This document shows, piece by piece, positions 1-64,000 of a stretch of DNA of 64,000 bases. The notes under the pieces are model-generated. The model was not told the DNA's origin and did not search any database. It worked only from the letters and a program-made list of their open reading frames with translations. The DNA is from an uncultured Holophagae bacterium (GTDB taxonomy: Bacteria > Acidobacteriota > Thermoanaerobaculia > Thermoanaerobaculales > Sulfomarinibacteraceae). Both the position numbers and the translations under genes were made by a program. Location of the stretch: the NCBI GenBank assembly GCA_963797055.1, contig CAWCOD010000005.1:189995-253994 (forward strand), read 5' to 3'. The stretch's first letter is position 1; every line of letters begins with the position of its first letter.

Positions 1-441
1 GTCGGTTACGAGCTGCATGAGGTCTTTGTCGGAGCTGATCAACACCACATCGAGTTCGTCCTCGTGGCGTTTAGCAAGGGTTCCCATGACGTCGTCCGCC
101 TCGAAGTCGTCGATGCACAGATAGGGGATGTCGAAGGCCTCGGCCACCCTCTTGAAGTGGGGCATCTGGGCTCTGAGGGCGTCCGGCATGTCCGGTCGGG
201 TGCCCTTGTAATCTGCAAACTCCCGCTCTCGGAACGAGCCGCCCTTGGGATCCCAGGTGATGGCGAGGTGGTCGGGCTTGTGGTCGCGGATCAGCTTGAG
301 GAGCATGTTGGTGAAGCCGAAGAGGGCGTTTGTGGGCAGGCCCTGTGAGTTCGACATCCCGCCGATTGCGTAAAAGGCCCGAAACGCCATGTTCGGTCCG
401 TCGATGAGGTAGAGGGTCTTGCGTGCGGGTTTTTCAGTCAT
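1..441 (-). CDS. polA: DNA polymerase I, N-terminal 5'-3' exonuclease domain (partial, gene continues past window start)
   Basis: Absent from the ORF track because it is open at the window edge. Reverse-strand translation from ATG 441-439 reads MTEKPARKTLYLIDGPNMAFRAFYAIGG...GLPTNALFGFTNMLLKLIRDHKPDHLAITWDPKGGSFREREFADYKGTRPDMPDAL...CIDDFEADDVMGTLA. This is the typical Pol I 5'-nuclease N-terminus. Confidence 0.85.
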   Translation of the reverse strand, partial: MTEKPARKTLYLIDGPNMAFRAFYAIGGMSNSQGLPTNALFGFTNMLLKLIRDHKPDHLAITWDPKGGSFREREFADYKGTRPDMPDALRAQMPHFKRVAEAFDIPYLCIDDFEADDVMGTLAKRHEDELDVVLISSDKDLMQLVTD

Positions 442-1118
442 GTGAGCCAGTTTAAACGGTGTACGGGAATCGAGGGGGTTGGAGAATTCGAAATTCGAAA
501 TTCGAAAACCCCCACCCATCCGGGGACAAGGAGCAAGGAACACCCCCCGCCCGCCCCGGTTCCAAGATGCAAGATGCAAGATCCAACCCCCGTTCCAGAA
601 CAGTTCCGAGATTCGAGTTCCGGGTTCCGAGTTTGGACTTGCCCCGCTCGGGGCACCGATACAAGGGGGAAAGGTGAGGAGGTGAGAAGGCGGAAGGACG
701 GCACGATCGGATTGACGGGTTTGGGTGTCGCTGCATTCTCCCGACTTGACCGCCAGAAACGCTGGGTTGAATTCGGACCTCATCGGGCGCAGCGTGACGA
801 CGCGACTCCCCTAAGTTCTAGGGCGCAGAGGGATCGGATGGGCGCCCACCTCTCCTTCTCACCTTCTCACCTTCTCACCTTCTCACCTCCCTATCGGACG
901 GTAGTGCTCACTGCCGAGGAGAACCGGGACTCGGGGCTCGGAGACCGGTTTGCCGTTCCAAGACCATCAATCCATCCGATTCCCGATCCCCGAGCTCCGA
1001 TTCCCATCTGCCTTTCACCAGACCGAACTATGGTTGCTCCCTGCCCCCTGCTCCCTGCTCCCTGCCTACTGCCTACTGCCTGCTTCCTCATGCTAACCTG
1101 CGGTCGACCGGGAGGGTT
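442..1118. repeat. Repeat-dense intergenic region with several 7-8 nt tandem arrays and C-rich boxes
   Basis: Read directly: (gaattcg)x3 at 484-508, CCCCCACCC box at 509-520, (gcaagat)x3 at 562-584, gttccgag-like units at 592-645, (ccttctca)x4 at 852-890, ctgctcc/ctgccta units at 1035-1087. ORFs predicted here (442..1122+, 438..704-) only translate the repeats. Confidence 0.8.
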
Positions 1119-2319
1119 ATGAAGTCTCATCTCATCGTGGTCGTTCTGTGCCTTGTCGCCATGGTTGCCGGTGGCCAGGAGGCGCTGCAGGTGCCGCGGA
1201 GTTACCTCGCAGGCATCGTTGACGATGATCCGAATCCACTGCCCCGTCATCTGGCCGAAGCGGAGCGGGCGCTCCCAATCCCGCTCCCCGAGAGCTGGCC
1301 CGAGCTCGCGCCGCCCACCGGGACGGTTTCGACTCCGGCCGAGTATGCCGAAAACGACGGGTCTCTTGATCCGGTGGGGGTCCTTCAACTCGGTGCTCAC
1401 CGAGATGACCGTTGGAATCACAACCGGTGATCCCGATGCGGTGGTCCACATCCTGGTTTCCGGCGGGTCCCAGCAGGCGAGCGCCACATCGGTGCTGCAG
1501 GGGGCGGGGGCCGACCTGGATCAGGTGGATTTCATCACCTACTCCTCCAACTCGGTCTGGATCAGGGATTACGGTCCGAGGTTCATCGAAAACGATGGCA
1601 ATCGGGCCATCGTGGACCATGTCTACAACCGGCCGCGACCGCTTGACAATGCCTTCCCCGACTTCCTGGCGGCACTTTGGGGTGAACCGGCCTACGACAT
1701 CCCCCTGGTGCACGGCGGGGGGAACTTCCACCTCTTCGCCGACCGGGACGCATTTATGTCGGATCTGATCCTCGATGAGAATCCCGGGCTGACCGAACAG
1801 GACGTCATCGACTATTACGCCAGCTACGAGAATGTGTCGCTCACCATCATGCCCGGCTTTCCCACCTGGTTCGATTCCACCCAGCACATCGACATGTGGA
1901 TGCTGCCAATTTCGGACCGCGAGGTGATCATCGGCCAGTACGAGCCGTCGGATGGCCAGCCCTATACCATCACCGAGGACGCCGTTGCCGATCTCCAGGC
2001 GAGGGGATACACAGTTCACAGAACGCCGGGCTGGAACTCGGGCGGCACCCACTACACCTACACCAACGCGGTGGTGTTCAACGAGTTGGTCTTCATTTCC
2101 GAGTTTTCGGGTTATGCGGTCCAGAATGCCCAGGCGATGGCTGTCTTCGAGGCGGCCTTCCCCGACCACCAGGTGATCCCGGTGGACTGCTCGGATATCA
2201 TCCACTCCGCCGGGGCCATCCACTGCGTGGTCATGCATGTGCCCGAGATCGGGCTGATGCCGTTCGAAGACGGCTTCGAGTCCGGCGATCTCTCCGGCTG
2301 GACTGTAACGTTCCGTTGA
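1119..2319 (+). CDS. Agmatine deiminase / Porphyromonas-type peptidyl-arginine deiminase family protein, apparently secreted; reading frame changes near 1362
   Basis: ORF 1153..2319 carries family hallmarks (WIRDYGPRF, HGGGNFH, HIDMW, catalytic GAIHCVVMH). ORF 1119..1430, in another frame, gives signal peptide MKSHLIVVVLCLVAMVAGG and ...TPAEYAENDG. That joins LLIRWGS... of the main frame if one base near 1362 is skipped. An intact alternative start is ATG 1345. Confidence 0.75.
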
Positions 2320-2326
2320 TTGGTAT

Positions 2327-2496
2327 CATTTCGAATTTTGAATTTTGAATTTCGAATTCAAAAAATGGACCCACAGCCACGGCGTACGTTAAACGTTCAA
2401 CGTTAAACGTTACACGTTTGGCTCTTGACCCTTTGCCACAAACCCAGCCCCTGACGTTCAACGTTTAACGTGTAACGTTCAACGTGTAACGACGTG
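2327..2496. repeat. Tandem arrays: tttcgaa/ttttgaa heptamers (2327-2365) and two ACGTT-centred octamer arrays (2385-2419, 2452-2496)
   Basis: Direct reading: catttcgaattttgaattttgaatttcgaattc; acgttaaacgttcaacgttaaacgttacacgtt; acgttcaacgtttaacgtgtaacgttcaacgtgtaacg. Confidence 0.85.
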
Positions 2497-3455
2497 CTCA
2501 GCGTTGTACGTGGTGCCGGTCGCCGGTCATGTAGCCGCTCGAGGGAGGCGACGGCCTGCCGCCATTCCTCGCCGGTGATCCGTCGTCGAAGCTCCGGGAA
2601 GTCGGGAGTCGTCGCCGCCAGATGTGCGGGGTGGTACTGAGCCAGAAGCGACACGGCCACATCCGGTGACAACTCGGTTGCCACCCATTGGAGGCTATCC
2701 TCGATTCCAGCGAGGCCATCGGGAAGCACCAGCATCCGGATCAAGAGGCCGCGCAGGAGGGCGCCGTCCGGGGCGAGGATCCAGTCGTCCCCGACCTGGC
2801 GGTGCATTTCGGCGAGAGCCGCCCGCGCCCTGGCGGGATAGTCCTCGACTCCCGACAGGCGGCAGCCGGTTGCGGGGTCCGCGTACTTGAGATCGGGCAT
2901 GTAGATATCCACGATCCCGTCCAACATCCGCAGCGTGTCCACCGAGTCGTAGCCGTTCGAGTTGTAGACGATGGGCAGGGCCAGGCCCCGGCTGGTGGCG
3001 ATCTCCAACGCGCGCACGAGCTGCGGCACCTGGTGGCTGGGCGAGACCCAGTTGATGTTGTGGGCGCCGCGATCCTGCAGCTCGAGAAAGATGGCGGCGA
3101 GGGTCTCGGACCGGATCTCGTGTCCCACGAAGTCGGACGGCCGCTGCGAGATGTCGTGGTTTTGGCAGAAGACGCAGCACAGGTTGCAGTTGGCGAGAAA
3201 GACCGTCCCGGAACCTCGGCGGCCCGAGATCACCGGCTCCTCGCCGAAGTGGAGGTTACAGGACGCCACCACGGCCTCGACGCCTGTGGCGCAGCTGCCA
3301 AGCTCGGCACGACGGTCGACGCGACACCCGCGGGGACAGACCGCACAATCAGTGAGCATGGCGTCGAGCTGTCGCACGCGCTGGGTCAGCACCCCGCCGC
3401 GGTGCAGCCGAACGAAGCCCGCCCGAAATGGGAGTGACGGTTCTTCGGAATTCAT
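2403..3455 (-). CDS. Radical SAM protein (PflX / COG1313-like activase family)
   Basis: CNLCCVFCQN is a CxxxCxxC radical SAM motif, preceded by a Cys-rich CAVCPRGC segment. I prefer ATG 3455 (MNSEEPSL...) over the ORF-track start 3590. The last ~30 codons (..HVERYTLNVERQ..) are encoded by the ACGTT repeat arrays. Confidence 0.8.
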   Translation of the reverse strand: MNSEEPSLPFRAGFVRLHRGGVLTQRVRQLDAMLTDCAVCPRGCRVDRRAELGSCATGVEAVVASCNLHFGEEPVISGRRGSGTVFLANCNLCCVFCQNHDISQRPSDFVGHEIRSETLAAIFLELQDRGAHNINWVSPSHQVPQLVRALEIATSRGLALPIVYNSNGYDSVDTLRMLDGIVDIYMPDLKYADPATGCRLSGVEDYPARARAALAEMHRQVGDDWILAPDGALLRGLLIRMLVLPDGLAGIEDSLQWVATELSPDVAVSLLAQYHPAHLAATTPDFPELRRRITGEEWRQAVASLERLHDRRPAPRTTLSTSLHVERYTLNVERQGLGLWQRVKSQTCNV

Positions 3456-3514
3456 GCCGGACAGGGTACGTCCCTTCCCGTATTTCGGGCAACCATGGTC
3501 GCCAACCCGCTCAC

Positions 3515-5188
3515 TCAATCCGGACGGGCGAGAGTTTCGAGACGGCCACCCCGCCAGAGGTAGGCGGGCATGCCGGGATACGCCGTCCACAGCGCCGAGT
3601 TGTCCCCGAGATCACGGGCGAAGATCAGGTCGTGGCGGCGGGGTCCGGTCATCATGCGGGACGCCATGGCCCAGTCTTGCCAGTCGTCATCGCCGAACAG
3701 GATCAGACCCCGTGCGACACCGGCATCGGCCACGGCCCGCTCGAGGGATGCGTCGACGCCGTTGTATCCGGTGTAGAGGCGGAGGCGTTCGGGCAGAGTT
3801 ACGGCGGTGGAGCCGGCAAGTACGGCGAACAAGAGGGCGGCGGCGATCCAGGTGATTGCGGTTCCGCCAGGCTCGGCCGGACATTTTTCGCTCCGGTCTC
3901 CTCCCGGGGCGATGCGGGCGAGCTCCTGGAAGCCCCGGGCGGTGAGCAAAAAGAGCGCGGCGAAGGCGTCAAAGTAATAGCGGGGGCCGAATCCGTGGAG
4001 ACCGTGGGCCTGGGTGCCCACATGGACCGCCATCAGGCAGAGGAACCAACCGGCCAACAGGATGTCCGATTTGGTGTATCGACGCAGCAGGAAGGGCACC
4101 ATCGTCAGGGCCAACGGCAGGGCGAGGATCAGCCAACCGCCGGAAAGACCCCAACCCCACCCATGGAGCGCCGGGAGGGTGGAGGCAAAAATGGCGTCCA
4201 GATTCTGGATTCCGAAGGGCACATTGGCCAGGGAGTACATGGATCCCCGGGCAAATGTGTAGGGCAGTGAGAGTGGGCTACCGGTGATGATGAGGTTCCC
4301 GATCAACAGCGGCACGGTGCCGGCGACGCCCCCGGTGATCACGGCGGCCAACCTCGCCCGAGATGATTGCCCGCGGTGGGAATTTCGGCAGTCCATCAGC
4401 AGCTGGATGCCGCACGGGACGGCCGCCGCGAGGGCGGACAGTGGCCGAATTCCGAAGGCCAAACCGAGGAGGATGCCGCCGGCCAGCGCGAGGCCGATGC
4501 CTTGTCGCCGCCTCGAGCGCTGGAGCAGGACAAGAAAGCCGAGAACGAGGGTTGCGCTGCCGGCATGGGACAGGTGGGAGCCGAAAATCACCCGCGCCAT
4601 GGGCGACAGGACACCTAGGCACGCCGCCGCACAACCCACCCGTTGGTCGTAGAGCGTGTTCCCGAGCCACCAGAGCAGCATGACGTAGAGGCCGCCGAGC
4701 AACGGAGCCACCGTCCAGGCCGCACCCGCCGCGAGCCCCGTGGCCAGCATCGCCGGCCAGCCGAAGGGATAGTGGGCGATCCAATGGCCGTCGACCACAT
4801 AGGTGAAGGGGACGTCGAGGTGTTGTTGGATGGCGGAAACCGGTGGCACGAGTCTACCGTCGAGCAGCCACCGCGCCTGGAGAAGATAGACCACGGAGTC
4901 GGGCAGGTGGGGGAGGCGCTCCAGGATTTCCTCGGCAAACCAGAGCGAACAGAAAGTGGCGGTGGCCGCCAGACCGGCGGGGATGATTGTGGCGCGGAGG
5001 CCAGTGGTCAGTGGCGGATCCGGGTGACTGGGGCGGGTGTGTCCTCCCGACCCCGGACAGTCCGAGAAAGAGCGCGATGAGCAGGGCCGCCACTGCCGCC
5101 GATTTGAGCGCGAGTGCGATTGCCGCGGCAAGGTCCCGTGCCGGTTGGGGATCGAGGCTGGTGACCGCGATCGGCACCCATCCTTCAT
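3515..5188 (-). CDS. Polytopic membrane protein, GT-C fold glycosyltransferase-like (ArnT/PMT-like); 5' end uncertain
   Basis: Many hydrophobic helices. The first-loop segment LPDSVVYLLQARWLLDG resembles the acidic loop of ArnT/PMT enzymes. The first ~50 codons of the ORF are R/S/P-rich and look out of frame. Confidence 0.55.
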   Translation of the reverse strand: MKDGCRSRSPASIPNRHGTLPRQSHSRSNRRQWRPCSSRSFSDCPGSGGHTRPSHPDPPLTTGLRATIIPAGLAATATFCSLWFAEEILERLPHLPDSVVYLLQARWLLDGRLVPPVSAIQQHLDVPFTYVVDGHWIAHYPFGWPAMLATGLAAGAAWTVAPLLGGLYVMLLWWLGNTLYDQRVGCAAACLGVLSPMARVIFGSHLSHAGSATLVLGFLVLLQRSRRRQGIGLALAGGILLGLAFGIRPLSALAAAVPCGIQLLMDCRNSHRGQSSRARLAAVITGGVAGTVPLLIGNLIITGSPLSLPYTFARGSMYSLANVPFGIQNLDAIFASTLPALHGWGWGLSGGWLILALPLALTMVPFLLRRYTKSDILLAGWFLCLMAVHVGTQAHGLHGFGPRYYFDAFAALFLLTARGFQELARIAPGGDRSEKCPAEPGGTAITWIAAALLFAVLAGSTAVTLPERLRLYTGYNGVDASLERAVADAGVARGLILFGDDDWQDWAMASRMMTGPRRHDLIFARDLGDNSALWTAYPGMPAYLWRGGRLETLARPD

Positions 5189-5723
5189 CCCAGATGAAGA
5201 TGTCGTTGTTGATCAGACCGCGCCGGAAGCTGACGGAAATCGTGGGCTTCCCCAGAAGTCTCACGATGAGGTGTTGGTGGATGCGGCCGGTGAACACCGT
5301 GGATATTTCAAAGGGTCCGGAGAGGGCAACGGGGTGGTCGAACACGGATCCATGTGCCGATTGATTATCGATCTCCCAGTCGGCAACCGGCGCCGCCGAC
5401 CCGGGAGGCAGGCGAAAGGGTGACGGTAGATCGACGATCTCCGGAGGAGACGCGCCCCGGCGGATCTCCAGCGACCGGCCGCCGGTTGGGAAAACCGACG
5501 CCCAGGTCCAGATCTCGATGCGATCCACCGACTCGATGGCCACGGGTGCGGTCAGCACCGAGTCCGCAACGATGACGCGAAGGGTGTTTCCCGAGCTGAA
5601 GATCTCCAGGCTGGTGCTGCGGTCCATGGCCCGTGCGGCCGTCCAAAGCGCCGCAGCCGCGACGATCCACAGGAGGATGCGCCCGATTCTGGCATCGCGG
5701 TGGCTGGCCCCTGCTCGGCTCAT
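4854..5723 (-). CDS. Membrane-anchored protein of unknown function; its 3' part overlaps the GT-C ORF in another frame (possibly one gene split by a frame break)
   Basis: ATG 5723 gives MSRAGASHRDARIGRILLWIVAAAALW (N-terminal TM), then a ~190-aa soluble domain and a second TM LAAAIALALKSAAVAALLIALFLGL. Beyond about 5040 this frame decays to P/R/G-rich text while the GT-C frame becomes protein-like. Confidence 0.5.
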   Translation of the reverse strand: MSRAGASHRDARIGRILLWIVAAAALWTAARAMDRSTSLEIFSSGNTLRVIVADSVLTAPVAIESVDRIEIWTWASVFPTGGRSLEIRRGASPPEIVDLPSPFRLPPGSAAPVADWEIDNQSAHGSVFDHPVALSGPFEISTVFTGRIHQHLIVRLLGKPTISVSFRRGLINNDIFIWDEGWVPIAVTSLDPQPARDLAAAIALALKSAAVAALLIALFLGLSGVGRTHPPQSPGSATDHWPPRHNHPRRSGGHRHFLFALVCRGNPGAPPPPARLRGLSSPGAVAARR

Positions 5724-5827
5724 GGGTTCATGATACGCGGTAGACCTTTTGGCGATCTCGCAGTTGGGGAATGGGATAGGATGATCGGCACGATCGACTC
5801 CAGAGGGAGTCAAAGAGGACCAGGGGA

Positions 5828-8173
5828 ATGAGTATGGTGTCGAGGGCGACTTTCGCGCTGGTGGTTGGTGTCTTGTGGGCGGGTTTTGTCATGGCCCAGA
5901 CGCAGCCGCCGCCGTTTGGCGACCGGCGTGGCGGCGAGGAGGACCGGATCCGACAACGGATCGAGTGGTTCGTCCAAACAAGAGGACTCGATCGGGTGTC
6001 GAGGGCGGATCGATTGCGCAGCGAGGCTGTGCTTGCGGTCAAGGCGGTTCGAGACGCGGACTCCGGCCGACGGTCGCCACCATGGACACCGCTGGGCCCG
6101 AACTCGATGACCATGTTGGATTGGCGGATTGAGGACGTTTCGGGCCGGGTTTCAGCCTTGGCGGTCCATCCCGAAGATGAGGACATCATCTATCTTGGTT
6201 CGGCCTCCGGCGGGCTCTGGAAGACCATCGACGGTGGCGGCTCATGGTCGCCGATCTTTGACGACGTAGGAACGCTGACCATCGGCAGCGTGGTGATCGA
6301 TCCGTCCTCTCCGGACACGTTGTGGGTGGGCACCGGTGAGCAGGGGCAGAGCTGCTGGTCGTACTTCGGGATGGGGCTTTTCCGCTCCACCGACGGGGGC
6401 GAGTCGTTCGAACCGGTCAATGGATCGGATTCTCAAACCCTGGACCTGTCTTTCATTACCGGCATCGTCGTCCATCCCGATCGTCCCGGGAACATCGTCG
6501 TGGGGGGTGAGACCTGGTGCGATGACGGTGCCTTTCTCTACGGTGGGCTCTATCGGTCCACCGACGGGGGGACCTCGTGGCAGCGGGAGATTTCGGGCGC
6601 CGTCACCGACGTGATCATGGACCCCAGCAGGCCCGACACGCTCTACAGTGCGGTAGGTCGGTGGTCGAATAACGTCAACGGCGTCTACCGCAGTACCGAT
6701 GCGGGCGCGACGTGGACCAGACTCGAGGGCGGTCTGCCGTTCGGCGCTCAAGTGGGTCGGACCCGGCTCGCCATGGCGCCTAATGACAGCGCGACGATCT
6801 ACGCCTTGATGAACCACGAATCAGGGGTGGAGTTGTACCGTTCCACCGACGGTGGCGACACGTGGGTTCTCACCAACCCCGACGCCTGCGACGGTCAATG
6901 CTGGTACAACCTGTGCCTTGCGGTGCACCCGCTCGATGCCACGCGACTTCTGCTGGGCGCGGTCCGCTTCTACGCTTCCCTCAACGCCGGGACCACGCTT
7001 GCTCCGCTGATCGACTTCTGGGGCCCCGGTCAGACGGTCCACCAGGACATTCACGTGCTGGTCTATTCACGGTTGGATCCAAACCGGTTTTGGGTTGCGG
7101 GCGACGGCGGTATCTGGCGATCCGACGACGGTGGTGTCAATTTCGAAAACCTCAACGCAAACTTGAACCTCACCCAGTATTACGACATCGCGGTCCATCC
7201 TTCAGATGCTTCGACTGTCTTTGGTGGTTCGCAGGACAACTCCTCGTCGGCCACCATGGGCGATATCAAATGGGACGTCACAGTGGTCACCGGAGATGGG
7301 TTCATCAACGTGGTGGACTCCGAAGATCCGCAGATCGTTCTTCAAACCTCGTACCCGTACGAGGGGTACCCTTCGCTCTTCCAGTCCATTTCAGGGGGGA
7401 TCCCCAACAGCTTTCAGTGGTTGTGGCTCACCGGTGTCACGCAGTACGAACCGTGGCCGTGGGTGACGCCCCTTGCGTCGTTGGCTTCGGGGAGCGGCAA
7501 CAACCATCTGTTGCTCGGATCGGACCACGTCTATCGGTCATCCACCGCCCACCCCAGCCAATGGACAAAGGTCTCGGGTGATCTCACCGGAACCAACGGA
7601 AGCCTGAGCGTGCTGCTGCCGGTGGCCAACCAGGACACGGTCATGGTCTACGCAGGGACCGGAAACGGCAAGATCCACAGAACCGACGACGTCCTGGCGG
7701 CCGCCCCCGAATGGGTCGATGTGACGGGCAACTACCCCGGAGACACGGTCACCGACATCGCCGTGGATCCCCAAGATCCGCTCGTCGTGCTGGTCACCCG
7801 CGGCCAATTCGACGCCAGTCGTCTCTACCGGTCCTCAACCGGCGGCACCGCGTGGCAGGCGGTTGGCGCCGGGTTGCCAAACGTGCCTGCCAACACCGTG
7901 GTGGTGGATCCGACGGACGGACGCCGGGTATTTGTTGGGACCGACGTGGGTGTGTTTGTCAGCACGGACCGAGGATTGAGCTTTGAGCCGATTGTGGATG
8001 GCCTGCCCTTGGGTTTGGTTGTGACAGACTTGGAGGTGGACGGCGATCCCCACGTTTTGACGGCGGGAACCTATGGTCGCGGCGCGTGGCAGCTCGAGCT
8101 CCGACCAATCGATCTCTTGGACGACGGCTTCGAGTCGGGGGATCTCTCCGCCTGGACGACCAGCTATCCGTGA
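5828..8173 (+). CDS. Secreted BNR/Asp-box repeat beta-propeller protein (sortilin/Vps10/GH74-like)
   Basis: Signal peptide MSMVSRATFALVVGVLWAGFVMAQ. Eight Asp-box-like motifs: IDGGGSW, STDGGESF, STDGGTSW, STDAGATW, STDGGDTW, SDDGGVNF, SSTGGTAW, STDRGLSF. Confidence 0.85.
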   Translation: MSMVSRATFALVVGVLWAGFVMAQTQPPPFGDRRGGEEDRIRQRIEWFVQTRGLDRVSRADRLRSEAVLAVKAVRDADSGRRSPPWTPLGPNSMTMLDWRIEDVSGRVSALAVHPEDEDIIYLGSASGGLWKTIDGGGSWSPIFDDVGTLTIGSVVIDPSSPDTLWVGTGEQGQSCWSYFGMGLFRSTDGGESFEPVNGSDSQTLDLSFITGIVVHPDRPGNIVVGGETWCDDGAFLYGGLYRSTDGGTSWQREISGAVTDVIMDPSRPDTLYSAVGRWSNNVNGVYRSTDAGATWTRLEGGLPFGAQVGRTRLAMAPNDSATIYALMNHESGVELYRSTDGGDTWVLTNPDACDGQCWYNLCLAVHPLDATRLLLGAVRFYASLNAGTTLAPLIDFWGPGQTVHQDIHVLVYSRLDPNRFWVAGDGGIWRSDDGGVNFENLNANLNLTQYYDIAVHPSDASTVFGGSQDNSSSATMGDIKWDVTVVTGDGFINVVDSEDPQIVLQTSYPYEGYPSLFQSISGGIPNSFQWLWLTGVTQYEPWPWVTPLASLASGSGNNHLLLGSDHVYRSSTAHPSQWTKVSGDLTGTNGSLSVLLPVANQDTVMVYAGTGNGKIHRTDDVLAAAPEWVDVTGNYPGDTVTDIAVDPQDPLVVLVTRGQFDASRLYRSSTGGTAWQAVGAGLPNVPANTVVVDPTDGRRVFVGTDVGVFVSTDRGLSFEPIVDGLPLGLVVTDLEVDGDPHVLTAGTYGRGAWQLELRPIDLLDDGFESGDLSAWTTSYP

Positions 8174-8275
8174 ATTTTTAATTCTCAATTTTGAATTTTG
8201 GATTTCCACCCTCCCCCCGTTTGATCCGGGCGGGTGGGGGCATAATTTAAAATTGAGATTTCAGAATTAAAAATT
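8173..8275. repeat. Foldback element between convergent genes: heptamer arm + C-box ... G-box + heptamer arm
   Basis: AATTTTTAATTCT (8173-8185) is the exact inverted repeat of AGAATTAAAAATT (8263-8275). The inner arms are imperfect. Core boxes are CCACCCTCCCCCC (8208-8218) and GGGCGGGTGGGGG (8228-8240). It may act as a bidirectional terminator. Confidence 0.75.
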
Positions 8276-8294
8276 TGTCGTCAAGGACGACCGG

Positions 8295-10130
8295 TTAGTT
8301 CCCCTGCTCGGAATCATCGACGAAATCGACCCGCTCGATCTGGTGGAGCATGTAGAGGAGGCGCAGAATCTGCTCCTCGTCCTTCTCCCGTTTGATCAGG
8401 TCGGCCGGTGTGGGCTGCTCGAGCTGGATTGCCCGCAGCAGTCGTTGCTGACGACCCGAAAGTTGGAGATCGGATGGGAGGTCGTTGCCGGTGGCGATCA
8501 GGCGGTGACGGAGCTGGGCCTCCAACTCCCGCCGGATGACCACCAGCGGCACCCTGTCCTGGACGCCCTCGTGGATGAGGGTGAAGGTCCTCAGATTCAG
8601 GGGCATTCCGGGCTCCGGCGGGAGCACGCCGCGATAGTAGGCGTAGGTGCCTCCGGTCCACGAGAAGACCTCCAGGATCCGGTCGCGGATCTGATCGGCC
8701 AGGTACCGGTACATTGAGTTTGGCGACAGGGCCTTCATGGCCAGGGTGGCCTCCATGAAGCGCAGCCCGTGTTTGGCCGCCCGATCGAGAACGGCGCCGT
8801 GTTGCTCTCTGGTGAGGGCGCCCCTCGCCACGAGGTACTCACCAAAGAACTCTCGTTCCACATTCGAAACCGCAAAGGTCGGCTCGCCGTCCTCGAAAAA
8901 AATCGTCTTGCGCACCGGATCGCGAATGAGATCGAGCTGGCCCGTCTCCCGGGCTTCTCGCAGGCGCTTGAAGAGCCGGGCCACCGGCAGGTGGAGCAAA
9001 TCGCCGTCCATGTCGGGTCTGGGTGCGACGTCCCGGGCCCCCTGGGGGCCCACCGGGACCTTGGGGACCCCGGGAAGATTGAGGGCCAAAGGGTTCCCTC
9101 GGTCCGGCGGCGTGACCTGTTGTTCGGTGGAATCCGGTGAGGTCGCCGAGCTCGCCTGGTGCATGACCTCGTCTCGCGACATCTGCTCCGCCTGCAGCTC
9201 GCTCTCTCGTTCGGCTTCGATCTCGTTGGCGTAAAGATGTTCCATGAACATCCTGAGTTCCACGTCGGACATGGGTCGGCTGGCGTCGTCGACGCTCCGG
9301 AGAAGGTCCTCACGAAAGGCATTGGCGTCCGGATAGCGGTGGGCCGGGTCCGCAGCCAGAACCCGTTCCAGAACCCGCTGGATCGGCTCGGGTAGGTTTG
9401 CGATCCGGCTCCGGTCGAATCCGCCCTGCCGGATGTCGAGCAGCATGGCCATGTCGTTGGGAGCCTCTCGAAAAGGGGCCATGGTCAGCATCTCGGCGAG
9501 GACCACGCCGAGGGAGTAGGTGTCGCTGCGGCCGTCCACCCGGGCGCCGGCCGCTCCCTCCGGGCTGATGTACCGCACCTTGCCCTTAATCACGCCGAGC
9601 TCGGTGTGTTCTTCGCGGTTCTTGGCGCGTGCGATGCCGAAGTCCGTGAGCTTGACCTCGCCCGAGTAGGAAATCAGGATGTTGCGAGGGCTCACGTCTC
9701 GATGAACAATCTCCTGCGGCTGGCCGTCAAGCGAGCGGAATTCATGGGCGTAGTGCAACCCGGCGCAGGTCTCGGCGATGACCCGAGTGGCGAGGCGCCA
9801 CGGGCAACGCTGTTGTTGGGAGACCAGCCGTTGGACAACGCGGAAGAGGTCGCGGCCCGCCACGTACTCCATGGCGATGTAGGGCATCCCGTCTTCCTCG
9901 CCGAGATCGTAGATCTGGACCACGTTGGGGTGCATCAACCTGGACGCGATCTTGGCTTCGTCGGTGAACATGCGCAGGAATCGTTTGCGCTCGAGCAGAT
10001 GGGGGTGGATCCGTTTGATCGCAATGGTTTTTGTAAAACCCCGGATGCCCACCAGCTTGGCACGATACACATCGGCCATGCCGCCGGTGGAGATCTTGTC
10101 CAGAAGAAGGTATTTCCCGAATCTTTTCAT
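8295..10130 (-). CDS. Ser/Thr protein kinase (Hanks type) with C-terminal DUF4388-like domain
   Basis: GGMADVYRA...AIKRI (ATP-binding Lys), HRDVSPRNIL catalytic loop, DFGIA. The C-terminal ~250 aa (LPVARLFKRLREARETGQLDL..IFFEDGEP) resembles DUF4388. Confidence 0.85.
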   Translation of the reverse strand: MKRFGKYLLLDKISTGGMADVYRAKLVGIRGFTKTIAIKRIHPHLLERKRFLRMFTDEAKIASRLMHPNVVQIYDLGEEDGMPYIAMEYVAGRDLFRVVQRLVSQQQRCPWRLATRVIAETCAGLHYAHEFRSLDGQPQEIVHRDVSPRNILISYSGEVKLTDFGIARAKNREEHTELGVIKGKVRYISPEGAAGARVDGRSDTYSLGVVLAEMLTMAPFREAPNDMAMLLDIRQGGFDRSRIANLPEPIQRVLERVLAADPAHRYPDANAFREDLLRSVDDASRPMSDVELRMFMEHLYANEIEAERESELQAEQMSRDEVMHQASSATSPDSTEQQVTPPDRGNPLALNLPGVPKVPVGPQGARDVAPRPDMDGDLLHLPVARLFKRLREARETGQLDLIRDPVRKTIFFEDGEPTFAVSNVEREFFGEYLVARGALTREQHGAVLDRAAKHGLRFMEATLAMKALSPNSMYRYLADQIRDRILEVFSWTGGTYAYYRGVLPPEPGMPLNLRTFTLIHEGVQDRVPLVVIRRELEAQLRHRLIATGNDLPSDLQLSGRQQRLLRAIQLEQPTPADLIKREKDEEQILRLLYMLHQIERVDFVDDSEQGN

Positions 10131-10228
10131 TCAATGCCGCCCATCTGGGCCCTCGGGAGCCAAGTCTAGCCGGTATTGGCCACGAGGTCGAGGCGCTCAG
10201 ATGATCCAGATCACGGTACCATGAGGCA

Positions 10229-10723
10229 TTGGAGGGGTTTGTCGTGGCATATGGACGAATCGTGGTTGCCGCCGCACTACAGCGCTATCTGGACATGACG
10301 CCCATCGCGATTCGAATTCGTGATCTGGGTCGTGTGATCGCCGTCGCACACGGTGCGCCGATTCACCTGTTGTCGGTGGATGCGCCCGTCGACTTGCTTC
10401 CCGGCGTCGAGACCACTGCGGAGAAACTCGAGCGCTACGCTGACCCACTTCGCTCGCAAGGACTCGAGGTCGAAACCGAACTCCGGCAGGGGCGTCCGAG
10501 CCGTGCCATCGAGGAATACGTGCGTGATGTGGACGCCGATCTGCTCATCATGGGCAGTCACAGCAAGCGCGGTCCGATTGATGTCGGACTGGGAAGCACG
10601 GCCTCGGCGATTTCGCGCGAGCTGGCGGCAACGGTTCTTCTGGTTCGACCCACTGAGATCGAGCAGGAACAGGCCCAGGAGCTCATGATTCCCAAGTACC
10701 CGCTGGTCTTTCCCTATGGATAA
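10229..10723 (+). CDS. Universal stress protein family (UspA-like)
   Basis: C-terminal nucleotide-binding-like motif LLIMGSHSKRGPIDVGLGSTA..VLLVRP. The start could also be GTG 10244. Confidence 0.7.
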   Translation: MEGFVVAYGRIVVAAALQRYLDMTPIAIRIRDLGRVIAVAHGAPIHLLSVDAPVDLLPGVETTAEKLERYADPLRSQGLEVETELRQGRPSRAIEEYVRDVDADLLIMGSHSKRGPIDVGLGSTASAISRELAATVLLVRPTEIEQEQAQELMIPKYPLVFPYG

Positions 10724-10771
10724 ACCGAGAACTGTCTGCAGAATGCGGAGCAACGGACCCGGCGAGGAGGC

Positions 10772-11137
10772 ATGGTGACCACCCACGACCTCGGCTACTT
10801 CCGCGTGGTGATTGAAATGGCGCTCGAGGAACCGATGGACATTGTGGACGACGACGGGGGTGACTCGCCGGGTCGGGCCAACGGCTACTACCAGGCATTC
10901 AGCGTGACCGCTGAGAGCTTCTCCCAGGCTGTCGCTTTCGTCGAGGAAGCCCTCGCTGACCTCGTCACCGAGGAGCCGGAGATCGCCGGGTGGCTGGTAC
11001 AAGTCGAGGTGGATACCTGGTCCGAACCGTCGGTGGATCCCGCTGATGAGTTTCTTCAGGATCCTCGGGAAGGCGGCGTGCACTTCATTTCGGATCGCGG
11101 GTTCTTTCTCGCGATGGAGGAAGAGGCAGGGACCTGA
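10772..11137 (+). CDS. Hypothetical acidic protein
   Basis: 121-aa ORF with protein-like composition and no family I recognise. Confidence 0.45.
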   Translation: MVTTHDLGYFRVVIEMALEEPMDIVDDDGGDSPGRANGYYQAFSVTAESFSQAVAFVEEALADLVTEEPEIAGWLVQVEVDTWSEPSVDPADEFLQDPREGGVHFISDRGFFLAMEEEAGT

Positions 11138-11204
11138 GGTCTTGAAACCGCAAACCCCCACACGGCCCTCGTGACGAAGTCCTTCGCTCCTCGTGCCGTC
11201 GACC

Positions 11205-11372
11205 ACCAGCGAGGTGAGAAGGTGAGAAGGTGAGAAGGAGAGGTGGGCGGGGGCTCCGACTTCGCGTTTCGCTACGCTGTGACACGTCTCCCATCTTGAA
11301 TCTTGCATCTTGCATCTTGCATCTTGGATCTTGGATCTCTGGATCTTAGATCGGGTGGGTGGGCGCCCGTTT
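11205..11372. repeat. Tandem arrays (ggtgagaa)x3 at 11212-11238 and (atcttgN)x8 at 11293-11350, each followed by a G-box
   Basis: Direct reading. G-boxes are ggtgggcggggg (11242-11253) and gggtgggtgggcg (11353-11365). The same unit types occur in opposite orientation at 562-890. Confidence 0.85.
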
Positions 11373-11398
11373 GCTAGAGTACGTGGCTGAGGATTCTG

Positions 11399-12133
11399 AT
11401 GGTCATTCTCCGGTCTGTGGTGTTTCTGATGCTCGCCGCGCTGGTCGCCCCGGTAACGGCTCGAGCCGAAGCCGATGTGCAGCTGATCAGTCAGGGGCGT
11501 GCGGTGGACATGGAACGGCATCTGGTGCCCGGAAAATTCGTGGTCTTCGATTTCTACGCCGATTGGTGTGCTCCGTGCCGGATCCTGACGCCGCGGCTGG
11601 AGAGCCTCGCCGCCCAGCATCCGGACCGCCTGGCCCTCCGCAAGGTCGACGTCATCAACTGGGACAGCCCGGTGGCGCGTCAGATGAGGATTCCGGCTCT
11701 GCCCTATCTCGTGCTCTTCGACCCCGACGGTCAGCAGTTGGAGGCAGGAGATGCGAACCGGGTGCTTCACATCCTCGGCAACGAACTCGGCGGGGGAGAT
11801 CATCGGGTGCGTTCGGCGGGATCGGGGGTGCCCACATGGGTGTGGGTCACGTTGTCGGCGCTGCTCGTGGGCGGGAGTCTGGCCATCTGGGCACGAGGCC
11901 GAGGATCGGAGGCCCCGGCCGACCCGCCGGCCGAACGTCCCACTCGGGATGTGGCCGACGTCGGGCAGCCGAGAATCTGGTTCGTCATGATGGGTGAACG
12001 TCTGGACGGGCCGTTTTCCATGACTGACCTGGGTGATTTCAGGCGATCCGGCGAGCTGGGGACTGGTACCCGCATCCGGCGCAGGGGCGACATCGAGTGG
12101 CGTTCGCTCGACGACGAACTGGGCGCCGGCTGA
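11399..12133 (+). CDS. Exported thioredoxin-domain protein with a TM helix and a C-terminal GYF_2-like domain
   Basis: Signal peptide MVILRSVVFLMLAALVAPVTARA, WCAPC active site, TM WVWVTLSALLVGGSLAIW, C-terminal WFVMMGERLDGPFSMTDLGDFRRSGELGTGTRIRRRGDIEWRSL. Confidence 0.8.
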   Translation: MVILRSVVFLMLAALVAPVTARAEADVQLISQGRAVDMERHLVPGKFVVFDFYADWCAPCRILTPRLESLAAQHPDRLALRKVDVINWDSPVARQMRIPALPYLVLFDPDGQQLEAGDANRVLHILGNELGGGDHRVRSAGSGVPTWVWVTLSALLVGGSLAIWARGRGSEAPADPPAERPTRDVADVGQPRIWFVMMGERLDGPFSMTDLGDFRRSGELGTGTRIRRRGDIEWRSLDDELGAG

Positions 12134-12152
12134 ACTCGAGAGTTGGCCGGTC

Positions 12153-13418
12153 GTGAATCGTCGTGATGCCCCCGGTTTCCGCTGGTTTCGCCTGACGTGG
12201 ATTGGGCCGGGGTTGGCGGTGGCGGCAACGGGCGTGGGCGCCGGCGACCTCCTGGCAGCCATGCTCGCAGGAGCCGGTTTTTCCGCCACTCTGCTGTGGG
12301 TGATCATCGTCGGCGCAGCCCTGAAATTCACCCTCAACGAGGGCGTGGCGCGCTGGCAGGCAGCCACGGGTACGACCCTATTGGAGGGATGGTGTCTGCA
12401 TTTGGGGTCATGGTTTACCGGCGGTTTTTTGGCCTACCTCGTGCTTTGGTCCTTTATCGTCGCCGGAGGCTTGATGAGCGCGTGCGGCGTCGCGGCTCAC
12501 GCCCTGGCGCCGATGGTGGGCATCAAGACCTGGGCCGTCTCGCAGTCCCTGCTCGCGGCCACCCTCGTGCTGGTGGGAGGATACGGCCTTTTCGAGCGGG
12601 TCATGAAGCTGCTGATCGGGATCATGGTACTGACCCTGCTGTTCAGCGTTGTGATGGTGGCGCCGGATCTGATGTCGATGTTACGTGGTCTGGTGCCGAC
12701 TCTGCCACCGGGCTCCGCCGCCGCGACCTTGAGCCTTATGGGAGGTGTGGGCGGCAGCGTGACCTTGTTGTCCTACGGATATTGGATCCGCGAGAAAGGC
12801 TGGGCAGGGGTTGGGGCCATGGAGAGGATTCGCGTGGATCTCGGTTTGGGCTATGCGCTGACCGGGGTGTTCGGCATCGCCATGCTGCTGCTCGCGGCAA
12901 CCGCCTTGGCCGGGGCGGGAGGCATGCCCGCCGGCAGCCAGGGCTTGGTGGTGTGCGCCGACGCGATCCGGGACTCGACGGGACAGAGGTTGGGGCCGGC
13001 TGCCGGTCAGGCCGTTCGACTCATCTTCCTGGTGGGCGTTTGGGGGGCTGTGTTCACCAGCACCCTGGGCGTATGGCAGGGAGTGCCGTACCTGTTCGCG
13101 GATTTTCTCGGCATCCTCCGCGGCCGCGGGACCGAGCCGGTGGATACCTCTGGCTGGACCTATCGCGGCTACCTGCTCTTTCTGGCGGTTCCACCCCTTG
13201 TGTTGGTGTTTTTCGGTCGACCGATCTGGGTCATTACGGTCTATACCTTGACCAGCGGCTTGTTCATGCCCGTGCTTGCGGCCGCCCTGCTGTGGCTGAA
13301 CTCGCGGAAACGCCTGGTGGGAGATCTTCGCAACGGCCGCCTCGTCACCGCGGCCTTGCTGCTGGCGTTGGTTCTGTTTGGAGCCATCGCCGTGAGGACC
13401 GCGATTGATCTGTTCTGA
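12153..13418 (+). CDS. NRAMP-family (MntH-like) membrane transporter, divergent TM1 motif
   Basis: IGPGLAVAATGVGAGDLLAAMLAGAGFSATLLWVIIV aligns with the NRAMP TM1 region, but the canonical DPGN reads GAGD(L). I chose GTG 12153 because the ORF-track start 12033 overlaps the upstream gene (stop 12133). Confidence 0.7.
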   Translation: MNRRDAPGFRWFRLTWIGPGLAVAATGVGAGDLLAAMLAGAGFSATLLWVIIVGAALKFTLNEGVARWQAATGTTLLEGWCLHLGSWFTGGFLAYLVLWSFIVAGGLMSACGVAAHALAPMVGIKTWAVSQSLLAATLVLVGGYGLFERVMKLLIGIMVLTLLFSVVMVAPDLMSMLRGLVPTLPPGSAAATLSLMGGVGGSVTLLSYGYWIREKGWAGVGAMERIRVDLGLGYALTGVFGIAMLLLAATALAGAGGMPAGSQGLVVCADAIRDSTGQRLGPAAGQAVRLIFLVGVWGAVFTSTLGVWQGVPYLFADFLGILRGRGTEPVDTSGWTYRGYLLFLAVPPLVLVFFGRPIWVITVYTLTSGLFMPVLAAALLWLNSRKRLVGDLRNGRLVTAALLLALVLFGAIAVRTAIDLF

Positions 13419-13455
13419 TATCCCTTCGCCCGCCGAACCAGCGACTGTCCGCCCG

Positions 13456-13645
13456 GTCGAAAGCCCAAAGTCGAAAGTTGAAAGTCCCCACCCTCCCGTT
13501 GCGAGGGGGCGCGAAAAGCGGGCGTGCCGTCTTCGGGCGCATTGCGAACGCGCTCACCCGGTGCCAGGCACCGTCGAAATCAAATCGTAGTACGAGGTCG
13601 ACACATCTGCAGCGGTGCCTGGCACCGACACGAATTTCGAATTGG
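13456..13645 (+). repeat. Intergenic composite: gtcgaaag units, GC 5' box, GGTGCCAGGCACC hairpin cassette (copy B1), heptamers
   Basis: GAACGCGCTCACCCGGTGCCAGGCACCGTCGAA (13546-13577) pairs with GCGGTGCCTGGCACCGACA (13612-13630). It is preceded by GGGGGCGCGAAAAGCGGGCGTGCC. Confidence 0.8.
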
Positions 13646-13649
13646 ACCG

Positions 13650-14036
13650 CTACCCGCCCTGACGCAACAGGAGGATCGGTCCCTCGCCGCGGAGGACAAA
13701 ATCGTCCATCGAGTCCAGCAGGGTGTCGAGCTCGATGCCGATGACCCGCCTCGGGTAGGGCGCCACCATCGTGCGTGTCTGTTGGGCGATCTGGCGAGCG
13801 CCGCGCACCTTGCGTGCCTGCCGGGCAACCACGGCAGTGACCGCGTTGGACAGTCCCTGATAGAGACGTTTGTGGGCATCGGTGGCTTCGAGCCACAAGT
13901 CCTCAGCCACCTCCTGTGCTTCGTCGTAACGGCCTTGGTTCAGCAACAGCTCGAGGCGGAGCAGCTGGCGGCGGTCATCTTCGGCAAGATGTCCGCGATC
14001 TTCGGGAATCGATGCCGGATCCATAATGGTCATCAT
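13650..14036 (-). CDS. DUF309 domain protein
   Basis: LLLNQGRYDEAQEVAEDLW...YQGLSNAVTAVVARQ matches the DUF309 helix pattern (FN.g.Y.eaHE.lE.lW ... GLIq.A). Confidence 0.65.
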   Translation of the reverse strand: MMTIMDPASIPEDRGHLAEDDRRQLLRLELLLNQGRYDEAQEVAEDLWLEATDAHKRLYQGLSNAVTAVVARQARKVRGARQIAQQTRTMVAPYPRRVIGIELDTLLDSMDDFVLRGEGPILLLRQGG

Positions 14037-14174
14037 CGCGGTGATTCTACGTGATCGGCCGTTTGGAGGGAACGCAGTCGAGGACGGGCTGGTTACCCTT
14101 GGTGCATAACATTACCGTGGGTTTCCTCGTATGTTCTTGCGCGGCCCTGACGGCCATTGGGTGATTGATCGGAT

Positions 14175-16010
14175 GTGGAGGGTTGGTTGGCTCATCGTGT
14201 TCTGACTGTGTTGGCGAGCGCCCTTGTGATCCTGTGGGTGGGGAATGTGGCGGGTCAAGAAGCGACAGCGATTCCCGAGCCCGTGGCGGTCGTTGATGCG
14301 CCGGTTGTTTCAGAGGTAGTTGTCGAGGGCTCGGAGGAGCCGCTGCCGGTATTCGTGGGCGAAGTGGATGTCAGCCTGATCGGTCTGTACGTCAGCGTTG
14401 TGGATTCCAAGGGGCGACCAGTCGCCGGGCTCACCAAGGACGACTTCGAGGTCTTCGAGGGTGGTGATCCGGTGACCATCACCAACTTCGAGGCGATTGA
14501 TCGCCAGGAACTCAAAGCACTGGACATTGACGGCGCCAAGCCTGCGCAGGGTGAAAGTCCGGAGGGTCGTTCCGTCGTCATTCTGTTCGACAGCCCGAGT
14601 CTCGAGCGTAAGACGCGGAAACGGGTCATCAAGGCGCTCCGAGAGTTTATTGCAGAGGGTCTGCGGCGGGGCGACCAGTACATGATCGCGGTCAACACCG
14701 GCCAGCTCGAAATCGTAAGGCCATTTTCCACCGACGAGGTGGCCCTCCACGCCGCGCTCCAGGTGGTTGCCGACAGCCCGTGCGGCGGTGATTCGAGGAA
14801 ACAGAGCAATCGTTATCTCAAGCGAAATATATATGGCGAGAACATTTATGACGCCCCAATGATGCCGGGGACGGCGAATCCCAGTCTTGCCGCGTCGGCG
14901 ATCATGAGGGCCAACAGACTGTTGGCCGGGATCGAGAGCATGCGGCGGATCGAATACGAGCGGATCAATCAGGCCCTGAGTGTGACCGACGAGATGTTGC
15001 GGGCGATGGCGGGAATCGAGGGTCGCAAGACGGTCGTTTGGATTGGTGAAGATCTCGCGATTCAACCCGGGTACGACGTCTATGCGGTGTGGTACAGCAG
15101 GGTGCAGCCCCTGGCGGCTGTGATGCCGGTGGATCAGCCCCATATCTGGGGCTCTCAGCTGCAACTCGATCGCCAGTTCGCCACGGTCGCCGCCAACGCA
15201 CAGGCGGCGGGGGCCACGATCTACGTTGTCGACGCCAGCGACCGCGATCGAGAGATGGCGACGGCAGATTTCTCACCATCGAATGCAACGTCCTTGTTGA
15301 TGGCCGAGTCGGGCGGTTCAGCCTGGACACCCGGCGTCGATTTTGCCGCGGTTCGAAACCTCACCGAGGGTGGCGAGTTCATGGCGGTGGCCACGGGGGG
15401 CGCGGCCTTCGGAAACACCAGGAACATCCCGAGTATCCTGGATACCCTGGCGGACTACGTGTCCACCTACTACTACATCGGGTATCGCAGGGAGGGACCG
15501 CCGGACGGCAGGCGCCACAACATCAACGTCAAGGCAAAGGGTCAGGGAATGCGAGTCCGTCACCACGAACAGGTTTTGGACAAGACGGCACCGCAGAAGT
15601 TGGCGGACCTTGCGATGTCGAGGCTTCGACTGAACCTCGGCGACAACGGGCTCGACCTGGCGGTTCAACTCAACGAACCCGAACAGTTGGACGGCAAGAC
15701 CTTCGTGCTCCCGATACAGCTCACCATGCCAGTGGACAAACTGGTGCTTCTGCCCGATTCGGACAACCACATCGGCCAGATCCTGGTGGCGGTGGCGGTG
15801 CTCGACGATGACGGGCGGACCGCTCCGGTCCGACTCATCCGGCTGCGCCTGACCATCCCGTCGGAGCGGTACAACGAAGGCGCGATCGCCAGTCAACCGA
15901 TCCGTTTGAAGCTCGGCGAAAAAACCCAGCGGATCTCGATCGGTGTTCGCGACGAGGTGTCCGGTTTGGAGGCATCGCTGGCAATTCCCGTCGCGGATCT
16001 CCAGCTCTGA
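14175..16010 (+). CDS. VWFA-related Acidobacterial-domain protein (TIGR03436-like), exported
   Basis: GTG start, N-terminal hydrophobic signal. VDVSLIGLYVSVVDSKGRPVAGLTKDDFEVFEGGDPVTITNFE and SVVILFDS fit the family layout. Confidence 0.75.
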   Translation: MEGWLAHRVLTVLASALVILWVGNVAGQEATAIPEPVAVVDAPVVSEVVVEGSEEPLPVFVGEVDVSLIGLYVSVVDSKGRPVAGLTKDDFEVFEGGDPVTITNFEAIDRQELKALDIDGAKPAQGESPEGRSVVILFDSPSLERKTRKRVIKALREFIAEGLRRGDQYMIAVNTGQLEIVRPFSTDEVALHAALQVVADSPCGGDSRKQSNRYLKRNIYGENIYDAPMMPGTANPSLAASAIMRANRLLAGIESMRRIEYERINQALSVTDEMLRAMAGIEGRKTVVWIGEDLAIQPGYDVYAVWYSRVQPLAAVMPVDQPHIWGSQLQLDRQFATVAANAQAAGATIYVVDASDRDREMATADFSPSNATSLLMAESGGSAWTPGVDFAAVRNLTEGGEFMAVATGGAAFGNTRNIPSILDTLADYVSTYYYIGYRREGPPDGRRHNINVKAKGQGMRVRHHEQVLDKTAPQKLADLAMSRLRLNLGDNGLDLAVQLNEPEQLDGKTFVLPIQLTMPVDKLVLLPDSDNHIGQILVAVAVLDDDGRTAPVRLIRLRLTIPSERYNEGAIASQPIRLKLGEKTQRISIGVRDEVSGLEASLAIPVADLQL

Positions 16011-16015
16011 TCTGG

Positions 16016-17958
16016 CTACATCCCGAGCCGCTTCCGAGTCAGCGCCTCGAGCCCACCGGCCAGCACCAGATCCTGGGCGGCGGGGCCGAGGGGTGACAGT
16101 CGAAACTCCTCGCCACGCCAGGTGGCCACCGAGCTGCGAAAATCCACCGACAGATCGCCGGCAGGGATGGTCTTCGACCCGTCCTCCGCTTCCTTCTGAA
16201 ACGCCGTTCGGATCGCCTGTGACAGGGCCGGGCTCTCGAGGCAGATAAAGGCGTTGTTGAAGGCGTTCCGCAAGTAGGTTTGGGAAAAGCTGGCGGCGAT
16301 GACCATGCGAATGCCCCGGTACTTCAGCGCGGTGGCGGCCTGCTCGCGGGAGGAGCCGGTGCCGAAGTTGCGACCGGCGATGATGATGTCCCCGTCGTCG
16401 GCGATCTCTTGAAAGTCGGGATCGTAGTTGGCCATGGCGAACCCCGCCATCTGCTCCGGCGTGAGATCGTCCCGGTACGTCACATCCTTGCCGTAGACGC
16501 CGTCGGTGTTCAGGTTGTCCACGGGCAGCAACAGGGCGCGACCGTGCAGTTGTTCTGGAAATCCCTCGCGGATGTCGACAGATCGGGCGGGGGACGTCCA
16601 TCCGAGATCGGTGAAACTGTAATCGGGGACAGAGTCTCCGAGGTCAACCGGTCCGGTGATGCGTCCGGCGATGGCCGAGGCGGCCACAACCGCCGGGCTC
16701 GCCAGATAGGCCTTGGCGTCTCGGGAACCCATGCGGCCCTTGAAATTGCGGTTGGTAGCCGAAATGCCCACCTCGCCAGCTTCGAGAAGACCCACACCGA
16801 GTCCGATGCAGGCACCGCAGCCCGGCGGCAACGTCTTCGCCCCGGCATCCACGAGTGTCTGCCAAACACCCTTGGCCTCCGCCTCCCGCTGGACCTCCGC
16901 CGACGCGGCGGCGACATAGAGCTCGACGCCGTCGGCGACGCGGTGGCCGCGCAACACCTCTGCCGCCTCGAAGAGGTCGTCGAAGCGGGAGTTCACGCAG
17001 GACAACAAATAGGCCTTGTTCACCGCCACAGGCTCGGCGTCGAAGACGGCCACGGGGCGGGCTACCGCCACCGAGTCGGGACCCGCCACATGGGGCGAGA
17101 CCCGGCCGAGGTCGAGGTGGATCTCGGCGGCGTACTCGGCTCCGTCATCGGGCGTCGGTGGGTGCTCGTCCCAACCCGCGATGTGGTCGCGGGAGAGTCG
17201 CTCCGGGAAGCCCTTCGACGCCAGCCTCGCCTCCCGTTCGCGGAGGTACATGCAGTGACGTCGTCGTAGGGGAACCATCCCACAAGCGCACCCCATTCGG
17301 TGGTCATGTTGGCGACGGTCATTCGCTCAGAGATCGACAGCGTGCCGATCCCCGGGCCGTGGAACTCCACCGCGGCGTTGAGCACCTCTCCGGAGGAGTA
17401 GAGACTGCACAGGGTGATGATCACGTCCTTGCCCACCACACCGCCCCGTAGCCGCCCCTCGAGAACCACCTTCACCGACCGCGGGACCTGCCACCAGGTG
17501 GTGCCGGTGGCCCAGATCGCGGCGGCGTCGGTGCGCACGACCGGCGTGCCCACGGCCGCCAGCGCGCCGTACATGTTGGAATGGGAGTCCGAGGCCACCA
17601 CCAAGCTACCTGGGTGAACGAAGCCATTCTCCACCATCAGTTGGTGCCCGATTCCGGCTCCCGCCGGGTGAAAGACGATGCCCTGATCGCGGGCAAAGGC
17701 CTCGATGGCACCGTACTTGGCGAGGTTGGCGTCGGTGGTGTCCTGGACGTTGTGGTCCAGGGCGAAGATGGGCTGGGCGGGATCCGCCACCCGGACGGCG
17801 CCGATGGCCCTGAACTTGGGCAGGATGGCACCGGTGTTGTCGTGGGTCATCACATGGAATGGACGGATGGTGACCATGTCGCCGGCGCGGACCTCCTGCC
17901 CGGGTGTCAGATCGACCGCGTGGGACTGAGCGATTTTTTCGGTGATGGTCTGCGGCAT
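16016..17958 (-). CDS. Aconitase-family dehydratase, fused large+small subunit (homoaconitase / 3-isopropylmalate dehydratase-like); frame break near 17250
   Basis: ORF 17062..17958 (ASDSHSNMYGALAAVG, MTTEWGALVGWFPYDDVT) continues as ..YLREREARLA.. in ORF 16016..17296 (CGACIGLG, ATNRNFKGRMG, swivel-domain GRNFGTGSSREQAA). The span of 1943 nt is not a multiple of 3. Confidence 0.8.
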
Positions 17959-17974
17959 TTACAATTCCCTCCGG

Positions 17975-18138
17975 GAGATTCCAGATTCCAAATATCCACC
18001 CACCCGCCCGGCCCAAATTTCAGATTTCAGTTTATTCCGGAATACAGGGTGGGAGGGGGAATCTGCAATCTGCAATTTGCAACCAAGAACCTGCAATTGT
18101 CAGCACCCAATTCAAAATCCAGAATTCAACATTCAAAA
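17975..18138. repeat. Heptamer arrays flanking an inverted C-box/G-box pair
   Basis: attccagattccaa; CCACCCACCCGCCCGGCCC (17996-18014); atttcagatttcag; palindrome attccggaat; GGGTGGGAGGGGG (18047-18059); aatctgcaatctgcaatttgcaa (18060-18082); aattcaaaatccagaattcaacattcaaaa. Confidence 0.8.
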
Positions 18139-19512
18139 CTACGAGGTCACAACAAGCTGTCCCATGAACTCACGGACGTCGTCGTACTCCTCGGTGCGGG
18201 CGATGGCGGCCTGCATTCGGAGCACGTCCCCAGGTGTGGCGATGCCCTCGGCCAGGGCCGCGAACTTGCCGGCGATCTCGGCGTCGGTGAGCGGATTTCG
18301 GGGGTCGCCCTTGGGGTAGTCGAGCTGGGTGGAGAGGCTCCGGCCGTCGGTCGTCGCGATCTCCACCCGCACCCTCTGCAGCTCTGGAAACACGGCCTCG
18401 ATCTCGGGATCGGCAATCACCTTCACCTTGTCCAGCTGGGCGCGGATTCTGGGGTCCATGATCTTGGCGTCGGTGAATTGAAGGGGGGTCACCTGACGCT
18501 CCGCCACGGCCGCTGCGATGACGTACGGCAGCGAGTGGTCGGCGGTCTCCTTGGTGCGCGGATCGTACTTCGACGGGTCGGCCAGGATGTCCGCTGCGCG
18601 AGCCAGTGAATGGATGGTCACGGTGGCGATCTCGTCGGGATCGAGGTCGTTGTCGATCACCAGATCCAGGGTGGCTGAGATGGGGGCGTGGGTGAGGGCC
18701 TCGGTGGGGAAGAACTTCATGCCGCACTGCAGGATCCGCCAGGAATCGCCGAGGCCGTCGGTGAGGATGTGGAATTGCCAGTCGGTGTCAAAAACGTGAC
18801 TGAAACCCTCCTTGCCGTCGAGGACGTGCTCGGGTCCTGTGTAACCCTGTTCTGCGAGCAGCGCAGCCAGGACGCCGGACTGGGTGGCCATGGGATCCAC
18901 CGTGTTTTTCATCATCGTGAGTTTGCCCGCCGTTACCGACCCGGTGGTGCAGTGCCGCGAAGCCGATATTCCGATGGCGTGCTGGATTTGCTCGGCGTCG
19001 AGGCCGAGCATGCGTCCCGCTGCGATGGGGGAGGCCACGGCGGTCAGGGTCGCGTGGTGCCAGCCGATCTCCCGGACTCCGGGGTGGGAGACTTCACACA
19101 GTCGCTGCTCAAACTCATAGGCCAGCGCGGTGCCAAGGATGAGGTCACGTGCCGAACCCCCCGCCCTCTCGGCGGCTGCCATGGCAGCCGGGATGATGTC
19201 CGATGGGTGGGAAGGGTCCTGCTTCCAGTAGATGTCGTTATAGTCCATGACGCGGATCATCAGCGCGTTCAGCAGTGACGCCGACACGGGATCCCACCGT
19301 TCGCCTGTGACCAGCACGGTGGCGTCGCCGGAACCGGCAACCTCCGTCAGCACCCTCCTGGCAAGGGCGACATCGTGCTGCTGGGCTCCGCCCAGAGCAC
19401 AGCCCACGGAGTCCATCAGATACCGCTTGACCTCGTTGACGACATTCGGCGGCAGATCCTCGAATCTCGTCGCTGCGGCCCACTCGGCCATGGTTCGGGT
19501 CACGTTGGGCAT
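18139..19512 (-). CDS. MmgE/PrpD family protein (2-methylcitrate dehydratase-like)
   Basis: Family-typical N-terminus: MAEWAAATRFEDLPPNVVNEVKRYLMDSVGCALGG. I prefer ATG 19512, which follows GGAGGA by 5 nt (rc reads atGGAGGAatctATG). The alternative is ATG 19524. Confidence 0.8.
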   Translation of the reverse strand: MPNVTRTMAEWAAATRFEDLPPNVVNEVKRYLMDSVGCALGGAQQHDVALARRVLTEVAGSGDATVLVTGERWDPVSASLLNALMIRVMDYNDIYWKQDPSHPSDIIPAAMAAAERAGGSARDLILGTALAYEFEQRLCEVSHPGVREIGWHHATLTAVASPIAAGRMLGLDAEQIQHAIGISASRHCTTGSVTAGKLTMMKNTVDPMATQSGVLAALLAEQGYTGPEHVLDGKEGFSHVFDTDWQFHILTDGLGDSWRILQCGMKFFPTEALTHAPISATLDLVIDNDLDPDEIATVTIHSLARAADILADPSKYDPRTKETADHSLPYVIAAAVAERQVTPLQFTDAKIMDPRIRAQLDKVKVIADPEIEAVFPELQRVRVEIATTDGRSLSTQLDYPKGDPRNPLTDAEIAGKFAALAEGIATPGDVLRMQAAIARTEEYDDVREFMGQLVVTS

Positions 19513-19677
19513 AGATTCCTCCATTGCGTGGTGATCCCCCGTCGGCGCGAGGGCGGGGAGATTGTATCTCATACCCCCGCCCCATCCGGTGTGGAAAATC
19601 TGGGCCCGTCCCCCGACCCACCGGGTTGGCAGAGGAAACCAATTGCCCTGATGCCGTCATGGCCCCATAGCCGGCGC

Positions 19678-19704
19678 GGGCGGGTGGGTGGGTGGGTATA
19701 TCAT
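19678..19704 (+). promoter_or_regulatory. G-quadruplex-type motif (GGG-N1)x4-GGG abutting TATATCAT, 18 nt upstream of cinA
   Basis: gggcgggtgggtgggtgggTATATCAT read directly. A promoter role is inferred only from position. Confidence 0.35.
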
Positions 19705-19721
19705 TCGGTACGGAGGAATCA

Positions 19722-20978
19722 ATGAACAGAGGCTTGTCCGCCGCCTGTATCGCCGTGGGTTCGGAGTTGCTCGGCGACAACCGCGTCGACACCAATTCGC
19801 TGAAGGTCACGCAGGGTCTGGCGGGGTACGGCGTTCCGGTTTTGGAGAAGCGGGTGATCGGCGATTCGGTGGAGCGATTGTCCGAGTCCATCGGCGAGCT
19901 TCTCGATCGGGTGGACGTACTGGTTGTCACCGGAGGACTCGGTCCAACGCGCGATGACGTCACCCGGGAGGCGGCTGCAGACGCCCTGGGTCGGGAATTG
20001 GTGTACAACCCGGAGGTGGAGGATTGGGTGCGATCCCGGTATGAGGATCTGGGGAGGCCCATGCCCGAGCTGTGCCGGAAGATGGCTCATGTCATCCGCG
20101 GGGCGTCGGTGTTGCCGAACCCCAGGGGCGCCGCTCCCGGTCAGATGATCTCCACCCGAAACCGTCTGCTGGTCCTGCTGCCCGGAGTGCCGTGGGAGAT
20201 GGAGGTCATGCTCGAGCGCGAGGTGCTACCCGAGGTCGCGACGCGCAGTCCCGGCATTCGCGTCCATCAGCGGACCGTGTTGTTGGGGGGGGTCTTCGAA
20301 TCGGCCGTGGAAGAGCGCCTGGACTCGTTCTACGAGCGCTTCGGGCGAGAGCATCTCTCGGTGCTTGCGAGCTGTGGCGTGGTTCGACTGGTGCTCACCC
20401 TGGCCGGCGCTGATGCCGCGGTGGAGATGCGATTCTCCGAGATGGAGTCTGTGCTGCGGGAAACGCTCAGAACCGATGTGGCGGGCGTTGATGTGGGTGG
20501 TCTCGAGGAAGCGGTGCTGACCCGTCTGTCGGCGGCCTCTCAGACCCTCGCCGCTGCGGAGTCGTGCACCGGCGGCCTGCTGGCGGCCAGGATCACCGAC
20601 GTACCCGGGGCCTCCGATGTCTTTCTTGGTGGCGTCGTGACCTATTCCAATCAGGCCAAGGAGGACTTCGTCGATGTGCCCCGCGCCCTCCTCATCGACA
20701 ATGGCGCTGTCTCTGAGCCGGTGGCGCGGGCCATGGCGACCGGAGTTCGGGCGCGGTTTGGATCGGACTGGGGACTGGGCATCACAGGGATTGCCGGGCC
20801 ATCGGGTGGAACCGAAGACAAACCGGTGGGGCTGGTGCACTGGGCGGTGGCGGGACCGGTGGACACGTTTTCGGAACACCGTGTCTTCCCGGGCGACCGT
20901 GCCGCTGTGCGATCGTGGAGTGTGAATTTGTCGTTGGATCTTCTGCGGCGCCGGATGGACCTGGTGAACTTGGAATGA
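19722..20978 (+). CDS. cinA: CinA family protein (competence/damage-inducible; nicotinamide-nucleotide amidase PncC-like)
   Basis: MoCF-biosynthesis-like N-domain (VLVVTGGLGPTRDDVTREA) plus C-terminal CinA domain (AESCTGGLLAARITDVPGAS). GGAGGA lies 5 nt upstream of ATG 19722. Confidence 0.85.
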   Translation: MNRGLSAACIAVGSELLGDNRVDTNSLKVTQGLAGYGVPVLEKRVIGDSVERLSESIGELLDRVDVLVVTGGLGPTRDDVTREAAADALGRELVYNPEVEDWVRSRYEDLGRPMPELCRKMAHVIRGASVLPNPRGAAPGQMISTRNRLLVLLPGVPWEMEVMLEREVLPEVATRSPGIRVHQRTVLLGGVFESAVEERLDSFYERFGREHLSVLASCGVVRLVLTLAGADAAVEMRFSEMESVLRETLRTDVAGVDVGGLEEAVLTRLSAASQTLAAAESCTGGLLAARITDVPGASDVFLGGVVTYSNQAKEDFVDVPRALLIDNGAVSEPVARAMATGVRARFGSDWGLGITGIAGPSGGTEDKPVGLVHWAVAGPVDTFSEHRVFPGDRAAVRSWSVNLSLDLLRRRMDLVNLE

Positions 20979-21538
20979 CGGAGTCCCTCCGTGCATTCGT
21001 GGCTCTCGAGATTCCCGACCGGGTCAAGGTCGAGATTCGGCGGGCCCGGGAGCCGATTCAAGCCGAGATGCCCCGCGCCCGCTGGGTGAAGATCGCGAGC
21101 CAACACCTGACGCTGAAGTTCCTGGGAGAGACCCCGAGAGCGACGATCGACGGACTCGCGACCGAACTCGCGCCTGTCCTGGCCGGTCTGGGGGCCGTCC
21201 GCGTCACTCTGGCGGGCTCGGGTTTTTTCCCGTCTGAGAAACGACCCCGGGTCGCTTGGCTGGGGGGGACGGCTGACGGCATCGACCCCGTTGTCGAGGC
21301 AGTGGAGAACGTGGCGGAGGGTCACGGATTTCCACGGGAACGCAGGGCGTGGGCGCTGCACCTGACGCAGGCCAGGCTCGATCGGCCGTGGCCCCCGGAG
21401 GCGGTGGCCGGCTTTATAAAATGGGGCCGGACCGTGGTGCTTGGAGAATTTGTGGCCCGCGACGTGGTGCTGTTCTCCAGTCGTCTCCAGCCGGGGGGCG
21501 CCGTGTACACTGCGTTGGAGAGGATGTCATTGGCATGA
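20975..21538 (+). CDS. thpR: RNA 2',3'-cyclic phosphodiesterase (2H phosphoesterase, LigT/ThpR)
   Basis: Two H-x-T motifs (HLTLKF, HLTQAR). ATGA overlap with the cinA stop. Confidence 0.8.
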   Translation: MTESLRAFVALEIPDRVKVEIRRAREPIQAEMPRARWVKIASQHLTLKFLGETPRATIDGLATELAPVLAGLGAVRVTLAGSGFFPSEKRPRVAWLGGTADGIDPVVEAVENVAEGHGFPRERRAWALHLTQARLDRPWPPEAVAGFIKWGRTVVLGEFVARDVVLFSSRLQPGGAVYTALERMSLA

Positions 21539-22134
21539 TCTGGGAACTGGCTCTGGTCATCGCAGCCTATCTTCTGGGTGGGATCCCGTCCGCCTTGTTC
21601 GTAGTCTGGATCGCCACCGGCAAGGATGTCCGACAGGAGGGGTCGGGCAACGTGGGAGCAACCAACGCGACCCGGATCGGCGGTCTGGCGGTGGGCGCCG
21701 TCGTGACCCTGCTCGACGTGCTCAAGGGCGCCGTGCCCATGTGGCTCATGTCGGTGTTGAATCCGGCCAGCGGCTGGATTGCGGCGGTTCTGGTGGCGGT
21801 GGTGGTGGGCCATTGCTACCCGATCTGGCTCAGGTTCCACGGCGGCAAGGGCGTGGCGTCGGCATTCGGCGCCTACCTCGTTCTGGCGCCGTGGGCGGCG
21901 GCTGTGGCCCTTGGAGTGTGGGTTGTGGTGTTGGCGGTGGGGCGGAGGGTTTCGTTGGCGTCGGTGGTGGCCACCGCCGTCTTTCCGGTTTCGCTGGCGC
22001 TCATGTATCACCCATCTCCAACGATCCTGGCGGCGGTCAGTGGGGTGTCGACTCTGATCATCTTCCGCCACCGGTCCAATATTCGCCGTCTGATCGACGG
22101 CACCGAGCCGACGATCGGCGGCCGGGAGGAGTGA
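21535..22134 (+). CDS. plsY: Glycerol-3-phosphate acyltransferase PlsY
   Basis: GSGNVGATNATR, HCYPIWLRFHGGKGVA. ATGA overlap with the thpR stop. Confidence 0.9.
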   Translation: MIWELALVIAAYLLGGIPSALFVVWIATGKDVRQEGSGNVGATNATRIGGLAVGAVVTLLDVLKGAVPMWLMSVLNPASGWIAAVLVAVVVGHCYPIWLRFHGGKGVASAFGAYLVLAPWAAAVALGVWVVVLAVGRRVSLASVVATAVFPVSLALMYHPSPTILAAVSGVSTLIIFRHRSNIRRLIDGTEPTIGGREE

Positions 22135-23135
22135 TGAGAATCAGCGTCATGGGAGCGGGATCGTGGGGTACGGCTCTGGCGCACCAAATTGGCCGGCGAG
22201 GCCACGACGTCAGGCTCTGGGCGCGGGAACAGGAAGTCGCCGACGGTATCAACCGGAATCATCGGAATCCTCTGTTTCAGAGCGACATGGACGTCAATCG
22301 GGCGGTCGTGGCTGATACGGACGTGGTTGCGGTCGGGGAGTTTTCCCAGGTGTGGGTGTGGGTAGTTCCGGTCCAATTCAGCCGGGCGGTCATGAAGGAC
22401 CTTCGTGCTGTTGCCGGGAGCGACGTCGTGGTGGTGTCTTCGTCCAAGGGAATCGAGACCGACACTCTGCGGCGAATGGACGAGGTGGCCCGGGATGTCA
22501 TGGGCATTCCGGGTGAGCGGTTCTGTTGTCTCTCGGGACCAACGTTTGCCCGCGAAGTCCTCCGCGGAGATCCGTCGGCCGCGGTGCTGGCGTGCCCGGA
22601 CATCGAACAGGCCACCCGGCTCCAGGGTGAGTTTTCCGACCATCATCTGCGGCTCTACGCCGGGTCGGACCTCGTGGGAGTGGAATTGGCCGGAGCGTTG
22701 AAGAACATCATCGCCATTGCCGCCGGGATGATCGACGGGCTGGGCTTCGGGGCCAACACCCAGGCGGCGCTCATGACCCGTGGGCTGCACGAGATCACAC
22801 GCCTCGGGGTGAGCCTCGGGGCGGATGTCACCACCTTCCGCGGTCTCGCCGGGATGGGCGACCTCGTGCTCACCTGCACCGGGGGCCTGTCGCGCAACCG
22901 TCAGGTGGGGCAGCGACTCGGCCGGGGGGAGGAGCTCGGCGAGATCCTCGACTCCATGCGTGAGGTTGTCGAGGGCGTGCGGACCGCGCCCGCCGCCGCC
23001 ACACTGGCCCAACAACAGGGCGTGGACATGCCCATCACCGACGCGGTGGCCGCAATCCTCCGTGGGGAGATCGATCCTCGCAGCGCTCTCAAGGAACTGA
23101 TGCTCCGGGACCTGAAAGTCGAAACCCACCTGTAG
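22134..23135 (+). CDS. gpsA: NAD(P)H-dependent glycerol-3-phosphate dehydrogenase
   Basis: MRISVMGAGSWGTALA Rossmann motif, GALKNIIAIAAG, TCTGGLSRNRQVG. The start overlaps the plsY stop by 1 nt. The ORF-track start 21441 is an upstream read-through. Confidence 0.9.
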   Translation: MRISVMGAGSWGTALAHQIGRRGHDVRLWAREQEVADGINRNHRNPLFQSDMDVNRAVVADTDVVAVGEFSQVWVWVVPVQFSRAVMKDLRAVAGSDVVVVSSSKGIETDTLRRMDEVARDVMGIPGERFCCLSGPTFAREVLRGDPSAAVLACPDIEQATRLQGEFSDHHLRLYAGSDLVGVELAGALKNIIAIAAGMIDGLGFGANTQAALMTRGLHEITRLGVSLGADVTTFRGLAGMGDLVLTCTGGLSRNRQVGQRLGRGEELGEILDSMREVVEGVRTAPAAATLAQQQGVDMPITDAVAAILRGEIDPRSALKELMLRDLKVETHL

Positions 23136-23152
23136 CGCCAGTCCACCTACCC

Positions 23153-23430
23153 CATTGCGAATTGCGAATTGCGAATTTCAGATTACAGATTGCAGATTGC
23201 AGATTCCGCCCGCCCACCCGGAGGGAGGAGGGTGCGTCTGGCGGGCGTGCGACTTTTGACATTGTTCGGATTCTCATCGCCGAAGGTACTGAGACAGGGG
23301 TCCGAACAATGTCAAGGGTGGCAACCTCGGGGAGCGCGTTAGGGAGAGGGCCACGCTGAAATCTACATGTCGAATCGAACGCGCTCACCCTGTGCCTGGC
23401 ACCCACATGGAATTTCGAATTCAAAATTCG
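23153..23430 (+). repeat. Composite intergenic element, copy A1: heptamer arrays + C-box + TTGACAxTGT hairpin element + half GGTGCC cassette + heptamers
   Basis: Heptamers 23153-23205; core 23206-23362 with stem ttgacattgttcgga (23256-23270) / tccgaacaatgtcaa (23301-23315); gaacgcgctcaccctgtgcctggcacc 23376-23403; ggaatttcgaattcaaaattcg. Confidence 0.85.
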
Positions 23431-23487
23431 TCACGGCTGGGCGGGTCGACCTCATACCTCATGACCCAAACTCCGGGGGTGGGGGGG

Positions 23488-24081
23488 CTATCCCGAGTTG
23501 TACTCGTTCTTGGGAACCCGCATGCCCGGTATGAGAAGCCGTTCGGCAACCACCGTGATCGCCTTGGGCTCTTCGGGACAGGCCTGTTCGCACAGGCCGC
23601 AGCCGGTGCAGGCACCCGACCCGATCAGCGGCCGGCCGCCGATGATCATGATCGCGCGGTCGGGATATGGGCACGTCCGATAGCAGTGGTCGCAGTGCTG
23701 GCCTTTGAAGGTGACGCAGCGTCTGGGATCGACCTTGGCGATTCCGATCCGCACCCGTTCGGGCCCTCCGGAAAAGACCAGGGCTCCGTCGGGGCACGCG
23801 GTGATGCAGGGCAGATCGTCGCACAGCACACAGGCCGTCATCGACGGCGAGATGGCGGGGACTTCGCAGGCTCCGCCAATTTCCATCATGAAGATCGCCT
23901 TGGGTGGACACACTTCAGCGCAGTCGGCGCAGCCGGTGCACGCCTCGAGGAACGCCTCGTCCGGCGCCAGGGCTCCCGGTGGTCGGAGGACCGTCCCGGA
24001 GTCCGGACCTCTCGGCGCCGCCGACCGGAATTCACTGAGGAATCCGAACAACAGTTCTCGCCGGGAACGGCGCCGATCCAT
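23488..24081 (-). CDS. Tat-exported ferredoxin-type protein with four [4Fe-4S]-like Cys clusters (NapG/MauM-like)
   Basis: Twin-arginine signal MDRRRSRRELLFG. Cys clusters: CTGCADCAEVCP, CVLCDDLPCITACP, CVTFKGQHCDHCYRTCP, CTGCGLCEQACP. Confidence 0.75.
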   Translation of the reverse strand: MDRRRSRRELLFGFLSEFRSAAPRGPDSGTVLRPPGALAPDEAFLEACTGCADCAEVCPPKAIFMMEIGGACEVPAISPSMTACVLCDDLPCITACPDGALVFSGGPERVRIGIAKVDPRRCVTFKGQHCDHCYRTCPYPDRAIMIIGGRPLIGSGACTGCGLCEQACPEEPKAITVVAERLLIPGMRVPKNEYNSG

Positions 24082-24084
24082 CGA

Positions 24085-25296
24085 TCAGTCTCCGGCGCCC
24101 GGTGGGAGCGCCACCTCGTCCCATGACTGAGTGTCGCTGGTGGACATGATCTCGGTGGCTTCCACCGCGCTGCGCACGAGGGCCTCCACATCCAGCGCCT
24201 GCTCGGCCCTCGCCAATTCGTCGGCCCTCGACTTCGTGGCCGGGTTGTCGGGCATCAGAAAGGAGCAGCAATCCTGGTGGGGTTCGATGGAGATGTCGAA
24301 GGTGCCAATAGCGCGAGCCCGCGAGATGATCTCCTGTTTGTCGAAGCCGATCAGTGGTCTCAGAACCGGCATGTCGGTCACCGCCTCCACAGCCGCCAGA
24401 TTTTCGATGGTCTGGGAGGCCACTTGACCAAGCGCCTCACCGGTCACCAGGGCGCGGCTGCCGAATCTACGGCTCAGAACCTCTGCGATGCGGAGCATGA
24501 AACGGCGGTAGAGGAGTACGCGGTACTCCTCCGGGCAACGCGCAACGATCAGCTCCTGAATGGACACCAACGGCACCGACGCGATTCGCGCGGAGTGCTG
24601 GTACCGATTGAGGATCCAGATCATCCGGTGGACCTTCTCGATGCTGGCCGGGTTGGTCCTCGGCACCGAATGGAAGTGGATGAAGTCGAGCCGCATTCCC
24701 CGTCTGAGCATGGCCCACGCGGCCACCGGTGAGTCGATACCGCCGGACAGCAGACTGGCGGCGCGACCGCCAACCCCCACCGGCAACCCACCGGGCCCCG
24801 GCACGCCACGGGTCCAGAGATAGAGCCCCCTGTCATCCACCAGGATGCTCACTGTTAGCCCCGGTCTGCGCAGATTCACCGGCCACCCGGTGCGCTGCTG
24901 GACAAAGGTGCCGATCTCGCGCTCGACCTCGGGTGACGTCAACGGGAATCGTTTGTTCGACCTGGTGCATCGGACCGCGAAGGTATCCGTTTCCAAAGAT
25001 TCGAGTCTGGGGCTCAGGGCCTTCTTGAGATCGTCAAGGGTGTGGCCGGTAAACTGGACAGGTCGAATGGACTTCAGTCCGAAAACAGTCACAAGCCGCC
25101 GAGCAGCGTCCTCGAAGATCACTTCTTCGGAAAAGGTAATCAGCACTCGCCAGGCCGGACGTTGGATCGCCTCGACCGGCAGATCGGCCAGTGCGGTCCG
25201 GATGTTGTCGGTGAGCTGCCGCTCGAACCACGGGCGGTTACCGCCCTTGAGGCTGATCTCGTTGGTACTGGCGAGGATCATGGTCACCCGGTCCAT
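24085..25296 (-). CDS. thiI: tRNA 4-thiouridine synthase ThiI
   Basis: NEISLKGGNR N-terminus, THUMP region, PP-loop SGGIDSPVAAW. I chose ATG 25296 because upstream ORF-track codons translate repeats (ICNLQSAICNL). Confidence 0.85.
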   Translation of the reverse strand: MDRVTMILASTNEISLKGGNRPWFERQLTDNIRTALADLPVEAIQRPAWRVLITFSEEVIFEDAARRLVTVFGLKSIRPVQFTGHTLDDLKKALSPRLESLETDTFAVRCTRSNKRFPLTSPEVEREIGTFVQQRTGWPVNLRRPGLTVSILVDDRGLYLWTRGVPGPGGLPVGVGGRAASLLSGGIDSPVAAWAMLRRGMRLDFIHFHSVPRTNPASIEKVHRMIWILNRYQHSARIASVPLVSIQELIVARCPEEYRVLLYRRFMLRIAEVLSRRFGSRALVTGEALGQVASQTIENLAAVEAVTDMPVLRPLIGFDKQEIISRARAIGTFDISIEPHQDCCSFLMPDNPATKSRADELARAEQALDVEALVRSAVEATEIMSTSDTQSWDEVALPPGAGD

Positions 25297-25328
25297 AGCC
25301 CCAGACTTTAACATTCGATGAGATCGTG

Positions 25329-25638
25329 GCAGATTGCAGATTGCAGATTGCAGATTGCAGATTCCCCCGCCCACCCGGAGGGAGGAAGGCGCGATGGGCG
25401 GGCGTGCCGTCTTTGACAATGTTGGAGGTTGAGAGTTACACGGTCGTAGAACGTCCCGACATTGTCAAAGGGGGCAACCTCGGGGAGCGCGTGGGGAGAG
25501 GGGCGCGACGAAATCGGCTGATCGTGCCAAAGATCTTCTGAAGAGCGGCCGCACCGCGGTCCCCGACCCGGGCAGGGTGGGGGACATTCAAATCTGCAAA
25601 TCTGAAAATTCAATAGCCGGGTGGGCTGGAGGGTAGGT
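25329..25638 (+). repeat. Composite intergenic element, copy A2, with inverted heptamer + C/G-box termini
   Basis: (gcagatt)x5 at 25329-25364; core 25366-25516 with stem tttgacaatgttgg (25412-25425) / ccgacattgtcaaa (25456-25469). The right end GGGTGGGGG + attcaaatctgcaaatctgaaaattc (25577-25614) mirrors the left end. Confidence 0.85.
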
Positions 25639-25639
25639 G

Positions 25640-26643
25640 TCAGGGTGAGATCCAGATCGGACGCGGCGAAAAGCTGAGCACGAAGATGACCAGTGCCAAC
25701 CAGCCGACCCATTTCCGCCGGTCATCCAGCGGGCGATGCTCGTCGAGCACCCTTGGATGACGGGGCCCGAGGACCATGATGATCACCGACCAGACCCACC
25801 AGCCCGGCCACAGGAATCCGAGGCGACCAGCGCCGCCACCAGTGGCCACGCCGCGATCTGGTGGAAACGTCCGAATAAAGCGTAGGTCACGTGACCCCCA
25901 TCGAGCTGAAAGAACGGGAGCATGTTCAGGGCCGTCACGAAGAGGCCGAACCAAGCCGCCCACGCCGTTGGGTGGAGCATGATGTCCTCACCGACGCCGA
26001 GTTCACCAAAAAACAGGACTCTGGCGACGAATCTGAAGAGGATCGGCTCGCCGAAATAGACCGCTGTGGAGTCGGGTACCGCCTGCACGCCGGAGGCGGC
26101 CACTCCGAGAACGAGGAATGGCAGCAGGGTGACGAAACCGGCAATCGGTCCCGACGCGCCAACATCCATCAGTTGACGGCGACTGCGGATGGGGTCCTTG
26201 ATGCGGATCACGGCGCCAAGAGTGCCCGGGCTGAAGAGCAGCGGAACCGGCATGGGTAGAAAGTAGGGAGGCGTGGCGCGAAGACCGTGCCGCCTGGCCG
26301 CGAAGTAGTGGCCGAGTTCGTGGGCGAGCAAGATCGTCATCAGGGGTAGGGAGAATTTGAGGCCTTCCACGACCAGTCGAGGATCGGTGACCCGATCCAA
26401 GAGATCGGGGCTCGGGAGCCAACCGTAGTAGAGACCACCGCAGAAGGTGGAGGATGCCAGGGTCAGCGCGAAAAGGAGCCCGTGCAGCCACCACCGGGGT
26501 GGACGGGGCGGCGGTGGTTCGTGGAGTTCGAATGGAAGGGGAATCTCGTCCGCCGTCCGAACCGTGGAATGTGGCGGACGAGAATTCGCCCCGGCGGGGT
26601 CACCGCCGGGGCGATTGGGTTGTGTGAGATTGTCGCGGTCCAC
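25640..26643 (-). CDS. Site-2 protease family (peptidase M50) membrane metalloprotease; frame break near 25830
   Basis: HELGH zinc motif and NMLPFFQLDGGH. ORF 25783..26643 ends ..AAWPLVAALVA, and the protein continues as LGFLWPGWWVWSVIIMVLG.. in ORF 25640..25963. The span of 1004 nt is not a multiple of 3. Confidence 0.75.
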
Positions 26644-26645
26644 GC

Positions 26646-26915
26646 CTACTGCATATTGCGCAGTGACTTACCAGGCTTGAAGCGGATGGTTTTGCCGGGA
26701 GGAATCTCGACTTCGTGGCCGGTCTTTGGGTTGCGGCCGATGCCACGCTTGCGGTCCTTTACAAGAAAAACGCCGAATCCCCGAAGCTCGATGCGGTCAC
26801 CCCTGAGAAGGGCCTCTTTCATGCCCTCGAAGAGAGCGTTGACCGCCTCGGTGGCCTTTGGTTTTGGGAGGTCGGCGGCCTCCATGACCCTTTCGACGAG
26901 ATCCGATTTGATCAT
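26646..26915 (-). CDS. Integration host factor / HU family DNA-binding protein (IHF-like)
   Basis: MIKSDLVERV...RIELRGFGVFLVKDRKRGIGRNPKTGHEVEIPPGKTIRFKPGK is the IHF/HU fold signature with a beta-arm. Confidence 0.85.
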   Translation of the reverse strand: MIKSDLVERVMEAADLPKPKATEAVNALFEGMKEALLRGDRIELRGFGVFLVKDRKRGIGRNPKTGHEVEIPPGKTIRFKPGKSLRNMQ

Positions 26916-27024
26916 CCCCTAACTCCTTCCCACGACAGGATCAGAAAACATAGCCTCAAGTCCTACCTGTGTCAAGGGATTGCCGACGCAGCCGCCGGAC
27001 CCCACCGTCCCAGGCCAGGATGAA

Positions 27025-27429
27025 CTAGAACGGAACATCGTCCACGTCGTCGGGATACCCCTGGGAAACGGACCCGTAGTCGCTCCGCGAACCGCCCGAA
27101 TCGCCCTGGCGCGAGCCGAGCATTTCCATAGTCGACGCGTGGATTTCGGTGAAGTATTTCTTTTGGCCATCCTGCTCGTATGTTCGGGTCCGAATCGATC
27201 CCTCGATATACAGCTGCTTGCCTTTGGTGACGTAGCGATCGCAGATCTCGGCCAGCTTTCCCCAGGTCACGATGTTGTGCCACTCGGTCCTGGGGTTGCC
27301 GTCCTCGTCCTTGGATCGTTTGTCGGTCGTGGCCAGTGAGAACTTGCAGAGGTGAGTTCCGCTCGGCAGTGATTTCATCTCCGGGTCACGGCCGACGTTG
27401 CCCACGAGGATGACTTTGTTGATGCCCAT
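27025..27429 (-). CDS. ssb: Single-stranded DNA-binding protein
   Basis: MGINKVILVGNVGRDPE OB-fold N-terminus, acidic tail DDVDDVPF. AAGGAGA lies upstream of ATG 27429. The ORF-track extension to 27633 translates repeats. Confidence 0.9.
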   Translation of the reverse strand: MGINKVILVGNVGRDPEMKSLPSGTHLCKFSLATTDKRSKDEDGNPRTEWHNIVTWGKLAEICDRYVTKGKQLYIEGSIRTRTYEQDGQKKYFTEIHASTMEMLGSRQGDSGGSRSDYGSVSQGYPDDVDDVPF

Positions 27430-27491
27430 GAGTTGTCTCCTTGCCCGCGTGGACGGGGGAACGACGATCTTAACATGGCGCGCGTCGACGG

Positions 27492-27515
27492 ATGATACCG
27501 CCCTCCCGCCCTCCC
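27492..27515 (-). promoter_or_regulatory. G-quadruplex-type motif followed by TATCAT (minus strand), ~62 nt upstream of ssb
   Basis: The minus strand reads GGGAGGGCGGGAGGGCGGTATCAT. On the plus strand this is ccctcccgccctccc at 27501-27515 and atgata at 27492-27497. Confidence 0.3.
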
Positions 27516-27592
27516 ATTTCGAAAGTCGAATTCGAAGTACCCTACCCATCCGGAAGGCACCTCGCCCTTTTGCCCCAGATCGAGCGGGGACA

Positions 27593-27630
27593 ATCCGCAA
27601 TTCGCAATTCGCAATTCGCAATCCGTAATT
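27593..27630. repeat. Heptamer array (caattcg)x4
   Basis: ccgcaattcgcaattcgcaattcgcaatccgtaattc read directly. Confidence 0.85.
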
Positions 27631-27713
27631 CATAGTTGGCGGGAGCCGTATTGCCTCACGATCGCCATACGGCAGCCCTATCCGCCCGAAGTGCTGGTGG
27701 TACTCTTCGAGGG

Positions 27714-29282
27714 ATGAGTCAGGAGCGCCGGATCGTCAGACACGCGTCGAGGATGGCCGTGGTCACTCTGTTCTGCCGGGTGACCGGCTATCTCCGCGAC
27801 AAGGCGCTGTTTTCGGTGGTCGGCGCTGGGTTTTTGTACGACGCCTACCGCACCGCCAATCGCATTCCGAACGCGTTTCGGGGCCTGTTCGCCGAGGGGA
27901 CCCTGCATGCCGCCTTCGTGCCCACACTGGCTCAGATGGTGGCGCGGGACGAAAGGTCCGAGGAGTCGCGTGAGCTCTTCCGAGGGCTCTTGGCCGTGCT
28001 GATCCTGGTCGTCGGACTCGTCGTCGCGCTGGGAATCGTGCTGTCGCCGTGGCTGGTGGCGCTGTATGCGAAGGGCTTTTCCGCGACCCCGGGCAAACTG
28101 GAGACGACGGTTCTGATGAACCGGATCATGTTCCCCTATCTGCTCCTGATTTCATTGGCGGCGCTGCTCCAGGCGGTGCTCAACAGCCACGAGCGCTTTC
28201 TGTTGGCGGCCTCCACACCGATGTTCTTCAACCTCACGGTCGCCGGGGTCGCCTGGGCGGTGGTGCCGCGGGTCAAAGACCCCGCACCGGTGCTGGCGGT
28301 GGCGGTGCTGGCCGGCGGTGTTCTCCAATTCGCGGTCCAGGCGCCGGCTGTCCGCCGCCTCGGTTACCGGCTGACGCCCCTGTGGAAGGGAATCCGTGAC
28401 CCGGCGGTCCACCGGGTGCTCCTGCTGATGTTGCCCGGGATCCCGGTGCTCGGCATCAACCAGTTCAACCAGCTGATCTCCAACCGGTTCGCGTCGTTTT
28501 TCGATGGCGGGGTCAGCTACACCTACGGCGCCTACCGTGTCACCGAACTGGTGTTCGGCGCCATCGTGGTGCAACTCACCACGGTCCTGCTTCCGGTGTT
28601 GTCGAAGGAACTCAAGGAACGCCCCGATCGTGCGCCGGTGACTCTGCTCAATACCATGTCTCTGGTCAGCTTCGTGACTCTGCCCGCCGCCGTGGTCATG
28701 GCCGCACTTTCGGGACCGATCATCGGCCTGCTCTTTGGAGGCGGCCGTTTCAACTCACAGGATGTGGCGATCACTGGAGCGACGCTCTTTGCCTATGCGT
28801 TTTCGCTGGTGGGAACCGGGCACGTCAAGGTCATGGCCAGCGCCTTCTTCGCCCAAAAGAACACCAGGACGCCCATGTGGGGGAGCCTGGTGGCGTTGAT
28901 CATCTTCACCACGGCGTGTTGGCTTTTTGTGAAGCCGCTTGGGGTTCCCGGGCTCGGCTGGGCGAATACCGTGGCCATGACGGTGTTTGGCGTGTTCCTG
29001 ACCGTGCTGTACGCAGTGACGTATGGATTCGAGGGCGCAAACCTCTGGCCGACGGTGGTCGCGGTTGTCCGGCAAGTCGTCGCCGCAGCGGTGATCGGGG
29101 TGGGGCTGGTCTGGGTCGCCCCGCGACTCGGCGTCATCGACCACACGAGTCTCAACGGCGCCTTCCGACTGTTGGCTGTGCTGCTTCCAGCGGGGTTGGC
29201 CTACGTGGCGTTGGTGACGGCCCTCGGTGGTCGCGAACTGGCCACGGTCGCGGCCACGTTCAACGGGGGAGGAGAGGAGTGA
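27714..29282 (+). CDS. murJ: Lipid II flippase MurJ (MviN family)
   Basis: N-terminus VTLFCRVTGYLRDKALFSVVGAGFLYDAYRTANRIPNAFRGLFAEGTLHAAFVP is typical of MurJ, with ~14 TM helices. Start is ATG 27714. Confidence 0.85.
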   Translation: MSQERRIVRHASRMAVVTLFCRVTGYLRDKALFSVVGAGFLYDAYRTANRIPNAFRGLFAEGTLHAAFVPTLAQMVARDERSEESRELFRGLLAVLILVVGLVVALGIVLSPWLVALYAKGFSATPGKLETTVLMNRIMFPYLLLISLAALLQAVLNSHERFLLAASTPMFFNLTVAGVAWAVVPRVKDPAPVLAVAVLAGGVLQFAVQAPAVRRLGYRLTPLWKGIRDPAVHRVLLLMLPGIPVLGINQFNQLISNRFASFFDGGVSYTYGAYRVTELVFGAIVVQLTTVLLPVLSKELKERPDRAPVTLLNTMSLVSFVTLPAAVVMAALSGPIIGLLFGGGRFNSQDVAITGATLFAYAFSLVGTGHVKVMASAFFAQKNTRTPMWGSLVALIIFTTACWLFVKPLGVPGLGWANTVAMTVFGVFLTVLYAVTYGFEGANLWPTVVAVVRQVVAAAVIGVGLVWVAPRLGVIDHTSLNGAFRLLAVLLPAGLAYVALVTALGGRELATVAATFNGGGEE

Positions 29283-29746
29283 AGCTGGTGATCCAGCGAA
29301 CGTCCCGAGCAGAGGTGCGCGTGGACGGGGAAACCGTGGGTCGGATCGGCGTGGGGCTGGTCGTCCTTGTGGGGCTCGAACGGGGCGATACCGAGGTCCA
29401 ACTCGAAAGCGCGGCGCGCAGGTTGGCGACACTGAGGGTCTTCGAGGATGACGACGGCAGGATGAACCGCGGGCTCGACGAGGTCGGTGGCGCGGTGCTC
29501 GCGGTTTCACAATTCACTCTCGCAGCGTCGATCCGCAAGGGACGGCGTCCCGGATTCGACCGGGCCATGCCGAGTGGACAGGCAGAACCGCTCTTTGGCC
29601 TCTTCATCGAGAAACTGCGGGCGCACGGTCTATCGGTGGAGACCGGGGTCTTTGGTGCGATGATGGAGGTGGACCTGGTCAACGACGGGCCGGTCACGCT
29701 CCTGTGGCAGGATCCACCCACCGACCACCCGAGAGTCGAGAGTTGA
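29279..29746 (+). CDS. dtd: D-aminoacyl-tRNA deacylase
   Basis: (M)KLVIQRTSRAEVRVDGETVGRIGVGLVVLVG..., SQFTL motif. GTG 29279 overlaps the murJ TGA (GTGA). Confidence 0.85.
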   Translation: MKLVIQRTSRAEVRVDGETVGRIGVGLVVLVGLERGDTEVQLESAARRLATLRVFEDDDGRMNRGLDEVGGAVLAVSQFTLAASIRKGRRPGFDRAMPSGQAEPLFGLFIEKLRAHGLSVETGVFGAMMEVDLVNDGPVTLLWQDPPTDHPRVES

Positions 29747-30123
29747 AGGTTGAAAGTTGAAAGTTGGGTTCATCCGGGAAAGCGTGAGGTGGGGGTGTCT
29801 GCCCGTCCGTCCCCGCTTGCCACGGCGTAAGCCGTTGCGAATCCGGGTGTCCGGGCCCGAGAGGCAGCGTTCAGCGACAGCGGCTGGGTGCAGCGAGCAG
29901 GGACAGTCATCAGGGGCAGCGATCAGTTGCTTCCGCGGCATGGAATGGGTCACCTCCGGGTCGTTCCATGGGATGAATAGCCGGTGGCCAGCCGATGTCA
30001 AGGGCAAGCCGGGCCAGAGGCCCGCTGGCGCTGGTTGCTGACGCTGCCATCTGTCCCGGATCGCTGTCGCTGCCGCTGGCATCGGTATGCGGGCCCCCGC
30101 GTTCGCTTCGATTGACTCATTTC

Positions 30124-30311
30124 GAGGCGCCCATCTCCCCGAGGCGCTCTCCGAGGTTGCCGCCTTTGACAATGTTGGGACTTCTGAGGCCGAGTGAATC
30201 AGCTGAATGGACCCAACATTGTCAAAGACGGCACGCCCGCCATACCCGCCCACCGCGCTCCGGGTGGGCGGAGAAATCTGCAATCTGCAATTCGCAATTT
30301 GCAATTCGTAA
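30124..30311 (-). repeat. Composite intergenic element, copy A6 (reverse orientation) with heptamer array
   Basis: Stem tttgacaatgttggg (30166-30180) / cccaacattgtcaaa (30212-30226); GGGTGGGCGG 30262-30271; aaatctgcaatctgcaattcgcaatttgcaattcg 30273-30307. Confidence 0.85.
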
Positions 30312-30326
30312 TGGACGGGCGGGGGT

Positions 30327-32027
30327 CTATGACTGGCCGTTGACGTCCTGCCAGGCCTCCCACATCCCGTCGGCATCGGGCATGTACTCCATCACAGCCT
30401 GGATTTGGTCGTCGGCCGTGATGGCCTCGCGATAGCCGGCCTCCAGCCCGAGGACGGCATTCAGGATCTCCACATGGATGCCCCGGGCCACATCGCCCGT
30501 GGCGAGCTCATCGCCGCGGACCACGTTGAGTTCGTCATCGGTCATGATCTCCTCGTCCACGACCCACTGAAAGAACCCGTCGAGGGTCTCCTGGGTGGGT
30601 TCAAAGGCGAGGGCGTACGCTTCCTGCTCGCCCTCAGGGACCTCCTGCAGCAGCTCCACGCCATACCTGAAGAACGCCGTCGCGCCGTAAAGCCGGGCCA
30701 CCTCCTCGGACAGGAAGCGACCGGTGATCTCCACGTCGGGCGTGATGCCACCCCCGCCCAGCACCGTGCGGCCGGCGTCGGTCTCGAAGATCTCGGCGTC
30801 CTGGTCCTCGGGTCCGGTGCCGTTGCGATGGGTGATGTAGTCGATGAAGGAGTCATAGTCGCGCTGGATGCTGCGTCCGGCCGGTGTGTAGTATCGGGCC
30901 GTGGTCAGGGCCAGACCCGTATCGCGCACTGTGTACACGGTCTGCACGAGCCCTTTGCCCCAGGTCACCTCGCCCAGCACGATCCCGCGGTCATGATCCT
31001 GAACCGCCCCGGCGACGATCTCCGAGGCTGATGCCGAGCCCTCGTTGACCAGGATGATCAGAGGGCCCTTGAACGGCTCGCCCCGTCCGGGGGCGCGCAA
31101 TGTGGAGTTGTTTTCGGGCGTGCGACCCCGCGTCGACACCACGAGCTGGCCTTCATTCAGGAACGTGTCGGAGACCCCCACCGCGGCGTCCAACGGGCCA
31201 CCCGGGTTATTGCGGAGATCCAGTACCAACTTGGTCATGCCCTGGAGTTCGAGCGCCTCGATCGCGTCGAGAATCTCTCGCACACTCGTATTGGTGAATT
31301 CTGAGAGCCGGATATAACCCACCTCAGGTCCGAGCAAGAATGCGAACCGGACCGAGTCCTGGGGTATTCGTGCTCGGGTGATCTCCACGTCGAAGGTCTC
31401 TGACAGTCCCGGTCGTAGAATGGTCAGCAACACCGGGGATCCCTCCGGGCCCCGAACCGTGTCCACAACCTCGTCGAGGGTTCGTTCTTCGGTTTCAATG
31501 CCGTCCACCGCTGTGATGACGTCGCCGGTTCGCAGGCCCATCTGAGCGGCCGGTGTCCCGGCCATCGGGGCGATCACGGTGACCTTCCCGTCGCGTCTGG
31601 AAATGATGATGCCGATACCGAAGAAGGACCCTTCCTGGCGTGACCGCATTCGTTGAAACGAGCGTGGATCGAGGTAGTTGGAATGGGGATCCAGGACCTC
31701 GAGCATGCCGTGGATTCCGTCGTAGATGATGTCCTCGGCGTTGGTCTCCTCCGGCAGCCAGTCCATGAGGTCGTTGACGATGCGGGATGTCCGCAGCACG
31801 ACTTCGGACTCGCCTTCGGGCACGGCGCGCTCTCCGAAGATGACACCGGCCGTCATACCCGCGATGACGATTCCGATGGCGATAAAAGCGATCTGCGGTG
31901 GCCGCAAGGATGAGTTTTTCAATTTTGACGGCTCCTGTCCGTTCATCACTTGGAGAACTGTATCGGAGTCACGATATAATCCCAAGTCATTCGGGACCCA
32001 GACCGACCTCTCGACGGAATTCGTCAT
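30327..32027 (-). CDS. Carboxyl-terminal processing protease (peptidase S41) with PDZ domain
   Basis: PDZ region (GIGIIISRRDGKVTVIAPMAGTPAAQMGLRTGDVI); S41 core LDLRNNPGGPL, GSASASEIVAGA, TWGKGLVQ. Alternative start at ATG 31946. Confidence 0.85.
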   Translation of the reverse strand: MTNSVERSVWVPNDLGLYRDSDTVLQVMNGQEPSKLKNSSLRPPQIAFIAIGIVIAGMTAGVIFGERAVPEGESEVVLRTSRIVNDLMDWLPEETNAEDIIYDGIHGMLEVLDPHSNYLDPRSFQRMRSRQEGSFFGIGIIISRRDGKVTVIAPMAGTPAAQMGLRTGDVITAVDGIETEERTLDEVVDTVRGPEGSPVLLTILRPGLSETFDVEITRARIPQDSVRFAFLLGPEVGYIRLSEFTNTSVREILDAIEALELQGMTKLVLDLRNNPGGPLDAAVGVSDTFLNEGQLVVSTRGRTPENNSTLRAPGRGEPFKGPLIILVNEGSASASEIVAGAVQDHDRGIVLGEVTWGKGLVQTVYTVRDTGLALTTARYYTPAGRSIQRDYDSFIDYITHRNGTGPEDQDAEIFETDAGRTVLGGGGITPDVEITGRFLSEEVARLYGATAFFRYGVELLQEVPEGEQEAYALAFEPTQETLDGFFQWVVDEEIMTDDELNVVRGDELATGDVARGIHVEILNAVLGLEAGYREAITADDQIQAVMEYMPDADGMWEAWQDVNGQS

Positions 32028-32042
32028 ATACTGAACGCGGAG

Positions 32043-32360
32043 GTGCCGGTGTTTGGTCCCCTGGGCATGCCCGAAATCATCCTCATCTTCGTGGTGGCGT
32101 TGCTCTTGTTCGGTCCACGGAAGATGCCGCAGATCGGTCGCTCGGTCGGTCGGGCGCTTGGTGAATTCCGGAGAGCCTCCAACGATTTCAAGCGAACCAT
32201 CGAGGACGAGGTTGCAACCGAGGAAATCCGCGACGTCGAACGGGACCTGAAGGAGATCCGGGCGGTGGGCCGGGACGTCCTCAAGGACACCACCGGAATC
32301 GGGGATGCCACCGCGACCCCGAGCGGCGCGCCGGACACCAAGGAGCAGGAGTCGAAGTGA
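32043..32360 (+). CDS. tatA: Sec-independent translocase protein TatA/TatB family
   Basis: FGPLGMPEIILIFVVALLLFGPRKMPQIGRSVGRALGEFRRA is the TatA/B signature. The start may be GTG 32049. Confidence 0.85.
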   Translation: MPVFGPLGMPEIILIFVVALLLFGPRKMPQIGRSVGRALGEFRRASNDFKRTIEDEVATEEIRDVERDLKEIRAVGRDVLKDTTGIGDATATPSGAPDTKEQESK

Positions 32361-33130
32361 CGTCGGCTGATCCTGAGCTGACGGGACGCGGTGAGGAGGG
32401 TGAAGAACTCCCGCGGATGACGCTGCTCGACCACCTGGACGAGCTCCGACGCAGAATCACCCACTCGGTTGTGGCACTGCTCGTGGCCTTCATGGTCTGC
32501 TGGTATTTCTCGCCACTGATCTTCTCGTGGCTCGAACGGCCCATCATGGACGCGTTGCCCGAGGGAGATCAGCTGGCATTCACCGATCTCGCCGGCCCGT
32601 TCATGCTCTACATCAAGGTCGCCCTCCTGGCCGCTGTGTTCGTCTGTGCGCCGTTTCTGCTGTTCCAGGTCTGGTTGTTCATCCGTCCGGGGTTGTACAA
32701 GAAGGAGCGGCGGCTGGCCGTGCCGTTCGTGGTTTTCACCAGTGCCTTCTTCGTCCTCGGTGGATATTTCGGCTACAGGATCGCGTTCCCCATGGTGGTC
32801 CGCTTCCTGCTTGGTGTCGGTGAGAACTTCAAACAGGTCGTCACCATCCAGGCCTACTTCTCCATGATGACCAAGATATTGCTCGGGCTCGGGCTGGTCT
32901 TCGAAATGCCGATGCTGATCTTCTTCCTGGCGCGGCTCGGGATCGTCTCGGCGCGAGACCTCATCAAGTGGTTCCGATGGGCGGTTCTCTGCATTTTCGT
33001 GGTGGCGGCCATCATTACCCCAACGCCCGATGTGGCCACGCAGACCGTCTTCGCCGTGCCCATGATCCTTCTCTACCTGCTCGGAGTGGTCGTGGCGGCC
33101 ATCTTCGGTACCAAAAAGGACGAGGAGTAA
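32357..33130 (+). CDS. tatC: Sec-independent translocase TatC
   Basis: MTLLDHLDELRRRI..., six TM helices, FLLFQVWLFIRPGLYKKERR. GTGA overlap with the tatA stop. Confidence 0.9.
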   Translation: MTSADPELTGRGEEGEELPRMTLLDHLDELRRRITHSVVALLVAFMVCWYFSPLIFSWLERPIMDALPEGDQLAFTDLAGPFMLYIKVALLAAVFVCAPFLLFQVWLFIRPGLYKKERRLAVPFVVFTSAFFVLGGYFGYRIAFPMVVRFLLGVGENFKQVVTIQAYFSMMTKILLGLGLVFEMPMLIFFLARLGIVSARDLIKWFRWAVLCIFVVAAIITPTPDVATQTVFAVPMILLYLLGVVVAAIFGTKKDEE

Positions 33131-33141
33131 ATCCAATCACG

Positions 33142-33762
33142 ATGACCGAGTCCAACAACGACGATTCCTGGGAAGCCTCCTGGGAGGTTGAGTTTCCGGC
33201 GACAAACCGAGAGGAACTGCTGCTCGCGATGGTGGTCCGCGATCTGCTCCACGGCGCGTCATTCGACGTCGAAGCTGCGGCCCCACGGGGCGGTGACCTC
33301 GCTTTGGATTACGCTGCGGGCGACGAGATCGACGGCCAAGGATATATCCTGCTGGTGACGGTGGACGTGACCGGACCGCGAGAGCACGAGACGGTTCAGG
33401 AGGTCACGGAACAACTGTTGGAGCAATTGGTGGACGAGGCCGAGGAGTTGGTGGGTCAAAGGCAACCCCTTGGTACGGCACCACTCGACGAGGTGGTCTT
33501 CAGGGCGATTCCGGAAGAGGAAGAACGTTGGGATCTGGTTGTGGCCGATTGGCTTGCTCCGGACGGCGCCGCAGTGCCCTTCGGATTCCGGCCGTTTGAG
33601 GGGAAAAGCGGCGATCCGTGGCCGGCAAATCGTGATTTGGATTCCCATGGCCGGATCGTGGCGGTTCCCTTTGCTGGCCAACTCCATCTCTTCGCCATTC
33701 CCGCTCCGGTGGCCGACACCGAGGATGATCCGGCACCGGGGGCGCTTCCTGTTCTGCCTTGA
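33142..33762 (+). CDS. Hypothetical acidic protein
   Basis: ATG 33142 ([18 protein letters not shown]...). Protein-like composition, no family I recognise. The ORF-track start 32968 overlaps tatC. Confidence 0.5.
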
Positions 33763-33822
33763 TCTCCGATCGAGCGAGGCATCTTGGTTCGTTGTCCTTC
33801 GATCTTCGATCAGCCGACCTGC

Positions 33823-33851
33823 TTGCTCCACCCGACAAAGCTGTGTATACT
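33823..33851 (+). promoter_or_regulatory. Candidate sigma70-type promoter for rplS (TTGCTC-17-TATACT)
   Basis: ttgctc at 33823-33828, 17-nt spacer, tatact at 33846-33851, 57 nt upstream of ATG 33908. Confidence 0.35.
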
Positions 33852-33907
33852 TCGCGCCCTTGGGGGGCGGTGTGAGTCGTCTCCCTATTTCCTTGGAGGC
33901 AATCGAG

Positions 33908-34258
33908 ATGGACCTCATCCGAGAAGTGACGTCCGAGTATTTGAAGACCGACATCCCGGAATTTCGTTCCGGTGATAACGTGAAGGTCCACGTTCGCCTC
34001 AAAGAGGGCGAGAAGGAACGCATCCAGATCTTCGAGGGTCTGGTGATCGCCCGCAAGCATGGCGGCGTTTCGGAGACATTCACCGTTCGCAAGATTTCGT
34101 CCGGCATCGGCGTGGAGCGGACTTTTCCGCTACATTCGCCGTCCATCGCCAAGGTCGAGGTCTCGAGGCGTGGCCGGGTGCGACGGGCCAAGCTCTACTA
34201 CATCCGGGGGCTGCGCGGCAAGGCGGCACGGATCAAAGAGCGCGCCAGGGTGAATTAG
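33908..34258 (+). CDS. rplS: 50S ribosomal protein L19
   Basis: [53 protein letters not shown]..., 116 aa. GGAGG lies upstream. Confidence 0.92.
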
Positions 34259-34276
34259 CCCGAACGTCTGCTGTCG

Positions 34277-34887
34277 ATGCGGCGGAACGCCCTGGGATCC
34301 AAAGACCGAAACATCCTCAAGAGTGCCGCGCGAGTCGTCGGAGTGGACGAGGTGGGACGTGGCTGCCTTGCCGGGCCGGTCGTCGTGTGCGGCGTAGCTT
34401 TCGAGCAGATCCCTGCAAATCCCCTGATCCAGGACTCGAAGATCCTCACCGCACGCCAGCGGGAGCGGGCTGCGGAATGGACCGTCGAAAACTGCCGTGA
34501 TTGGCTGGTGTTGGAAGTGTGGCCCGAGGTGATCGACAGAATCAACATCCTCGAAGCGGTACGTCTGGCCATGCGGGCGGTGGTCACCGTCCTCGCGGAG
34601 TCTGGCACGGTGGCGGTCATCGACCAGGTCGATCTGGGGCCTATGGAGTGCCCGGTCCTGGCGCAGCCGAAGGCCGATGCCGTTTTTTTCAGTGTCGCCG
34701 CCGCCTCGGTGGTGGCAAAGGTCCACCGGGATCGCCTGATGGTGGACCTGTCCAGAAACCACCCACTTTGGGGCTGGCCGACAAACAAGGGATATGGCAC
34801 CGTCCGAACACCGCGAAAGCCCTTGAAAAGCACGGCCCCAGTTACATCCACCGCACGTCCTTCCGGTGGTCTCCTGTGCTACCATGA
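34277..34887 (+). CDS. rnhB: Ribonuclease HII; frame break(s) at about 34800-34822
   Basis: VVGVDEVGRGCLAGPVV metal site, DSKILT. After NKGYGT the conserved C-terminus appears in other frames: SEHRE, then ALEKHGPSYIHRTSFRWSPVLP ending at TGA 34885-34887. In the given frame the ORF reads through into the TPR gene. Confidence 0.8.
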
Positions 34888-34915
34888 AGTGGCCCTTGAG
34901 GGCGATGGGAGAGGT

Positions 34916-37441
34916 ATGGCCGCACGACGGGACAAGATCCTGAAAGATGCCGAAAAACTTGTCCAGAAGGGCAAGATAGATCAGGCGATCAAAGAGTACG
35001 AGAAGGTCCTTAAACAGACTCCAGCCGACGCGAACACCATCAACAAGGTCGGAGATCTATACGGCCGGATCGGACAGGTCGATCGCGCGATCGAGCTGTA
35101 CGAACGCATCGCCGAGCATTTCACCCAGGACGGATTCACCACCAAGGCCATTGCCATCCTCAAGAAGATCAACCGACTGGATCCACAGCGGCTGGACATT
35201 TTCGACAAACTCGCTGAGCTCTACATCCAACAGGGCCTGGTGGTCGAGGCCAAGAATCAGTATCAGATTCTCGCCGATTGGTATTCGAAGGCCGGTGACC
35301 ACGAACGGGCTGTGGACACCCACCGCAAGCTGGTTCAACTGGATCCTGGCAATCACATGGCCCACCTCCGGCTGGCGGATCTTCTCATTCAAAAGGGAGA
35401 GGCCGAACTGGCGATCGAGGTCTATGACCGTTTGGGGCGCGTGCTGCTCGAGCGCAAGAAACTCGACGAGGCCGAACGGTTGTACCGTCATGCCCTCGAG
35501 CAGCAGCCGCCTCAGGGCGAATTCGCGGTGCCGCTGTGCGATGCCCTGCTGGAATCCGGGAGGGATGCCACCGCTCGCGAATTCCTCGACGCGGCATTCG
35601 CGATCTCGCCAAACTCCTACGCCCTCCAGTCGCTCAAGGTCAGAACCCACCTCCGCTTCGGCGAGGCTGACGAGGCGTTGGACCTCGCCAACGAGGTCGT
35701 CCAAACACGTCCCGAAGACCCCTTGGCCCGCACCCTTCTCGGCAGGGCGTTGCTGCAGATCGACAGACATGCGGAGGCGCTGGAGACCCTCGCGCCGGCT
35801 GGCGAAGACCTGGTCAAGAGCGGCGAGTTCGCGGCTGCCCAGGGAGTTGCGGACGAGTTGAGGGAGGTCTTTCCGGAGGACCGGCGGGTCCTCATCCTGA
35901 CCGTCCGCGCCTATCGCCACACGGCCGATCAAGAGAAGTTGCACGAGTTGATCATGCAGCTTGCGGATTCCCATTTCGAAGCGGGCGAGGAGGATCAGGC
36001 GCAGCGTCTCTACATGGATGTCCTTCGCGCCGACGGCAGCCATGATGCGGCCCGAAAACGACTCGCCGAACTGCAGCAGGTGGATCCCAATAAGGTCACG
36101 ATCGCGCCGGACGACAGTGAAGACGACGTCCCCGAGATCGTCGAGGTCGATGCGCCAGAGATCACCGAAGTGGCGCCCGCGGCCGACGGCGACTTCCAAC
36201 CGGAGGAGCGTCTCAACGAGGCCAAGGTCTTCGCCAAATACGGTCTGTTGGATAAGGCAGTAGCCCATCTCGAGGAGATCCTCGATCACTTACCGGATCA
36301 TATGGAAGCGCGTCAGAGTCTCATCGATCTCAACCTGGATCGCGGCGCTTCCGAGGCTGCACACGAGGCGGCTATTCCGCTTTATAAACACTACGCCGAG
36401 GTCGACAACAAGGAGGCCTTGGCCAGGCTGGTGTCGTTGATCCCCGCACTCGCTGGTGGCGCGGCCCAGACGACGACCGATCTCGAAGACGAGGTGATCA
36501 TCCTCGACCTCGACGACGAAATCGGGCCGTTGGCAGAGGTCGTGGAGGCCGCCGCCGATGGAGTCGCTGAGGACGCGGCGTTGGTCATCGACCTCGACGC
36601 CGTGGGTGTGGAGACGCACCAGGAGCCTGAGCCGGATACGATCGAGTCAGCCGAGCCGCATGTGGAACCCGAGGAGGTCGCGGCGGCCGAATCCGACGAA
36701 CCGATTCCCTTCCAAACCGATCTCGATCAACTTGATCTTTTCATCGAACAGGACCTCCACCAAGATGCCATTCGTCTCTTGGGTCAACTCGAGAGCGACT
36801 ACCCCGGGCACCCGGAGGTCATGGATCGCCGGACCCAGCTGAAAGCGAAGGGCGTCCTCCTGGAAGAGGTGGTCGCGGTGGTCAGCCAGGGCCCGGAAGA
36901 GCTCTTTGCCGACGAGGAAGAGTCCTTTATCGATTTGGCGAAAGAGCTGGAGGAGGAACTGGCCGAGGAAGAAGCCATGGTCGAAGAGGCCACCGGCCAG
37001 GGCAAGGAAGAGGCCATCCTCGAAGAGGTCTTTCGCGAGTTCCAAAAGGGCGTACAGGAACAACTTTCCGAAGAGGATTCGGATACCCATTTCAACCTCG
37101 GCATCGCCTACAAGGAGATGGGGCTTCTGCCCGAGGCGATCCGAGAGTTCCAGGTGTCGTCCCGGAATCCGGAACTTTTTGTCGAGTGCTGTTCCATGAT
37201 CGGCGTCTGTTTCATGGAGCAGGGGATGTGGACTCAGGCGGCCGAGTGGTATGAAAAGGCCCTGGGAGCCCCGAACCTCGCGCCGGAGGCGGAGCTGGCC
37301 CTGCGATATGATCTGGCGTCGTCCTTCGAGTCCGCCGGTGAACTGGAGCGGGCGGTGGACGTCTACCAGGAGGTCGTTGCGCTCAACCCGGGATACCGGG
37401 ATGTTTCCAGCCGGCTCGACCAGTTGGCCGAGAGCGGCTGA
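34916..37441 (+). CDS. TPR repeat protein (~841 aa) with a central acidic region
   Basis: ATG 34916 follows GGGAGAGG. Repeated TPR-like helices (AIKEYEKVLKQTPADANTINKVGDLYGRIGQVDRAIELYERIAEHF...), and C-terminal TPRs (HFNLGIAYKEMGLLPEAIREFQ). Confidence 0.75.
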   Translation: MAARRDKILKDAEKLVQKGKIDQAIKEYEKVLKQTPADANTINKVGDLYGRIGQVDRAIELYERIAEHFTQDGFTTKAIAILKKINRLDPQRLDIFDKLAELYIQQGLVVEAKNQYQILADWYSKAGDHERAVDTHRKLVQLDPGNHMAHLRLADLLIQKGEAELAIEVYDRLGRVLLERKKLDEAERLYRHALEQQPPQGEFAVPLCDALLESGRDATAREFLDAAFAISPNSYALQSLKVRTHLRFGEADEALDLANEVVQTRPEDPLARTLLGRALLQIDRHAEALETLAPAGEDLVKSGEFAAAQGVADELREVFPEDRRVLILTVRAYRHTADQEKLHELIMQLADSHFEAGEEDQAQRLYMDVLRADGSHDAARKRLAELQQVDPNKVTIAPDDSEDDVPEIVEVDAPEITEVAPAADGDFQPEERLNEAKVFAKYGLLDKAVAHLEEILDHLPDHMEARQSLIDLNLDRGASEAAHEAAIPLYKHYAEVDNKEALARLVSLIPALAGGAAQTTTDLEDEVIILDLDDEIGPLAEVVEAAADGVAEDAALVIDLDAVGVETHQEPEPDTIESAEPHVEPEEVAAAESDEPIPFQTDLDQLDLFIEQDLHQDAIRLLGQLESDYPGHPEVMDRRTQLKAKGVLLEEVVAVVSQGPEELFADEEESFIDLAKELEEELAEEEAMVEEATGQGKEEAILEEVFREFQKGVQEQLSEEDSDTHFNLGIAYKEMGLLPEAIREFQVSSRNPELFVECCSMIGVCFMEQGMWTQAAEWYEKALGAPNLAPEAELALRYDLASSFESAGELERAVDVYQEVVALNPGYRDVSSRLDQLAESG

Positions 37442-37445
37442 TCGT

Positions 37446-37623
37446 CCACCCTCTCCCCCAGTAAATAGAAAATTTGAATAGTAGATTAGGGGATTCATCT
37501 CTCCAGCAGGGGGGTGGCGTTCCGTACGTAACCCCGGCCCTCCGCCCACTATTCACCATTCACCCTTCCCATTCACTATGTGCCCCCGCCTCCTGCCTCT
37601 CTGCCCCCTGCCCCCTGCCCCCT
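37446..37623. repeat. Intergenic repeats: C-box, AT-rich units, G-box, (cattcac)-type and (ctgcccc)x3 arrays
   Basis: ccaccctctccccc; agtaaatagaaaatttgaatagtagatt; caggggggtgg; cactattcaccattcacccttcccattcactatg; ctgccccctgccccctgccccctg. Confidence 0.7.
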
Positions 37624-37624
37624 G

Positions 37625-38302
37625 TTATCTGTACCGGGTGACTCCAATGCGGGGACAGACATCATCGAGCGGGCACCCGGTGCATCGCGGCGACGTGGGG
37701 TGACAGCGATTCTGTCCGAATGTCACCAGCAGGTCGTTGATCGGGATCCAAAGGTCGCGTGGCAGCACGTCTTTCAGGGCCCCCTCCGTGGCGTCGGGGG
37801 AGTTGGTGGTGACCAGTCCCAAACGGTTCGAGATGCGGTGGACGTGGGTGTCGACGCAGATCGCCGGAATGCGGAATCCGAGACCGAGCACCAGATTGGC
37901 CGTCTTTCGTCCGACGCCGGGCAAGGCCAGGAGGTCGGGTTCCGACTCGGGTACGTCGCCGAGGTGCCGGTCGCAGATGATCTGACCGATGGCGCGCAGT
38001 TGCCGTGCTTTGGTGTTGTAGAAGCCGGCCGGATAGATCGCCTCCGCAATGGTGCGTTCGGGGAGTGCCGCGAGCTCCGCCGGACCAGGGGCGAGCTTCA
38101 GCAAGCGACGGCTGGCGTGATGGGTGACCTCGTCCTTGGTCCGCAACGAGATGACGCACGAGACGAGCAGCCGAAAAGGCGAGCGGGCTTTTTGCTGGAC
38201 CTCGACCAAAGTGGTGGGCCGGCAGGTCGTGCGAAACCCCTCCAGCCTCGAGACCAGATCACGGACTGCATCCTCGTTCCATGAGGCGGAACCTTCGTTC
38301 AC
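37625..38302 (-). CDS. nth: Endonuclease III (HhH-GPD DNA glycosylase/AP lyase)
   Basis: LPGVGRKTANLVL helix-hairpin-helix, CVDTHVHR, [4Fe-4S] loop CHPTSPRCTGCPLDDVC. Confidence 0.9.
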   Translation of the reverse strand: MNEGSASWNEDAVRDLVSRLEGFRTTCRPTTLVEVQQKARSPFRLLVSCVISLRTKDEVTHHASRRLLKLAPGPAELAALPERTIAEAIYPAGFYNTKARQLRAIGQIICDRHLGDVPESEPDLLALPGVGRKTANLVLGLGFRIPAICVDTHVHRISNRLGLVTTNSPDATEGALKDVLPRDLWIPINDLLVTFGQNRCHPTSPRCTGCPLDDVCPRIGVTRYR

Positions 38303-38793
38303 GTTGGGCTCCCCGGCGGATCGTCTCCCGGTTCAGCCACCACAAACCAATCCACGAGATGGTGCCGGTCGGCATCTCCTTCGGGCGGCGCCCAGGCTGC
38401 AAAATCCTTGTCCGAGACCGGGCTGTAGGGACCGGGTTTGAGCTCGAACAACACGGTCTCGGGCTCCAGTGCCGTGACCGTGTGCCAGGAGCCACCGGCA
38501 ACTTCCACAGCGATCTCGGGTCCTTCGGGCGAGATTTCGGAACGCTGGGCCACCCGTCCCCGACGATCGAATTCGAGGACAGCGGCTCGGCCGGAGATCC
38601 CCACAAAAACCTCCCACCGCGGCGGATCGGTGTGGCGGTGGGGGCGGACGTAGCTGCCGGGTTCCATGATGTTGAAGAAACGCTGGATGGGGTCATCCAG
38701 GCTGGGGTGGAGGTTGTGGTTGATCCGTCCCCGCTCGTGGCCTGCCGCCTGGATGGAAAGGGCGGCGAGAAATTCCGCTGAAACCGTCTTCAT
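38299..38793 (-). CDS. WbuC family cupin-fold metalloprotein
   Basis: IQRFFNIMEPGSYVRPHRH...GSWHTVTALEPETVLFELKPGPYSPVSDKDFAAWAPPEG. ATG 38793. 4-nt overlap with the nth start. Confidence 0.75.
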   Translation of the reverse strand: MKTVSAEFLAALSIQAAGHERGRINHNLHPSLDDPIQRFFNIMEPGSYVRPHRHTDPPRWEVFVGISGRAAVLEFDRRGRVAQRSEISPEGPEIAVEVAGGSWHTVTALEPETVLFELKPGPYSPVSDKDFAAWAPPEGDADRHHLVDWFVVAEPGDDPPGSPT

Positions 38794-38846
38794 GGACCAG
38801 TCATACCAGATCCGGACGGGGGATGCCCATCGAGGCTGAATCTCAT

Positions 38847-38875
38847 TTGACGGGTTCCTGAACGCGAGGTAACCT
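38847..38875 (+). promoter_or_regulatory. Candidate sigma70-type promoter for metK (TTGACG-17-TAACCT)
   Basis: ttgacg at 38847-38852, 17-nt spacer, taacct at 38870-38875. Confidence 0.3.
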
Positions 38876-38896
38876 TGCCAGCCGCAAGGAGGGATC

Positions 38897-40049
38897 ATGG
38901 CACCCAAAGGCACCCATGTCTTCACCTCGGAATCGGTCACCGAGGGTCATCCGGACAAGATCGCGGATCAGATTTCGGACGCTGTCCTGGATGCGGTTCT
39001 CACTGATGATCCCAACGGCCGAGTGGCCTGTGAGACCCTGGTGACCACGGGTCTGGCCTTCATTGCCGGCGAGATCAGTACCACAACCTATGTTGATTTT
39101 CCGGCTCTGGTACGGGAGACCATTCGCGAGATCGGATACACCCGCGCGAAGTTCGGATTCGATTCTGAAACCTGCGCCGTGATCTCGTCTATCGATCCTC
39201 AGTCACCGGACATCGCGCTGGGTGTGAACACCGGCGGTGCCGGCGACCAGGGTCTGATGTTCGGTTACGCCACCAACGAGACCGACGAGTTGATGCCGAT
39301 GCCGGTGATGCTCGCCCACAAGCTCACCATGCGGCTCTCCGAGGCCCGAAGACAGGGCACCATCGACTGGCTGCGTCCGGACGGCAAGAGCCAGGTTTCG
39401 GTGGAGTACGAAGGGCCAATGCCCCGCCGCATCGAGGCGATCGTGATTTCGTGCCAGCACGCCGACGAAGTGGAGACCGATGAGCTCCGGGCAGTGGTGC
39501 GAGAGGAGATCATCGACAAGGTATTGCCCCAGGAATTGATCGATGAGGCAACCAAGATCTACATCAACCCAACCGGGAGATTCGTGATCGGGGGACCCCA
39601 GGGTGACTGCGGTCTGACCGGGCGCAAGATCATCGTCGATACCTACGGTGGTGTGGGCTCCCACGGCGGTGGCGCATTCTCCGGCAAGGACCCCTCGAAG
39701 GTCGATCGTTCGGCCTCGTACATGGCGCGGCATGTGGCGAAGAACATCGTCGCGGCCGAGCTTGCGGATCGGGTGGAGGTTCAACTCGCCTACGCCATCG
39801 GCGTGGTGGATCCGGTTTCCGTGATGGTCGACTCCTTCGGCACCGGGCGGGTTGCGGATGAGACGATCACCAAGGCCGTCCGTGAGGTATTCCCGCTGTC
39901 GCCCGAACGGCATCATCGAGGACCTCGATCTCCTGCGGCCGATCTTCAAGAAGACGGCGGCGTTTGGACACTTCGGCCGGATGGACCCGGATTTTACGTG
40001 GGAACGGACCCATCGGGTCGCTGACTTGCGGTCCGCCAGCGGCGTTTGA
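38897..40049 (+). CDS. metK: S-adenosylmethionine synthetase; frame break near 39903
   Basis: [47 protein letters not shown]. After ..VREVFPLSP the conserved tail [25 protein letters not shown] lies in ORF 39852..40049. The span of 1153 nt is 3n+1. Confidence 0.88.
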
Positions 40050-40086
40050 ACGCGGGGACCGCGCGAAGGACATCGGTTTGGCTTCA

Positions 40087-41440
40087 ATGGTCTCCAGGGT
40101 GCTCGGCGAACCGGGTTCGCTGCAGCGTCAGTATTCGCTTGCCACTGCCTTGTTCGCGGTGATGGTGCTGGCGATCATTTTGCTCTACGGTCATTTCATC
40201 GCGCAGTCATTATCCCGGAGGTACCTGGAGGACGTGTTGATCACCGGCCGCGAGGAGGCGGAACGGATCGCTGATGACCTGGGTGGCGAAAGCGCCACCG
40301 AGCTTCTCGATGTGGTGGAACGGCGGCGAGAGATTCTCAGGCGAACCCTCGAGGGTCTTCCCCAGCGGGAAATCTACGAGACCGTAGAGGTTCGCGATGC
40401 CAACGGCGAGGTCAGGTACTCGTCTCAGTTCCGCGCCACCGAGGACCTTCCCGACGAAGTCGCCACCGACTTCGAACTCGGTGGGACGTTGTCGGACCAG
40501 GAGGTCACCGAAACCGAGAACAGCTATCAGTTGGTGGTTCCACTCGGCGACGTCGGGGAGGTGGTGGTCAGCGTCTCGAAGGCGCGGGTGGCAGAGCGGG
40601 TCGGCCGCCTGCGCACCGAACTCCTGTCCCGAACCGTGGCGGCCGCCGTTCTGACGGTTTTGACGCTGGTGGTGGCTTTTGTGTTGGTGTGGCATCTGAT
40701 CCAGAGGACCAGACGGCTCGAAGTCAGAAACCGCGAGGCGCAGGAACTTGCCGCGTTAGGGACCCTTGCCGCCAACCTGGCCCATGAAATCCGAAATCCC
40801 CTGAACTCCATCAATCTGAATCTCGAGTTGCTCGAGGAGGATGTGGAGGGTCAGGTTGACGGAATTGCCGCGTCTTTGGCGACGACCCGTCGCGAGGTTG
40901 GCCGGCTGGCCCGACTGGTGAGCGACTTTCTCTCCTATGCGCGACCCTCCGAACTCGATCTGGAGGAGGTTCGCGTGATCGCGGTCTTCGAAGAAGTCCT
41001 CGCATTCCTGCGCGCGGAGGCGGCCAGCCTGGGTGTTCATCTCCGGCTCGCTCCGGATATGTGAAGATGACACCATAGTGACCGATGACGGGCAGCTTCG
41101 CCAGGTTCTGCTCAACCTCGTTCTCAACGCCGTCCAGGCGGTGGCGGGGCTGGAAGCGGACCGGAGAGTGGTGGAATTGAAATCGGTTCGAACACAATCG
41201 GGATGGATCGACCTGGTAGTGCGTGACCGGGGTGACGGGGTGCCCGAGGAGGAGTCTGCCACGGGTGCGGGCCGCGTTCTACACACGCGACGCGGAGGCA
41301 CGGGCCTGGGTCTGGCCATCGCAGAACGATTTGTGACCTCCCAGGGGGGGCGAATCGACCTGGTGAACCTGGAACCGTGTGGCTTCGAAGCCCGGGTCGT
41401 CTTGCCGGACGACCCGCGCGATGTCAAGATGAGCGAGTGA
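40087..41440 (+). CDS. Sensor histidine kinase; frame break near 41060
   Basis: N-terminal TM, H-box LAANLAHEIRNPLNSI in ORF 39964..41064. The HATPase_c part (QLRQVLLNLVLNAVQA, GGTGLGLAIA) lies in ORF 41033..41440. Confidence 0.8.
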
Positions 41441-42573
41441 CGGCCCCGAGTCGGCTGTCGATACGGAGGTTTGAATGTCGACACCTTCAAGGTGGTGTAG
41501 GGTTGTTGATCGCAATGATACTGGCCGCATTGCCGGCCGCGGCGTCGTGGCAGGCTGCGGAACTGATCTACATACCGGCGGTGGCCCAGACCGAGGGTGT
41601 AGGGACAAGTGAATGGCGGACCGACCTCTACATCACCAACATGGACGATGTGGACATCGACGTCGCCATGGTCTATTTGCCGTCCGGGCTGATCGACAAC
41701 GGCTCCCGGGTGTCCGACCGGAGCACCTGGCTCGGTCCCAGGGAAGACCAGGGATTCGGCTGGGTCAACGAAGAACTGGCCGACATCCCGCCCAACGGCA
41801 CGGTGGTTTTGCGCGACGTGGTTGGGGAGTACTGGGTCGAACAGGCGGGCCTCAACGGTCTCGGAGCGATGATCGTCTTCGCCTACGAGGCCGGCACGCT
41901 CGAGGATGACGGATCACGAGTCGACGCCCTCGCCATCGCCAATGCGAGGATCTTCAACGACACGACCTTCTGGCTTCCCAACCCCGACGGCCACGGTTTC
42001 ATCGAACAGCCCGCGACCTTTGGTCAATCCATGCCTGGAGTCGCTTGGTACAACCTCGCAGATCCGGCCGCGGTGACCGACGAGGTGGATTACTCATACA
42101 TGGTTCTGGTCGCAGGCGAACAAACTCCCGGCTATCGGTTCAATCTCGGGGTGCTCAACGGGTCCGATCCGCAAACCACGATCACGATCGCGATTCAGCC
42201 CTTTCAGCCGAACGGTGAACCGTATCTGGATGAGAATGACAACCAGTTGATCACCATTCAGACCGTACCGCCGTTGGCTCACCTCCAATTCTTCCGCATC
42301 TTCAACGCAGCGTGGGGTCTCGAGATGGTCGAAGGCTCTATGGTCAAGGTGTCCTTCTTGGCGTGGGCGTCGAACAGCCCCGACCCGGTGCCAGCGTTCG
42401 TCACGTATGGATCGTTGGTCGACGATGTTTCCGGTGATCCGACCACGATCATGGGTTCATTCGCGATGCCGTACGATGTGGACTGCGTGTGGCCCGACGG
42501 GGGGGAGGGGGCAGGGACCCTGGTCGCGCCGGACCGTAGGGCGAGATATCCCTTGGAATTCCCGCCAAGATGA
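41437..42573 (+). CDS. Secreted hypothetical protein
   Basis: GTG 41437 overlaps the kinase TGA (GTGA). Signal-like GLLIAMILAALPAAASWQA. No family I recognise. Confidence 0.55.
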   Translation: MTAPSRLSIRRFECRHLQGGVGLLIAMILAALPAAASWQAAELIYIPAVAQTEGVGTSEWRTDLYITNMDDVDIDVAMVYLPSGLIDNGSRVSDRSTWLGPREDQGFGWVNEELADIPPNGTVVLRDVVGEYWVEQAGLNGLGAMIVFAYEAGTLEDDGSRVDALAIANARIFNDTTFWLPNPDGHGFIEQPATFGQSMPGVAWYNLADPAAVTDEVDYSYMVLVAGEQTPGYRFNLGVLNGSDPQTTITIAIQPFQPNGEPYLDENDNQLITIQTVPPLAHLQFFRIFNAAWGLEMVEGSMVKVSFLAWASNSPDPVPAFVTYGSLVDDVSGDPTTIMGSFAMPYDVDCVWPDGGEGAGTLVAPDRRARYPLEFPPR

Positions 42574-42593
42574 CTCCGGACTTCGCGAACAAA

Positions 42594-42621
42594 TTGACAT
42601 GGTTTGCGCCTGTGGTAGCAT
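42594..42621 (+). promoter_or_regulatory. Candidate promoter for the small ferredoxin gene (TTGACA-16-TAGCAT, TG-extended)
   Basis: ttgaca at 42594-42599, 16-nt spacer ending tgg, tagcat at 42616-42621. Confidence 0.35.
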
Positions 42622-42675
42622 CTGCCGAACGACGCGGCCGGGCGTCCGACCGTGAAAGAAAGGGAGAACAGTTCC

Positions 42676-42906
42676 ATGGCAGATGTTGACGACAAACTCG
42701 AAGACAACGTAGCAGGTAAGTACTACGTCGACTCCAGCTGCATCGACTGCGATGTGTGCCGTACTACCGCCCCCAACAACTTCGCCGCCAACGAAGACGA
42801 GGGCTATTCCTACGTGAGCAAACAGCCCGAGAACGACGACGAGATCGCTCAGGTCGACGAAGCCATCGAGAGCTGTCCCGTTGAGGCCATCGGCGACGAC
42901 GGATAG
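42676..42906 (+). CDS. Small ferredoxin (single-cluster, Fer4_13/15-like)
   Basis: KYYVDSSCIDCDVCRTTAPNNF...AIESCPVEAI. ATG 42676 follows AAGGGAGA. Confidence 0.75.
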   Translation: MADVDDKLEDNVAGKYYVDSSCIDCDVCRTTAPNNFAANEDEGYSYVSKQPENDDEIAQVDEAIESCPVEAIGDDG

Positions 42907-42929
42907 CACGAGCCCCTGACGCGATACCG

Positions 42930-42962
42930 ACGGCCGGCGCACTTCGCCGGCCGTTTTTCTTG
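42930..42962 (+). terminator. Rho-independent terminator after the ferredoxin gene
   Basis: Stem acggccggcg (42930-42939) / cgccggccgt (42945-42954), loop cactt, then tttttctt. Confidence 0.65.
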
Positions 42963-43054
42963 AACAAAGAACGAAAAACGAAGATCAAAGACCCACCCAC
43001 ACCGGGTGGCTGGGTATCCCGCCCCGCTCATCTTGGATCTTGCATTTTGTATCT

Positions 43055-43083
43055 GGGTGGGTGGGCGGGGGCTCTGCTATCAT
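43055..43083 (+). promoter_or_regulatory. G-quadruplex-type motif followed by TATCAT, upstream of trpS
   Basis: gggtgggtgggcggggg (43055-43071), ctctgc, tatcat (43078-43083). ATG at 43107. Confidence 0.3.
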
Positions 43084-43106
43084 CCGCCCGCTACAGGGAG
43101 GCTTTC

Positions 43107-44072
43107 ATGCGCGTTCTCTCGGGCGTCCAGCCGTCTGGTGCGCTGCACATTGGAAACTACTTCGGCGCCATCCGCCAGTTTATCGAGCTCCAACAAGAGC
43201 ACGAGTGCTACTACTTTATCGCCGACCTTCACGCCCTCACCACGGTTCACGACGCCGAACTCATGTCCAGACTGGTGCACGACGTGGCCGCGGGCTTTCT
43301 GGCCCTCGGACTCGATCCCGAGCGCAGCGTGCTTTACCGGCAATCGGATCTGCCGGAGATCCCGGAGCTGACCTGGTACCTGTCCACCGTCACCTCCATG
43401 GGCTTGCTCCAGCGGTGCCATTCATTCAAGGACAAAGTCGCCCAGGGCGTGATCCCCAATCACGGGCTTTTCGCCTACCCGGTGCTCATGGCCGCGGACA
43501 TCTTGATCGTCCGCTCGGACCTGGTGCCGGTTGGAAGGGACCAGAAACAGCATCTCGAGGTCACCCGGGACATCGCGCTGTCGTTCCACGCCACCTACGG
43601 CAAGGAGGTCTTCACCCTGCCCGAACCGATCATCAAGGATGAGGTGGCCGTTGTTCCAGGCCTCGATGGCCGCAAGATGAGCAAGTCATACGGCAACACC
43701 GTAGAACTCTTCGGTCCGGAGAAGGCGGTCCGCAAGGGAATCATGTCCATTACCACCGATTCGACGCCGGTTGAGAAACCCAAACCCAAGAAGGACAGCG
43801 GACTGTATGAATTGCTCAAGCTCTTTGCCCCGGCCGGGGAGAGGGAGTGGGTGGAGCGGGCCTTCGACGAGGGCGGCACCGGTTACGGCGACATGAAGAA
43901 GCGGCTATTCGAATTCTACATGGACACCTTCGGGATTGCCCGCCAGCGGTTCGAAGAACTCCAGGCCGACCCCGTCGAGGTCGAGAGGATCCTCACGGAT
44001 GGCGCGGCCACGGCCCGCGAGACCGCGGCGCCTCTGATGGACGACGTGCGGGCCGCTGTTGGCATTCGCTAA
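43107..44072 (+). CDS. trpS: Tryptophan--tRNA ligase
   Basis: SGVQPSGALHIGNYFG (HIGH-class motif), KMSKS, VGRDQKQHLE. GGGAGG lies upstream of ATG 43107. Confidence 0.92.
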   Translation: MRVLSGVQPSGALHIGNYFGAIRQFIELQQEHECYYFIADLHALTTVHDAELMSRLVHDVAAGFLALGLDPERSVLYRQSDLPEIPELTWYLSTVTSMGLLQRCHSFKDKVAQGVIPNHGLFAYPVLMAADILIVRSDLVPVGRDQKQHLEVTRDIALSFHATYGKEVFTLPEPIIKDEVAVVPGLDGRKMSKSYGNTVELFGPEKAVRKGIMSITTDSTPVEKPKPKKDSGLYELLKLFAPAGEREWVERAFDEGGTGYGDMKKRLFEFYMDTFGIARQRFEELQADPVEVERILTDGAATARETAAPLMDDVRAAVGIR

Positions 44073-44112
44073 ACCGTTAGAGGTCCAACGATAAACGTTG
44101 AACATATGACGT

Positions 44113-45594
44113 TTAACGTGTTCGTTGTACCGCGGCGAGCATGGCCGCTTTGGGTGGCAGCCGGGTCGTGAAGGCCGCGAACTGGGCAAAGCCCTGGTGG
44201 GCCAGCATGCCGCGGCCGTCGACGAAAGTCACTCCCGCGTCCTGAGCCACCAACTCGAGCGGCGTCGGTTGATCGGCGTAGACCATGTCGACCACGGCGG
44301 CGGCGCGGGCCACCTCATCGGCCGGGAACGGACTCTCGCCGTCGGGGTCCGAGCCCAAGGGCGTGGCGTTGACCAGGATGGCATCTTCCGGGACCGGGCC
44401 GCAGCTGCGGGCCGGCTTGACGCCGATGGCCCCGGCCACCTTCGCGGTGTGGCCATCGTCACGACCGCGAATGGCGGCTTCGGCCCCGGCCAGGTGAAGC
44501 CCCACCGCTGCGGCACGGCCGGCGCCTCCCGTTCCCTGGACCACGGCTGCCCGGCCTTCTGGATCGACCCCCGCCGCCATTAATGAACTCACAACGCCAT
44601 CGGCGTCGGTGGTGTCAGCCGCCAACATAGAGGCGCGGAGCACCAGGGTGTTGGACGAACCGCAGCGCTCCACACGGGGCGCCCGGAGCGTGGCCGCGGC
44701 AGCAGCCGCATCCTTGTAGGGCGTGGTCACGGCCCATCCCGAAGCGGGCAATCCAACGCGGTCAAACAGGGTCTCACCGGCAGGTGCGAAGAGCAGAGGA
44801 AGTTCCTCGATGTCCGGCACACTCACCGGTATAAAGAGATAGGGGAGGTCCAGTTCGCGAAATCCGGCTGCGTGCATCACCGGGCTCAGGCTCGAGGTGA
44901 CGTCCCGGCCCACGATGCCGAAAAGGCGCTGCGGAGGGGCTTCGAGGTGACCGGCGATGGCCGTCATCCTGGCAAGCGGCATTTGGCCCGGGGCCGCCGC
45001 GGCATTCTCGCGCCAGGCCGCGAAGGTGATGGGCGAGCCGAGCAACGGCCCGATGATCCTGGTGGGCATGCCCACGACGCCCATGGCGAAGGCGATGATC
45101 CTGCGCCTGTTCCTGCCGGCGGCTGGGAAGAGACTGAGCACGGCCTCCACGTCGGCCAGACGGTTGGCGGTGGGGACGATCTTGAGGTGGCCTGCGGAGC
45201 TGGCCGCCATGGCCGTCGCCAGCTCGAGAAGATCGTGCGGCGTCCCCGCGGGATCGTGCCACGACATCACCATCTGCTCCGGGGCGATGCCGAGTCGCTG
45301 TGCAGCCTCCCGGTCGCGGGCAAATTCCACGTCGATCAGCGCCGCGCCGGAGTCTCGTGCCGAGGCGAGAATGGCGGCCCGTGTTTCTGGATCCACTGCC
45401 CCCGATCCGCCCTCGGTCTCCGACCTGTAGGTGATCAGCACCGGCAGCGGGCAGGCTGCCACAGCCGTCCGGAGATCCAGATCGGGCAGGAGGTCGGCCC
45501 GGATCTCCACAACGGACGCCCCCTCCGGCGGACTGGCAAGGGCAGCGAGCGGATCGTCGGCCACCTCGGGTGTCAGGGTCACGATGGGTTCCAT
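44113..45594 (-). CDS. Bifunctional 3-dehydroquinate dehydratase (type I) / shikimate dehydrogenase
   Basis: N-terminal AroD-like region (VVEIRADLL..., LIDVE). C-terminal AroE-like region (LFGIVGRDVTSSLSPVMHAAGF, TTPYKDAA, VQGTGGAGRAAA Rossmann). Confidence 0.8.
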   Translation of the reverse strand: MEPIVTLTPEVADDPLAALASPPEGASVVEIRADLLPDLDLRTAVAACPLPVLITYRSETEGGSGAVDPETRAAILASARDSGAALIDVEFARDREAAQRLGIAPEQMVMSWHDPAGTPHDLLELATAMAASSAGHLKIVPTANRLADVEAVLSLFPAAGRNRRRIIAFAMGVVGMPTRIIGPLLGSPITFAAWRENAAAAPGQMPLARMTAIAGHLEAPPQRLFGIVGRDVTSSLSPVMHAAGFRELDLPYLFIPVSVPDIEELPLLFAPAGETLFDRVGLPASGWAVTTPYKDAAAAAATLRAPRVERCGSSNTLVLRASMLAADTTDADGVVSSLMAAGVDPEGRAAVVQGTGGAGRAAAVGLHLAGAEAAIRGRDDGHTAKVAGAIGVKPARSCGPVPEDAILVNATPLGSDPDGESPFPADEVARAAAVVDMVYADQPTPLELVAQDAGVTFVDGRGMLAHQGFAQFAAFTTRLPPKAAMLAAVQRTR

Positions 45595-45610
45595 GGGCGC
45601 AGAGTAGCAG

Positions 45611-45687
45611 CCCCCACCCGTTCATTACGAATTACGAATTGCGAATTTTTACGAATTGCGGACTTTGGGTTGCAGATTGCAGATTGT
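45611..45687. repeat. C-box plus heptamer arrays (attacga / gcgaatt / gcagatt)
   Basis: cccccaccc; cattacgaattacgaattgcgaatttttacgaattgcg...ttgcagattgcagattg. Confidence 0.85.
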
Positions 45688-45739
45688 CGCCACCGAGGAC
45701 TTTGATATCGAAAGTTGAAACGGGGTGCTTGGGCGGGGC

Positions 45740-45768
45740 AAAAAAATTGGCTCCGGGGCAGGAGCCAA
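45740..45768 (-). terminator. Candidate rho-independent terminator (minus strand)
   Basis: The minus strand reads TTGGCTCC-tgcccc-GGAGCCAA followed by TTTTTTT. The A-runs on both sides could make it bidirectional. Confidence 0.4.
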
Positions 45769-45873
45769 AAAAGGAGGAGTGTGATGAAGGTCGTTGTTGA
45801 TGGTCCGGCGTTGACGCCGGTACTCGTGCCTTCAAGGGTGTATACGGTTGCAGGGGCGGATTGGTTACAGAAC

Positions 45874-46185
45874 AGGGTATGGAAGGTATGGCAAGTGTGG
45901 AGGGTGTGGAAATTGTCAAAGATGAACGTTGAACGTTACACGTTAAACGTTTGCCCCCCCCCAAAAAAAACACCTCAACCGAAGCAAGGGGGCGGGATGG
46001 GCGGGCGTGCCGTCCTCACGCGCTCCGAGAACGCGCTCACCCGGTGCCAGGCACCGTCGAACTCGCATCGGAGTACGAGATCTATACATCTGCGGCGGTG
46101 CCTGGCACCGACATGGAGATCGGAATACGAGGGTGGCTCCCTCGGGGAGCGCGGTTGGGAGATAGGCGCGTCGAAATCAGCGAAT
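45874..46185 (+). repeat. Composite: ggtatgga/gtgtgga units, ACGTT array, C9A8 tract, and GGTGCCAGGCACC cassette (copy B2) between the same 5' and 3' boxes as the A elements
   Basis: acgttgaacgttacacgttaaacgtt at 45926-45951. 5' box ggcgggatgggcgggcgtgcc; arms ccggtgccaggcaccgtcgaa (46041-46061) / gcggtgcctggcaccgaca (46096-46114); 3' box ggtggctccctcggggagcgcggttgggagataggcgcg. Confidence 0.8.
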
Positions 46186-46256
46186 CGAAGCGCGGCCACG
46201 GGCTGCATGGGCTGGGATCCTTGAGGTTGATCCTCCAGTGTTTCCTGACACCAGTT

Positions 46257-46505
46257 TCAGCGGTCCGGGGCCCGGCTCCGGACTCGAACGCTTTTGATGA
46301 GCGCCACCGACATCACCACCGAAGCGATGCCCAACGCGATGGTGACCACCACGCGGTATGTGGGCGCTGGGGTCGTCAGAACCAGCCGGAGGTACTCGAC
46401 AAAAAGACCGCAGGCAAGGGCGGTGACGACCCATTGTGGCCACAACGGTACGCCCAAAAGACTCCATCTGCCCATCTTTGACCCCCAGGAGAACGGCTCC
46501 AGCAT
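46257..46505 (-). CDS. Small hypothetical membrane protein (two predicted TM helices)
   Basis: WPQWVVTALACGLFVEYLRLVL and YRVVVTIALGIASVVMSVALI. No family I recognise, so coding status is uncertain. ATG 46475 is possible. Confidence 0.35.
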   Translation of the reverse strand: MLEPFSWGSKMGRWSLLGVPLWPQWVVTALACGLFVEYLRLVLTTPAPTYRVVVTIALGIASVVMSVALIKSVRVRSRAPDR

Positions 46506-46657
46506 TTCATCGAGTTACGTGGGACGCGACCGAGGGGTTGCATCGCGCCGGTCCCTTTCAACCCCGTAACTTGAAACTTCCAAACCTGAACCATCCGCTC
46601 GGGCACGGAGACGGAGACGGGCGTGGAGACGGGTTCAGGTTCCGCGAACTGAGGGTC

Positions 46658-47842
46658 TCAATCTGTTGGGGGTGGCTCGAACGCCGGAATCCCAGTCAAA
46701 TAGTGGCCCAGCACCAGGGTGTGGATGTCGTGCGTTCCCTCGTAGGTGACGACGGTTTCCAGGTTCATGAGGTGCCGCATGATGGGGTACTCGTTGACGA
46801 TGCCGTTGGCGCCGTGAATCTCGCGCGCGGTCCTGGCGCACTCGCGGGCGACCCAGACGTTGTTGCGTTTGGCCAGCGAGACCGCCTCGTGGCCGGCCCG
46901 GCCGCCTTCCTTGAGACGGCCGAGTTGGAGCACCAGCAGCTGGCCCTTGACGATCTCGGAGTACATGTCGGCCAGCTTCTGCTGTTGGATCTGGTGGGCC
47001 GCGATGGGTTGCCCCGAAAACTGGATCCGGCTGGTGGCGTAGTCCAGCGCCGCGGAGAAGGTGGCCATGGCTGAACCGAGGGCGCCCCAGGCGATGCCGT
47101 AGCGGGCCTGGTTGAGGCACATGAGTGCGTTCTTGAGCCCGGTGGTGCCGGGAAGAACGTTCTCCGCCGGGATCCGGCAGTCCTCAAAGACCAGTTGCGA
47201 GGTGACCGAGGCCCGCAGCGAGTACTTGCCCTTGTGCTCCACGGTAGAGAAGCCGGGGCGGCCGGCCTCCACGAGAAAGCCGCGGATCCCGTCGGGAGTT
47301 CTGGCCCACACCACCGCCACATCGGCGATGGAGCCGTTGGTGATCCACGCCTTCTCGCCGTTGAGCAGCCATCCGTCGCCATCGGGTTCGGCGCGGGTCC
47401 GCATGCCGCCCGGGTTGGAGCCGAAGTCGGGTTCGGTGAGCCCGAAGCAGCCCACCGCCTCACCGCCGGCCAGGGCCGGGATCCAGCGATCCCGTTGTGC
47501 GTCGCTGCCCCACTGGAGGATTGGGAACATCACCAGACTGGTCTGTACCGAGACAAAGGACCGAAGGGCCGAGTCGCCGCGCTCGAGTTCCTGGTTGATC
47601 AGGCCGTAAGCGACGGGCCCCAGCCCCGGCAGGTCATAGGCATCGTACGGCGCGCCGAGAAGGTCGAGTGAGGCCATCTCGGACACCAATTCCCGGGGGA
47701 AGACACAGTCCCAGGCCCACTGTTCGATGTGCGGCAGAATGCGCTGCTCGACCCAATTTCGGACCGCGTCGCGGACCCGGCGTTCGTCTTCGGTCAGCAG
47801 ATCGTCAACGTGGTACAGATCGAAGTTGTCATAGCGTCGCAT
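46658..47842 (-). CDS. gcdH: Acyl-CoA dehydrogenase, glutaryl-CoA dehydrogenase-like
   Basis: GCFGLTEPDFGSNPGGMRTRA, WITNGSIADVAVVWA, YEGTHDIHTLVLG. ATG 47842 follows GAGGGAGAG. Confidence 0.85.
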   Translation of the reverse strand: MRRYDNFDLYHVDDLLTEDERRVRDAVRNWVEQRILPHIEQWAWDCVFPRELVSEMASLDLLGAPYDAYDLPGLGPVAYGLINQELERGDSALRSFVSVQTSLVMFPILQWGSDAQRDRWIPALAGGEAVGCFGLTEPDFGSNPGGMRTRAEPDGDGWLLNGEKAWITNGSIADVAVVWARTPDGIRGFLVEAGRPGFSTVEHKGKYSLRASVTSQLVFEDCRIPAENVLPGTTGLKNALMCLNQARYGIAWGALGSAMATFSAALDYATSRIQFSGQPIAAHQIQQQKLADMYSEIVKGQLLVLQLGRLKEGGRAGHEAVSLAKRNNVWVARECARTAREIHGANGIVNEYPIMRHLMNLETVVTYEGTHDIHTLVLGHYLTGIPAFEPPPTD

Positions 47843-47921
47843 GAACTCTCCCTCGGTATGCCCAACGAGCACCGGTGGCGTCAGATTTCGTCAGCCGGGC
47901 CGATCGAGGTAACATCAGTCT

Positions 47922-49073
47922 GTGGAACGATTCTGGACCGCGGCCGGAGGATGGTACCACGCTGTTCTGCTGGCGGTTCTGCCCTGGTGCGCGGCACTGC
48001 GGCCGCAGTGGGCGCCGGCGGTCGCAGGATTGCTGGTGGTGCTCGTTCTCATTACCGGGCGTCCGCGCTGTGAAGGCCCCTGGCCATGGACGGCGGTTGC
48101 AGCGTCGTCACTGGTTCTCATCGTCACGCACGGCGACTGGGACACAGCCGCCGGCTGGTTGTTGGTGGCCGCTGTGGTGGCCGGGCTCACCTGGATCGGT
48201 TCGAAGCGGTCGTGGCTGGACACGAGGGCCGCGTTACTGGTGGGACTCACGGCGTGGGCCGTGGCCTTCGTGGTCAAACCCGATCTGCTGATCCACGGTG
48301 GGAGTTGGCTGGCACCTGCGGTTCTGCTGGCTGCAGCCCGGCAGGCAGTCATCGCCACGGTGGGGTGGCGCGCCGTTGGAGGAGTCTTGCAGCCGCCGAG
48401 CCGAGAGGTCCGCGGCACGCTCAGCCTGCGGTCGGTGGTGGCCACCGGCCCTGACGGATTACCCAAGACCGTACCCCTCGACCTCGAACTTCGCGCCGGC
48501 CGATCGCTGGCGGTGCTCTGCGACTCGGTCGACGATGGCGAGGCTCTCCTCGCCGTCTTTTCGGGCCGCCGTCCATCGGCGGCGGGGTCGGTGGCGGTGG
48601 ACGGGACGGCTCTCAAACCCGGTGATCGGCTGGTGGCGGTGGTGGCTCTGGGCGAGCCCTTTGTGGCGGGCGACCTGGAAATGAACCTCTCGGTACTGTG
48701 CGACGAGTTCCCCGACCGCGACACCATTGTCGCCGTGGTGGACGCCTGTTCCTTGGCCGAGGCCGTGGATCATCTGGGAGGAGGTGCCATGGCGGTGGAT
48801 GGGGCCCCGCTCACCACCCCGGAACGACTTCACGTGGTCGCGGCGCGGATTCTCCCGTCGAACTACCGGGTGATGGTCGTGCTCGATCCCATGCCGTGGT
48901 CCAATGCGGTTCGCGGCGAGCTCTGGAGATCCACTGTTGTCCGTGCCTCCGTGGGACGGACCGCGGTGTGGATTACGGCGGATCGCGGCCTGGCGGAACG
49001 GGCCGATGACGTGGTGGCCTTCCGAAACGGAGCCCTCCGTGCGTTGGATCGCACCGTCGGGCACGGCATGTAG
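47922..49073 (+). CDS. Membrane protein with a C-terminal ABC-ATPase-like domain lacking all catalytic motifs
   Basis: GTG start, ~5 N-terminal TM helices. The C-terminal domain follows ABC NBD order, but Walker A reads CDSVDDGEA, the signature reads PLTTPE, Walker B reads VMVVLDP and the H-loop reads ITAD. Confidence 0.6.
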   Translation: MERFWTAAGGWYHAVLLAVLPWCAALRPQWAPAVAGLLVVLVLITGRPRCEGPWPWTAVAASSLVLIVTHGDWDTAAGWLLVAAVVAGLTWIGSKRSWLDTRAALLVGLTAWAVAFVVKPDLLIHGGSWLAPAVLLAAARQAVIATVGWRAVGGVLQPPSREVRGTLSLRSVVATGPDGLPKTVPLDLELRAGRSLAVLCDSVDDGEALLAVFSGRRPSAAGSVAVDGTALKPGDRLVAVVALGEPFVAGDLEMNLSVLCDEFPDRDTIVAVVDACSLAEAVDHLGGGAMAVDGAPLTTPERLHVVAARILPSNYRVMVVLDPMPWSNAVRGELWRSTVVRASVGRTAVWITADRGLAERADDVVAFRNGALRALDRTVGHGM

Positions 49074-49126
49074 TGTAGGATACACAGACAGAACGAGCCT
49101 CGGAAGGTGTTGGAGGGGATGCAGTT

Positions 49127-49405
49127 ATGGGCCAGTACATGGGGGGATCGGCACCCGCGATGGCGAGGCAGATCTGTGACGGATACATTCTACTGTCGCC
49201 GGTCATCCTGAAGCGCTTGGACGTCAGTCAGATGGAACAGCTGCAATTCGAGATGGACAAACGTCTCCGCGAGACCCGCGGCGAGGCGATGGACCTCGAG
49301 GACCAGGAGGGGTTGCAGCAGCGAAATCGGAGGCTCTCCCGAATCGAAGGCGGGCTGCGTACCCTCCGCCACGCGATGCAGCAGAAGCGCATGGGCCGTC
49401 TGTGA
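49127..49405 (+). CDS. Small hypothetical protein (coiled-coil-like)
   Basis: 92-aa ORF. Its stop overlaps the next gene's GTG (GTGA), which suggests translational coupling. Confidence 0.45.
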   Translation: MGQYMGGSAPAMARQICDGYILLSPVILKRLDVSQMEQLQFEMDKRLRETRGEAMDLEDQEGLQQRNRRLSRIEGGLRTLRHAMQQKRMGRL

Positions 49406-50295
49406 TTCGGCCCTCCAGCTGCGGCAGCGGCTGGGAGGCGCTTCGCGGAGACCCCCTGCCTTGGCTGTTGGATGAGCATCGACCGAACCTCCACTGGCGG
49501 GTTCTCGTGGAGCTGGTTGGCCGGCCGGTGGACAGCCCGGCGGTGCGTCGAGCCCGGGGAGGTGCCAGCGCGGCGCAGCCCGTGGCAACCCTTCTCGAGG
49601 ATCTCCAGCCCGACGGAACGTGGGCGACGGCCATCAGCCCATGGCGACGTTACGGTGGTCCGGGATGGCGGTTTGTCACCGCCGTCTCCTGGGGTGCCGA
49701 CCCGACCGATCCCAGGCTCGGGACCGCGGCACAGAGGTTTCTGGAGGAGTCATCGGGCGAGGGGGGATTCTCGACCAGCCAAGGCCGGCAACCGTCACCA
49801 TTGGTGACAGCTCGTTTTGTGCAGGCTCTGGCGGCGATCGGATTCGGCCATCACCTCAGGGTCCAGGAAGCGCTGGCCTGGTTCGAGGAGGAGTCTTCGG
49901 CGTGGCCGGAGCGCGGGTCTGTTCGGGCGGTGGTGGCTGCTGCGCTGCTCGAGGCCGTGGCCACGATCGAGCCGCGGCGTCGCCGCCTGCAGCGGCGTCT
50001 CCTCGACGCTCTGGAGTCCGCGGTTCGGGGCCACGGCAGGGCATTCTCTTCACTGGGATTCCCGAACCTAGGCCGGACCGATTTGGGAGAGATATTCGCT
50101 GCGCTGGCCCTCGGCGGGACGCCCTATGCGCGATGGATGGAGGCGCCGCTGACGCGTTTGCAGCGGCTCCAGCAGGACGGTGGACGTTGGCCCCGAAACC
50201 ACCCGCGCCCGGTCTCGCTGCCGATCCCGGCCGCGTGCCGAGGACACCGTGGTGATCTCTGCCGATGGCTCACGTTCGAGCCGTGGTCGCCATGA
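49402..50295 (+). CDS. Hypothetical protein, possibly alpha/alpha-toroid (prenyltransferase/terpene-cyclase-like repeats)
   Basis: Recurring LQPDGTWA / GEGGFS / QQDGGRWP segments resemble the DGGW-type repeats of that fold. The functional call is weak. Confidence 0.45.
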   Translation: MIRPSSCGSGWEALRGDPLPWLLDEHRPNLHWRVLVELVGRPVDSPAVRRARGGASAAQPVATLLEDLQPDGTWATAISPWRRYGGPGWRFVTAVSWGADPTDPRLGTAAQRFLEESSGEGGFSTSQGRQPSPLVTARFVQALAAIGFGHHLRVQEALAWFEEESSAWPERGSVRAVVAAALLEAVATIEPRRRRLQRRLLDALESAVRGHGRAFSSLGFPNLGRTDLGEIFAALALGGTPYARWMEAPLTRLQRLQQDGGRWPRNHPRPVSLPIPAACRGHRGDLCRWLTFEPWSP

Positions 50296-50420
50296 ATTCC
50301 TATGCCGCAGACGCCGGGCTGCCCAGGTTCTTCCCACAGAAACCGGAATAGGGTCTGAGGCTGGAAGTTACGAGTTTGACGTTAAACGTTAGGTTCATCC
50401 GGGATTCCGTGAGATGGACA

Positions 50421-50592
50421 GTGGTTGAATTCGGAATTTGAAGACCCCGCCCACCCGGAGCGTGAGGGCGCGATAGGCGGGTGTGCCACTTTTGACATTG
50501 TTCGGGTCCTCATCGCTGAAAAATCTGAGACTGGGGTCCGAACAATGTCAAGGGTGGCAACCTCGGGAAGCGCGTGGGGAAAATCGGCGCGA
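50421..50592 (+). repeat. Composite intergenic element, copy A3
   Basis: gttgaattcggaatttgaaga; core 50446-50592 with stem ttgacattgttcggg (50492-50506) / ccgaacaatgtcaa (50538-50551). Confidence 0.85.
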
Positions 50593-50654
50593 CGGCGCTG
50601 TGCAGTGGATTCAGTCGCGAACCTGAAAGTACTTGGAGGACCTGCGGAAAGCAT

Positions 50655-51618
50655 TTAGTGCCGGGAGGGCTCGACGTCAAGGGGTAGTTGCGGGTCGGGT
50701 CCAGAAACCGTGGTGGTGATCCTCAGGATGGCGCCGATCAGGAGCGCAGCGCCCACCCACTGCCACCCGCCGAGCACCGAGCCGTTGATGAGGTAGTCGA
50801 AGACTACGGCCGACAGCGGAAGACAGAGTTCGCAGATTGCGGCCACGCTGGCCTTGACCCGGGTGAGCCCGTAGTAATACAGAAAGAGGGCCCCGCTGCC
50901 GGTGGTCAGCGAAATCACCAGGACAATCATCCATTCTTTTGGCGTGACCTCTGCGAAGGGCAGACCCGCGCCGCTGACGAGGGTATAGCCGAGGGCCATC
51001 ACCGCGGTCATGCCGTAGCGGCCGAAGGTGGCATCCTTGAAGTCGAGCGATCCGAGCAGCTGCTTGCCAAAGACGGTGGCCGAACCGAAGGCCGCCGCTG
51101 CGATCAGGGCCAGGGTTGCCGCCGTGACTGTGCCGTCGCCGGCTGTCACGTCGGGCAGCGCAAGCCCGAAGGCCAGCAGGTAGGCTCCACCGAACGCGAC
51201 GGCGGCCCAGCCGAGGAAACGCCAGGTGTGATCCGTTCCCTCAAAAGCACCGCCGCGAGTGAAATCGCGAACAGTGGCTGCAGCTTCTGCAACAGAACCA
51301 CAACGCTGAGCTGGTCGAAGTTCACCAGGAAGAGCGCTTTGACGATGGCCAGGGTGCCCACCAGGCCACCGGTGAGGGAGACCAACGCGAGGACCCACCA
51401 TCCTCGCCGCTCCATTGCGCCCTGAGGGCCCGCCAGCTTCGTCTCATGAGCGGCAGCATGATGGCGAAGGGCACTGCGTGCAGAAGGAAAACCACGAACG
51501 GGACCGGCAGGCTGATGGAGCCGCGGGGTCAAGACAACCCCGTCGAGACCCCAGGCGATGGCGGACAGACAGATCAGCAGTCCGCCCAGGGTTTGGAACG
51601 GTTGGTTGGCTGTGTCAA
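50655..51618 (-). pseudogene. EamA/DMT-family transporter disrupted by about four frame breaks
   Basis: Family-like TM segments sit in three frames: (TTG 51618) MTQPTNRSKP / LGGLLICLSAIAWGLDGVVLTPRL / SISLPVPFVVFLLHAVPFAIMLPLM / RRGWWVLALVSLTGGLVGTLAIVKALF..LLRERIT / WRFLGWAAVAFGGAYLL...GLTRVKASVAAICELCLPLSAVV. Breaks fall near 51590, 51500, 51415 and 51228. Confidence 0.65.
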
Positions 51619-51637
51619 CGGCAGAGGCCCCGCCGGC

Positions 51638-52487
51638 TCACAGCTCGACGCCAAGGGGGCCCTTCAGTGCCACCGCGATCACCATGGTGAGCAGGAAAAA
51701 GACCACCATCCAGGCGTAGGAGTTCCGGACGCTCCAGCCGCCCAGTGAGACCGTGCCCTCGGGGTACCCCAGGTTGATTTCCTTGATCGAGGTGTCGGTA
51801 GCCAGCGGTGCCTCGGATGGCCATTCCAGCTGGCCGAAAAATGGACCGGTCGGGACGGGTGGGGGAGAGACGAACGATGGAGTCGGTGACCGTCAGTGTC
51901 TTGCCGATGACTTCTTCGCCGAGGTGAAACTCGAGCTCGTAGTCGCCCCAGTTCTCGGCGGCGATTTGCCAACTGAACTCGCCCAGCTCCGGAACCCAGA
52001 CCGCTGGAGTGATGGCGTGCAGGCCATCCGGCAGTTCGAGCTTCAACGGGCGGACGTTCACCGTCCCAACGGTCGCGCCAGTCGGAGTCCATGACCGTCG
52101 TCAACATGGCCTCGCCCCCAGGTTCGATGCCGCTGAATCCGTAGAAGCTGTGGAGCTGGACCATGACCAGCACCAGCGGAGGCAGGATGAAAATCATGGG
52201 AATCAGGGCCAGACCCTGGTAGTGCACCACGTGACGGAGGATTTCACCCTGGGCCCTGATGATCGCCCGGATGTCGTCGTTGAAGAGCCTGATCTCGAAC
52301 AGGCAAGCGTGGATCTTGGACTTGACCGCCGAGATCCGTTCCTGGTTCGAGGTCTTTTTGAAGACCCAGAGGGCGAACAGGGACACGGGTATCGACCAGA
52401 CCACGATTCCCACCAGCGCCGGCAGCCCGCGAAGGGCGCCTGGAGCAGGTCGAAGATGGGACGAAGCAGCGAGTTGATGGTGGACAT
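51638..52487 (-). pseudogene. Membrane protein of unknown family disrupted by about three frame breaks
   Basis: ATG 52487 MSTINSLLRPIFDLLQAPFA / LPALVGIVVWSIPVSLFALWVFKKTS..IRLFNDDIRAIIRAQGEIL..IPMIFILPPLVLVMVQL / NVRPLKLELPDGLHAITPAVWVPELGEFSW..TVTDSIVRLSP / PVPTGPFFGQLEW..GGWSVRNSYAWMVVFFLLTMVIAVALKGPLGVEL, stop at 51638-51640. Breaks fall near 52425, 52075 and 51860. Confidence 0.55.
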
Positions 52488-52496
52488 CAGACCGCT

Positions 52497-52692
52497 CTAC
52501 GACATATAGTCCGAGGCCCTTGAGCCGTTTCTTGATCTCTTCCTCGTCCTCCGCATCCTCGAGCAGGGCGAGCTCTTTTTCGAGGGCGTGCGTGATGAAC
52601 TCCTCGGGCGAGGAGTAGCCGGCGATCTCGGCGTACTTCCGGATCCGATCGACGATGGATTTTTCGAGTTTGACCTTGGTGTATGAAAACAT
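52497..52692 (-). CDS. Small ribbon-helix-helix-like (Arc/MetJ/CopG-like) protein; frame break 4 codons before the likely stop
   Basis: MFSYTKVKLEKSIVDRIRKYAEIAGYSSPEEFITHALEKELALLEDAEDEEEIKKRLKGLG. Skipping one base near 52510 gives ..GLGYMS-stop (TAG 52499-52497). As given, the ORF reads through into the next gene. Confidence 0.5.
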
Positions 52693-52803
52693 CTCAGATT
52701 CCTCTCGTTGTCACGATGTCGCCCCGGTGGCGGGCGCGGGCCGTGGTCTGCCGTGGCCCATGTTCCTTTCGTGTTGTACATGCCGTCTCCCACACTCCGG
52801 TGT

Positions 52804-54925
52804 TCACGCCGCTCCTTTGAACCGGTTGATATCGAAGATCGGGCGGCCGTCCATGTGGGGGGCGGGCGCCACTCCGAACAGAGTCAGCGCCGTCGGCGCG
52901 AGATCCACGATGTGGGGGTCCTCGGCGTCGATGGGATGGCTCGACAACACGATGCCCGGCACGATCCGCGGGTCCACGATATGGTCGCCGCTCCACGCCT
53001 TGACGTTGTCCTCGAAGACCGGACCGGCGACCACGCCGGCCGCGCAGCCCCAGGAGATGCGGTAGCCGTGGTTGTATCCGATGAGCAGGTCGGGTGCGTT
53101 GCCCTTGTACGGACCCCGGTAGAGGGTGTCGGTGTCCCAGATCTGGTTGATGGCCACCGTCTCCTCCTCCGCGTCCATCGACCCACTCAGTTTGGAGATC
53201 AGCTCCTGCTTCAGCGCGGCGGCCTCCTCGCCCGGTTGGACGATCCCGTGGTTCTCGCGACCGGCGAGGTTGAGGAAGATCCCGACCAGGCCAACCGCAT
53301 AGGCTCGGGTCTTGGACCAGTCCACCGACTGCAGCCACTCCTCCGACCCGTCGGCTCCCTCCTTGAGGGTGAGATAACCCTCTGAGAGGAGCCAGGCGTT
53401 GAGGTTGACGCCCCGACGGAACGAGGTGCAGCCGTGGTCCGACAGCACCACCAGGACATCATCGTCGCCAAGCCGGTCCATGACCCGACCGACGATGGCG
53501 TCGTTCTTGCGGTACTGGTCCTCGATGGCATACCGGTACTCCGGGTTGTCGACGCCGCGAGCCGCCGGGTGGCCGTCCTCACGATACCGCCAGTACATAT
53601 GGTTGACCCGATCGGCAGCGTCGAAGACGGTCACCATGGCGCCCGAGCGCAGCCGGTCCAGCGCGGCATGGAACATCTTCTCCCGCTCGCCGTCGATGTC
53701 CGACGTCTGGGTCCAGAAGGTCCGGTCGTCGGTGATCTTCTCATTGAGGGCCCACGTGTCCTCGGCCAGCCCGAGAGTCGCGTAGGGGCCGAGCTTCTTA
53801 CTCAGGTAGGACGAGTAGTAGGAGGGATGGGAAATCGGCATTGCCGGTTTTTCGGGCTGGATGTTGATGGGAGAGACATAGAGTGAGACATGTTCGTCCA
53901 TCTCGGTGATCATGATGACGGCAGATGCCGTTAACCTTGATCTTGGCGATGGCGGGGAACTCGAGGGTCACCCAGTCGCTGAGTTCGCCGGTCTCAAGCT
54001 CGAGTCTCCTCGCCACCCGCAGTCACCTTGGCGCGACCCGCCGTTCGGTCGAGTTCCATGGCGAGTGGCAGCTCCATGGAGGGACTGGCGTCCAGAAACG
54101 AGTTCTCCGGACCTTGGATGGTGCCGCTGAAGCGATCGGCGCCGTCCGGCGTCAGATCGAATCGCAGGCCGCCCTCCTGGAAGGCGGCTGGTATCCGGCC
54201 GGGTGGTGAAGAACAGGAAGGTGCCCTGGGTCCCGAGCAGGTCGGGGATGCACATGGCGCCGAGCTGGGCGCCGTAGAACTTGTCGGGAGGAAAGGTAAT
54301 CGGCACCCGGATGATGGTGCTCCAGATGTTGTGCTCGCCGAGGATCGTCCACCACGGCTTGGATTTCCTGAGCAGCCGGATGTCGGGCTTGGACAGCGGG
54401 ATCCGCAGCTTGCCGATCTTCAACGTCCGATCAACCGATCCGATATGGGCCGAAGACAGCCGCGGCAGATAGGTTCGGGGATCGCGGTCGAGAAAGTCGA
54501 AGATGTTGTGGCGTCCGGGGTTTGTGCCGGTGGAGAAACTCGACCAGGCCACCGGTGTCAGCGAGGGATAGGTGGTGCGCAGCCTCCGATACCCGCCTTT
54601 GGCGGCCAGCTTCGAGAAGTTGGGCAGCTCGCCGGCCGCCATCATGCTCTCGGTGATGGCGGCATCCTGACCGTCGAAACCGACAAAGATCAGCCGTTTG
54701 ACGAGGGGTTTGCTCTTGCGACGATGGCGGATCATCCGCCACAGGGTGCGAAAGGGCCACGCCAGCAAGGCGAATCCGGCCACCAACGTCGTGCCGAACA
54801 GCACTGCAAAGGAGCCGAGCACGGCGAAACCCGCGCCCGGGCCGATGTAGGCCTCGGCCGGCGATGGCCAGGACGCCAGTGCCGCCAACGCCAGCCGACG
54901 CCACGACGGCGCGTTCTGTGACCAT
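52804..54925 (-). pseudogene. Alkaline phosphatase superfamily protein (type I phosphodiesterase/nucleotide pyrophosphatase family) with a membrane N-terminus, disrupted by 3-4 frame breaks
   Basis: Pieces in successive frames: AYIGPGAGFAVLGSFAVLF..LIFVGFDGQDA..TTYPSLTPVAWSSFSTGTNPGRHNIFDF..GTQGTFLFFTTRP / PAAFQEGGLRFDLTPDGADRFSGTIQGPENSF / LELETGELSDWVTLEFPAIAKIKVNGICR / MITEMDEHVSLYVSPINIQPEKPAMPISHP..VLVVLSDHGCTSF. Breaks fall near 54200, 54010 and 53915, and possibly 54895. Confidence 0.7.
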
Positions 54926-55182
54926 GTTTGATTTCGCTCTCCACCCGTTTCCCTCCGGCGTGTTGACCGTGCGAGTGGGTGTCCAGCGACCCCATCCTCG
55001 GACGTCTCATATTTAACCGTATGGCGGCTCTGAGATTTCCTTCTGCCACGACAGCTGGCCGCCGGCCGTGTAGTATATGGATCGGCCGCCGAGCATGGCA
55101 AGGCGGCTCGTTCATACTCGAGTCCGTAACTGTCGGGAACAAGAAGATTTCAAGCCGCCCGAACGCGGGTTCCCGAACGGAG

Positions 55183-55814
55183 ATGAACAGGATGTCGATT
55201 TTTTCGGATGTGTTGCGGCGATTGAAGTATGGCCGGCCGGTGGTCGTGGTCTCGGGGCTGCCGAGATCAGGAACCTCCATGGCCATGAAGATGCTCGAGG
55301 CGGGTGGTCTCGATGTGGTGACCGACAAGGTCGGACCCCGGACGAGGACAACCCAAAGGGTTACTACGAGGACGAGAGGGTCAAGGACCTCGCTGAGATG
55401 GACGACAAGGAGTGGTTGCGGGATGCGCGGGGCAAGGTGATCAAGATCGTGTCCTTGTTGCTGCAGTACCTCCCCGACACCAACTTCTACAAGGTCGTCT
55501 TCATGCGGCGACATCTGCAAGAAGTGCTGGCCTCCCAGGCGAAAATGCTCGATCGGCGAGGGGAAGCGTCGGAGACCTCGGACGAAGAGATGCTGCAGAT
55601 GTACGGCGGCCACCTCGACAAGATCCAGTTCCAGCTGCGGTTCAGGGACTATTTCGACGTCTTGTACGTGGACTTCCGTGATGCCCTCGAGGACCCTGTG
55701 CGCGAGGCAAAGAGAATCAACAATTTCCTCGGGGGCGGTCTGGACGAGGGAAAGATGGTGGAGGTCGTGGATCCGGAGCTGTACCGCAATCGGATTGCCG
55801 AACTCAGTGAATAG
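55183..55814 (+). CDS. Sulfotransferase family protein; frame break near 55335
   Basis: PAPS-binding 5'-PSB loop VVVSGLPRSGTSMAMKML in ORF 54979..55440. It continues ..TPDEDNPKGYYEDERVKDL..KVVFMRRHLQEVLASQ in ORF 55077..55814. Confidence 0.7.
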
Positions 55815-55911
55815 TGAGTGGTGAATAGCGAATAGTGAATAGAAGTGGAGCGCTTGGTTGCCAAGAACGACTGCAGCTCGTAGACGCTGCAGACGATTCC
55901 TATTCACTATT
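55807..55911. repeat. gtgaata/gcgaata heptamer array, small hairpins, and inverted ctattcactatt
   Basis: gtgaatagtgagtggtgaatagcgaatagtgaatagaagtgg; cttgg-ttg-ccaag; ctgcag..ctgcag; ctattcactatt. Same unit type as 37547-37580. Confidence 0.75.
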
Positions 55912-56394
55912 TACATTCTCTTGATGAGTCCCTGGTAATCGCCAGGTGGCGGTGTGCTGGAAGATCAACCGGGTCTCGATGCGGTCCACCTCGCCTCGCG
56001 TTGTGAACGAGTCCAGCGCCAGATCGCGGAGGTGCTGGGTGTCGCGCACCGCAACGTGCACCAGGAAATCGTCCGCTCCGGCCACATGGTAGATCTGGAG
56101 CACCTCGGGGAGGGTCAGGACGTAGTCGATGAACGAGTCCACCAGGTCCCTCGAGTGTTCGGCCATGCGGACGCCGATCATGGCCTCGGTGGCCACCTCG
56201 AAGGCATCCAGATCGATATCGGCGTGAAAGCCGTGGATGATGTCCAGAGTGCGGAGTCTCCGGACCCTCTCGAGACAGGTGGAGGGTGCCAGCCCCACCA
56301 GTTCGGCGAGGGCCTTGTTGGAGATTCGCGCATTGGCGCGGAGGGCGGCCACGATGGCCACGTCAAAACGGTCGAGGTCGGTTCCGGAGCGCAT
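55900..56394 (-). CDS. Lrp/AsnC family transcriptional regulator
   Basis: LDRFDVAIVAALRANARISNKALAELVGLAPSTCLERVRRL (HTH) plus a C-terminal RAM-like domain. ATG 56394. Confidence 0.85.
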   Translation of the reverse strand: MRSGTDLDRFDVAIVAALRANARISNKALAELVGLAPSTCLERVRRLRTLDIIHGFHADIDLDAFEVATEAMIGVRMAEHSRDLVDSFIDYVLTLPEVLQIYHVAGADDFLVHVAVRDTQHLRDLALDSFTTRGEVDRIETRLIFQHTATWRLPGTHQENVNSE

Positions 56395-56440
56395 GGCCGA
56401 ATGATATTCGAATGAACATCCTAAAGTCCACCGATTGAGT

Positions 56441-56615
56441 GAGAAAATTCGAAAATCGAAATTTGAAATTCGAATGCCCGTTTTGGCCAAGGTTGTTTCA
56501 GCGCGCCCTTCTCCTCACCGCGCTACCCGAGGTTGCCCCTTGACAATGTCGGGACTCCAAGAGCCGGGCGACTCAGCCGTAGAGCCCCAACATTGTCAAA
56601 GAGGGCACGCCCGAT
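56441..56615 (-). repeat. Heptamer array plus composite element copy A7 (reverse orientation, lacks the C-box end)
   Basis: gagaaaattcgaaaatcgaaatttgaaattcgaat at 56441-56475. Stem ttgacaatgtcggg (56540-56553) / ccccaacattgtcaaa (56585-56600). Confidence 0.8.
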
Positions 56616-56671
56616 CATCGCGGCCAAACGCTCTGGATCGTTGGGGGCAATAACCCGATGGCCCCTAGGCC

Positions 56672-57871
56672 CTAGCTCCATCCGACGGGCTTCAGCGCCA
56701 GAGCATCGGCGTGGCGTGCGAGCGCTGTTCGTGCGGCCTCTCTGGTGGTCGGCGTGTCGGGTTCTTCTATGTGGAGGGACAGCACGTGGAGCCGTCCGGC
56801 CGCTCGGTCGGCCTTGAGGTCGAATCGGGCCACAAACTGATCGCCGGCGAGCACCGGCAGGCAGTAATAGCCGTAGATCCGTTGCTCAGCGGGTTTGAAG
56901 ATCTCCAGAACCTGGTGGAATCCGAACAGGGCTTCGACCCTCTGGCGGTCCCACAGGAGCGGGATCGAAGGGTGACAGCAGGATCCCCCGATCGCGCCGG
57001 GGACGGACGCGTTCCAGACGATCTGCCAGTTCCAGATCCTCGCCGCGAATCCAGCCGAGATGTTCCCGCCGTCCTCCGGCACCACCTTGCACTTCCGGAT
57101 GCGGCCCGACGCCTCCAGGGTCGCGAGCGCGTTTTTGATCTGCCCCTGACGCCGAGCTAGGCGCCAGGTTTGGGTCAGGGTGCCGGTGGTGGCCCATCCG
57201 TGGCCCTCGAGGGCCAATATCAGCAGGTTTTTGATGGCCTCCGACTCGGGCACCGGGTCGGAGCGCCAGCGCTCTGGAATCACCCGATCGGCGAGGTCGT
57301 AGGATCTCTGGAAGGAGCGGCGCTCTCGGATGGCGAGCTCGCCGGAGGACCACAGTGCGGTGGCGACCTTTTTTGCAACCTTGAGGTCCCACCAGCCTTG
57401 GCTCCCGCTCCCCTCCATGTCCACCGACCGCAGCGGCCCCTCGTCCCGGATACGCTTCACAAGCCTGTCCGCCACGCCTGGGTTCCGCCCGACGATGTCT
57501 CCCCACCATGGGTGGTGCCGAAACTCCCGCCTGCGAAAGTCAAAGATCGGGTAGAGATCCATGGGCAGCCAGCTCGCCTCGTGGCCCCAGTACTCGAAGA
57601 GCGGTTCGCCGGGACGGAGCAGCTCCTCGCCGAGTGCGGGGTCCATCCCGTCGATGCGCGACATCAGGACGATGGCGTGGCTGCGGGCCCCGGCCACCGA
57701 TACGGTGTCGAGCTGGAGGTAGCCGAAGCGTTCAATGACCCTCTGGGCCGCCGTTCTGGCGCGGGCGCCGCGACCGGCGGCCCTGACGGGCATCCCGGTC
57801 CACTCGGGTTTGAGCAGACCGCCCCGCGCCAGCGCCAGTCGCCGCGCCGCCCTGACCGACAGGGTGTCCAT
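56672..57871 (-). CDS. Winged-helix DNA glycosylase-like protein (YcaQ/AlkZ, DUF1006 family) with an out-of-frame internal segment
   Basis: FGYLQLDTVSVAGARSHAIVLMSR, LLWDRQRVEALFGF..IFKPAEQRIYGYYCLPVL..RFDLKADR. The conserved HLGWIRGEDLE..GILLSPFDP segment is readable only in the frame of ORF 56886..57509, between about 57060 and 56959. Confidence 0.75.
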   Translation of the reverse strand: MDTLSVRAARRLALARGGLLKPEWTGMPVRAAGRGARARTAAQRVIERFGYLQLDTVSVAGARSHAIVLMSRIDGMDPALGEELLRPGEPLFEYWGHEASWLPMDLYPIFDFRRREFRHHPWWGDIVGRNPGVADRLVKRIRDEGPLRSVDMEGSGSQGWWDLKVAKKVATALWSSGELAIRERRSFQRSYDLADRVIPERWRSDPVPESEAIKNLLILALEGHGWATTGTLTQTWRLARRQGQIKNALATLEASGRIRKCKVVPEDGGNISAGFAARIWNWQIVWNASVPGAIGGSCCHPSIPLLWDRQRVEALFGFHQVLEIFKPAEQRIYGYYCLPVLAGDQFVARFDLKADRAAGRLHVLSLHIEEPDTPTTREAARTALARHADALALKPVGWS

Positions 57872-57914
57872 TGGATGATGATCTCATGTCGTTGGGGAGG
57901 GAGCAGGGAGCAGG

Positions 57915-58258
57915 CCCCGCCCACCCATTACGAATTACGAATTACGAATTGCAGATTGCAGATTGCAGGTTGCAGATTCCCGCCCACCGGAGCGAGGTTG
58001 CGGGCGTGCAGAATTCGCGAGGATGTGCGAGATGCAGAGTCCTCCGCCCACCCGGAGAGAGGAGGGCGCGTCTGGCGGGCGTGCCACTTTTGACATTGTT
58101 CGGAGGTTTCGATGCAGCCGAAGGTACCCGAGGACAGGGAGTCCGAACAATGTCGAAGGGTGTGGCAACCTCGGGTCGGCGCGTTAGGGAGAGTGGCCAG
58201 CGCTGAAATCTACGATGTCGGATCGAACGCGCTCACCCGGTGCCAGGCACCGACATGG
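57915..58258 (+). repeat. Composite intergenic element, copy A4: C-box, heptamers, solo 5' box, full core, half GGTGCC cassette
   Basis: ccccgcccaccc; (attacga)/(gcagatt) arrays 57927-57979; solo box cccgcccaccggagcgaggttgcgggcgtgc 57979-58009; core 58043-58210 with stem ttgacattgttcgga / tccgaacaatgtcgaa; gaacgcgctcacccggtgccaggcaccgaca 58225-58254. Confidence 0.85.
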
Positions 58259-58300
58259 TGGGCCTTCCGGGCGGGTGGGGGATCTCGGATCTTCACCCGA

Positions 58301-58732
58301 TCAGGAGATGTCTCGATACTTCTCCAGCTTGGGACTGTCGCTGTCGATCTTGGGCAGCCCGTCCGTGCAGCGGAACCACGGCACCCGGTGGTCGTGGAAG
58401 ACGTGGGCTTGCGGTTCGCGGTCGATGGGGTCGTCGATGGCCGCGAGCACGACGTGGATCTCGCCCGGCGACAGGCTCGAGGTGTAGAACAGCGTGGTGC
58501 CACAGATCGAGCAGAATCCCCGCCGGCTCTGTTCCGAGGAGTCGTACCAGGTGAGTGCGTCCTCGCCCGCGGTGAAGGTAAACCGGTCATCCGCAGCCCC
58601 GACCCAGGTGACAAACGCGGCCCCGTGCGCGCCACGGCAGTAGCGGCAGTGACAGTGGGCGCAGAACAGCGTCGGCCCCTCGATTGAAAATCGGACGGCT
58701 CCGCAGAGACATTGACCGTGGTAGGCGCTCAT
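58301..58732 (-). CDS. GFA family protein (glutathione-dependent formaldehyde-activating enzyme / CENP-V fold)
   Basis: MSAYHGQCLCGAVRFSI..CAHCHCRYCRGAHGAAF..RGFCSICGTTLFY are the zinc-binding Cys patterns of the family. ATG 58732. The ORF-track extension translates repeats. Confidence 0.8.
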   Translation of the reverse strand: MSAYHGQCLCGAVRFSIEGPTLFCAHCHCRYCRGAHGAAFVTWVGAADDRFTFTAGEDALTWYDSSEQSRRGFCSICGTTLFYTSSLSPGEIHVVLAAIDDPIDREPQAHVFHDHRVPWFRCTDGLPKIDSDSPKLEKYRDIS

Positions 58733-58788
58733 GACTCGGACCTCCCTGGGTGTTCTTGCACCATGGTAGGCGGGTATGTCGTCGGAGG

Positions 58789-59200
58789 GAATTGAAAATG
58801 TGAAATGAGAAATGAGAAATGAAGGAAGTGAAAATTCGAACACCCCCACCCGCCCGGAGCGTGAGGGCGCGATAGGCGGGCGTGCCACTTCTGACACTTT
58901 CGGGAGGATGGGCGGCGATGCCGTCGGTGCCGTCCGGTCCCGAATAGTGTCAGGGGTGGCAACCACGGGGAGCGCGGTCGGGAGAGGGGCGCGCGGAATC
59001 GACAGATCGAATCGAACGACAGGACCCCCGTGGATCGGCCGTCCCGGCTGCAATCTCCGAGTTGTTGGATCCCACGATTGCAGGCGGGACGCCTGCTCCA
59101 CAATGCAGGCCCCAGGCTGCGCTACAACGCCGTGCCGGGCGGGTGGGCGGAACGTTTAACGTTCAACGTTCAACGTTTACACCCTCCACACCTTCCACAC
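58789..59200 (+). repeat. Composite intergenic region: gaaatga units, element copy A5, G-box, ACGTT array, ccacac units
   Basis: gaaaatgtgaaatgagaaatgagaaatgaagg; core 58843-59000 with stem ctgacactttcggga (58891-58905) / tcccgaatagtgtcag (58938-58953); gggcgggtgggcgg 59137-59150; aacgtttaacgttcaacgttcaacgttt 59151-59178. Confidence 0.8.
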
Positions 59201-59214
59201 TGGGCTGAGGGGAG

Positions 59215-60642
59215 CTAGCTCCTCACCCCCGGCAGATAGAAACAGACCACCTTGGGTTCGGTCATCTCCTGCAGCGAGAACCGGATCCCCTCCTTGCCGA
59301 GCCCCGAATTCTTGACACCGCCGAAGGGCATGGAGTCCAGCCGGTAGTCGGTGGAATCGTTGATGATCACGCTGCCGGAGTCGAGGCCCTCAGCCATCCG
59401 GTGGCAGACGGTCACATCGGAAGAGAACCCTGCCGAGTGGAGACCGAAATCCACGCTGTTCGCCTTGGCGATGGCCTCGTCGAGTTCGTCCACCACATAG
59501 AGGTTGACGGCGGGCCCGAAGACCTCGTCGTGGTGGATGGTGGCGTTCTCAGGGACATTTTCCAGCACGGTGGGCTCCATCAGCGCTCCGGTACGGTTGC
59601 CACCGGTCAGGATGGTGGCCCCGAGATCCCGGGCCTCCTCCACCCAGCGCTGGACGCGCTCGGCCTCGCCTTCGGTGATCATGGGACCCATGTTGGTCGC
59701 CTCGTCCATCTTGTCGCCGATGACGTAGTTCTTGGTGCGCTCGACGAAGAGGTCGCGGAAACGGTCGTAGACGTCCCGTTGGACATAGATGCGCTGGACC
59801 CCGATGCAATTCTGACCGGCGGCCCAGAAGGCACCGCTCACACAGGTCTCGGCGGCCCACTCGATGTCGGCGTCGGACCAGACGACGACCGGAGAGTTGG
59901 AACCCAGCTCCATGCCGATCTTCTTCAGGCCTGAACGGTTGGAGATGTGCTCGCCAGCCTCCAACCCGCCGGTGAACGAGACCATGCGCACTCTCCTGTC
60001 GGACACCAGGCTGTCGCCAAGAACAGCGCCGTGACCGGTGATGCACTGCAGCACACCGGCCGGCAGCCCGGCCTGCATAAAGGCATCGGTCAGCTTGAGT
60101 GCCGACAGCGGGGTCACCGTGGCCGGCTTGAGGATGACGGCGTTGCCGCCCGCGATGGCCGGTCCGAGCTTGTGGGCGACCAGGTTGAGGGGGTCGTTGA
60201 AGGGGGTGATGGCGAGCACCACGCCGATCGGTACGCGCTCGAAATATCCGCGCCGCGCTTCGCCGCCCGGGAAGCTATCGAAGGGGATGGTCTCGCCGGT
60301 CAGGCGCTTGGCCTCCTCGCCGGAGATGGTCAGGGTGTTGACCGTACGTCGCGCCTCGCCCCGCGCTTCGTTGATGGTCTTTGAACCCTCGCGGGCGATG
60401 GTGCGGGCGAATTCCTCCAGATTGTCGGCGACGATGGCCGCGGTCTCGAGCAGAATCTGCGATCGCTCATGGGTGGTCAATCTCCGTGCGGTCTCACGGG
60501 CCGCATCGGCGGTGGCGAGCGCGGTCTGCACGTCCTCGGCGGTGGCCGACGGCACGGTGTCGATGACGGAGTTGTCGAACGGGTCGCGAACATCGATCGT
60601 CTCATCGCGGTCGACCCAGGTGTCGCCGAGCAGCATCTTCAT
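59215..60642 (-). CDS. NAD(P)-dependent aldehyde dehydrogenase family protein
   Basis: MELGSNSP (catalytic Glu region), AAGQNCIGVQR (catalytic Cys), EVFGPAV. ATG 60642 overlaps the upstream stop (ATGA). Confidence 0.85.
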   Translation of the reverse strand: MKMLLGDTWVDRDETIDVRDPFDNSVIDTVPSATAEDVQTALATADAARETARRLTTHERSQILLETAAIVADNLEEFARTIAREGSKTINEARGEARRTVNTLTISGEEAKRLTGETIPFDSFPGGEARRGYFERVPIGVVLAITPFNDPLNLVAHKLGPAIAGGNAVILKPATVTPLSALKLTDAFMQAGLPAGVLQCITGHGAVLGDSLVSDRRVRMVSFTGGLEAGEHISNRSGLKKIGMELGSNSPVVVWSDADIEWAAETCVSGAFWAAGQNCIGVQRIYVQRDVYDRFRDLFVERTKNYVIGDKMDEATNMGPMITEGEAERVQRWVEEARDLGATILTGGNRTGALMEPTVLENVPENATIHHDEVFGPAVNLYVVDELDEAIAKANSVDFGLHSAGFSSDVTVCHRMAEGLDSGSVIINDSTDYRLDSMPFGGVKNSGLGKEGIRFSLQEMTEPKVVCFYLPGVRS

Positions 60643-61661
60643 GACTGCCTCCAGATGGTCAGGAGATCGTTGAGCAGGGAGAAACCGGTTTCCACACGGC
60701 CTGCCCCGGGGCCGACGATGGTCACGTCGCCCAGAGTGTCGGTTGTAATGGTCATGGCGTTTGTGGCGCCGCCGACCCCGGCCAGAGGATGGGAGAGATC
60801 CATCAGCTGGGGTGAGACGGATCCGTGAATCTGTTCGCCGTCGCGCCACACCCGGCCGATGAGTTTGAACCGCTTGCCATCGACCCGCGCCGCTGCGATG
60901 TCGTCGGGCGTGATCTCGGTGATGCCGGTGCACGGACTGTCGGACGGGGCCAGTTCGCCGCCGAAGACGGTGTTGGCGAGGATCGTGACCTTGGCCAATG
61001 CATCCCAGCCGAGCACGTCCGCATCGGGCACCGCTTCGGCGTAACCCAGCTCCTGCGCCTGTGCGAGGGCGGCCGCATAGTCCATTCCGCCCTCCATCTC
61101 GGTCAGGATGTAGTTTGTGGTTCCGTTGAGAATTCCCTTCATCTCGCTGATGTCCGCCCCGGCGAGGGTTTCCCGGATCAGGTTGAGCAGGGGAGTTCCG
61201 GCCATCACGGTGCCCTCGTAGAGGAACTGGACGCCGCGGTCGGATGCCAGATTCGCAAGTTCCGAGGAGTGGAGGGCCACCGGACCCTTGTTGGTGGTGG
61301 TGACGTGCATGCCCCGTTCGAGGGCGGCGCGGATGTGGTCGGTGGCTGGCTGGCCGGTCTCGATGTCAGTGTAGGTGGCCTCGAGCATGACGTCGGCGTC
61401 GGCCTCGGCGATCATGGTCGGGGCGTCCCAGTCGCGACCGACGCCGGGCCAATCGGACAGCGACTCGCCGCGATCGACGCGGGCCAGAGCCTCGGCGAGA
61501 TCGAGACCGTCGGGATTGTAGGCGCTACCCTTGAGCATGTCGGCGATGCCGACCACGGTCCAATCAAGCTCGTACATGGTTCGGAGTTCGTCTTTCTTGT
61601 CGAGTAGGAGATCGGACAGGCCCTGTCCGACCGTTCCAAAACCGATGAACAGCAGTTTCAT
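60639..61661 (-). CDS. hom: Homoserine dehydrogenase (no ACT domain)
   Basis: MKLLFIGFGTVGQG Rossmann motif, VTTTNKGPVA, GILNGTTNYILTEM, LGYAEAVPDADVLGWDAL. Confidence 0.85.
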   Translation of the reverse strand: MKLLFIGFGTVGQGLSDLLLDKKDELRTMYELDWTVVGIADMLKGSAYNPDGLDLAEALARVDRGESLSDWPGVGRDWDAPTMIAEADADVMLEATYTDIETGQPATDHIRAALERGMHVTTTNKGPVALHSSELANLASDRGVQFLYEGTVMAGTPLLNLIRETLAGADISEMKGILNGTTNYILTEMEGGMDYAAALAQAQELGYAEAVPDADVLGWDALAKVTILANTVFGGELAPSDSPCTGITEITPDDIAAARVDGKRFKLIGRVWRDGEQIHGSVSPQLMDLSHPLAGVGGATNAMTITTDTLGDVTIVGPGAGRVETGFSLLNDLLTIWRQS

Positions 61662-61670
61662 TGCAGCCTC

Positions 61671-63044
61671 CTAGATTTTCGCCAGTGCCTGATCGAGGTC
61701 GGCGATGGTGTCGTCCGGGTGCTCTGCGCCGACGCACAGCCTCACCATGGTGGGGGAGATCCCGGCGAGCTTGCGCCCCTCCTCGCCCTGTTGCTGGTGG
61801 GTGGAGATCGCCGGGATGGTTGCGACCGATTTGATGCGTCCCAGATCGGTGGCGCGATAGGTTCGTAGGAGTCCGTCGAAGAAGCGGCGAGCGTCGACGG
61901 CATTGCCCTTGATGTCAAAGGACATCAGGTGCCCGAAGGCGGGTGTTCCGTCGTCCACCACGTGCATGTGGCGGGTCGCGAGATCGTGCAACGGGTGGTG
62001 GGGGAGACCCAGATAGTCCACTTTCTCTACCCGAGGATGCTGCGACAGGAATTCGGCCACCGCCATGGTGTTCGCCGACATCTGGGCCACCTTGAGCCGC
62101 AGGGTGCGGACCTCGTTGAGGAGATAGTGGGCGGTGGCCGGACCCATGCACGGCCCGGAGTCGCGGAACGGCCACAGCTTCATCCACAGGGCGTAGTCGG
62201 CCCGTTGCTCGTCGTCAAGATGTTTGGAGATCAGGTCATGGCGGGCGATGATGCCACCGGCGATGGCGTCGCCGCCGGCCCCCGCCGTCTTGGACAGGGA
62301 GTGGACCACGATGTCGGCGCCGTACGCCAGCGGTCGCATCAGCGCCGGAGTCGCGATGGTGGCATCGACGATCAGTGGAATGTCATGAGCGTGCGCGAGA
62401 GCCGCGATGGCGGCGATGTCGAAACAGGCCTGTTGGGGATTTGACGGCATCTCCGCATAGAGAAACCGCGTGTTGTCGTCGATCAGCGGTCCCCAGGCTT
62501 CGATCCGCCACGGTTCGGTCACCCAGCGTACGTTGGCGCCACGCTCGGCCATCCGCAGATTGAAGAGTTGGAAGGTGCCGCCGTAGACCTGAGCGGCCGA
62601 CACGAAGTTGATCGGTTCTTCGCCGGCCGTGCGCTTCGCCAGCAGCGGCTCGGTGGCCTGCTTGATGGCGGCCATGCCCGACGACGTGCACAGCCCGGTG
62701 GCGTCAGTGTCACAGCCGTAAGACTCGAGCAAGGCGAGGGTCTCCTCCAGGTAGAACACGCTCGGGTTGTGGATTCGCGAGTAGCACCACGTTGGGATTT
62801 GATAGGAGAGCGCTGCCTCCATCTCATCCGAGTCGCGGTAGGCCTGGGAGGTCGAGGCGAAGATGGGTTCGATGATGCCGCCCTGTCCGCCGGCAAACGC
62901 CTCCTCCATGCTGTACATGCCGTGCACCGCGATGGTGTCGAATTTGAGCCGGCGGACCCGTGCTCGGTGCGCCGCCCGTGCGGCCATGGCTTCGCGCGCC
63001 TGCTCGATATACCTTTCGACTCCTGATGACGTGGTCGTGGCCAT
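61671..63044 (-). CDS. metY: O-acetylhomoserine/O-succinylhomoserine sulfhydrylase-like PLP enzyme (Cys/Met metabolism family)
   Basis: YSRIHNPS, LIVDATIATPALMRPLAYGADIVVHSLSKTAGAGGD (PLP Lys), VATIPAISTHQQ. Confidence 0.8.
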   Translation of the reverse strand: MATTTSSGVERYIEQAREAMAARAAHRARVRRLKFDTIAVHGMYSMEEAFAGGQGGIIEPIFASTSQAYRDSDEMEAALSYQIPTWCYSRIHNPSVFYLEETLALLESYGCDTDATGLCTSSGMAAIKQATEPLLAKRTAGEEPINFVSAAQVYGGTFQLFNLRMAERGANVRWVTEPWRIEAWGPLIDDNTRFLYAEMPSNPQQACFDIAAIAALAHAHDIPLIVDATIATPALMRPLAYGADIVVHSLSKTAGAGGDAIAGGIIARHDLISKHLDDEQRADYALWMKLWPFRDSGPCMGPATAHYLLNEVRTLRLKVAQMSANTMAVAEFLSQHPRVEKVDYLGLPHHPLHDLATRHMHVVDDGTPAFGHLMSFDIKGNAVDARRFFDGLLRTYRATDLGRIKSVATIPAISTHQQQGEEGRKLAGISPTMVRLCVGAEHPDDTIADLDQALAKI

Positions 63045-63321
63045 AGGACCTCCCTCATGGTATGGGGCCGTCTGATGCCCCTGTTCGGTCAGTGTGAGGC
63101 ACTTTTTAAACCACCAGAGGTGCCACGATCAACTCCCCGAAATTTATTCGAATGTCCAGGATTGGTGGGGCCAAATCCGGAGATTATTCTGTATTTCGCG
63201 CTCAGGTCGCCGATAATACTCTTGCGATCTATTTTCATGTGGCTTTTTCGACAACGGTGTTCTTCGCACACCGCCGATCCATGATCAGATACAATACGAC
63301 GCTGCCGAAGGGAGAACAGAT

Positions 63322-64000
63322 TTGAACCATCTCAACCCAGCCTATGGGGGGACTCTGGTTGATTTGATGGCCGACGCGGCGGCGCGGATCGACCTCCAAA
63401 ATGCCTCGAAGGATTGGCCGTCGCTGGATCTCGGACCTCGCGAACTCAGCGATCTCGAACTGCTCATGGGCGGTGGCTTTTCTCCGCTCACCGGATTCCT
63501 GGGGCGGTCGGACTTCGACGCGGTGTGCTCATCCATGCGGCTGGCCGACGGGACATTGTGGCCCCTGCCCATCACTCTCGGTATCGGAGGTGATCTTGCC
63601 GAGAGCCTCGCCGCCGGGCAGAAGGTGGCGCTGCGTGATCCCGAAGGCGTCATGTTGGCGGTCCTTACGGTGGACGGAGTTTTCAAACCGGACCGCTCCG
63701 CCGAGGCCGCGGCCCTGTTCGGCACCTCGTCCGCGGATGATCCGAGGGTGGAGGCCTTTCTCCGCCACCAATCCCGATGGGCGGTGGCCGGCCCGGTGGT
63801 GGGCGTCCAGCCTCCCGTTCACTATGATTTCAGGGAGCTTCGACTGACGCCCGCGGAGCTGCGTCACAAGTTCGCTCAGCTTGGCTGGCGCCGGGTTCTG
63901 GCCTACCAGACCCACCAGACCATGCACCGCGCACACCAGACCCTGACCCAGGATGCGGCCGGGGCTTTGGGCGCGAATCTGCTGATTCACCCGGCGGTGG
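63322..64000 (+). CDS. sat: Sulfate adenylyltransferase (ATP sulfurylase), partial, runs off the window end
   Basis: Absent from the ORF track (open at the edge). TTG 63322 follows AAGGGAGA. Translation: LNHLNPAYGGTLVDL..LSDLELLMGGGFSPLTGFLGRSDFDAVCSSMRLADGTLWPLPITL...HYDFRELRLTPAELRHKF..VLAYQTHQTMHRAHQTL...LLIHPAV. Confidence 0.8.
   Translation, partial: MNHLNPAYGGTLVDLMADAAARIDLQNASKDWPSLDLGPRELSDLELLMGGGFSPLTGFLGRSDFDAVCSSMRLADGTLWPLPITLGIGGDLAESLAAGQKVALRDPEGVMLAVLTVDGVFKPDRSAEAAALFGTSSADDPRVEAFLRHQSRWAVAGPVVGVQPPVHYDFRELRLTPAELRHKFAQLGWRRVLAYQTHQTMHRAHQTLTQDAAGALGANLLIHPAV

Follow-up and report, generated by a model that had tools for sequence, protein, structure and literature searches.

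In the 64-kb window, by which we mean the whole stretch of DNA analyzed here, the start codon of ThiI (25317, minus strand) is preceded, at a distance of 12 nt, by an array of five head-to-tail copies of GCAGATT (positions 25329-25363, plus strand, 100% matches). No Shine-Dalgarno sequence is evident by eye between this array and the ThiI ATG. The array is located 36 nt to the 5' side of the GGGCGTGCC motif of a dispersed, structured, non-coding repeat that we term R1. This R1 copy (25378-25512, plus strand, 110 bits) forms a covarying long hairpin with the conserved arms CGGGCGTGCC and GGCAACCTCGGGGAGCGCG, and the C-box CCCCCGCCCACCC separates it from the array. A degenerate partner array, CAAATCTG, follows at 25586-25614 (here and below, arrays are unstranded where no strand is given). 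It is the reverse complement of GCAGATT, is preceded by the G-box GGGTGGGGG and is assigned period 8 by Tandem Repeats Finder; in the minimum-free-energy fold it pairs with 25327-25363. The best named ThiI homologue comes from a Thermoanaerobaculales MAG (66% identity), and, as judged from sequence, the host is a Thermoanaerobaculales-related acidobacterial lineage; its genome has 63% GC.

R1 is ∼140 nt long and nearly constant in length (136-143 nt). Eight copies are present in the window (52-121 bits), and the repeat was located on 118 metagenome contigs. From its 5' end it consists of GGGCGCGATGAnCGGGCGTGCC, a 16-20-bp covarying stem with a ∼35-nt loop, and GGCAACCTCGGGGAGCGCG; two arms of ∼45 nt (72% complementary) make the whole an imperfect palindrome, which forms a single long imperfect hairpin. 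Paired cells make up 95.8% of the stem alignment, and 16 of its 25 pairs have changed on both sides, a level that none of 500 shuffles reaches (slid controls, 39-53%). The internal loops are invariant, ∼100 G·U cells favor one strand, and the element is strand-specific. Its orientation is independent of the neighboring genes (8 sense, 10 antisense, 10 convergent, and 2 divergent). No Rfam family matches R1 at the gathering score in the whole window, or at E ≤ 1 in 23100-25700, and searches of plasmids, phages, and viral contigs returned no real match. No recurrent neighbor gene family was found beside >100 element copies, and no transposase, integrase, reverse transcriptase, or HUH-type gene among the 40 window proteins or beside those copies. 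We also considered an autonomous R1 with its arms far apart and rejected it, as the arms are 70-89 nt apart in 85 of 118 cases and in none do they enclose an open reading frame.

Period-7 arrays occur at ∼30 intergenic sites of the window, and the claim of the earlier note that such arrays are real features of this DNA is borne out. Our own scan finds 20 strong arrays of period 7 and 0-2 of each other period between 4 and 13; the seven arrays of period 14 are the same tracts, doubled. The comparison with shuffled sequence that had been proposed yields 0 period-7 arrays when dinucleotides are preserved. Tandem Repeats Finder reports 35 of its 71 rows for the window as period 7. In 809 kb of element-bearing DNA, 188 arrays have period 7 and at most 12 any other period, save 119 of period 14 that are identical to the period-7 arrays. 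Unrelated genomes contain only two period-7 arrays in 1.39 Mb, and the density in the window is ∼160-fold above that of this 1.4 Mb. The window arrays consist of head-to-tail 7-nt units in at least three copies, the definition of generic bacterial heptameric repeats. At a laxer threshold, 24 of 25 window arrays score as intergenic, the single exception (2454-2478) touching a provisional ORF call at its 3' end only. Among related metagenome contigs, to which our L-numbers refer, L081, L082, L204, and L206 have 32 of 36 arrays in called intergenic regions and the remaining four inside doubtful gene calls.

Nineteen sites had been listed before. Thirteen of them are clear arrays (starting at 485, 2328, 8171, 17976, 18060, 23154/23175, 25329, 27591, 30275, 45624/45670, 56443, 57927/57948, and 58796), and six are short or degenerate (8245-8275, 18015-18033, 18107-18137, 23411-23430, 50424-50444, and the period-8 tract at 25586-25614). 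At least 12 further arrays were missing from that list, including the longest one (11293-11352) and GC-rich heptamers. The description of the arrays as AT-rich applies to most (167 of 208 unit consensuses from the window and related contigs contain ≤3 G/C of 7), not to all, as TGCTCCC, TGCCCCC, and AGGGAGC units also occur in the window. The units fall into at least 25 canonical families that are unrelated in sequence. The peptide ICNLQSAICNL is indeed, as had been suspected, a translated array, in an ORF that extends upstream of ThiI. Gene callers are misled by the arrays, with over-extended ORFs and stop codons within arrays.

Several window genes are split into two ORFs that match one Pfam family, suggesting indel errors as found in long-read assemblies, and the arrays themselves might be assembly or sequencing artefacts. 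Against this, the arrays span 20-70 nt, below sequencing read length, arrays of the same kind occupy orthologous sites in independent ENA, JGI, and Logan assemblies from many samples, and independent contigs share identical arrays. We consider the chance of an artefact to be negligible.

Arrays accompany R1 copies at several places in the window. Downstream of GpsA, 3.4 copies of ATTGCGA and then 4.4 copies of ATTGCAG (23151-23205, plus strand) begin 16 nt past the stop codon and lie 5' of an R1 copy (23221-23360, plus strand, 116 bits); a weak array of GAATTTC, GAATTCA, and AAATTCG follows at 23411-23430. On the minus strand, AATCTGC/AATTCGC/AATTTGC units (30273-30312) adjoin the stop codon of an S41 peptidase gene and lie 5' of the R1 copy at 30121-30260 (minus strand, 111 bits). 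Two plus-strand arrays precede two plus-strand copies near the end of the window: 3.4 copies of ATTACGA followed by 4.4 of ATTGCAG (57923-57978, flanked on either side by C-boxes) upstream of R1 at 58055-58207 (78.5 bits), and 3.9 copies of AAATGAG (58796-58822) 5' of R1 at 58856-58998 (111 bits). The highest-scoring copy (50457-50596, plus strand, 121.5 bits) has the weak plus-strand array GTTGAATTCGGAATTTGAAGA (50424-50444) on its 5' side. Another plus-strand array, 3.9 copies of AACGTTA (45923-45951), lies 5' of a variant R1 (45981-46175, plus strand, 52.6 bits), which has the usual arms and a central stem swapped for a GGTGCCAGGCACC...GGTGCCTGGCACC hairpin. At 13456-13486 (plus strand), 4.4 copies of GTCGAAA are followed by CCCCACCCTCC and then by the R1 A-arm with a GGTGCC hairpin, and this array type recurs in six related contigs (L095, L167, L175, L182, L201, and L202). 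The sole window case of an array 3' of an R1 copy consists of GAAAATC/GAAATTC units (56443-56474), 49 nt upstream of the start of an AsnC-family gene, next to the minus-strand copy at 56497-56634 (110.6 bits).

Other arrays border genes or fill spacers. CGAGAGT/TGAAAGT units (29727-29766) overlap the Dtd stop codon (29744-29746), and GAATAGC/GAATAGT units (55806-55842) overlap another gene stop codon; GAATAGT-type arrays are present in L081, too. In a convergent spacer, 4.4 copies of CACCATT and 6.3 copies of TGCCCCC (37547-37624) abut a gene stop codon, and at 59151-59177 the G-box GGGCGGGTGGGCGG precedes 3.9 copies of AACGTTC, 38 nt from a stop codon. The longest array of the window, 8.4 copies of ATCTTGG (11293-11352), is located directly upstream of a thioredoxin-domain gene. 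Thirty nucleotides upstream of a further gene start, 3.4 copies of ATTACGA and 2.4 of TTGCAGA (45624-45686) have the C-box CCCCCACCC on the side facing the gene. The divergent MurJ-SSB spacer contains 5.9 copies of CAATTCG (27591-27631), where L081, L082, and L083 have other arrays. A 677-nt divergent intergenic region contains 3.3 copies of AATTCGA, 3.4 of CAAGATG, and 4.6 of AGTTCCG in succession with C-boxes between them (485-633), and on its right side the GC-rich arrays (CCGATCC)4.3, (TGCTCCC)4.4, and (CTGCCTA)2.9 (976-1081); 8-mers at 671-690 and 850-888 of this region form an inverted pair. Between convergent genes, 4.4 copies of ATTTCGA are followed by 4.7 of ACGTTAA and 5.4 of ACGTTTA (2328-2491); the fold has the two ACGTT arrays base-paired. 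A C-box/G-box pair sits within a nested set of four short arrays (AGATTCC, AAATTTCAG, 3.3 copies of AATCTGC, and AATTCAA-like units; 17976-18137). At 8171-8275, five copies of TGAATTT, a C-box/G-box hairpin, and a degenerate inverted partner make up a unit that fills a 121-nt convergent spacer (8174-8294), and here array pairs with array (fold z-score -4.2).

The arrays had been described as the 5' flank of a ∼150-nt element, and this holds in a strand-specific manner: within ∼170 nt, 5' arrays of period 7 accompany 43 of 91 elements, and 3' arrays 4 of 93. The spacing between array and R1 falls mainly at 35-37 or 60-63 nt and does so in two diverged subfamilies. A typical unit runs from array through C-rich box (CCCnCCCnCCC) to hairpin core, and its other side is sometimes closed by an inverted G-box and array. 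That the arrays almost always abut a CCCACCC or GGGTGGG box proved overstated: CCCnCCC or GGGnGGG occurs within 20 nt of 40% of AT-rich arrays compared with 3.7% of random positions, and a looser box beside 16 of 25 arrays in the window. The array unit and the R1 stem are only weakly co-inherited (median core identity 0.64 versus 0.59, p = 0.003, the pairs being non-independent). Arrays are abundant in L204, which lacks R1, and arrays and R1 are thus separable.

R1 may be a family of small RNA genes, in which case the array would be a promoter or UP-like region, or an unstructured 5' leader; in either case AT-richness and spacing, rather than its sequence, would be what preserves it. This would account for an array placed 5' of R1 on the G·U-favored strand at either of two fixed distances, for the RNA-like covariation, invariant internal loops, and constant length of R1, and for an orientation that, as in an autonomous transcription unit, ignores the flanking genes. 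Yet a scan of 23000-30500 detected no sigma-70-like -35/-10 pair in or after the arrays (its only promoter-like site is elsewhere), a C-rich box lacking any AT-rich -10 fills the interval from array to R1, and no terminator follows R1. Moreover, one R1 copy in two lacks an array, and arrays abound in the R1-less L204 and flank other cores as well. We regard an RNA gene family with such leaders as unlikely.

Where neighboring arrays share a unit, their relative orientation is inverted (11 cases) and never direct. L204 contains three copies of a small core between (ATTGCGA)n and its reverse complement (AATTCGC)n, and intergenic folds reach z-scores between -3 and -5 on either strand, several of them with arrays paired to arrays. 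Most neighbors have no common unit, however (52 of 65 pairs, or 80%). Arrays also lie close to genes: they are a median of 20.5 nt from a gene boundary, compared with 44 nt for random placement, and 72% of arrays are ≤30 nt from a boundary, compared with 36%. Among the intergenic arrays of L081, L082, L204, and L206, 19 of 32 abut gene 3' ends and 13 of 32 abut gene starts, and many window arrays are found in convergent spacers and some in divergent ones.

These positions would suit arrays and GC-rich cores that are selected as transcript structures (hairpin terminators, insulators, or 3'-end stabilizers) in a GC-rich genome poor in canonical U-tract terminators, with paired arrays as an AT-rich lower stem. 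The majority at gene 3' ends, the many convergent spacers, and the stable folds agree with this, as does the lack of any canonical intrinsic terminator at gene ends in 23000-30500. The spacer at 8174-8294 is exactly an array, a GC hairpin, and an inverted array, the Fer4-GpsA site has arrays in seven of seven syntenic loci, and in L083/L084, L205, and L206 the inverted arms stay complementary despite differing units. Set against this are the 13 of 32 arrays at gene starts and those in divergent spacers, the missing complementary partner of most arrays, and the missing U runs of most units. Entire inserts have been exchanged between strains whose flanking genes are identical, and period 7 would be left without explanation. 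We consider selected transcript structures improbable; this reading is also compatible with co-option of selfish repeats and hence with our main explanation.

The earlier note had also suggested that the arrays are slippage-prone, length-variable tracts, and the comparison of copy number across related contigs that it proposed does reveal differences in 7-nt steps. Contigs with 97-100% identical flanks differ in array length by 14, 21, or 28 nt (50 versus 29 nt in L087/L188, 32 versus 18 nt in L139/L104, and 27 versus 55 nt and 35 versus 63 nt in L167/L201), and these exact multiples of 7 nt between near-identical contigs point to slippage. L188 and L087 also differ by one internal deletion between 8-nt direct repeats. 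At orthologous ThiI sites the arrays are (AATCTGC)5, (ATCTGGA)6.6, and (TTTCACA)7.3, the first two differing by one substitution carried by all copies. More generally, relatives with conserved gene order have arrays in the corresponding intergenic positions, with other units and copy numbers, the units being homogenized within an array and replaced between genomes.

Larger blocks turn over as well. The ThiI protein does not differ between L083 and L084, and their downstream DNA has 99.8% identity, whereas their upstream spacers are unrelated. The MurJ-SSB spacer has been rebuilt in each of four genomes (including L081, L082, and L083) between conserved promoter edges. The convergent Fer4-GpsA site has an array or inverted pair in seven syntenic loci (the window, L081, L082, L083/L084, L204, L205, and L206; ThiI identity 64-100%), with inverted pairs of three different units in L083, L205, and L206. 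At this site the window and L081 share a ∼170-nt block with 100% identity, compared with 57% at four-fold sites of the flanking genes; the R1 copy at 23221-23360 is 98.6% identical to its L081 orthologue, and the flanking genes only 78-80%. L083, the closer relative, has a different insert here. The persistence of an array at the Fer4-GpsA site could instead reflect selection for function.

Iterons for a DNA-binding protein were another earlier proposal, to which RNA-binding proteins and phase-variable spacers that tune a neighboring gene may be added. Some arrays do lie directly upstream of start codons, among them the GCAGATT array before ThiI, and copy number varies; nucleoid-associated silencers would naturally target AT-rich DNA where the genome has 63% GC, and cold-shock proteins bind ∼7 nt each (PMC4679880). 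The unit families, however, are unrelated to each other and none is a known heptad, sister genomes carry unrelated units at the same site, and 3' ends and the spacers of convergent housekeeping genes, not promoters or origins, are where most arrays lie. The number of unit families and the many arrays between convergent genes argue against iterons, which would share a recognition sequence. The neighboring genes have housekeeping roles (among them ThiI, GpsA, SSB, MurJ, aconitase, and aldehyde dehydrogenase), and not the surface-exposed or restriction-modification functions usual for phase-variable contingency loci; no regulator gene is linked. We judge binding sites or tuning spacers of this kind to be very improbable, and the arrays look like fast-evolving repeat DNA, not regulator binding sites. 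Two further functional candidates were rejected: as three-frame stops (compare TAACTGA), since common units are free of stop codons in both orientations and ORFs continue across them, and as CsrA-type GGA repeats, since many units lack GGA.

With moderate confidence, we propose that the arrays are slippage-prone outer arms or 5' flanks of small, GC-rich, mosaic, non-coding hairpin modules, similar to MITEs or REPINs, in the intergenic DNA of this lineage. The composite units would be non-autonomous mobile or recombining DNA, copied by an enzyme presumably encoded elsewhere. The arrays would grow and shrink through replication slippage, with a 7-nt bias that is probably the same as in other bacteria, where it has parallels, and inverted arms may be kept complementary by foldback or template-switch synthesis. 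The array-R1 units appear to turn over rapidly and to be exchanged horizontally, and any role in the cell, for example as terminator-like hairpins between convergent genes, would be secondary. An R1 orientation independent of the neighboring genes and the lack of a recurrent neighbor fit the distribution of selfish repeats. Counting against the proposal are the weak co-inheritance of array unit and R1 stem, the arrays of the R1-less L204, and the neighboring arrays without a common unit; for period 7 it offers parallels, not a cause. We find no target-site duplication (0 direct unit repeats across elements; the junctions beside the C-box are not conserved) and no clean pair of empty and filled sites among near-identical contigs; the case for mobility thus comes from distribution and incongruence only.

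The suggestion that the arrays are termini of a foldback mobile element fared less evenly. Their position at the outer edge, the excess of inverted over direct pairs, and the array-core-array copies of L204 speak for it, and the neighbors without a common unit, the R1 copies with an array usually on one side only, and the missing target-site duplication and transposase speak against it. A specific version, in which the array/C-box/R1 and array-core-array units are a prokaryotic foldback-type mobile element with heptamer-microsatellite ends and, as its core, a strand-specific structured nucleic acid recognized by shape, seems possible to us, if rather doubtful. An enzyme encoded elsewhere would recognize the core, possibly acting on single strands, and the 7-nt periodicity would then arise from copying or end processing and not from generic polymerase slippage. 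Were this so, it would provide a mechanistic origin for bacterial heptamer repeats (STRR and relatives). Two other origins were discarded: amplified 7-bp target-site duplications, as partner arrays are inverted and never direct, and self-templating from inside the element, as GCAGATT/AATCTGC is, by inspection, absent from the copy at 25378-25512.

Natural variation is plentiful (unit replacement, 7-nt steps, and spacer swaps), enough to weigh, with existing metagenomes and metatranscriptomes, slippage against element copying as the origin of the arrays and selfish DNA against terminator-like structure. The arrays could also serve as strain markers.

Variable-copy heptamer arrays upstream of genes are known from individual regulated loci. 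At the cholera toxin promoter the regulators of the TTTTGAT heptads are ToxR/H-NS. These heptads at Vibrio cholerae PctxAB are bound by the regulator (bioRxiv 10.1101/2021.05.14.444153), and heptanucleotide repeats upstream of hmw1A control this gene in Haemophilus influenzae (PMC8262952). The PctxAB heptads resemble ours in being AT-rich. Both examples, however, are single loci with one unit and a known regulator, whereas our arrays occupy dozens of sites, many of them gene 3' ends, with many units and no linked regulator.

R1 resembles the REP/REPIN/BIME sequences of proteobacteria and the pneumococcal BOX element. Like these, it is a dispersed intergenic hairpin repeat and a modular mosaic, over-represented at the 3' ends of genes and scarce in divergent spacers, with individual copies that have no linked gene. 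Its two ∼45-nt arms form an imperfect palindrome like that of a REPIN doublet. In contrast to REP/REPIN, a GTAG-type tetranucleotide is absent from the consensus and the invariant columns of R1 alignment A1, and no RAYT gene is seen within the 64-kb window. Heptamer tandem arms are not a known REP/BIME feature. BOX elements do contain a tandem module of variable copy number; this module, boxB, is ∼45 nt long and is located inside the element rather than at its edge. With MITEs, R1 shares its small size, non-coding nature, multiple copies, and rapid turnover of presence and absence, and a subset of our units (the 11 inverted pairs, and the three L204 copies) has termini of inverted short-unit tandem arrays as in Foldback (FB) elements. 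FB elements are eukaryotic and have units of 10-31 bp. R1 differs from both MITEs and FB elements in that no target-site duplication, matching autonomous element, or transposase was found and most arrays are unpaired.

The closest relatives of the arrays themselves are the heptamer tandem repeats known in cyanobacteria since about 1990; later work showed that, in several bacterial phyla, no other long simple-sequence repeats are as over-represented as heptamers. STRR units of heterocystous cyanobacteria are CCCCAGT, TTGGTCA, and CAACAGT. None of these occurs in tandem in 873 kb of our DNA, so that our arrays are not STRRs in the strict sense. A full-text literature search for repeats in Thermoanaerobaculia/Acidobacteria returned nothing specific to the group. 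Over-representation of heptamers among bacterial simple-sequence repeats was reported in a 2007 survey of prokaryotes, as relayed by later papers (PMC4679880, PMC4692102), and known cases comprise the STRRs of Calothrix/Nostoc, GGGAATC in Xanthomonas, GGGGAYT in Nostoc PCC 7120, and TAACTGA in marine Beggiatoaceae. Repeat length and sequence vary at the same intergenic sites between Xanthomonas campestris (Xcc) and X. axonopodis (Xac) (PMC4692102), and some arrays are directly upstream of start codons (PMC4679880). One proposed source is slippage of a polymerase whose footprint is ∼7 nt. Our arrays agree with these repeats in having 2-10 or more tandem 7-nt units, in being almost exclusively intergenic, in strongly favoring period 7 with several unit families per genome, in varying between close relatives at the same sites, in forming some inverted pairs, and in lying, in some cases, immediately before a start codon. 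They differ in belonging to another phylum, in lacking the published units (873 kb), and in having AT-rich units in a 63% GC genome and no G-quadruplexes. They also differ in being tied, at fixed distance and strand-specifically, to a covarying ∼140-nt hairpin and C/G boxes. To our knowledge, such a link has not been described for other heptamer repeats. The acidobacterial arrays add a new case at the phylum level, in which the heptamers have a definable partner: a covarying hairpin with C/G boxes, inverted pairing, and a position at gene ends.

The array at 25329-25363 consists of five copies of GCAGATT with zero mismatches and lies in a window whose GC content is 60–68% along its length. Tandem Repeats Finder assigned period 7 to 35 of 71 rows, and an independent scan, with a single score threshold applied to all periods, found 20 period-7 arrays and 0–2 for each other period from 4 to 13 (the seven period-14 arrays are the same tracts). 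Dinucleotide-preserving shuffles contain none against these 20, which bears out the enrichment that the earlier note had proposed to examine, and 80 loci of unrelated bacteria (1.39 Mb) contain two. At a laxer threshold the window holds 25 arrays, all non-coding except for gene-end overlaps. The 19 array sites listed previously are clear in 13 cases; six are short or degenerate, one of them having period 8. At least 12 further arrays were missing from that list, some of them GC-rich heptamers and one the longest in the window, (ATCTTGG)8.4 at 11293-11352. Arrays of other periods are much rarer and include an inverted pair of 8-mers, AAGGTGAG/CTCACCTT (671-690, 850-888, 11212-11242), a 9-mer, GGTATGGAA (45876-45911), and a 13-mer (29863-29926) also found in the relative L081 (20996-21060). 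A short conserved module, GGTTCATCCGGGAnnnCGTGAGnTGG, lies 3' of arrays at 29767-29795 and 50392-50420.

The flagged array adjoins the gene for ThiI, whose best named homologue (66% identity) belongs to a Thermoanaerobaculales MAG. We located syntenic loci with ThiI identities of 92% (L085), 91% (L083, L084), 85% (L082), 84% (L081), 69% (L204) and 64% (L206). Period-7 arrays number nine in L081, 15 in L204 and five in L206 (21 kb each) and three in L082 (13 kb); the 21-kb locus L205 (71.5% GC), from a named MAG listed as non-syntenic, has no strong period-7 array and one weak inverted pair. An assembly artefact does not account for the arrays, since ENA, JGI and Logan supplied the assemblies, which derive from different samples.

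Orthologous sites keep arrays and exchange their sequence. Immediately 5' of ThiI we find (AATCTGC)5 in the window, (ATCTGGA)6.6 in L082 and (TTTCACA)7.3 in L081, with the gene start and a G-box (a GGGnGGG-type run) beside the array conserved in all three. The window and L082 units differ by one base, present in all copies, a case of concerted evolution. The ThiI proteins of L083 and L084 are identical and the two loci share 99.8% identity across 4.2 kb downstream, yet their spacers upstream of ThiI are unrelated, each built from different arrays and boxes. The divergent MurJ-SSB spacer keeps its edges, and the arrays and modules in its middle differ in each of four genomes; its sole conserved parts are a promoter-like, extended -10-like motif, TGTTAAGAT, and an AAGGAGA ribosome-binding site upstream of SSB (27430-27480 in minus-strand orientation, and in L081, L082, L083 and L204). 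The window and each of the six syntenic relatives examined have arrays in the convergent Fer4-GpsA spacer; those in L083/L084, L205 and L206 are complementary inverted pairs of three different units (AGAACGA/TTCTTCG, TGAATGA/TCATTCA and ATTTCGG/AAATCCG).

Array lengths differ by exact multiples of 7 between metagenome contigs with 97–100% identical flanks: 50 and 29 nt in L087 and L188, 32 and 18 nt in L139 and L104, and 27 and 55 nt in L167 and L201, whose second arrays measure 35 and 63 nt. Since no array is as long as a sequencing read, an assembly effect is unlikely, and these pairs directly support length-variable tracts, one of the options raised initially. A polymerase footprint of ∼7 nt that favors slippage, proposed for other bacteria (PMC4679880, PMC4692102), may account for period 7 here and is the sole idea available.

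Arrays form the outermost layer of intergenic inserts. Measured to the closest called gene boundary, their median distance is 20.5 nt, compared with 44 nt for arrays placed at random in the same spacer, and 72% lie within 30 nt of a boundary (36% when placed at random); 19 abut gene 3' ends and 13 gene starts. The units fall into at least 25 canonical families, mostly with 2–3 G/C per 7, and on this diversity and on array position the iteron option fails. Where neighboring arrays spaced 20–400 nt apart have a unit in common, all 11 cases are inverted and none is direct, compared with 5.7% inverted and 6.1% direct among random array pairs; 52 of 65 neighbor pairs share no unit. Array-bearing intergenic regions have fold z-scores of -3 to -5, several with array-array pairing. 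A terminator-like role of arrays and hairpins between convergent genes is possible and compatible with co-option of selfish repeats, but leaves period 7 unexplained.

Gene callers do translate arrays, as had been noted: ICNLQSAICNL occurs in the ORF upstream of ThiI (24085-25464, minus strand). ThiI of L082 (10001-11428) is called as 475 aa with a start upstream of the array, and the Dtd stop codon (29744-29746) lies inside one. Aconitase (16016-17251/17062-17958) and a histidine kinase (40087-41064/41078-41440) are each called as two ORFs that encode consecutive stretches of a single protein, and one phosphodiesterase domain is spread over two neighboring ORFs (52804-53913/53968-54888); frameshifted pseudogenes or indel errors of a long-read assembly may explain these cases. 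The L081 aconitase is one unsplit gene.

Self-comparison of the window revealed a repeated element, R1, beside many arrays; its 19-nt core GGCAACCTCGGGGAGCGCG occurs on 118 metagenome contigs. In an alignment of 40 copies (136–143 nt), a 5' arm, GGGCGCGATGAnCGGGCGTGCC, is followed by a 16–20-bp stem with a ∼35-nt loop and by the 3' arm GGCAACCTCGGGGAGCGCG. Of the 25 pairs in the consensus fold, 16 show changes on both sides, and pairing holds in 95.8% of cells, compared with 82% in column shuffles (none of 500 matches the observed value) and 39–53% when the partner is slid. About 100 cells are G.U pairs that would mismatch if read from the opposite strand, so one strand is favored. R1, a dispersed element of ∼140 nt, combines invariant arms (CGGGCGTGCC and GGCAACCTCGGGGAGCGCG) with a strongly covarying, strand-specific stem, and merits separate treatment as a finding of its own. 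A covariance model places eight copies in the window, on the plus strand at 23221-23360, 25378-25512, 45981-46175 (a variant with a different central hairpin), 50457-50596, 58055-58207 and 58856-58998, and on the minus strand at 30121-30260 and 56497-56634. R1 has no match in Rfam or in plasmid, phage and viral collections. A second hairpin module, GGTGCCAGGCACC...GGTGCCTGGCACC, can substitute for the usual stem between the arms (13560-13626 and 46043-46109, half copies at 23391-23403 and 58239-58251; L081 9546-9656, L082 9978-10124). In stemless derivatives the two arms are joined directly (a 78-nt element in L147; L188 1155-1170). In L188 a deletion between 8-nt direct repeats has removed one arm and the stem, an instance of R1 decay; the deletion in one stemless derivative falls between direct repeats of GCGAAAGG.

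For elements with sufficient flanking sequence, a period-7 array lies within ∼170 nt on the 5' side of R1 in 43 of 91 cases and on the 3' side in 4 of 93, in agreement with the placement of arrays as its 5' flank in the earlier note; no other period is enriched beside R1. The array end lies 35–37 nt from GGGCGTGCC, with a C-box (CCC runs with single-base separators, e.g. CCCCCACCCnCCC) between them, or 60–63 nt away in a diverged subfamily in which GCCGGCGCGGGG follows the array. The association with such boxes is real, whereas 'almost always' overstated it: 40% of AT-rich arrays and 3.7% of random positions have CCCnCCC or GGGnGGG no more than 20 nt away. C-boxes lie at 17999-18009, 23209-23219, 25366-25376, 50446-50456, 57916-57926 and 58845-58855, in addition to complements; some have four CCC runs (e.g. 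L095, L109, L135), whose complementary strand could form a G-quadruplex with 1-nt loops. Some pairings of array type and R1 subfamily, for example with (ATTGCGA)n(ATTGCAG)m and with GTCGAAA/GTTGAAA, recur at unrelated loci; co-inheritance of array unit and R1 stem is statistically weak. The arrays could possibly act as promoter or leader for R1 transcripts, but this too leaves period 7 unexplained. L204 has abundant arrays and no R1; there three copies of a foldback unit have a different small core, bounded by (ATTGCGA)n on one side and the exact reverse complement on the other, as (ATTGCGA)n-TGCCTGCCGAGATCG...CTCGGACGCC-(AATTCGC)n (1841-1992, 7900-7980, 15517-15623).

R1 is oriented independently of its neighboring genes (8 sense, 10 antisense, 10 convergent, 2 divergent) and no recurrent gene family was found beside it, a distribution expected of REP- or MITE-like DNA that stays clear of promoters. 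The window and L081 carry R1 copies with 98.6% identity at the Fer4-GpsA site, and a ∼170-nt block (23260-23430; L081 11896-12070) is 100% identical. Vertical descent with purifying selection fails to account for this block, given flanking genes only 78–80% identical (57% at four-fold sites) and an unrelated insert at this site in L083, a closer relative than L081; horizontal replacement or recent insertion accounts for it. Counting against mobility, we found no transposase, integrase or reverse transcriptase domain in the 40 window proteins, no target-site duplication and no clean empty site.

The evidence best fits heptamer microsatellites acting as arms or as 5' flank in a mosaic of small hairpin repeats, growing and shrinking by slippage and subject to rapid replacement. 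The phenomenon belongs to a known class, heptameric long simple-sequence repeats. As in Xanthomonas, Nostoc and Beggiatoaceae, the arrays are intergenic, comprise several unit families, vary among close relatives at conserved sites and occasionally form inverted pairs (PMC4679880, PMC4692102). The published heptads STRR, TAACTGA, GGGAATC, GGGGATT, TTTTGAT and ATCTTTC are absent from the arrays here, which come from another phylum, have other unit sequences and place AT-rich units inside a GC-rich genome. They differ further in their fixed, strand-specific coupling to C- and G-boxes and to R1, a covarying element apparently undescribed before.

Follow-up and report, generated by a model that had tools for sequence, protein, structure and literature searches.

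A probable REPIN-type hairpin cassette in a composite, modular intergenic repeat of an uncultured Holophagae bacterium

Several intergenic elements in the 64-kb stretch of Holophagae DNA analysed here (the whole of which we call the window) place a TTGACA-type hairpin between a conserved 5′ box and a conserved 3′ box. At 45988-46185 that hairpin is replaced by a two-arm cassette, as the first-pass annotation had pointed out, and the question is what kind of element this is and whether one hairpin has actually been exchanged for another. We conclude that the stretch is probably one copy of a composite, non-coding, modular and mobile hairpin-forming repeat of the REP/BIME type, of which the cassette would be the REPIN-type unit. 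The whole element measures about 200 bases and is intergenic, and its body between the two boxes is a hairpin made from two 13-base palindromes.

The features of the element and of its relatives in the window are collected in Table 1. Arm 1 reads CGGTGCCAGGCACCG-TCGAA and contains the palindrome GGTGCCAGGCACC, while arm 2 reads CGGTGCCTGGCACCG and contains GGTGCCTGGCACC. The palindromes start 54 nt apart in both full cassettes of the window (46043/46097 and 13560/13614), and the distance between GTCGAA and GCGGTGCC is 32 nt, not the roughly 35 nt first given. ACGCGCTC occurs twice in the left linker; both copies are complementary to GAGCGCG and GGCGCG of the 3′ box and pair with them in the minimum-energy fold. 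To the right of the cassette, ACATGGAGATCG is the commonest flank, with 23 occurrences.

Table 1. Coordinates of the element at 46 kb and of related copies in the window (L-numbers are locus handles).
Feature	Position	Strand	Remarks
Period-7 tandem array (AACGTTn)	45925..45951	+	Directly 5′ of the element; Tandem Repeats Finder and sequence
C9A8 homopolymer run	45954-45970		After the AACGTTn array; sequence
5′ box GGCGGGATGGGCGGGCGTGCC ('head')	45991..46011	+	Common to TTGACA-type elements; kept at orthologous locus L024
Left linker GTCCTCACGCGCTCCGAGAACGCGCTCACC, 30 nt	46012..46041	+	Also in other box-plus-cassette copies L019, L009, L007, L004, L012
Arm 1, REP unit CGGTGCC-A-GGCACCG + GTCGAA	46042..46061	+	13-nt palindrome 46043-46055; invariant in 22 copies
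Spacer (loop) of the doublet	46062..46095	+	Less conserved than the arms
Arm 2, REP unit CGGTGCC-T-GGCACCG	46096..46110	+	13-nt palindrome 46097-46109; exact reverse complement of arm 1
Right linker ACATGGAGATCGGAATACGAG, 21 nt	46111..46131	+	Belongs to the 120-nt body 95% identical to L019
3′ box GGTGGCTCCCTCGGGGAGCGCGGTTGGGAGATAGGCGCG ('tail')	46132..46170	+	Common to TTGACA-type elements
Second copy, upstream part	13456..13528	+	Heptamer array GTCGAAA/GTTGAAA 13456-13486, then 'pre' motif and weak 5′ box CCCCACCCTCCCGTTGCGAGGGGGCGCGAAAAGCGGGCGTGCC
Second copy, cassette part	13529..13635	+	Left linker, arm 1 13559-13573, spacer, arm 2 13613-13627
Collapsed cassette GAACGCGCTCACCC + TGTGCCTGGCACC + CACATGG	23377..23410	+	3′ of a type-A element; palindrome 23391-23403
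Collapsed cassette GAACGCGCTCACCC + GGTGCCAGGCACC + GACATGG	58225..58258	+	3′ of a type-A element; palindrome 58239-58251
Reference type-A element: pre + 5′ box + TTTGACAATGT hairpin + 3′ box	25367..25510	+	Same head and tail
Further type-A copies	23210-23350; 30126-30272; 50447-50590; 56519-56630; 58044-58200		30126-30272 on minus strand; 56519-56630 on minus strand, partial
A′ variant	58846-58994

The Holophagae DNA has a G+C content of 63%, and the boxes are G-rich and of low complexity, so that boxes and arms might be suspected of being chance resemblances in G+C-rich intergenic DNA. The counts refute this reading, to which we give practically no credence. With at most one mismatch, the arm pattern GGTGCCWGGCACC is matched six times in the window against 0.16 expected, none of 100 shuffles reaching six, and all six matches lie at the 46-kb and 13-kb cassettes and at the single-arm sites 23391 and 58239. 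The 5′ box has four further matches with at most three mismatches (25388, 30230 on the minus strand, 50467 and 58866), giving five occurrences against none in shuffles. The proposal that both boxes match those of the other elements therefore stands for the 5′ box; for the 3′ box the match is approximate and not exact, since no other copy in the window lies within three mismatches and positions 46130-46192 are 75% identical to the element tail at 23315-23377, with the core CTCGGGGAGCGCG..GGGAGA.GGCGCG common to both. The order of the modules is constant in the window and in dozens of fetched loci: a heptamer array, a 'pre' motif (CCCGCCCACCCGGAG..GGCGCG), the 5′ box, a body, the 3′ box and often a further cassette. 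This argues against boxes that are just generic GC-rich sequence. The exact 20-mer arm CGGTGCCAGGCACCGTCGAA occurs with conserved surroundings at no fewer than 120 loci in JGI metagenomes (at least 120), and among the matches listed the boxes are also present at 106 of them.

A scan with GCGCTCACCCNGTGCCWGGCACC of one genome per species returned 23 loci, 21 of which belong to one uncultured Holophagae MAG (MFD09964.bin.1.27, CAVQBD01) that contains at least 22 full cassette copies. In three of these 21 loci the gene order is that of the window, with 80-94% nucleotide identity, from which we take the window to represent a sister species of this MAG, referred to below as the sister genome; the identity between the two genomes is put at about 80-90%. 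By codon-usage gene calls every copy in the window and the sister genome is intergenic, and three sister-genome loci (L002, L013 and L016) have identical cores. Searches of phage contigs gave no match to the arm, and the palindrome was not found in bacterial papers in the literature searched.

The second full cassette of the window, which had been described at 13487-13632 with a 5′ box only, is indeed 82% identical to the first over 144 nt (13496-13639 versus 45979-46122). Its palindromes are GGTGCCAGGCACC at 13560-13572 and GGTGCCTGGCACC at 13614-13626, its 5′ box is weaker (GCGAAAAGCGGGCGTGCC) and no 3′ box follows. The single arms reported to follow the 3′ boxes near 23376-23403 and 58225-58254 were likewise found there (Table 1). 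In both, the left flank is that of arm 1 (GAACGCGCTCACCC) and the right flank that of arm 2 (GACATGG or CACATGG), which identifies them as cassettes lacking one arm and the spacer, exactly 54 nt. One single arm retains an A centre and the other a T centre, which is what deletion between two near-identical 13-nt repeats would give. The single arms would then be immobile remnants of such a 54-nt deletion between the arms. The collapsed form at 23377..23410 is identical at the orthologous site L003 of the sister genome, so this collapse predates the split of the two species; the form at 58225..58258 is identical at the orthologous site L017.

Aligned with each other, the 22 copies that the window and the sister genome provide have invariant arms and a variable spacer. 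The swap of the central A and T between the arms, which the first reading had noticed, is kept in 20 of these 22 copies. In a larger collection of 138 cassettes with 105 different cores, 132 have an arm-to-arm length of 69 nt. Spacer variation falls in about eight columns (core positions 25-27, 30, 33, 39 and 43-44), and mutual information among the spacer columns of the 105 distinct copies marks subfamilies, without Watson–Crick covariation. None of the 20 predicted pairs shows a double change in the 22 copies and no compensatory change appears in the 105 distinct copies; the invariant arms are uninformative either way on whether base pairing is maintained.

Folding of the variants, which the first-pass annotation had proposed as a check, gave a hairpin of 16-19 bp for the cassette as single-stranded DNA on either strand, with −24 to −26 kcal/mol and z-scores of −4.0 to −4.8. 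The single arms fold no better than shuffles (z +0.9 for 23377..23410 and z 0 for 58225..58258). Folded as RNA, the whole 211-nt element reaches −105 kcal/mol on its G-rich strand versus −85 kcal/mol on the complement, with a fold z-score of −4.65, and the type-A elements likewise fold better on the G-rich strand. The better fold of this strand is due to several stem positions that are G-T or G-U on it.

Such a strong fold, made consistently more stable on one strand by G-U and G-T pairs, might be expected of a structured cis-acting RNA, that is a terminator, an mRNA-stabilising 3′ UTR hairpin or a small RNA, the different bodies being alternative functional domains. The arrangement of neighbouring genes is in line with this to the extent that orientation is not random. 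Codon-usage gene calls around 33 elements gave 16 tandem-anti, 4 tandem-co, 10 convergent and 3 divergent contexts, and in 26 of the 33 the 3′ end of the element abuts the stop codon of an opposite-strand gene. The 16:4 ratio of tandem-anti to tandem-co corresponds to a binomial p of ~0.01 by hand arithmetic, with some of the loci being orthologous pairs. However, as the elements are mostly antisense to their neighbours, the better-folding G-rich strand is in most cases opposite to the mRNA. The cassette itself has no strand preference in folding, its arms are conserved as sequence with no compensatory change in the 22 or the 105 distinct copies, and presence, absence and body type vary at orthologous loci of close relatives, unlike a conserved regulator. 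Rfam 15 gave no match at gathering scores in the whole window, and an E-value search of 45550-46700 (E up to 5) returned weak matches only, with E of at least 0.03 and all far below gathering scores; a known RNA family was rejected on this basis. We therefore consider a cis-acting RNA unlikely. The orientation bias itself could result from counter-selection of very stable transcript hairpins or from use of the C-rich complement downstream of genes. An orientation tied to replication was also considered and rejected, since masked GC skew agrees in only ~10 of 18 classifiable loci. One neighbour recurs beside the copies, a 135-aa protein which we take to be a four-helix-bundle (23S IVS-like) protein.

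The first-pass annotation had further suggested that alternative hairpins are exchanged within one fixed scaffold. Comparison of orthologous loci bears out the exchange. Locus L024 is the sister-genome ortholog of the acd/82-aa ORF/aroDE spacer that holds the 46-kb element in the window. The left flanks of the two, including the 5′ box, are 87% identical, and the AACGTTn array is also there, with a C14A9 run; the right flanks are 92% identical over the 3′ box and 130 nt beyond. Between these flanks L024 carries a 67-nt hairpin of the CTGACAC type (A′) versus the 120-nt cassette body (B) of the window, with 39% identity between the bodies, while the body of the window is 95% identical to a sister-genome copy at a different locus, L019. 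Over the entire 190-nt unit of box, B body and box, identity to a non-orthologous copy reaches 93.7%. In a third relative (L025) the acd/aroDE locus is occupied by a type-A element in the opposite orientation, and two further orthologous spacers differ between both species in module content or orientation. Exchange of cassettes within a common scaffold is thus real and directly shown.

The 5′ box precedes at least four alternative bodies. It can be followed by the TTGACAwTGT hairpin (A), the CTGACAC hairpin (A′), the cassette and the linkers flanking it (B), or a palindromic element of ~150 nt by which the 3′ box is split (C); in other copies a heptamer array comes next, and then a further head. 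The last bases of the 5′ box are paired with the first bases of the 3′ box in A and A′. The two boxes would accordingly act as a head and a tail common to bodies A, A′, B and C, and since dozens of dispersed copies have the same boxes, one body can replace another at a given locus. We suggest that this occurs by ectopic homologous recombination or gene conversion ending in the boxes, or by enzyme-mediated cut-and-paste. The swap at the acd/aroDE locus begins and ends within the common boxes, as would be expected if gene conversion had taken place between dispersed copies. An enzyme-mediated route may also be involved. The swapped segment includes the 30-nt and 21-nt linkers beyond the REPIN core, so that the swap may owe nothing to a transposase.

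The scaffold is less fixed than had been thought. In a census limited to full cassettes flanked by 60 nt or more, 117 in number, we found 52 after a 5′ box, 39 after the 3′ box of a preceding element and 26 after neither. No 3′ box follows in 84 of the 117, and in only 16 is a preceding 5′ box combined with a 3′ box further on, be it intact, partial or split by C; these counts are biased towards B because the loci were fetched by the cassette itself. Combinations of box and cassette hence recur outside the window, but enclosure by both boxes is the exception. On these counts the 46-kb copy of the window represents the rarer 'complete' form and the 13-kb copy the commonest one. The latter lies in the Nramp/DUF309 spacer, which measures only 37 nt in one relative (L028) and contains only heptamers and a reversed 'pre' motif in the sister genome (L027), with neither head nor cassette. 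Absence from the orthologous spacers of two relatives marks head and cassette at this locus as an insertion.

How might the cassette have moved? A tblastn search with E. coli RAYT and IS200 queries, taken solely as a pointer, led to two non-Holophagae loci (L070 and L015) that had originally been fetched solely because they contain the palindrome, and the matches were confirmed by Pfam and NCBIfam. L070 encodes a 191-aa protein that scores 92 bits against NCBIfam NF047646 'REP-associated tyrosine transposase' (cut-off 80) and also matches Pfam Y1_Tnp. Its gene is flanked upstream by AGTGCCTGGCACC-GAC-GGTGCCAGGCACC-GTCGAA and across the stop codon by GGTGCCTGGCACC-GTT-GGTGCCAGGCAC, so the 20-mer adjoining this RAYT gene is the same as arm 1. 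In L015, from a Thermoleophilia MAG, the last codons of a RAYT-like gene are formed by the same palindrome as the arms; its product scores 76.9 bits, just below the NF047646 cut-off and above that of Pfam Y1_Tnp. A RAYT 74% identical to that of L070 was retrieved by protein similarity alone (L149/L150), and it has doublets of the same palindromes, GTGCCTGGCAC and GTGCCAGGCAC, on both sides. Finally, a 52%-identical RAYT (L151) is flanked by five doublets GGTGTCTGACACC-AAAA-GGTGTCAGACACC (GGTGTC-W-GACACC), whose two differences from the arm palindrome are symmetric, so that a 6-1-6 palindrome is maintained. The arm palindrome therefore flanks RAYT genes in three unrelated contigs and a related palindrome does so at a fourth. 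The contigs concerned have 67-70% G+C; one is from Thermoleophilia and none from Holophagae.

Since the same palindrome flanks RAYT genes elsewhere, the cassette is best read as a REPIN-type doublet: two inverted REPs of 15-20 nt (CGGTGCC-W-GGCACCG + GTCGAA) whose starts are separated by 54 nt, with a less conserved spacer between them. In single-stranded DNA the pair is predicted to form a hairpin of 18 bp. The arms would most likely be the recognition hairpins of a RAYT, a Y1/HUH tyrosine transposase, and this enzyme would copy or move the doublet via single-stranded DNA. Several observations speak against this explanation. Neither the 64-kb window nor ~230 kb of the sister genome nor ~500 kb of Holophagae-type metagenome contigs yielded a RAYT or Y1 gene, a word-based protein search gave no hit on a contig as long as that of the window or as any of the sister MAG, and the RAYT genes that the palindrome flanks lie on contigs of 67-70% G+C outside Holophagae. 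Next to those genes the units form tight doublets, ordered T-then-A with 3-4 nt between them, whereas the cassette has A-then-T units 54 nt apart, and the GTAG tag is absent. The G-rich strand moreover folds better than its complement. The antisense bias also hints at selection at the level of the transcript, which lies outside the model.

Inverted ends of 15-20 bp around a variable middle, a length of ~75-90 nt and dispersal in intergenic DNA are also what one would see in a conventional MITE mobilised by a DDE transposase through recognition of 20-bp terminal inverted repeats, and a few metagenome matches indeed combine the same ends with unrelated middles (L039, L135, L114 and L055). However, no target-site duplication could be discerned, either by comparing the occupied with the empty site or in 138 copies; to its left the cassette has GCGCTCACC or GCGCGGGC, and to its right ACATGG. 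As in REPs, each of the two ends forms a palindrome by itself, and no enzyme genes other than those for RAYTs were found between such ends. A transposase encoded beside the copies had been a candidate in its own right and was rejected, as none recurred in an all-against-all BLAST of the ORFs neighbouring ~140 copies. A DDE-type MITE thus appears very improbable.

Perfect palindromes of invariant sequence at a fixed spacing of 54 bp, or about five helical turns, might instead be operators for a dimeric protein such as a transcription factor, a nucleoid protein or gyrase, the repeat spreading through its use by the host. The gene contexts given above, with 10 convergent, 16 tandem-anti, 4 tandem-co and only 3 divergent cases, show no tie to promoters, and GGTGCC, GGCACC and CCWGG are neither avoided nor enriched elsewhere in the Holophagae DNA analysed. 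Operators of a host protein would also fail to account for the same palindromes bracketing RAYT genes in unrelated bacteria, and the two-position symmetric variant at a related RAYT fits enzyme-substrate co-evolution. This leaves operators quite improbable. Two further candidates were dismissed separately. A sigma-54 or sigma-70 promoter inside the arms was considered as TGGCAC is present, but TTGC is absent at the right distance and a promoter scan returned no site. The arms also contain GGYRCC and CCWGG, yet these potential restriction or methylation motifs occur in 250 kb at about the expected counts.

The REPIN-type reading can be set against known systems. REPINs were defined in Pseudomonas fluorescens SBW25 as REP doublets that form hairpins and are associated with RAYT transposases (PMC3116915). 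The cassette resembles them in having two inverted, highly conserved short REPs around a less conserved spacer, in its fixed spacing (54 bp, against 71 bp between the 16-mers of the SBW25 GI group), in forming a doublet hairpin in single-stranded DNA or RNA, and in its extragenic position, many copies and singlet remnants (PMC3116915). The same REP also flanks RAYT genes, here in other organisms (L070, L149/L150 and L015). It differs in that no RAYT was found in the Holophagae DNA examined (the window and ~730 kb more), and in that its units are perfect 6-1-6 palindromes with CGTC/GTCG at the 3′ foot in place of a GTAG by either arm. Moreover, the units beside the RAYT genes are 3-4 nt apart instead of 54 nt, and the cassette doublet is usually welded to a 5′ or a 3′ box and seldom alone.

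The first-pass annotation had judged the swapping of cassettes to be untypical of REPs. This view does not hold, as the cassette is itself a REP doublet whose palindrome flanks RAYT genes, and REPs or similar repeats mixed with other fixed motifs are known from the bacterial interspersed mosaic elements (BIMEs) of E. coli (PMC2817692, PMC3333891) and from streptococcal BOX elements (PMC3049150). BIMEs likewise combine palindromic units with other conserved motifs in a set order within intergenic DNA and have a connection to a RAYT/Y1 enzyme (PMC2817692, PMC3333891). Their sequences are unrelated to those described here, so that the likeness is functional and architectural only. BIMEs also alternate REP orientation along an array, whereas the Holophagae elements run in one orientation from head to body to tail and often on to a cassette; here any one of several long hairpin bodies is framed by a head (pre and 5′ box) and a tail (3′ box), and each head has a heptamer array before it.

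BOX elements of Streptococcus pneumoniae and S. suis have the structure boxA-boxB(n)-boxC, and boxE and boxF flanks are found around the same boxB (PMC3049150). They resemble the present elements in being built from modules, of which the terminal ones pair with each other and the inner one may be missing, repeated or exchanged, with variation between strains and insertion of other repeats into the elements (PMC3049150). In contrast, BOX has inverted-repeat ends, target-site duplications and AT-rich hosts (PMC3049150), and its inner module varies in number, while here it varies in kind, one kind being a RAYT-type REP doublet. A CGTC-tagged REP super-family with 8-9-bp stems, 4-5-nt loops, a CCA tail and no associated transposase has also been described (PMC3733652). 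CGTC is present at the 3′ foot of arm 1 in every copy (GGCAC-CGTC-GAA), and as in that super-family the units occur as inverted dimers (PMC3733652); in the present case, by contrast, CGTC extends into the paired region of a 6-1-6 palindrome, and RAYT genes accompany the unit. With DDE-type MITEs the cassette shares the inverted ends, and a target-site duplication was not seen.

The finding would represent a new kind of biology only if the exchange were site-specific or the family had crossed phyla. A bolder version of the REPIN-type reading includes both: one REP, identical over 20 nt, would serve RAYT/REPIN systems in Actinobacteriota (Thermoleophilia-like contigs with the RAYT gene) and in Acidobacteriota (Holophagae, with hundreds of doublets), where it would be an interchangeable 'plug' with the boxes as dedicated exchange sites. 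We regard this as speculative and on balance rather doubtful. In later work by the authors who defined REPINs, REPIN-RAYT systems are reportedly regarded as essentially vertically inherited. If the cross-phylum part were true, it would mean horizontal spread of a REPIN population; if the plug part were true, non-coding hairpins would be swapped in a site-specific and not merely homologous manner, by a mechanism that perhaps also lays the heptamer arrays before every head.

For genome annotation, the repeat explains 'empty' intergenic stretches of ~200-600 nt and the spurious ORFs called across them, such as a 169-aa ORF at 45715-46224. With the cassette, a REPIN-like family would be added to a phylum, and within it to an uncultured lineage, for which the literature searched yielded no description of one. 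It would also connect a particular clade of RAYTs with a perfect 6-1-6 palindrome of unusual form, a two-position symmetric version of which accompanies a related clade. Above all, the acd/aroDE locus provides a clean natural case in which the body of a repeat has been replaced within the same orthologous scaffold, and this bears on how mosaic repeats such as BIMEs assemble and reshuffle.

In two pairs of orthologous intergenic regions, the composites of the window species and of its sister species are unlike each other: a reversed A element in the window corresponds to 5' box, C, 3' box and cassette at the sister-genome locus L017, and a simple A element to a 600-nt chain at locus L010. The latter chain runs in the order head, partial A, heptamers, head, A', 3' box, cassette and C. 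L004 and L007, two separate sites on one contig, have in common a run of modules over 250 nt long (5' box, GTCGAAA heptamers, pre, 5' box, cassette), whereas neither the upstream DNA nor the cassette spacer is alike. This common run suggests that composites are copied or converted in whole blocks.

The fourth module, C, is rich in 6-1-6 palindromes of its own (CTGCCG-G-CGGCAG and GGTGAC..GTCACC) and interrupts the 3' box, with GGCAACCT on one side and CGGGGAGCGCG on the other. AACCT is found at both of its sides, and the CGAGTAACCT variant present in some 3' boxes looks like a footprint. Starts of module C also occur at L012, L021 and many metagenome loci; the window itself contains no copy.

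A RAYT of another bacterium (L151) is 52% identical to the L070 enzyme, the 191-aa RAYT flanked by the cassette palindrome, and has four GGTGTCTGACACC-AAAA-GGTGTCAGACACC doublets upstream and one downstream. The palindrome of these doublets differs from that of the cassette by a symmetric pair of substitutions, C to T and G to A, and it thus seems that enzyme and REP vary together.

Nearly all intergenic regions of the 64-kb window carry a period-7 tandem array (~35 arrays), usually directly 5' of the 'pre' motif CCCGCCCACCCGGAG. The unit varies by locus (ATTGCAG, ATTGCGA, ATTACGA, AACGTTn, GTCGAAA, TTCGAAA, CATCTTG, TGCTCCC), and at one orthologous locus it reads GCAGATT in the window and GTGAAAT in L010. 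At the locus examined in a more distant relative (L026), heptamer arrays are present while the box scaffold is absent. The arrays are reminiscent of the cyanobacterial STRR repeats and of the Beggiatoa TAACTGA repeats. Other short arrays include two with a period of 8, whose units are near reverse complements of one another. The homopolymer pair is C9A8 in the window and C14A9 at the orthologous site in the sister genome (L024), so its length differs between species.

Upstream of the repeat in the acd/aroDE spacer, a non-coding stretch is kept in four genomes; the identity of their aroDE proteins to that of the window is only 63-78%. No reading frame of the stretch survives its 1-3-nt indels, even though the plus strand has AAGGAGG...ATG. 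Read on the minus strand, a UGAAGG/CCUUCA stem around CCGGCG-UCAA-CGCCGG is followed by single-stranded CACACUCCUCCUUUUUU and then by a hairpin that is rich in G+C and carries a U7 tail. We consider this strand a candidate for an unannotated small RNA with an anti-Shine–Dalgarno-like stretch; the stretch has no Rfam match, and covariation is absent among the four sequences compared.

Positions of repeat modules, arrays and neighbouring features (window positions unless a locus is named)
Feature	Position	Remark
Reversed A element / 5' box - C - 3' box - cassette	56401-56700 / L017:931-1400	orthologous pair
Simple A element / 600-nt chain	25271-25660 / L010:1101-1850	orthologous pair
Common multi-module block	L004 ~7750-7990; L007 ~1800-2070	
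Module C	L010:1570-1740; L017:1056-1200	~150 nt
GGTGTCTGACACC-AAAA-GGTGTCAGACACC doublets	L151:1258-1470; 1955-1985	flank RAYT
Period-7 arrays (examples)	23154-23205; 25329-25363; 27591-27631; 45624-45686; 45925-45951; 57927-57978; 59151-59177	
(GGTATGGAA)x4 array	45876-45911	
Period-8 arrays CTCACCTT and AGGTGAGA	850-888 and 11212-11242	
C9A8 homopolymer pair	45954-45970	between heptamer array and 5' box
Conserved non-coding stretch	45738-45862	minus strand
Duplicated 135-aa ORF	L016:2790-3197; L019:131-538	adjoins elements at both loci
Long spurious ORFs across repeats	45715-46224; 45951-46481	plus strand
Long spurious ORF across repeats	13478-13744	

The two copies of the duplicated 135-aa ORF are 93% identical, and its product appears to be a four-helix-bundle protein of the 23S rRNA intervening-sequence type. 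Some long ORFs in the window cross the repeats and are spurious. Since the cassette palindrome itself can be translated (VPGT / CQAP), gene callers may annotate hypothetical proteins at such places.

Follow-up and report, generated by a model that had tools for sequence, protein, structure and literature searches.

Our frameshift-aware alignment against intact orthologues from six relatives revealed 16 frame breaks in seven genes, and one further intergenic indel, between positions 50275 and 57064 of the window (the whole stretch of 64,000 nucleotides analysed here). The indels are present in the window's sequence, are unique to it and carry an indel-only signature. We conclude that they are very probably uncorrected consensus errors of a long-read-only metagenome assembly, concentrated in a locally poorly supported stretch of ~6.8 kb. 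According to this model, spurious insertions and deletions of 1–2 nt would have been left in the consensus of such an assembly where few reads, or co-existing strains that differ at this locus, gave poor support over ~6.8 kb, and the organism itself most likely carries all seven genes intact.

Breaks were located with a custom protein-to-DNA aligner that permits frameshifts, with the L001 orthologues and the proteins called on Illumina contig L045 as references. The orthologues are intact in all six relatives, including the Illumina contigs L045, L046, L047, L049 and L085, and nucleotide alignments against these relatives show gaps in the coding sequences at the break positions, the exceptions being a few compensating gap pairs that have no reading-frame effect in the frameshift-aware alignments. 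Segmentation by codon usage and GC3 lends independent support, with the frame changing at the break sites, and frame correction raises Pfam scores, from 146 to 175 bits for the AlkZ-like protein and with two domains regained in the EamA transporter. All 17 events measure 1–2 nt, none is a multiple of three, and 12 are insertions; relative to L045, the broken genes contain no indels of 3n nucleotides and, once frame-corrected, no in-frame nonsense codons. The converse possibility, that the errors reside in the relatives, was rejected: the Illumina and Nanopore relatives are in agreement with one another, and it is only in the window that the ORFs are broken. By the same alignment, 12 flanking genes at 42.6–50.2 and 57.1–64 kb (Fer4, trpS, aroDE, gcdH, three unknowns, GFA, aldh, hom, metY and sat) are free of breaks, and the probability that 16 random events would all land in 6.8 of these 21.4 kb is ~4e-7.

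A preliminary description of this DNA had reported about 15 breaks within 6.5 kb between clean flanks, and had called for an objective count by frameshift-aware protein-to-genome alignment and for a comparison with related genomes. Both analyses, as given above, bear out the cluster and the clean flanks, and each of the listed break positions was recovered to within ~35 nt. The cluster is slightly more extended than proposed, with one break 380 nt to the left of the original edge at 50655. A break assigned to the EamA gene at 51590 corresponds to a real indel that is intergenic instead, and a phosphodiesterase break at 54895, listed as possible, is real and consists of two +1 events. The Lrp/AsnC regulator within the block is intact.

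Table 1. Genes, frame breaks and related features in the window.
Feature	Positions	Strand	Remarks
316-aa conserved unknown gene	49402–50345	+	−1 break vs both L001 and L045
Break in 316-aa gene, 50275	50273–50277	+	1-nt deletion (G lost from TGCG)
Intergenic composite repeat	50346–50654	none	relatives have a 144-aa thioredoxin gene there
EamA-family transporter	50655–51589	−	309 aa in L045; three reading frames
EamA break, 51223	51219–51224	−	2-nt insertion; gap in L045, L047, L049, L085, L001
EamA break, 51423	51419–51424	−	2-nt insertion
EamA break, 51511	51510–51517	−	1-nt insertion
Intergenic indel, 51597	51596–51598	−	1-nt deletion (CCC to CC), just upstream of L045-called EamA start
282-aa conserved membrane protein	51638–52487	−	four frames; no Pfam family
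Membrane-protein break, 51842	51839–51844	−	1-nt insertion (A before TTTTT, gene strand)
Membrane-protein break, 52044	52038–52050	−	1-nt insertion
Membrane-protein break, 52430	52425–52430	−	1-nt deletion
64-aa putative ribbon-helix-helix (RHH) protein	52497–52692	−	label from preliminary description; no Pfam match
RHH break, ~52510	52508–52512	−	1-nt insertion (GGC TAC to GGA C TAT)
711-aa membrane-anchored AlkP-superfamily phosphodiesterase	52804–54944	−	PF01663; five +1 breaks
Phosphodiesterase break, 53917	53914–53917	−	1-nt insertion
Phosphodiesterase break, 54008	54000–54008	−	1-nt insertion
Phosphodiesterase break, 54186	54183–54188	−	1-nt insertion
Phosphodiesterase break, 54895	54892–54896	−	1-nt insertion, signal-peptide region
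Phosphodiesterase break, 54911	54908–54912	−	1-nt insertion, signal-peptide region
207-aa sulfotransferase	55192–55814	+	in two pieces
Sulfotransferase break, 55330	55330–55332	+	1-nt deletion
Lrp/AsnC regulator	55900–56394	−	within patch, intact
AlkZ/YcaQ-like DNA glycosylase	56672–57871	−	399-aa ORF
AlkZ break, 56963	56959–56963	−	1-nt insertion restoring frame
AlkZ break, 57064	57057–57067	−	1-nt deletion
Aconitase frameshift, ~17.27 kb	17250–17300	−	outside patch; split into two ORFs
metK frameshift, ~39.9 kb	39897–39907	+	outside patch; +1
Histidine kinase frameshift, 41062	41060–41064	+	outside patch; +1; HisKA and HATPase_c separated

The ORF of the 316-aa gene ends early, at 50295, because its final ~24 codons are out of frame. 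With a break four codons ahead of its stop, the putative RHH protein lacks the conserved C-terminus (...GLGYMS-stop), and its ORF extends into the next gene. The two AlkZ events form a compensating −1/+1 pair that keeps the ORF open, with ~33 codons between them read out of frame. Compensated frameshift pairs in functional genes resemble this arrangement, in which the two events lie 100 nt apart; unlike such pairs, however, the shifted segment displaces the conserved ...RGILLSPFDP... motif, the Pfam score drops, and the pair is found in no relative. The damage extends to housekeeping genes outside the patch, namely aconitase, in which Pfam positions 1–241 and 227–463 lie in different frames, metK, whose C-terminal domain departs from the frame for its final ~35 positions, and a histidine kinase.

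What kind of process leaves such a signature? The same genes carry frameshifts at different positions in Microflora Danica MAGs built from long reads (20 breaks in L038, 12 in L025, 5 in L042, and 3 each in L041 and L031), and 38 of the 43 frameshifts in these sister genomes are +1 insertions without homopolymer association. Approximately 25 Illumina assemblies show no such breaks apart from two apparent ones at extreme C-termini (L039 and L014), which probably represent end divergence. The insertion-biased, non-homopolymer signature of the window matches that of the sister Nanopore-only MAGs. Several breaks had been thought to sit at short homopolymers, but the indel sites are not enriched for them, with runs of at least 3 nt found within 5 nt of 35% of the sites against a background of 37%. 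The long-read MAGs of Microflora Danica came from Flye assembly with a single round of Medaka as the only polishing, and their authors report Nanopore-associated errors at low coverage (PMC12313526); a near-finished Nanopore-only consensus requires roughly 40x coverage (PMC9262707). As in other Nanopore-only or unpolished long-read MAGs, the window has conserved genes fragmented by 1–2-nt indels, no accompanying substitution signal, and housekeeping genes among those affected (PMC9262707; PMC12313526; proovframe preprint 10.1101/2021.08.23.457338). Classic descriptions of Nanopore error stress homopolymers, whereas the sites in the window, like those in the sister MAGs, are non-homopolymeric.

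A second difference concerns distribution. Errors in the sister MAGs are dispersed over whole loci, and long-read MAG errors usually occur along the contig, whereas those in the window are sharply local, concentrated ~30-fold in one 6.8-kb patch; an additional local cause is therefore required. We infer that the window derives from long-read, presumably Nanopore, sequencing and that this local cause was a coverage dip or a strain mixture. The thioredoxin gene missing from the window is a structural difference from the relatives located in the patch, and is compatible with a strain-variable spot. As a guess, each spurious base could be the other allele of a site that is polymorphic among strains, retained in the consensus: some insertions resemble two alleles (CCTGG versus CCC or CGT in relatives; CATC versus CTC or ATG), but the codons bearing indels are not significantly more variable among the relatives (13 of 16, against a 74% background). 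We also considered whether specific repeats bound the patch; the composite heptamer/GC-box repeat that flanks it is not patch-specific, because it is present in nearly every intergenic gap.

It is conceivable, though in our view improbable, that the organism no longer needs this block, whose genes would then be real pseudogenes of very recent origin. Six adjacent genes are hit, five of them from one conserved cluster, the immediate flanks are clean, and the neighbouring thioredoxin gene is missing. Frameshifts in several neighbouring genes are likewise a feature of the pseudogene blocks in decaying bacterial genomes such as those of Mycobacterium leprae and host-restricted Salmonella. In contrast to those blocks, the window lacks nonsense mutations, larger deletions (no indel exceeds 2 nt) and elevated or relaxed substitutions, its genes are core in the clade, and its indels are biased towards insertion, whereas a deletional bias is typical of bacterial pseudogenes. 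The cluster encoding the Lrp regulator, sulfotransferase, AlkP-like phosphodiesterase, RHH protein, membrane protein and EamA transporter is kept across Thermoanaerobaculia/Holophagae, and the block is intact in ~25 Illumina MAGs or contigs, the close relatives among them. Since it is present in dozens of relatives, the block is not accessory. In addition, AlkZ and the 316-aa gene are affected although they are functionally unrelated to the cluster, and metK and aconitase are broken elsewhere in the window.

The substitution record points in the same direction. In a three-taxon comparison of the window, L001 and L045, counting changes unique to each lineage, window-unique amino-acid changes number 43 of 225 in the patch and 126 of 541 in the flanks, and window-unique nucleotide changes in the patch number 233 where 272 were expected. 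On the window lineage, changes at codon positions 1+2 relative to those at position 3 stand at 0.40 in the patch and 0.51 in the flanks, a ratio that shows no relaxation. These counts and this ratio indicate that purifying selection acted normally throughout the lineage, despite 16 frameshifts. Bacterial substitutions usually outnumber indels by roughly 10:1, a ratio at which decay would have brought ~150 extra substitutions; the observed excess is −39. We found no sequence of the same species in the genome collection, in a protein database searched with the frame-corrected phosphodiesterase or in JGI metagenomes; the best matches, at 93% amino-acid and 88% nucleotide identity, represent other species. 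Exact look-ups of four proteins of the window (the 369-aa phosphodiesterase fragment, metY, AlkZ and hom) likewise matched no record. Of the two alternatives offered in the preliminary description, the accessory block in decay thus finds no support, as its genes are conserved and none of the traces that decay should leave is present, while indel errors in a low-coverage or strain-heterogeneous stretch fit everything testable: the indel-only signature without excess substitutions or nonsense codons, the broken housekeeping genes and the match to the sister Nanopore MAGs.

Less probable still is that small indels truly arose in a localised burst within a single lineage, as the trace of an error-prone synthesis or repair tract, for instance during mutagenic break repair. 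Such an event would explain both the sharp clustering and the indel-only spectrum. We know of no bacterial process, however, that yields insertions outside homopolymers at ~2.4 per kb with no substitutions, and seven conserved genes would have been lost simultaneously; moreover, the occurrence of an identical signature in the sister long-read MAGs and its absence from Illumina MAGs implicate the method. Were the indels real, they would imply an undescribed, localised indel-mutagenic process, and nothing supports such a reading. Recoding, in which programmed ribosomal frameshifting or transcriptional slippage would restore the proteins, could draw on the return to frame of AlkZ through its −1/+1 pair and of the phosphodiesterase by way of three consecutive +1 events (54186–53917), but is effectively refuted by the absence of conservation of any site in any relative, and the sixteen sites mix +1, +2 and −1 changes without a shared slippery motif or homopolymer, while the out-of-frame stretches displace conserved residues, at a cost of 28 bits of Pfam score in AlkZ.

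With consensus errors as the preferred explanation, the finding serves mainly to flag a problem of sequence quality. Annotation would label seven genes in this stretch as pseudogenes or gene fragments, and neither the conserved sulfotransferase/phosphodiesterase/membrane-protein cluster, the AlkZ-type glycosylase nor the others among them should be scored as lost. In this clade, long-read-only MAGs bear insertion-biased, non-homopolymer indel errors that are sometimes sharply local, and a clean flank is therefore no guarantee for neighbouring genes.

Two other candidate breaks in the window, at 10721 and 24085, where an in-frame stop separates paired ORFs, proved to be ordinary gene boundaries. 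Further breaks may lie at ~1.37 and ~5.03 kb.

A purpose-built protein-to-DNA dynamic-programming aligner that permits frameshifts, applied gene by gene with proteins from L001 (a Microflora Danica MAG) and called proteins from L045 (an ENA contig), revealed 16 breaks within the coding sequences of a ~6.8-kb patch, on which both query sets agreed, and none in 12 flanking genes or in the Lrp gene inside the block (see table). If 16 random events were spread over the 21.4 kb tested, all would fall inside these 6.8 kb with P ~4e-7. The preliminary description had reported such a cluster between clean flanks and had proposed both a frameshift-aware count and a comparison with close relatives; all of its break positions were recovered, within ~35 nt. 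In nucleotide alignments with six relatives, gaps in coding sequence lie at the break sites, in the same places in each relative covering them, and the few remaining gaps form compensating pairs that leave the frame unchanged. Segmentation by GC3 and codon usage also switches frame at the break sites. Fragments in place of genes are already visible in the window's ORF list, with Pfam half-domains in neighboring ORFs, and frame correction raises the AlkZ-like Pfam score from 146.4 to 174.8 bits and restores two domains of EamA and the N-terminal part of the sulfotransferase.

Frame breaks and split genes in the window (sign and size of indel in nucleotides)
Feature	Position	Indel or observation
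316-aa unknown	50275	-1
EamA	51511, 51423, 51223	+1, +2, +2
Immediately upstream of EamA start	51597	1-nt deletion
282-aa membrane protein	52430, 52044, 51842	-1, +1, +1
64-aa protein labelled RHH	~52510	+1
Phosphodiesterase	54911, 54895, 54186, 54008, 53917	+1 each
Sulfotransferase	55330	-1
AlkZ	57064, 56963	-1, +1
Aconitase	~17.27 kb (17250-17300)	Pfam positions 1-241 and 227-463 in different frames
metK	~39.9 kb (39897-39907)	final ~35 positions of the domain shifted in frame
Histidine kinase	41062 (41060-41064)	HisKA parted from HATPase_c

The window DNA (63% G+C) has its nearest relatives among uncultured Holophagae/Thermoanaerobaculia (Acidobacteriota) MAGs, and no same-species sequence was found in the genome collection, the protein database or JGI metagenomes. 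Three relative sets are collinear with it at 79-88% nucleotide identity: the long-read L001 over 43.3-63.8 kb, the Illumina/MEGAHIT contigs L045 and L046 over 42.6-64 kb, and the JGI contigs L047, L049 and L085 over parts of the region. Every gene of the L045 region is intact, in the order sat, metY, hom, aldh, GFA, AlkZ, Lrp, sulfotransferase (divergent), phosphodiesterase, 64-aa protein (without a Pfam family), 282-aa membrane protein, EamA, thioredoxin, three unknowns, gcdH, aroDE and trpS.

What kind of change produced the patch? Of its 17 events, 12 are insertions, ten adding 1 nt and two adding 2 nt, and the other five each delete 1 nt; no event exceeds 2 nt or has a length divisible by three. 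The earlier impression that breaks sit at short homopolymers did not hold, as a run of at least 3 nt lies within 5 nt of 35% of sites and of 37% of random positions. Genuine pseudogenisation, the preliminary description's alternative of a decaying accessory block, is poorly supported and, in our view, improbable. Natural decay is expected to bring roughly ten substitutions per indel, judging by bacterial mutation spectra, together with a bias to deletions, indels of varied size and nonsense codons. The patch showed none of these marks, and no nonsense codon is left there after frame correction. Counting changes unique to each of three lineages (window, L001 and L045) at aligned codons, we found that 43 of the 225 unique amino-acid changes in the patch belong to the window, versus 126 of 541 in the flanks, and that the window has 233 unique nucleotide changes in the patch versus 272 expected from the flanks; in the window lineage, changes at the first two codon positions relative to the third have a ratio of 0.40 in the patch and 0.51 in the flanks. 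With L002 and L037 as outgroups, a comparable test likewise showed no significant excess. These counts and ratios show that the patch genes have been under normal purifying selection along the whole window lineage, despite 16 frameshifts. Moreover, the arrangement of Lrp, sulfotransferase, phosphodiesterase, RHH, membrane protein and EamA is intact in dozens of relatives and hence not accessory, and the breaks reach beyond this cluster into the unrelated AlkZ and 316-aa genes.

Applied to all 44 related loci, the aligner found multiple internal frameshifts in the cluster genes of Microflora Danica long-read MAGs only: 20 in L038, 12 in L025, five in L042, three each in L041 and L031, and one in L032, at positions different from those of the window. 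Some 25 Illumina assemblies had no internal breaks; two apparent ones, in L039 and L014, are at the very C-terminal end and probably reflect end divergence. As in the window's patch, the sister-MAG events are insertion-biased (38/43 events counted are +1) and are not enriched at homopolymers; unlike those of the patch, they are strewn over whole 21-kb loci. Their density reaches ~1.4 per kb in L038, and L001, L002, L013, L021, L023 and L037, which come from the same project, are essentially clean. For the Microflora Danica long-read MAGs, Nanopore reads were the sole input, with assembly by Flye and a single Medaka round, and their authors acknowledge Nanopore-associated errors at low coverage (PMC12313526); a near-finished Nanopore-only consensus is reported to need ~40-fold coverage (PMC9262707). 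With indel-only events, no substitution excess and a like signature in long-read sister MAGs, the other alternative of the preliminary description, a stretch of indel errors, gains support, and we conclude that the patch very probably consists of uncorrected long-read consensus indels, long-read sequencing being what we infer for the window itself. A real, localised burst of indels would match the clustering and is also poorly supported, being very unlikely beside the insertion-biased frameshifts of the sister MAGs. Recoding, in which programmed frameshifting or transcriptional slippage would restore the proteins, is scarcely credible, as none of the sites is conserved in any relative. For inferring the organism's gene content, the patch genes should be treated as intact.

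Because the errors form a patch and are not spread along the locus, consensus error calls for a local cause: read support may dip, or co-existing strains may differ across the stretch. One hint of such a cause is that L045, L046, L047, L049 and L001 encode a Zn-ribbon thioredoxin of 144 aa between EamA and the 316-aa gene; inside the patch, at 50346-50654, the window lacks this gene and carries only a 307-nt repeat element, one copy of the intergenic repeat. We speculate that several insertions retain both alleles of a polymorphism (window CCTGG versus CCC or CGT in relatives; CATC versus CTC or ATG), although variability among relatives is not significantly higher at the indel codons than in the background.

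Outside the patch, three genes are split (see table), and an intrinsic scan gave candidate extra breaks at ~1.37 and ~5.03 kb. Together these set a background of ~0.05-0.12 breaks per kb, versus 2.4 per kb in the patch. Among the candidates (~1370, ~5030, 41255/41286), one would lie at the N-terminus of a PAD_porph (agmatine deiminase-like) gene, and another would join two unknown ORFs. Single stops between same-frame ORFs at 10721-10723 (Usp/unknown) and 24085-24087 (ThiI/4Fe-4S ferredoxin) were rejected as readthrough or nonsense sites, Pfam indicating separate complete genes.

The conserved cluster (window 51638-56394; L001-L043) recurs in many MAGs of Thermoanaerobaculia/Holophagae and in some of Phycisphaerae and Gemmatimonadota. 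It comprises Lrp/AsnC, the divergent sulfotransferase, a 711-aa membrane-anchored AlkP-family phosphodiesterase, the 64-aa RHH-like protein (so labelled in the preliminary description), the 282-aa membrane protein, which has no Pfam family, and usually EamA. At 63.2-64 kb, 8 kb from the cluster, a fused ATP-sulfurylase/APS-kinase (PAPS supply) is encoded. The window carries a composite repeat, also present in L001, in almost all of its intergenic gaps (~0.5, 2.3, 8.2, 13.5, 18.0, 23.15-23.41, 25.3-25.5, 27.6, 30.1-30.3, 43.0, 44.1, 45.6-46.2, 50.37-50.62, 56.45-56.63, 57.9-58.26 and 58.85-59.2 kb). In this repeat, 3-6 tandem heptamers (ATTGCAG/ATTGCGA, AACGTTn or GAAATTC variants) adjoin G+C-rich boxes (CCGCCCACCCGGAG...GGCGGGCGTGCCACTTTTGACATTGTTCGGA) containing an inverted TTGACAATGTT/AACATTGTCAA pair; the repeat may represent a REP/MITE-like or a regulatory element.
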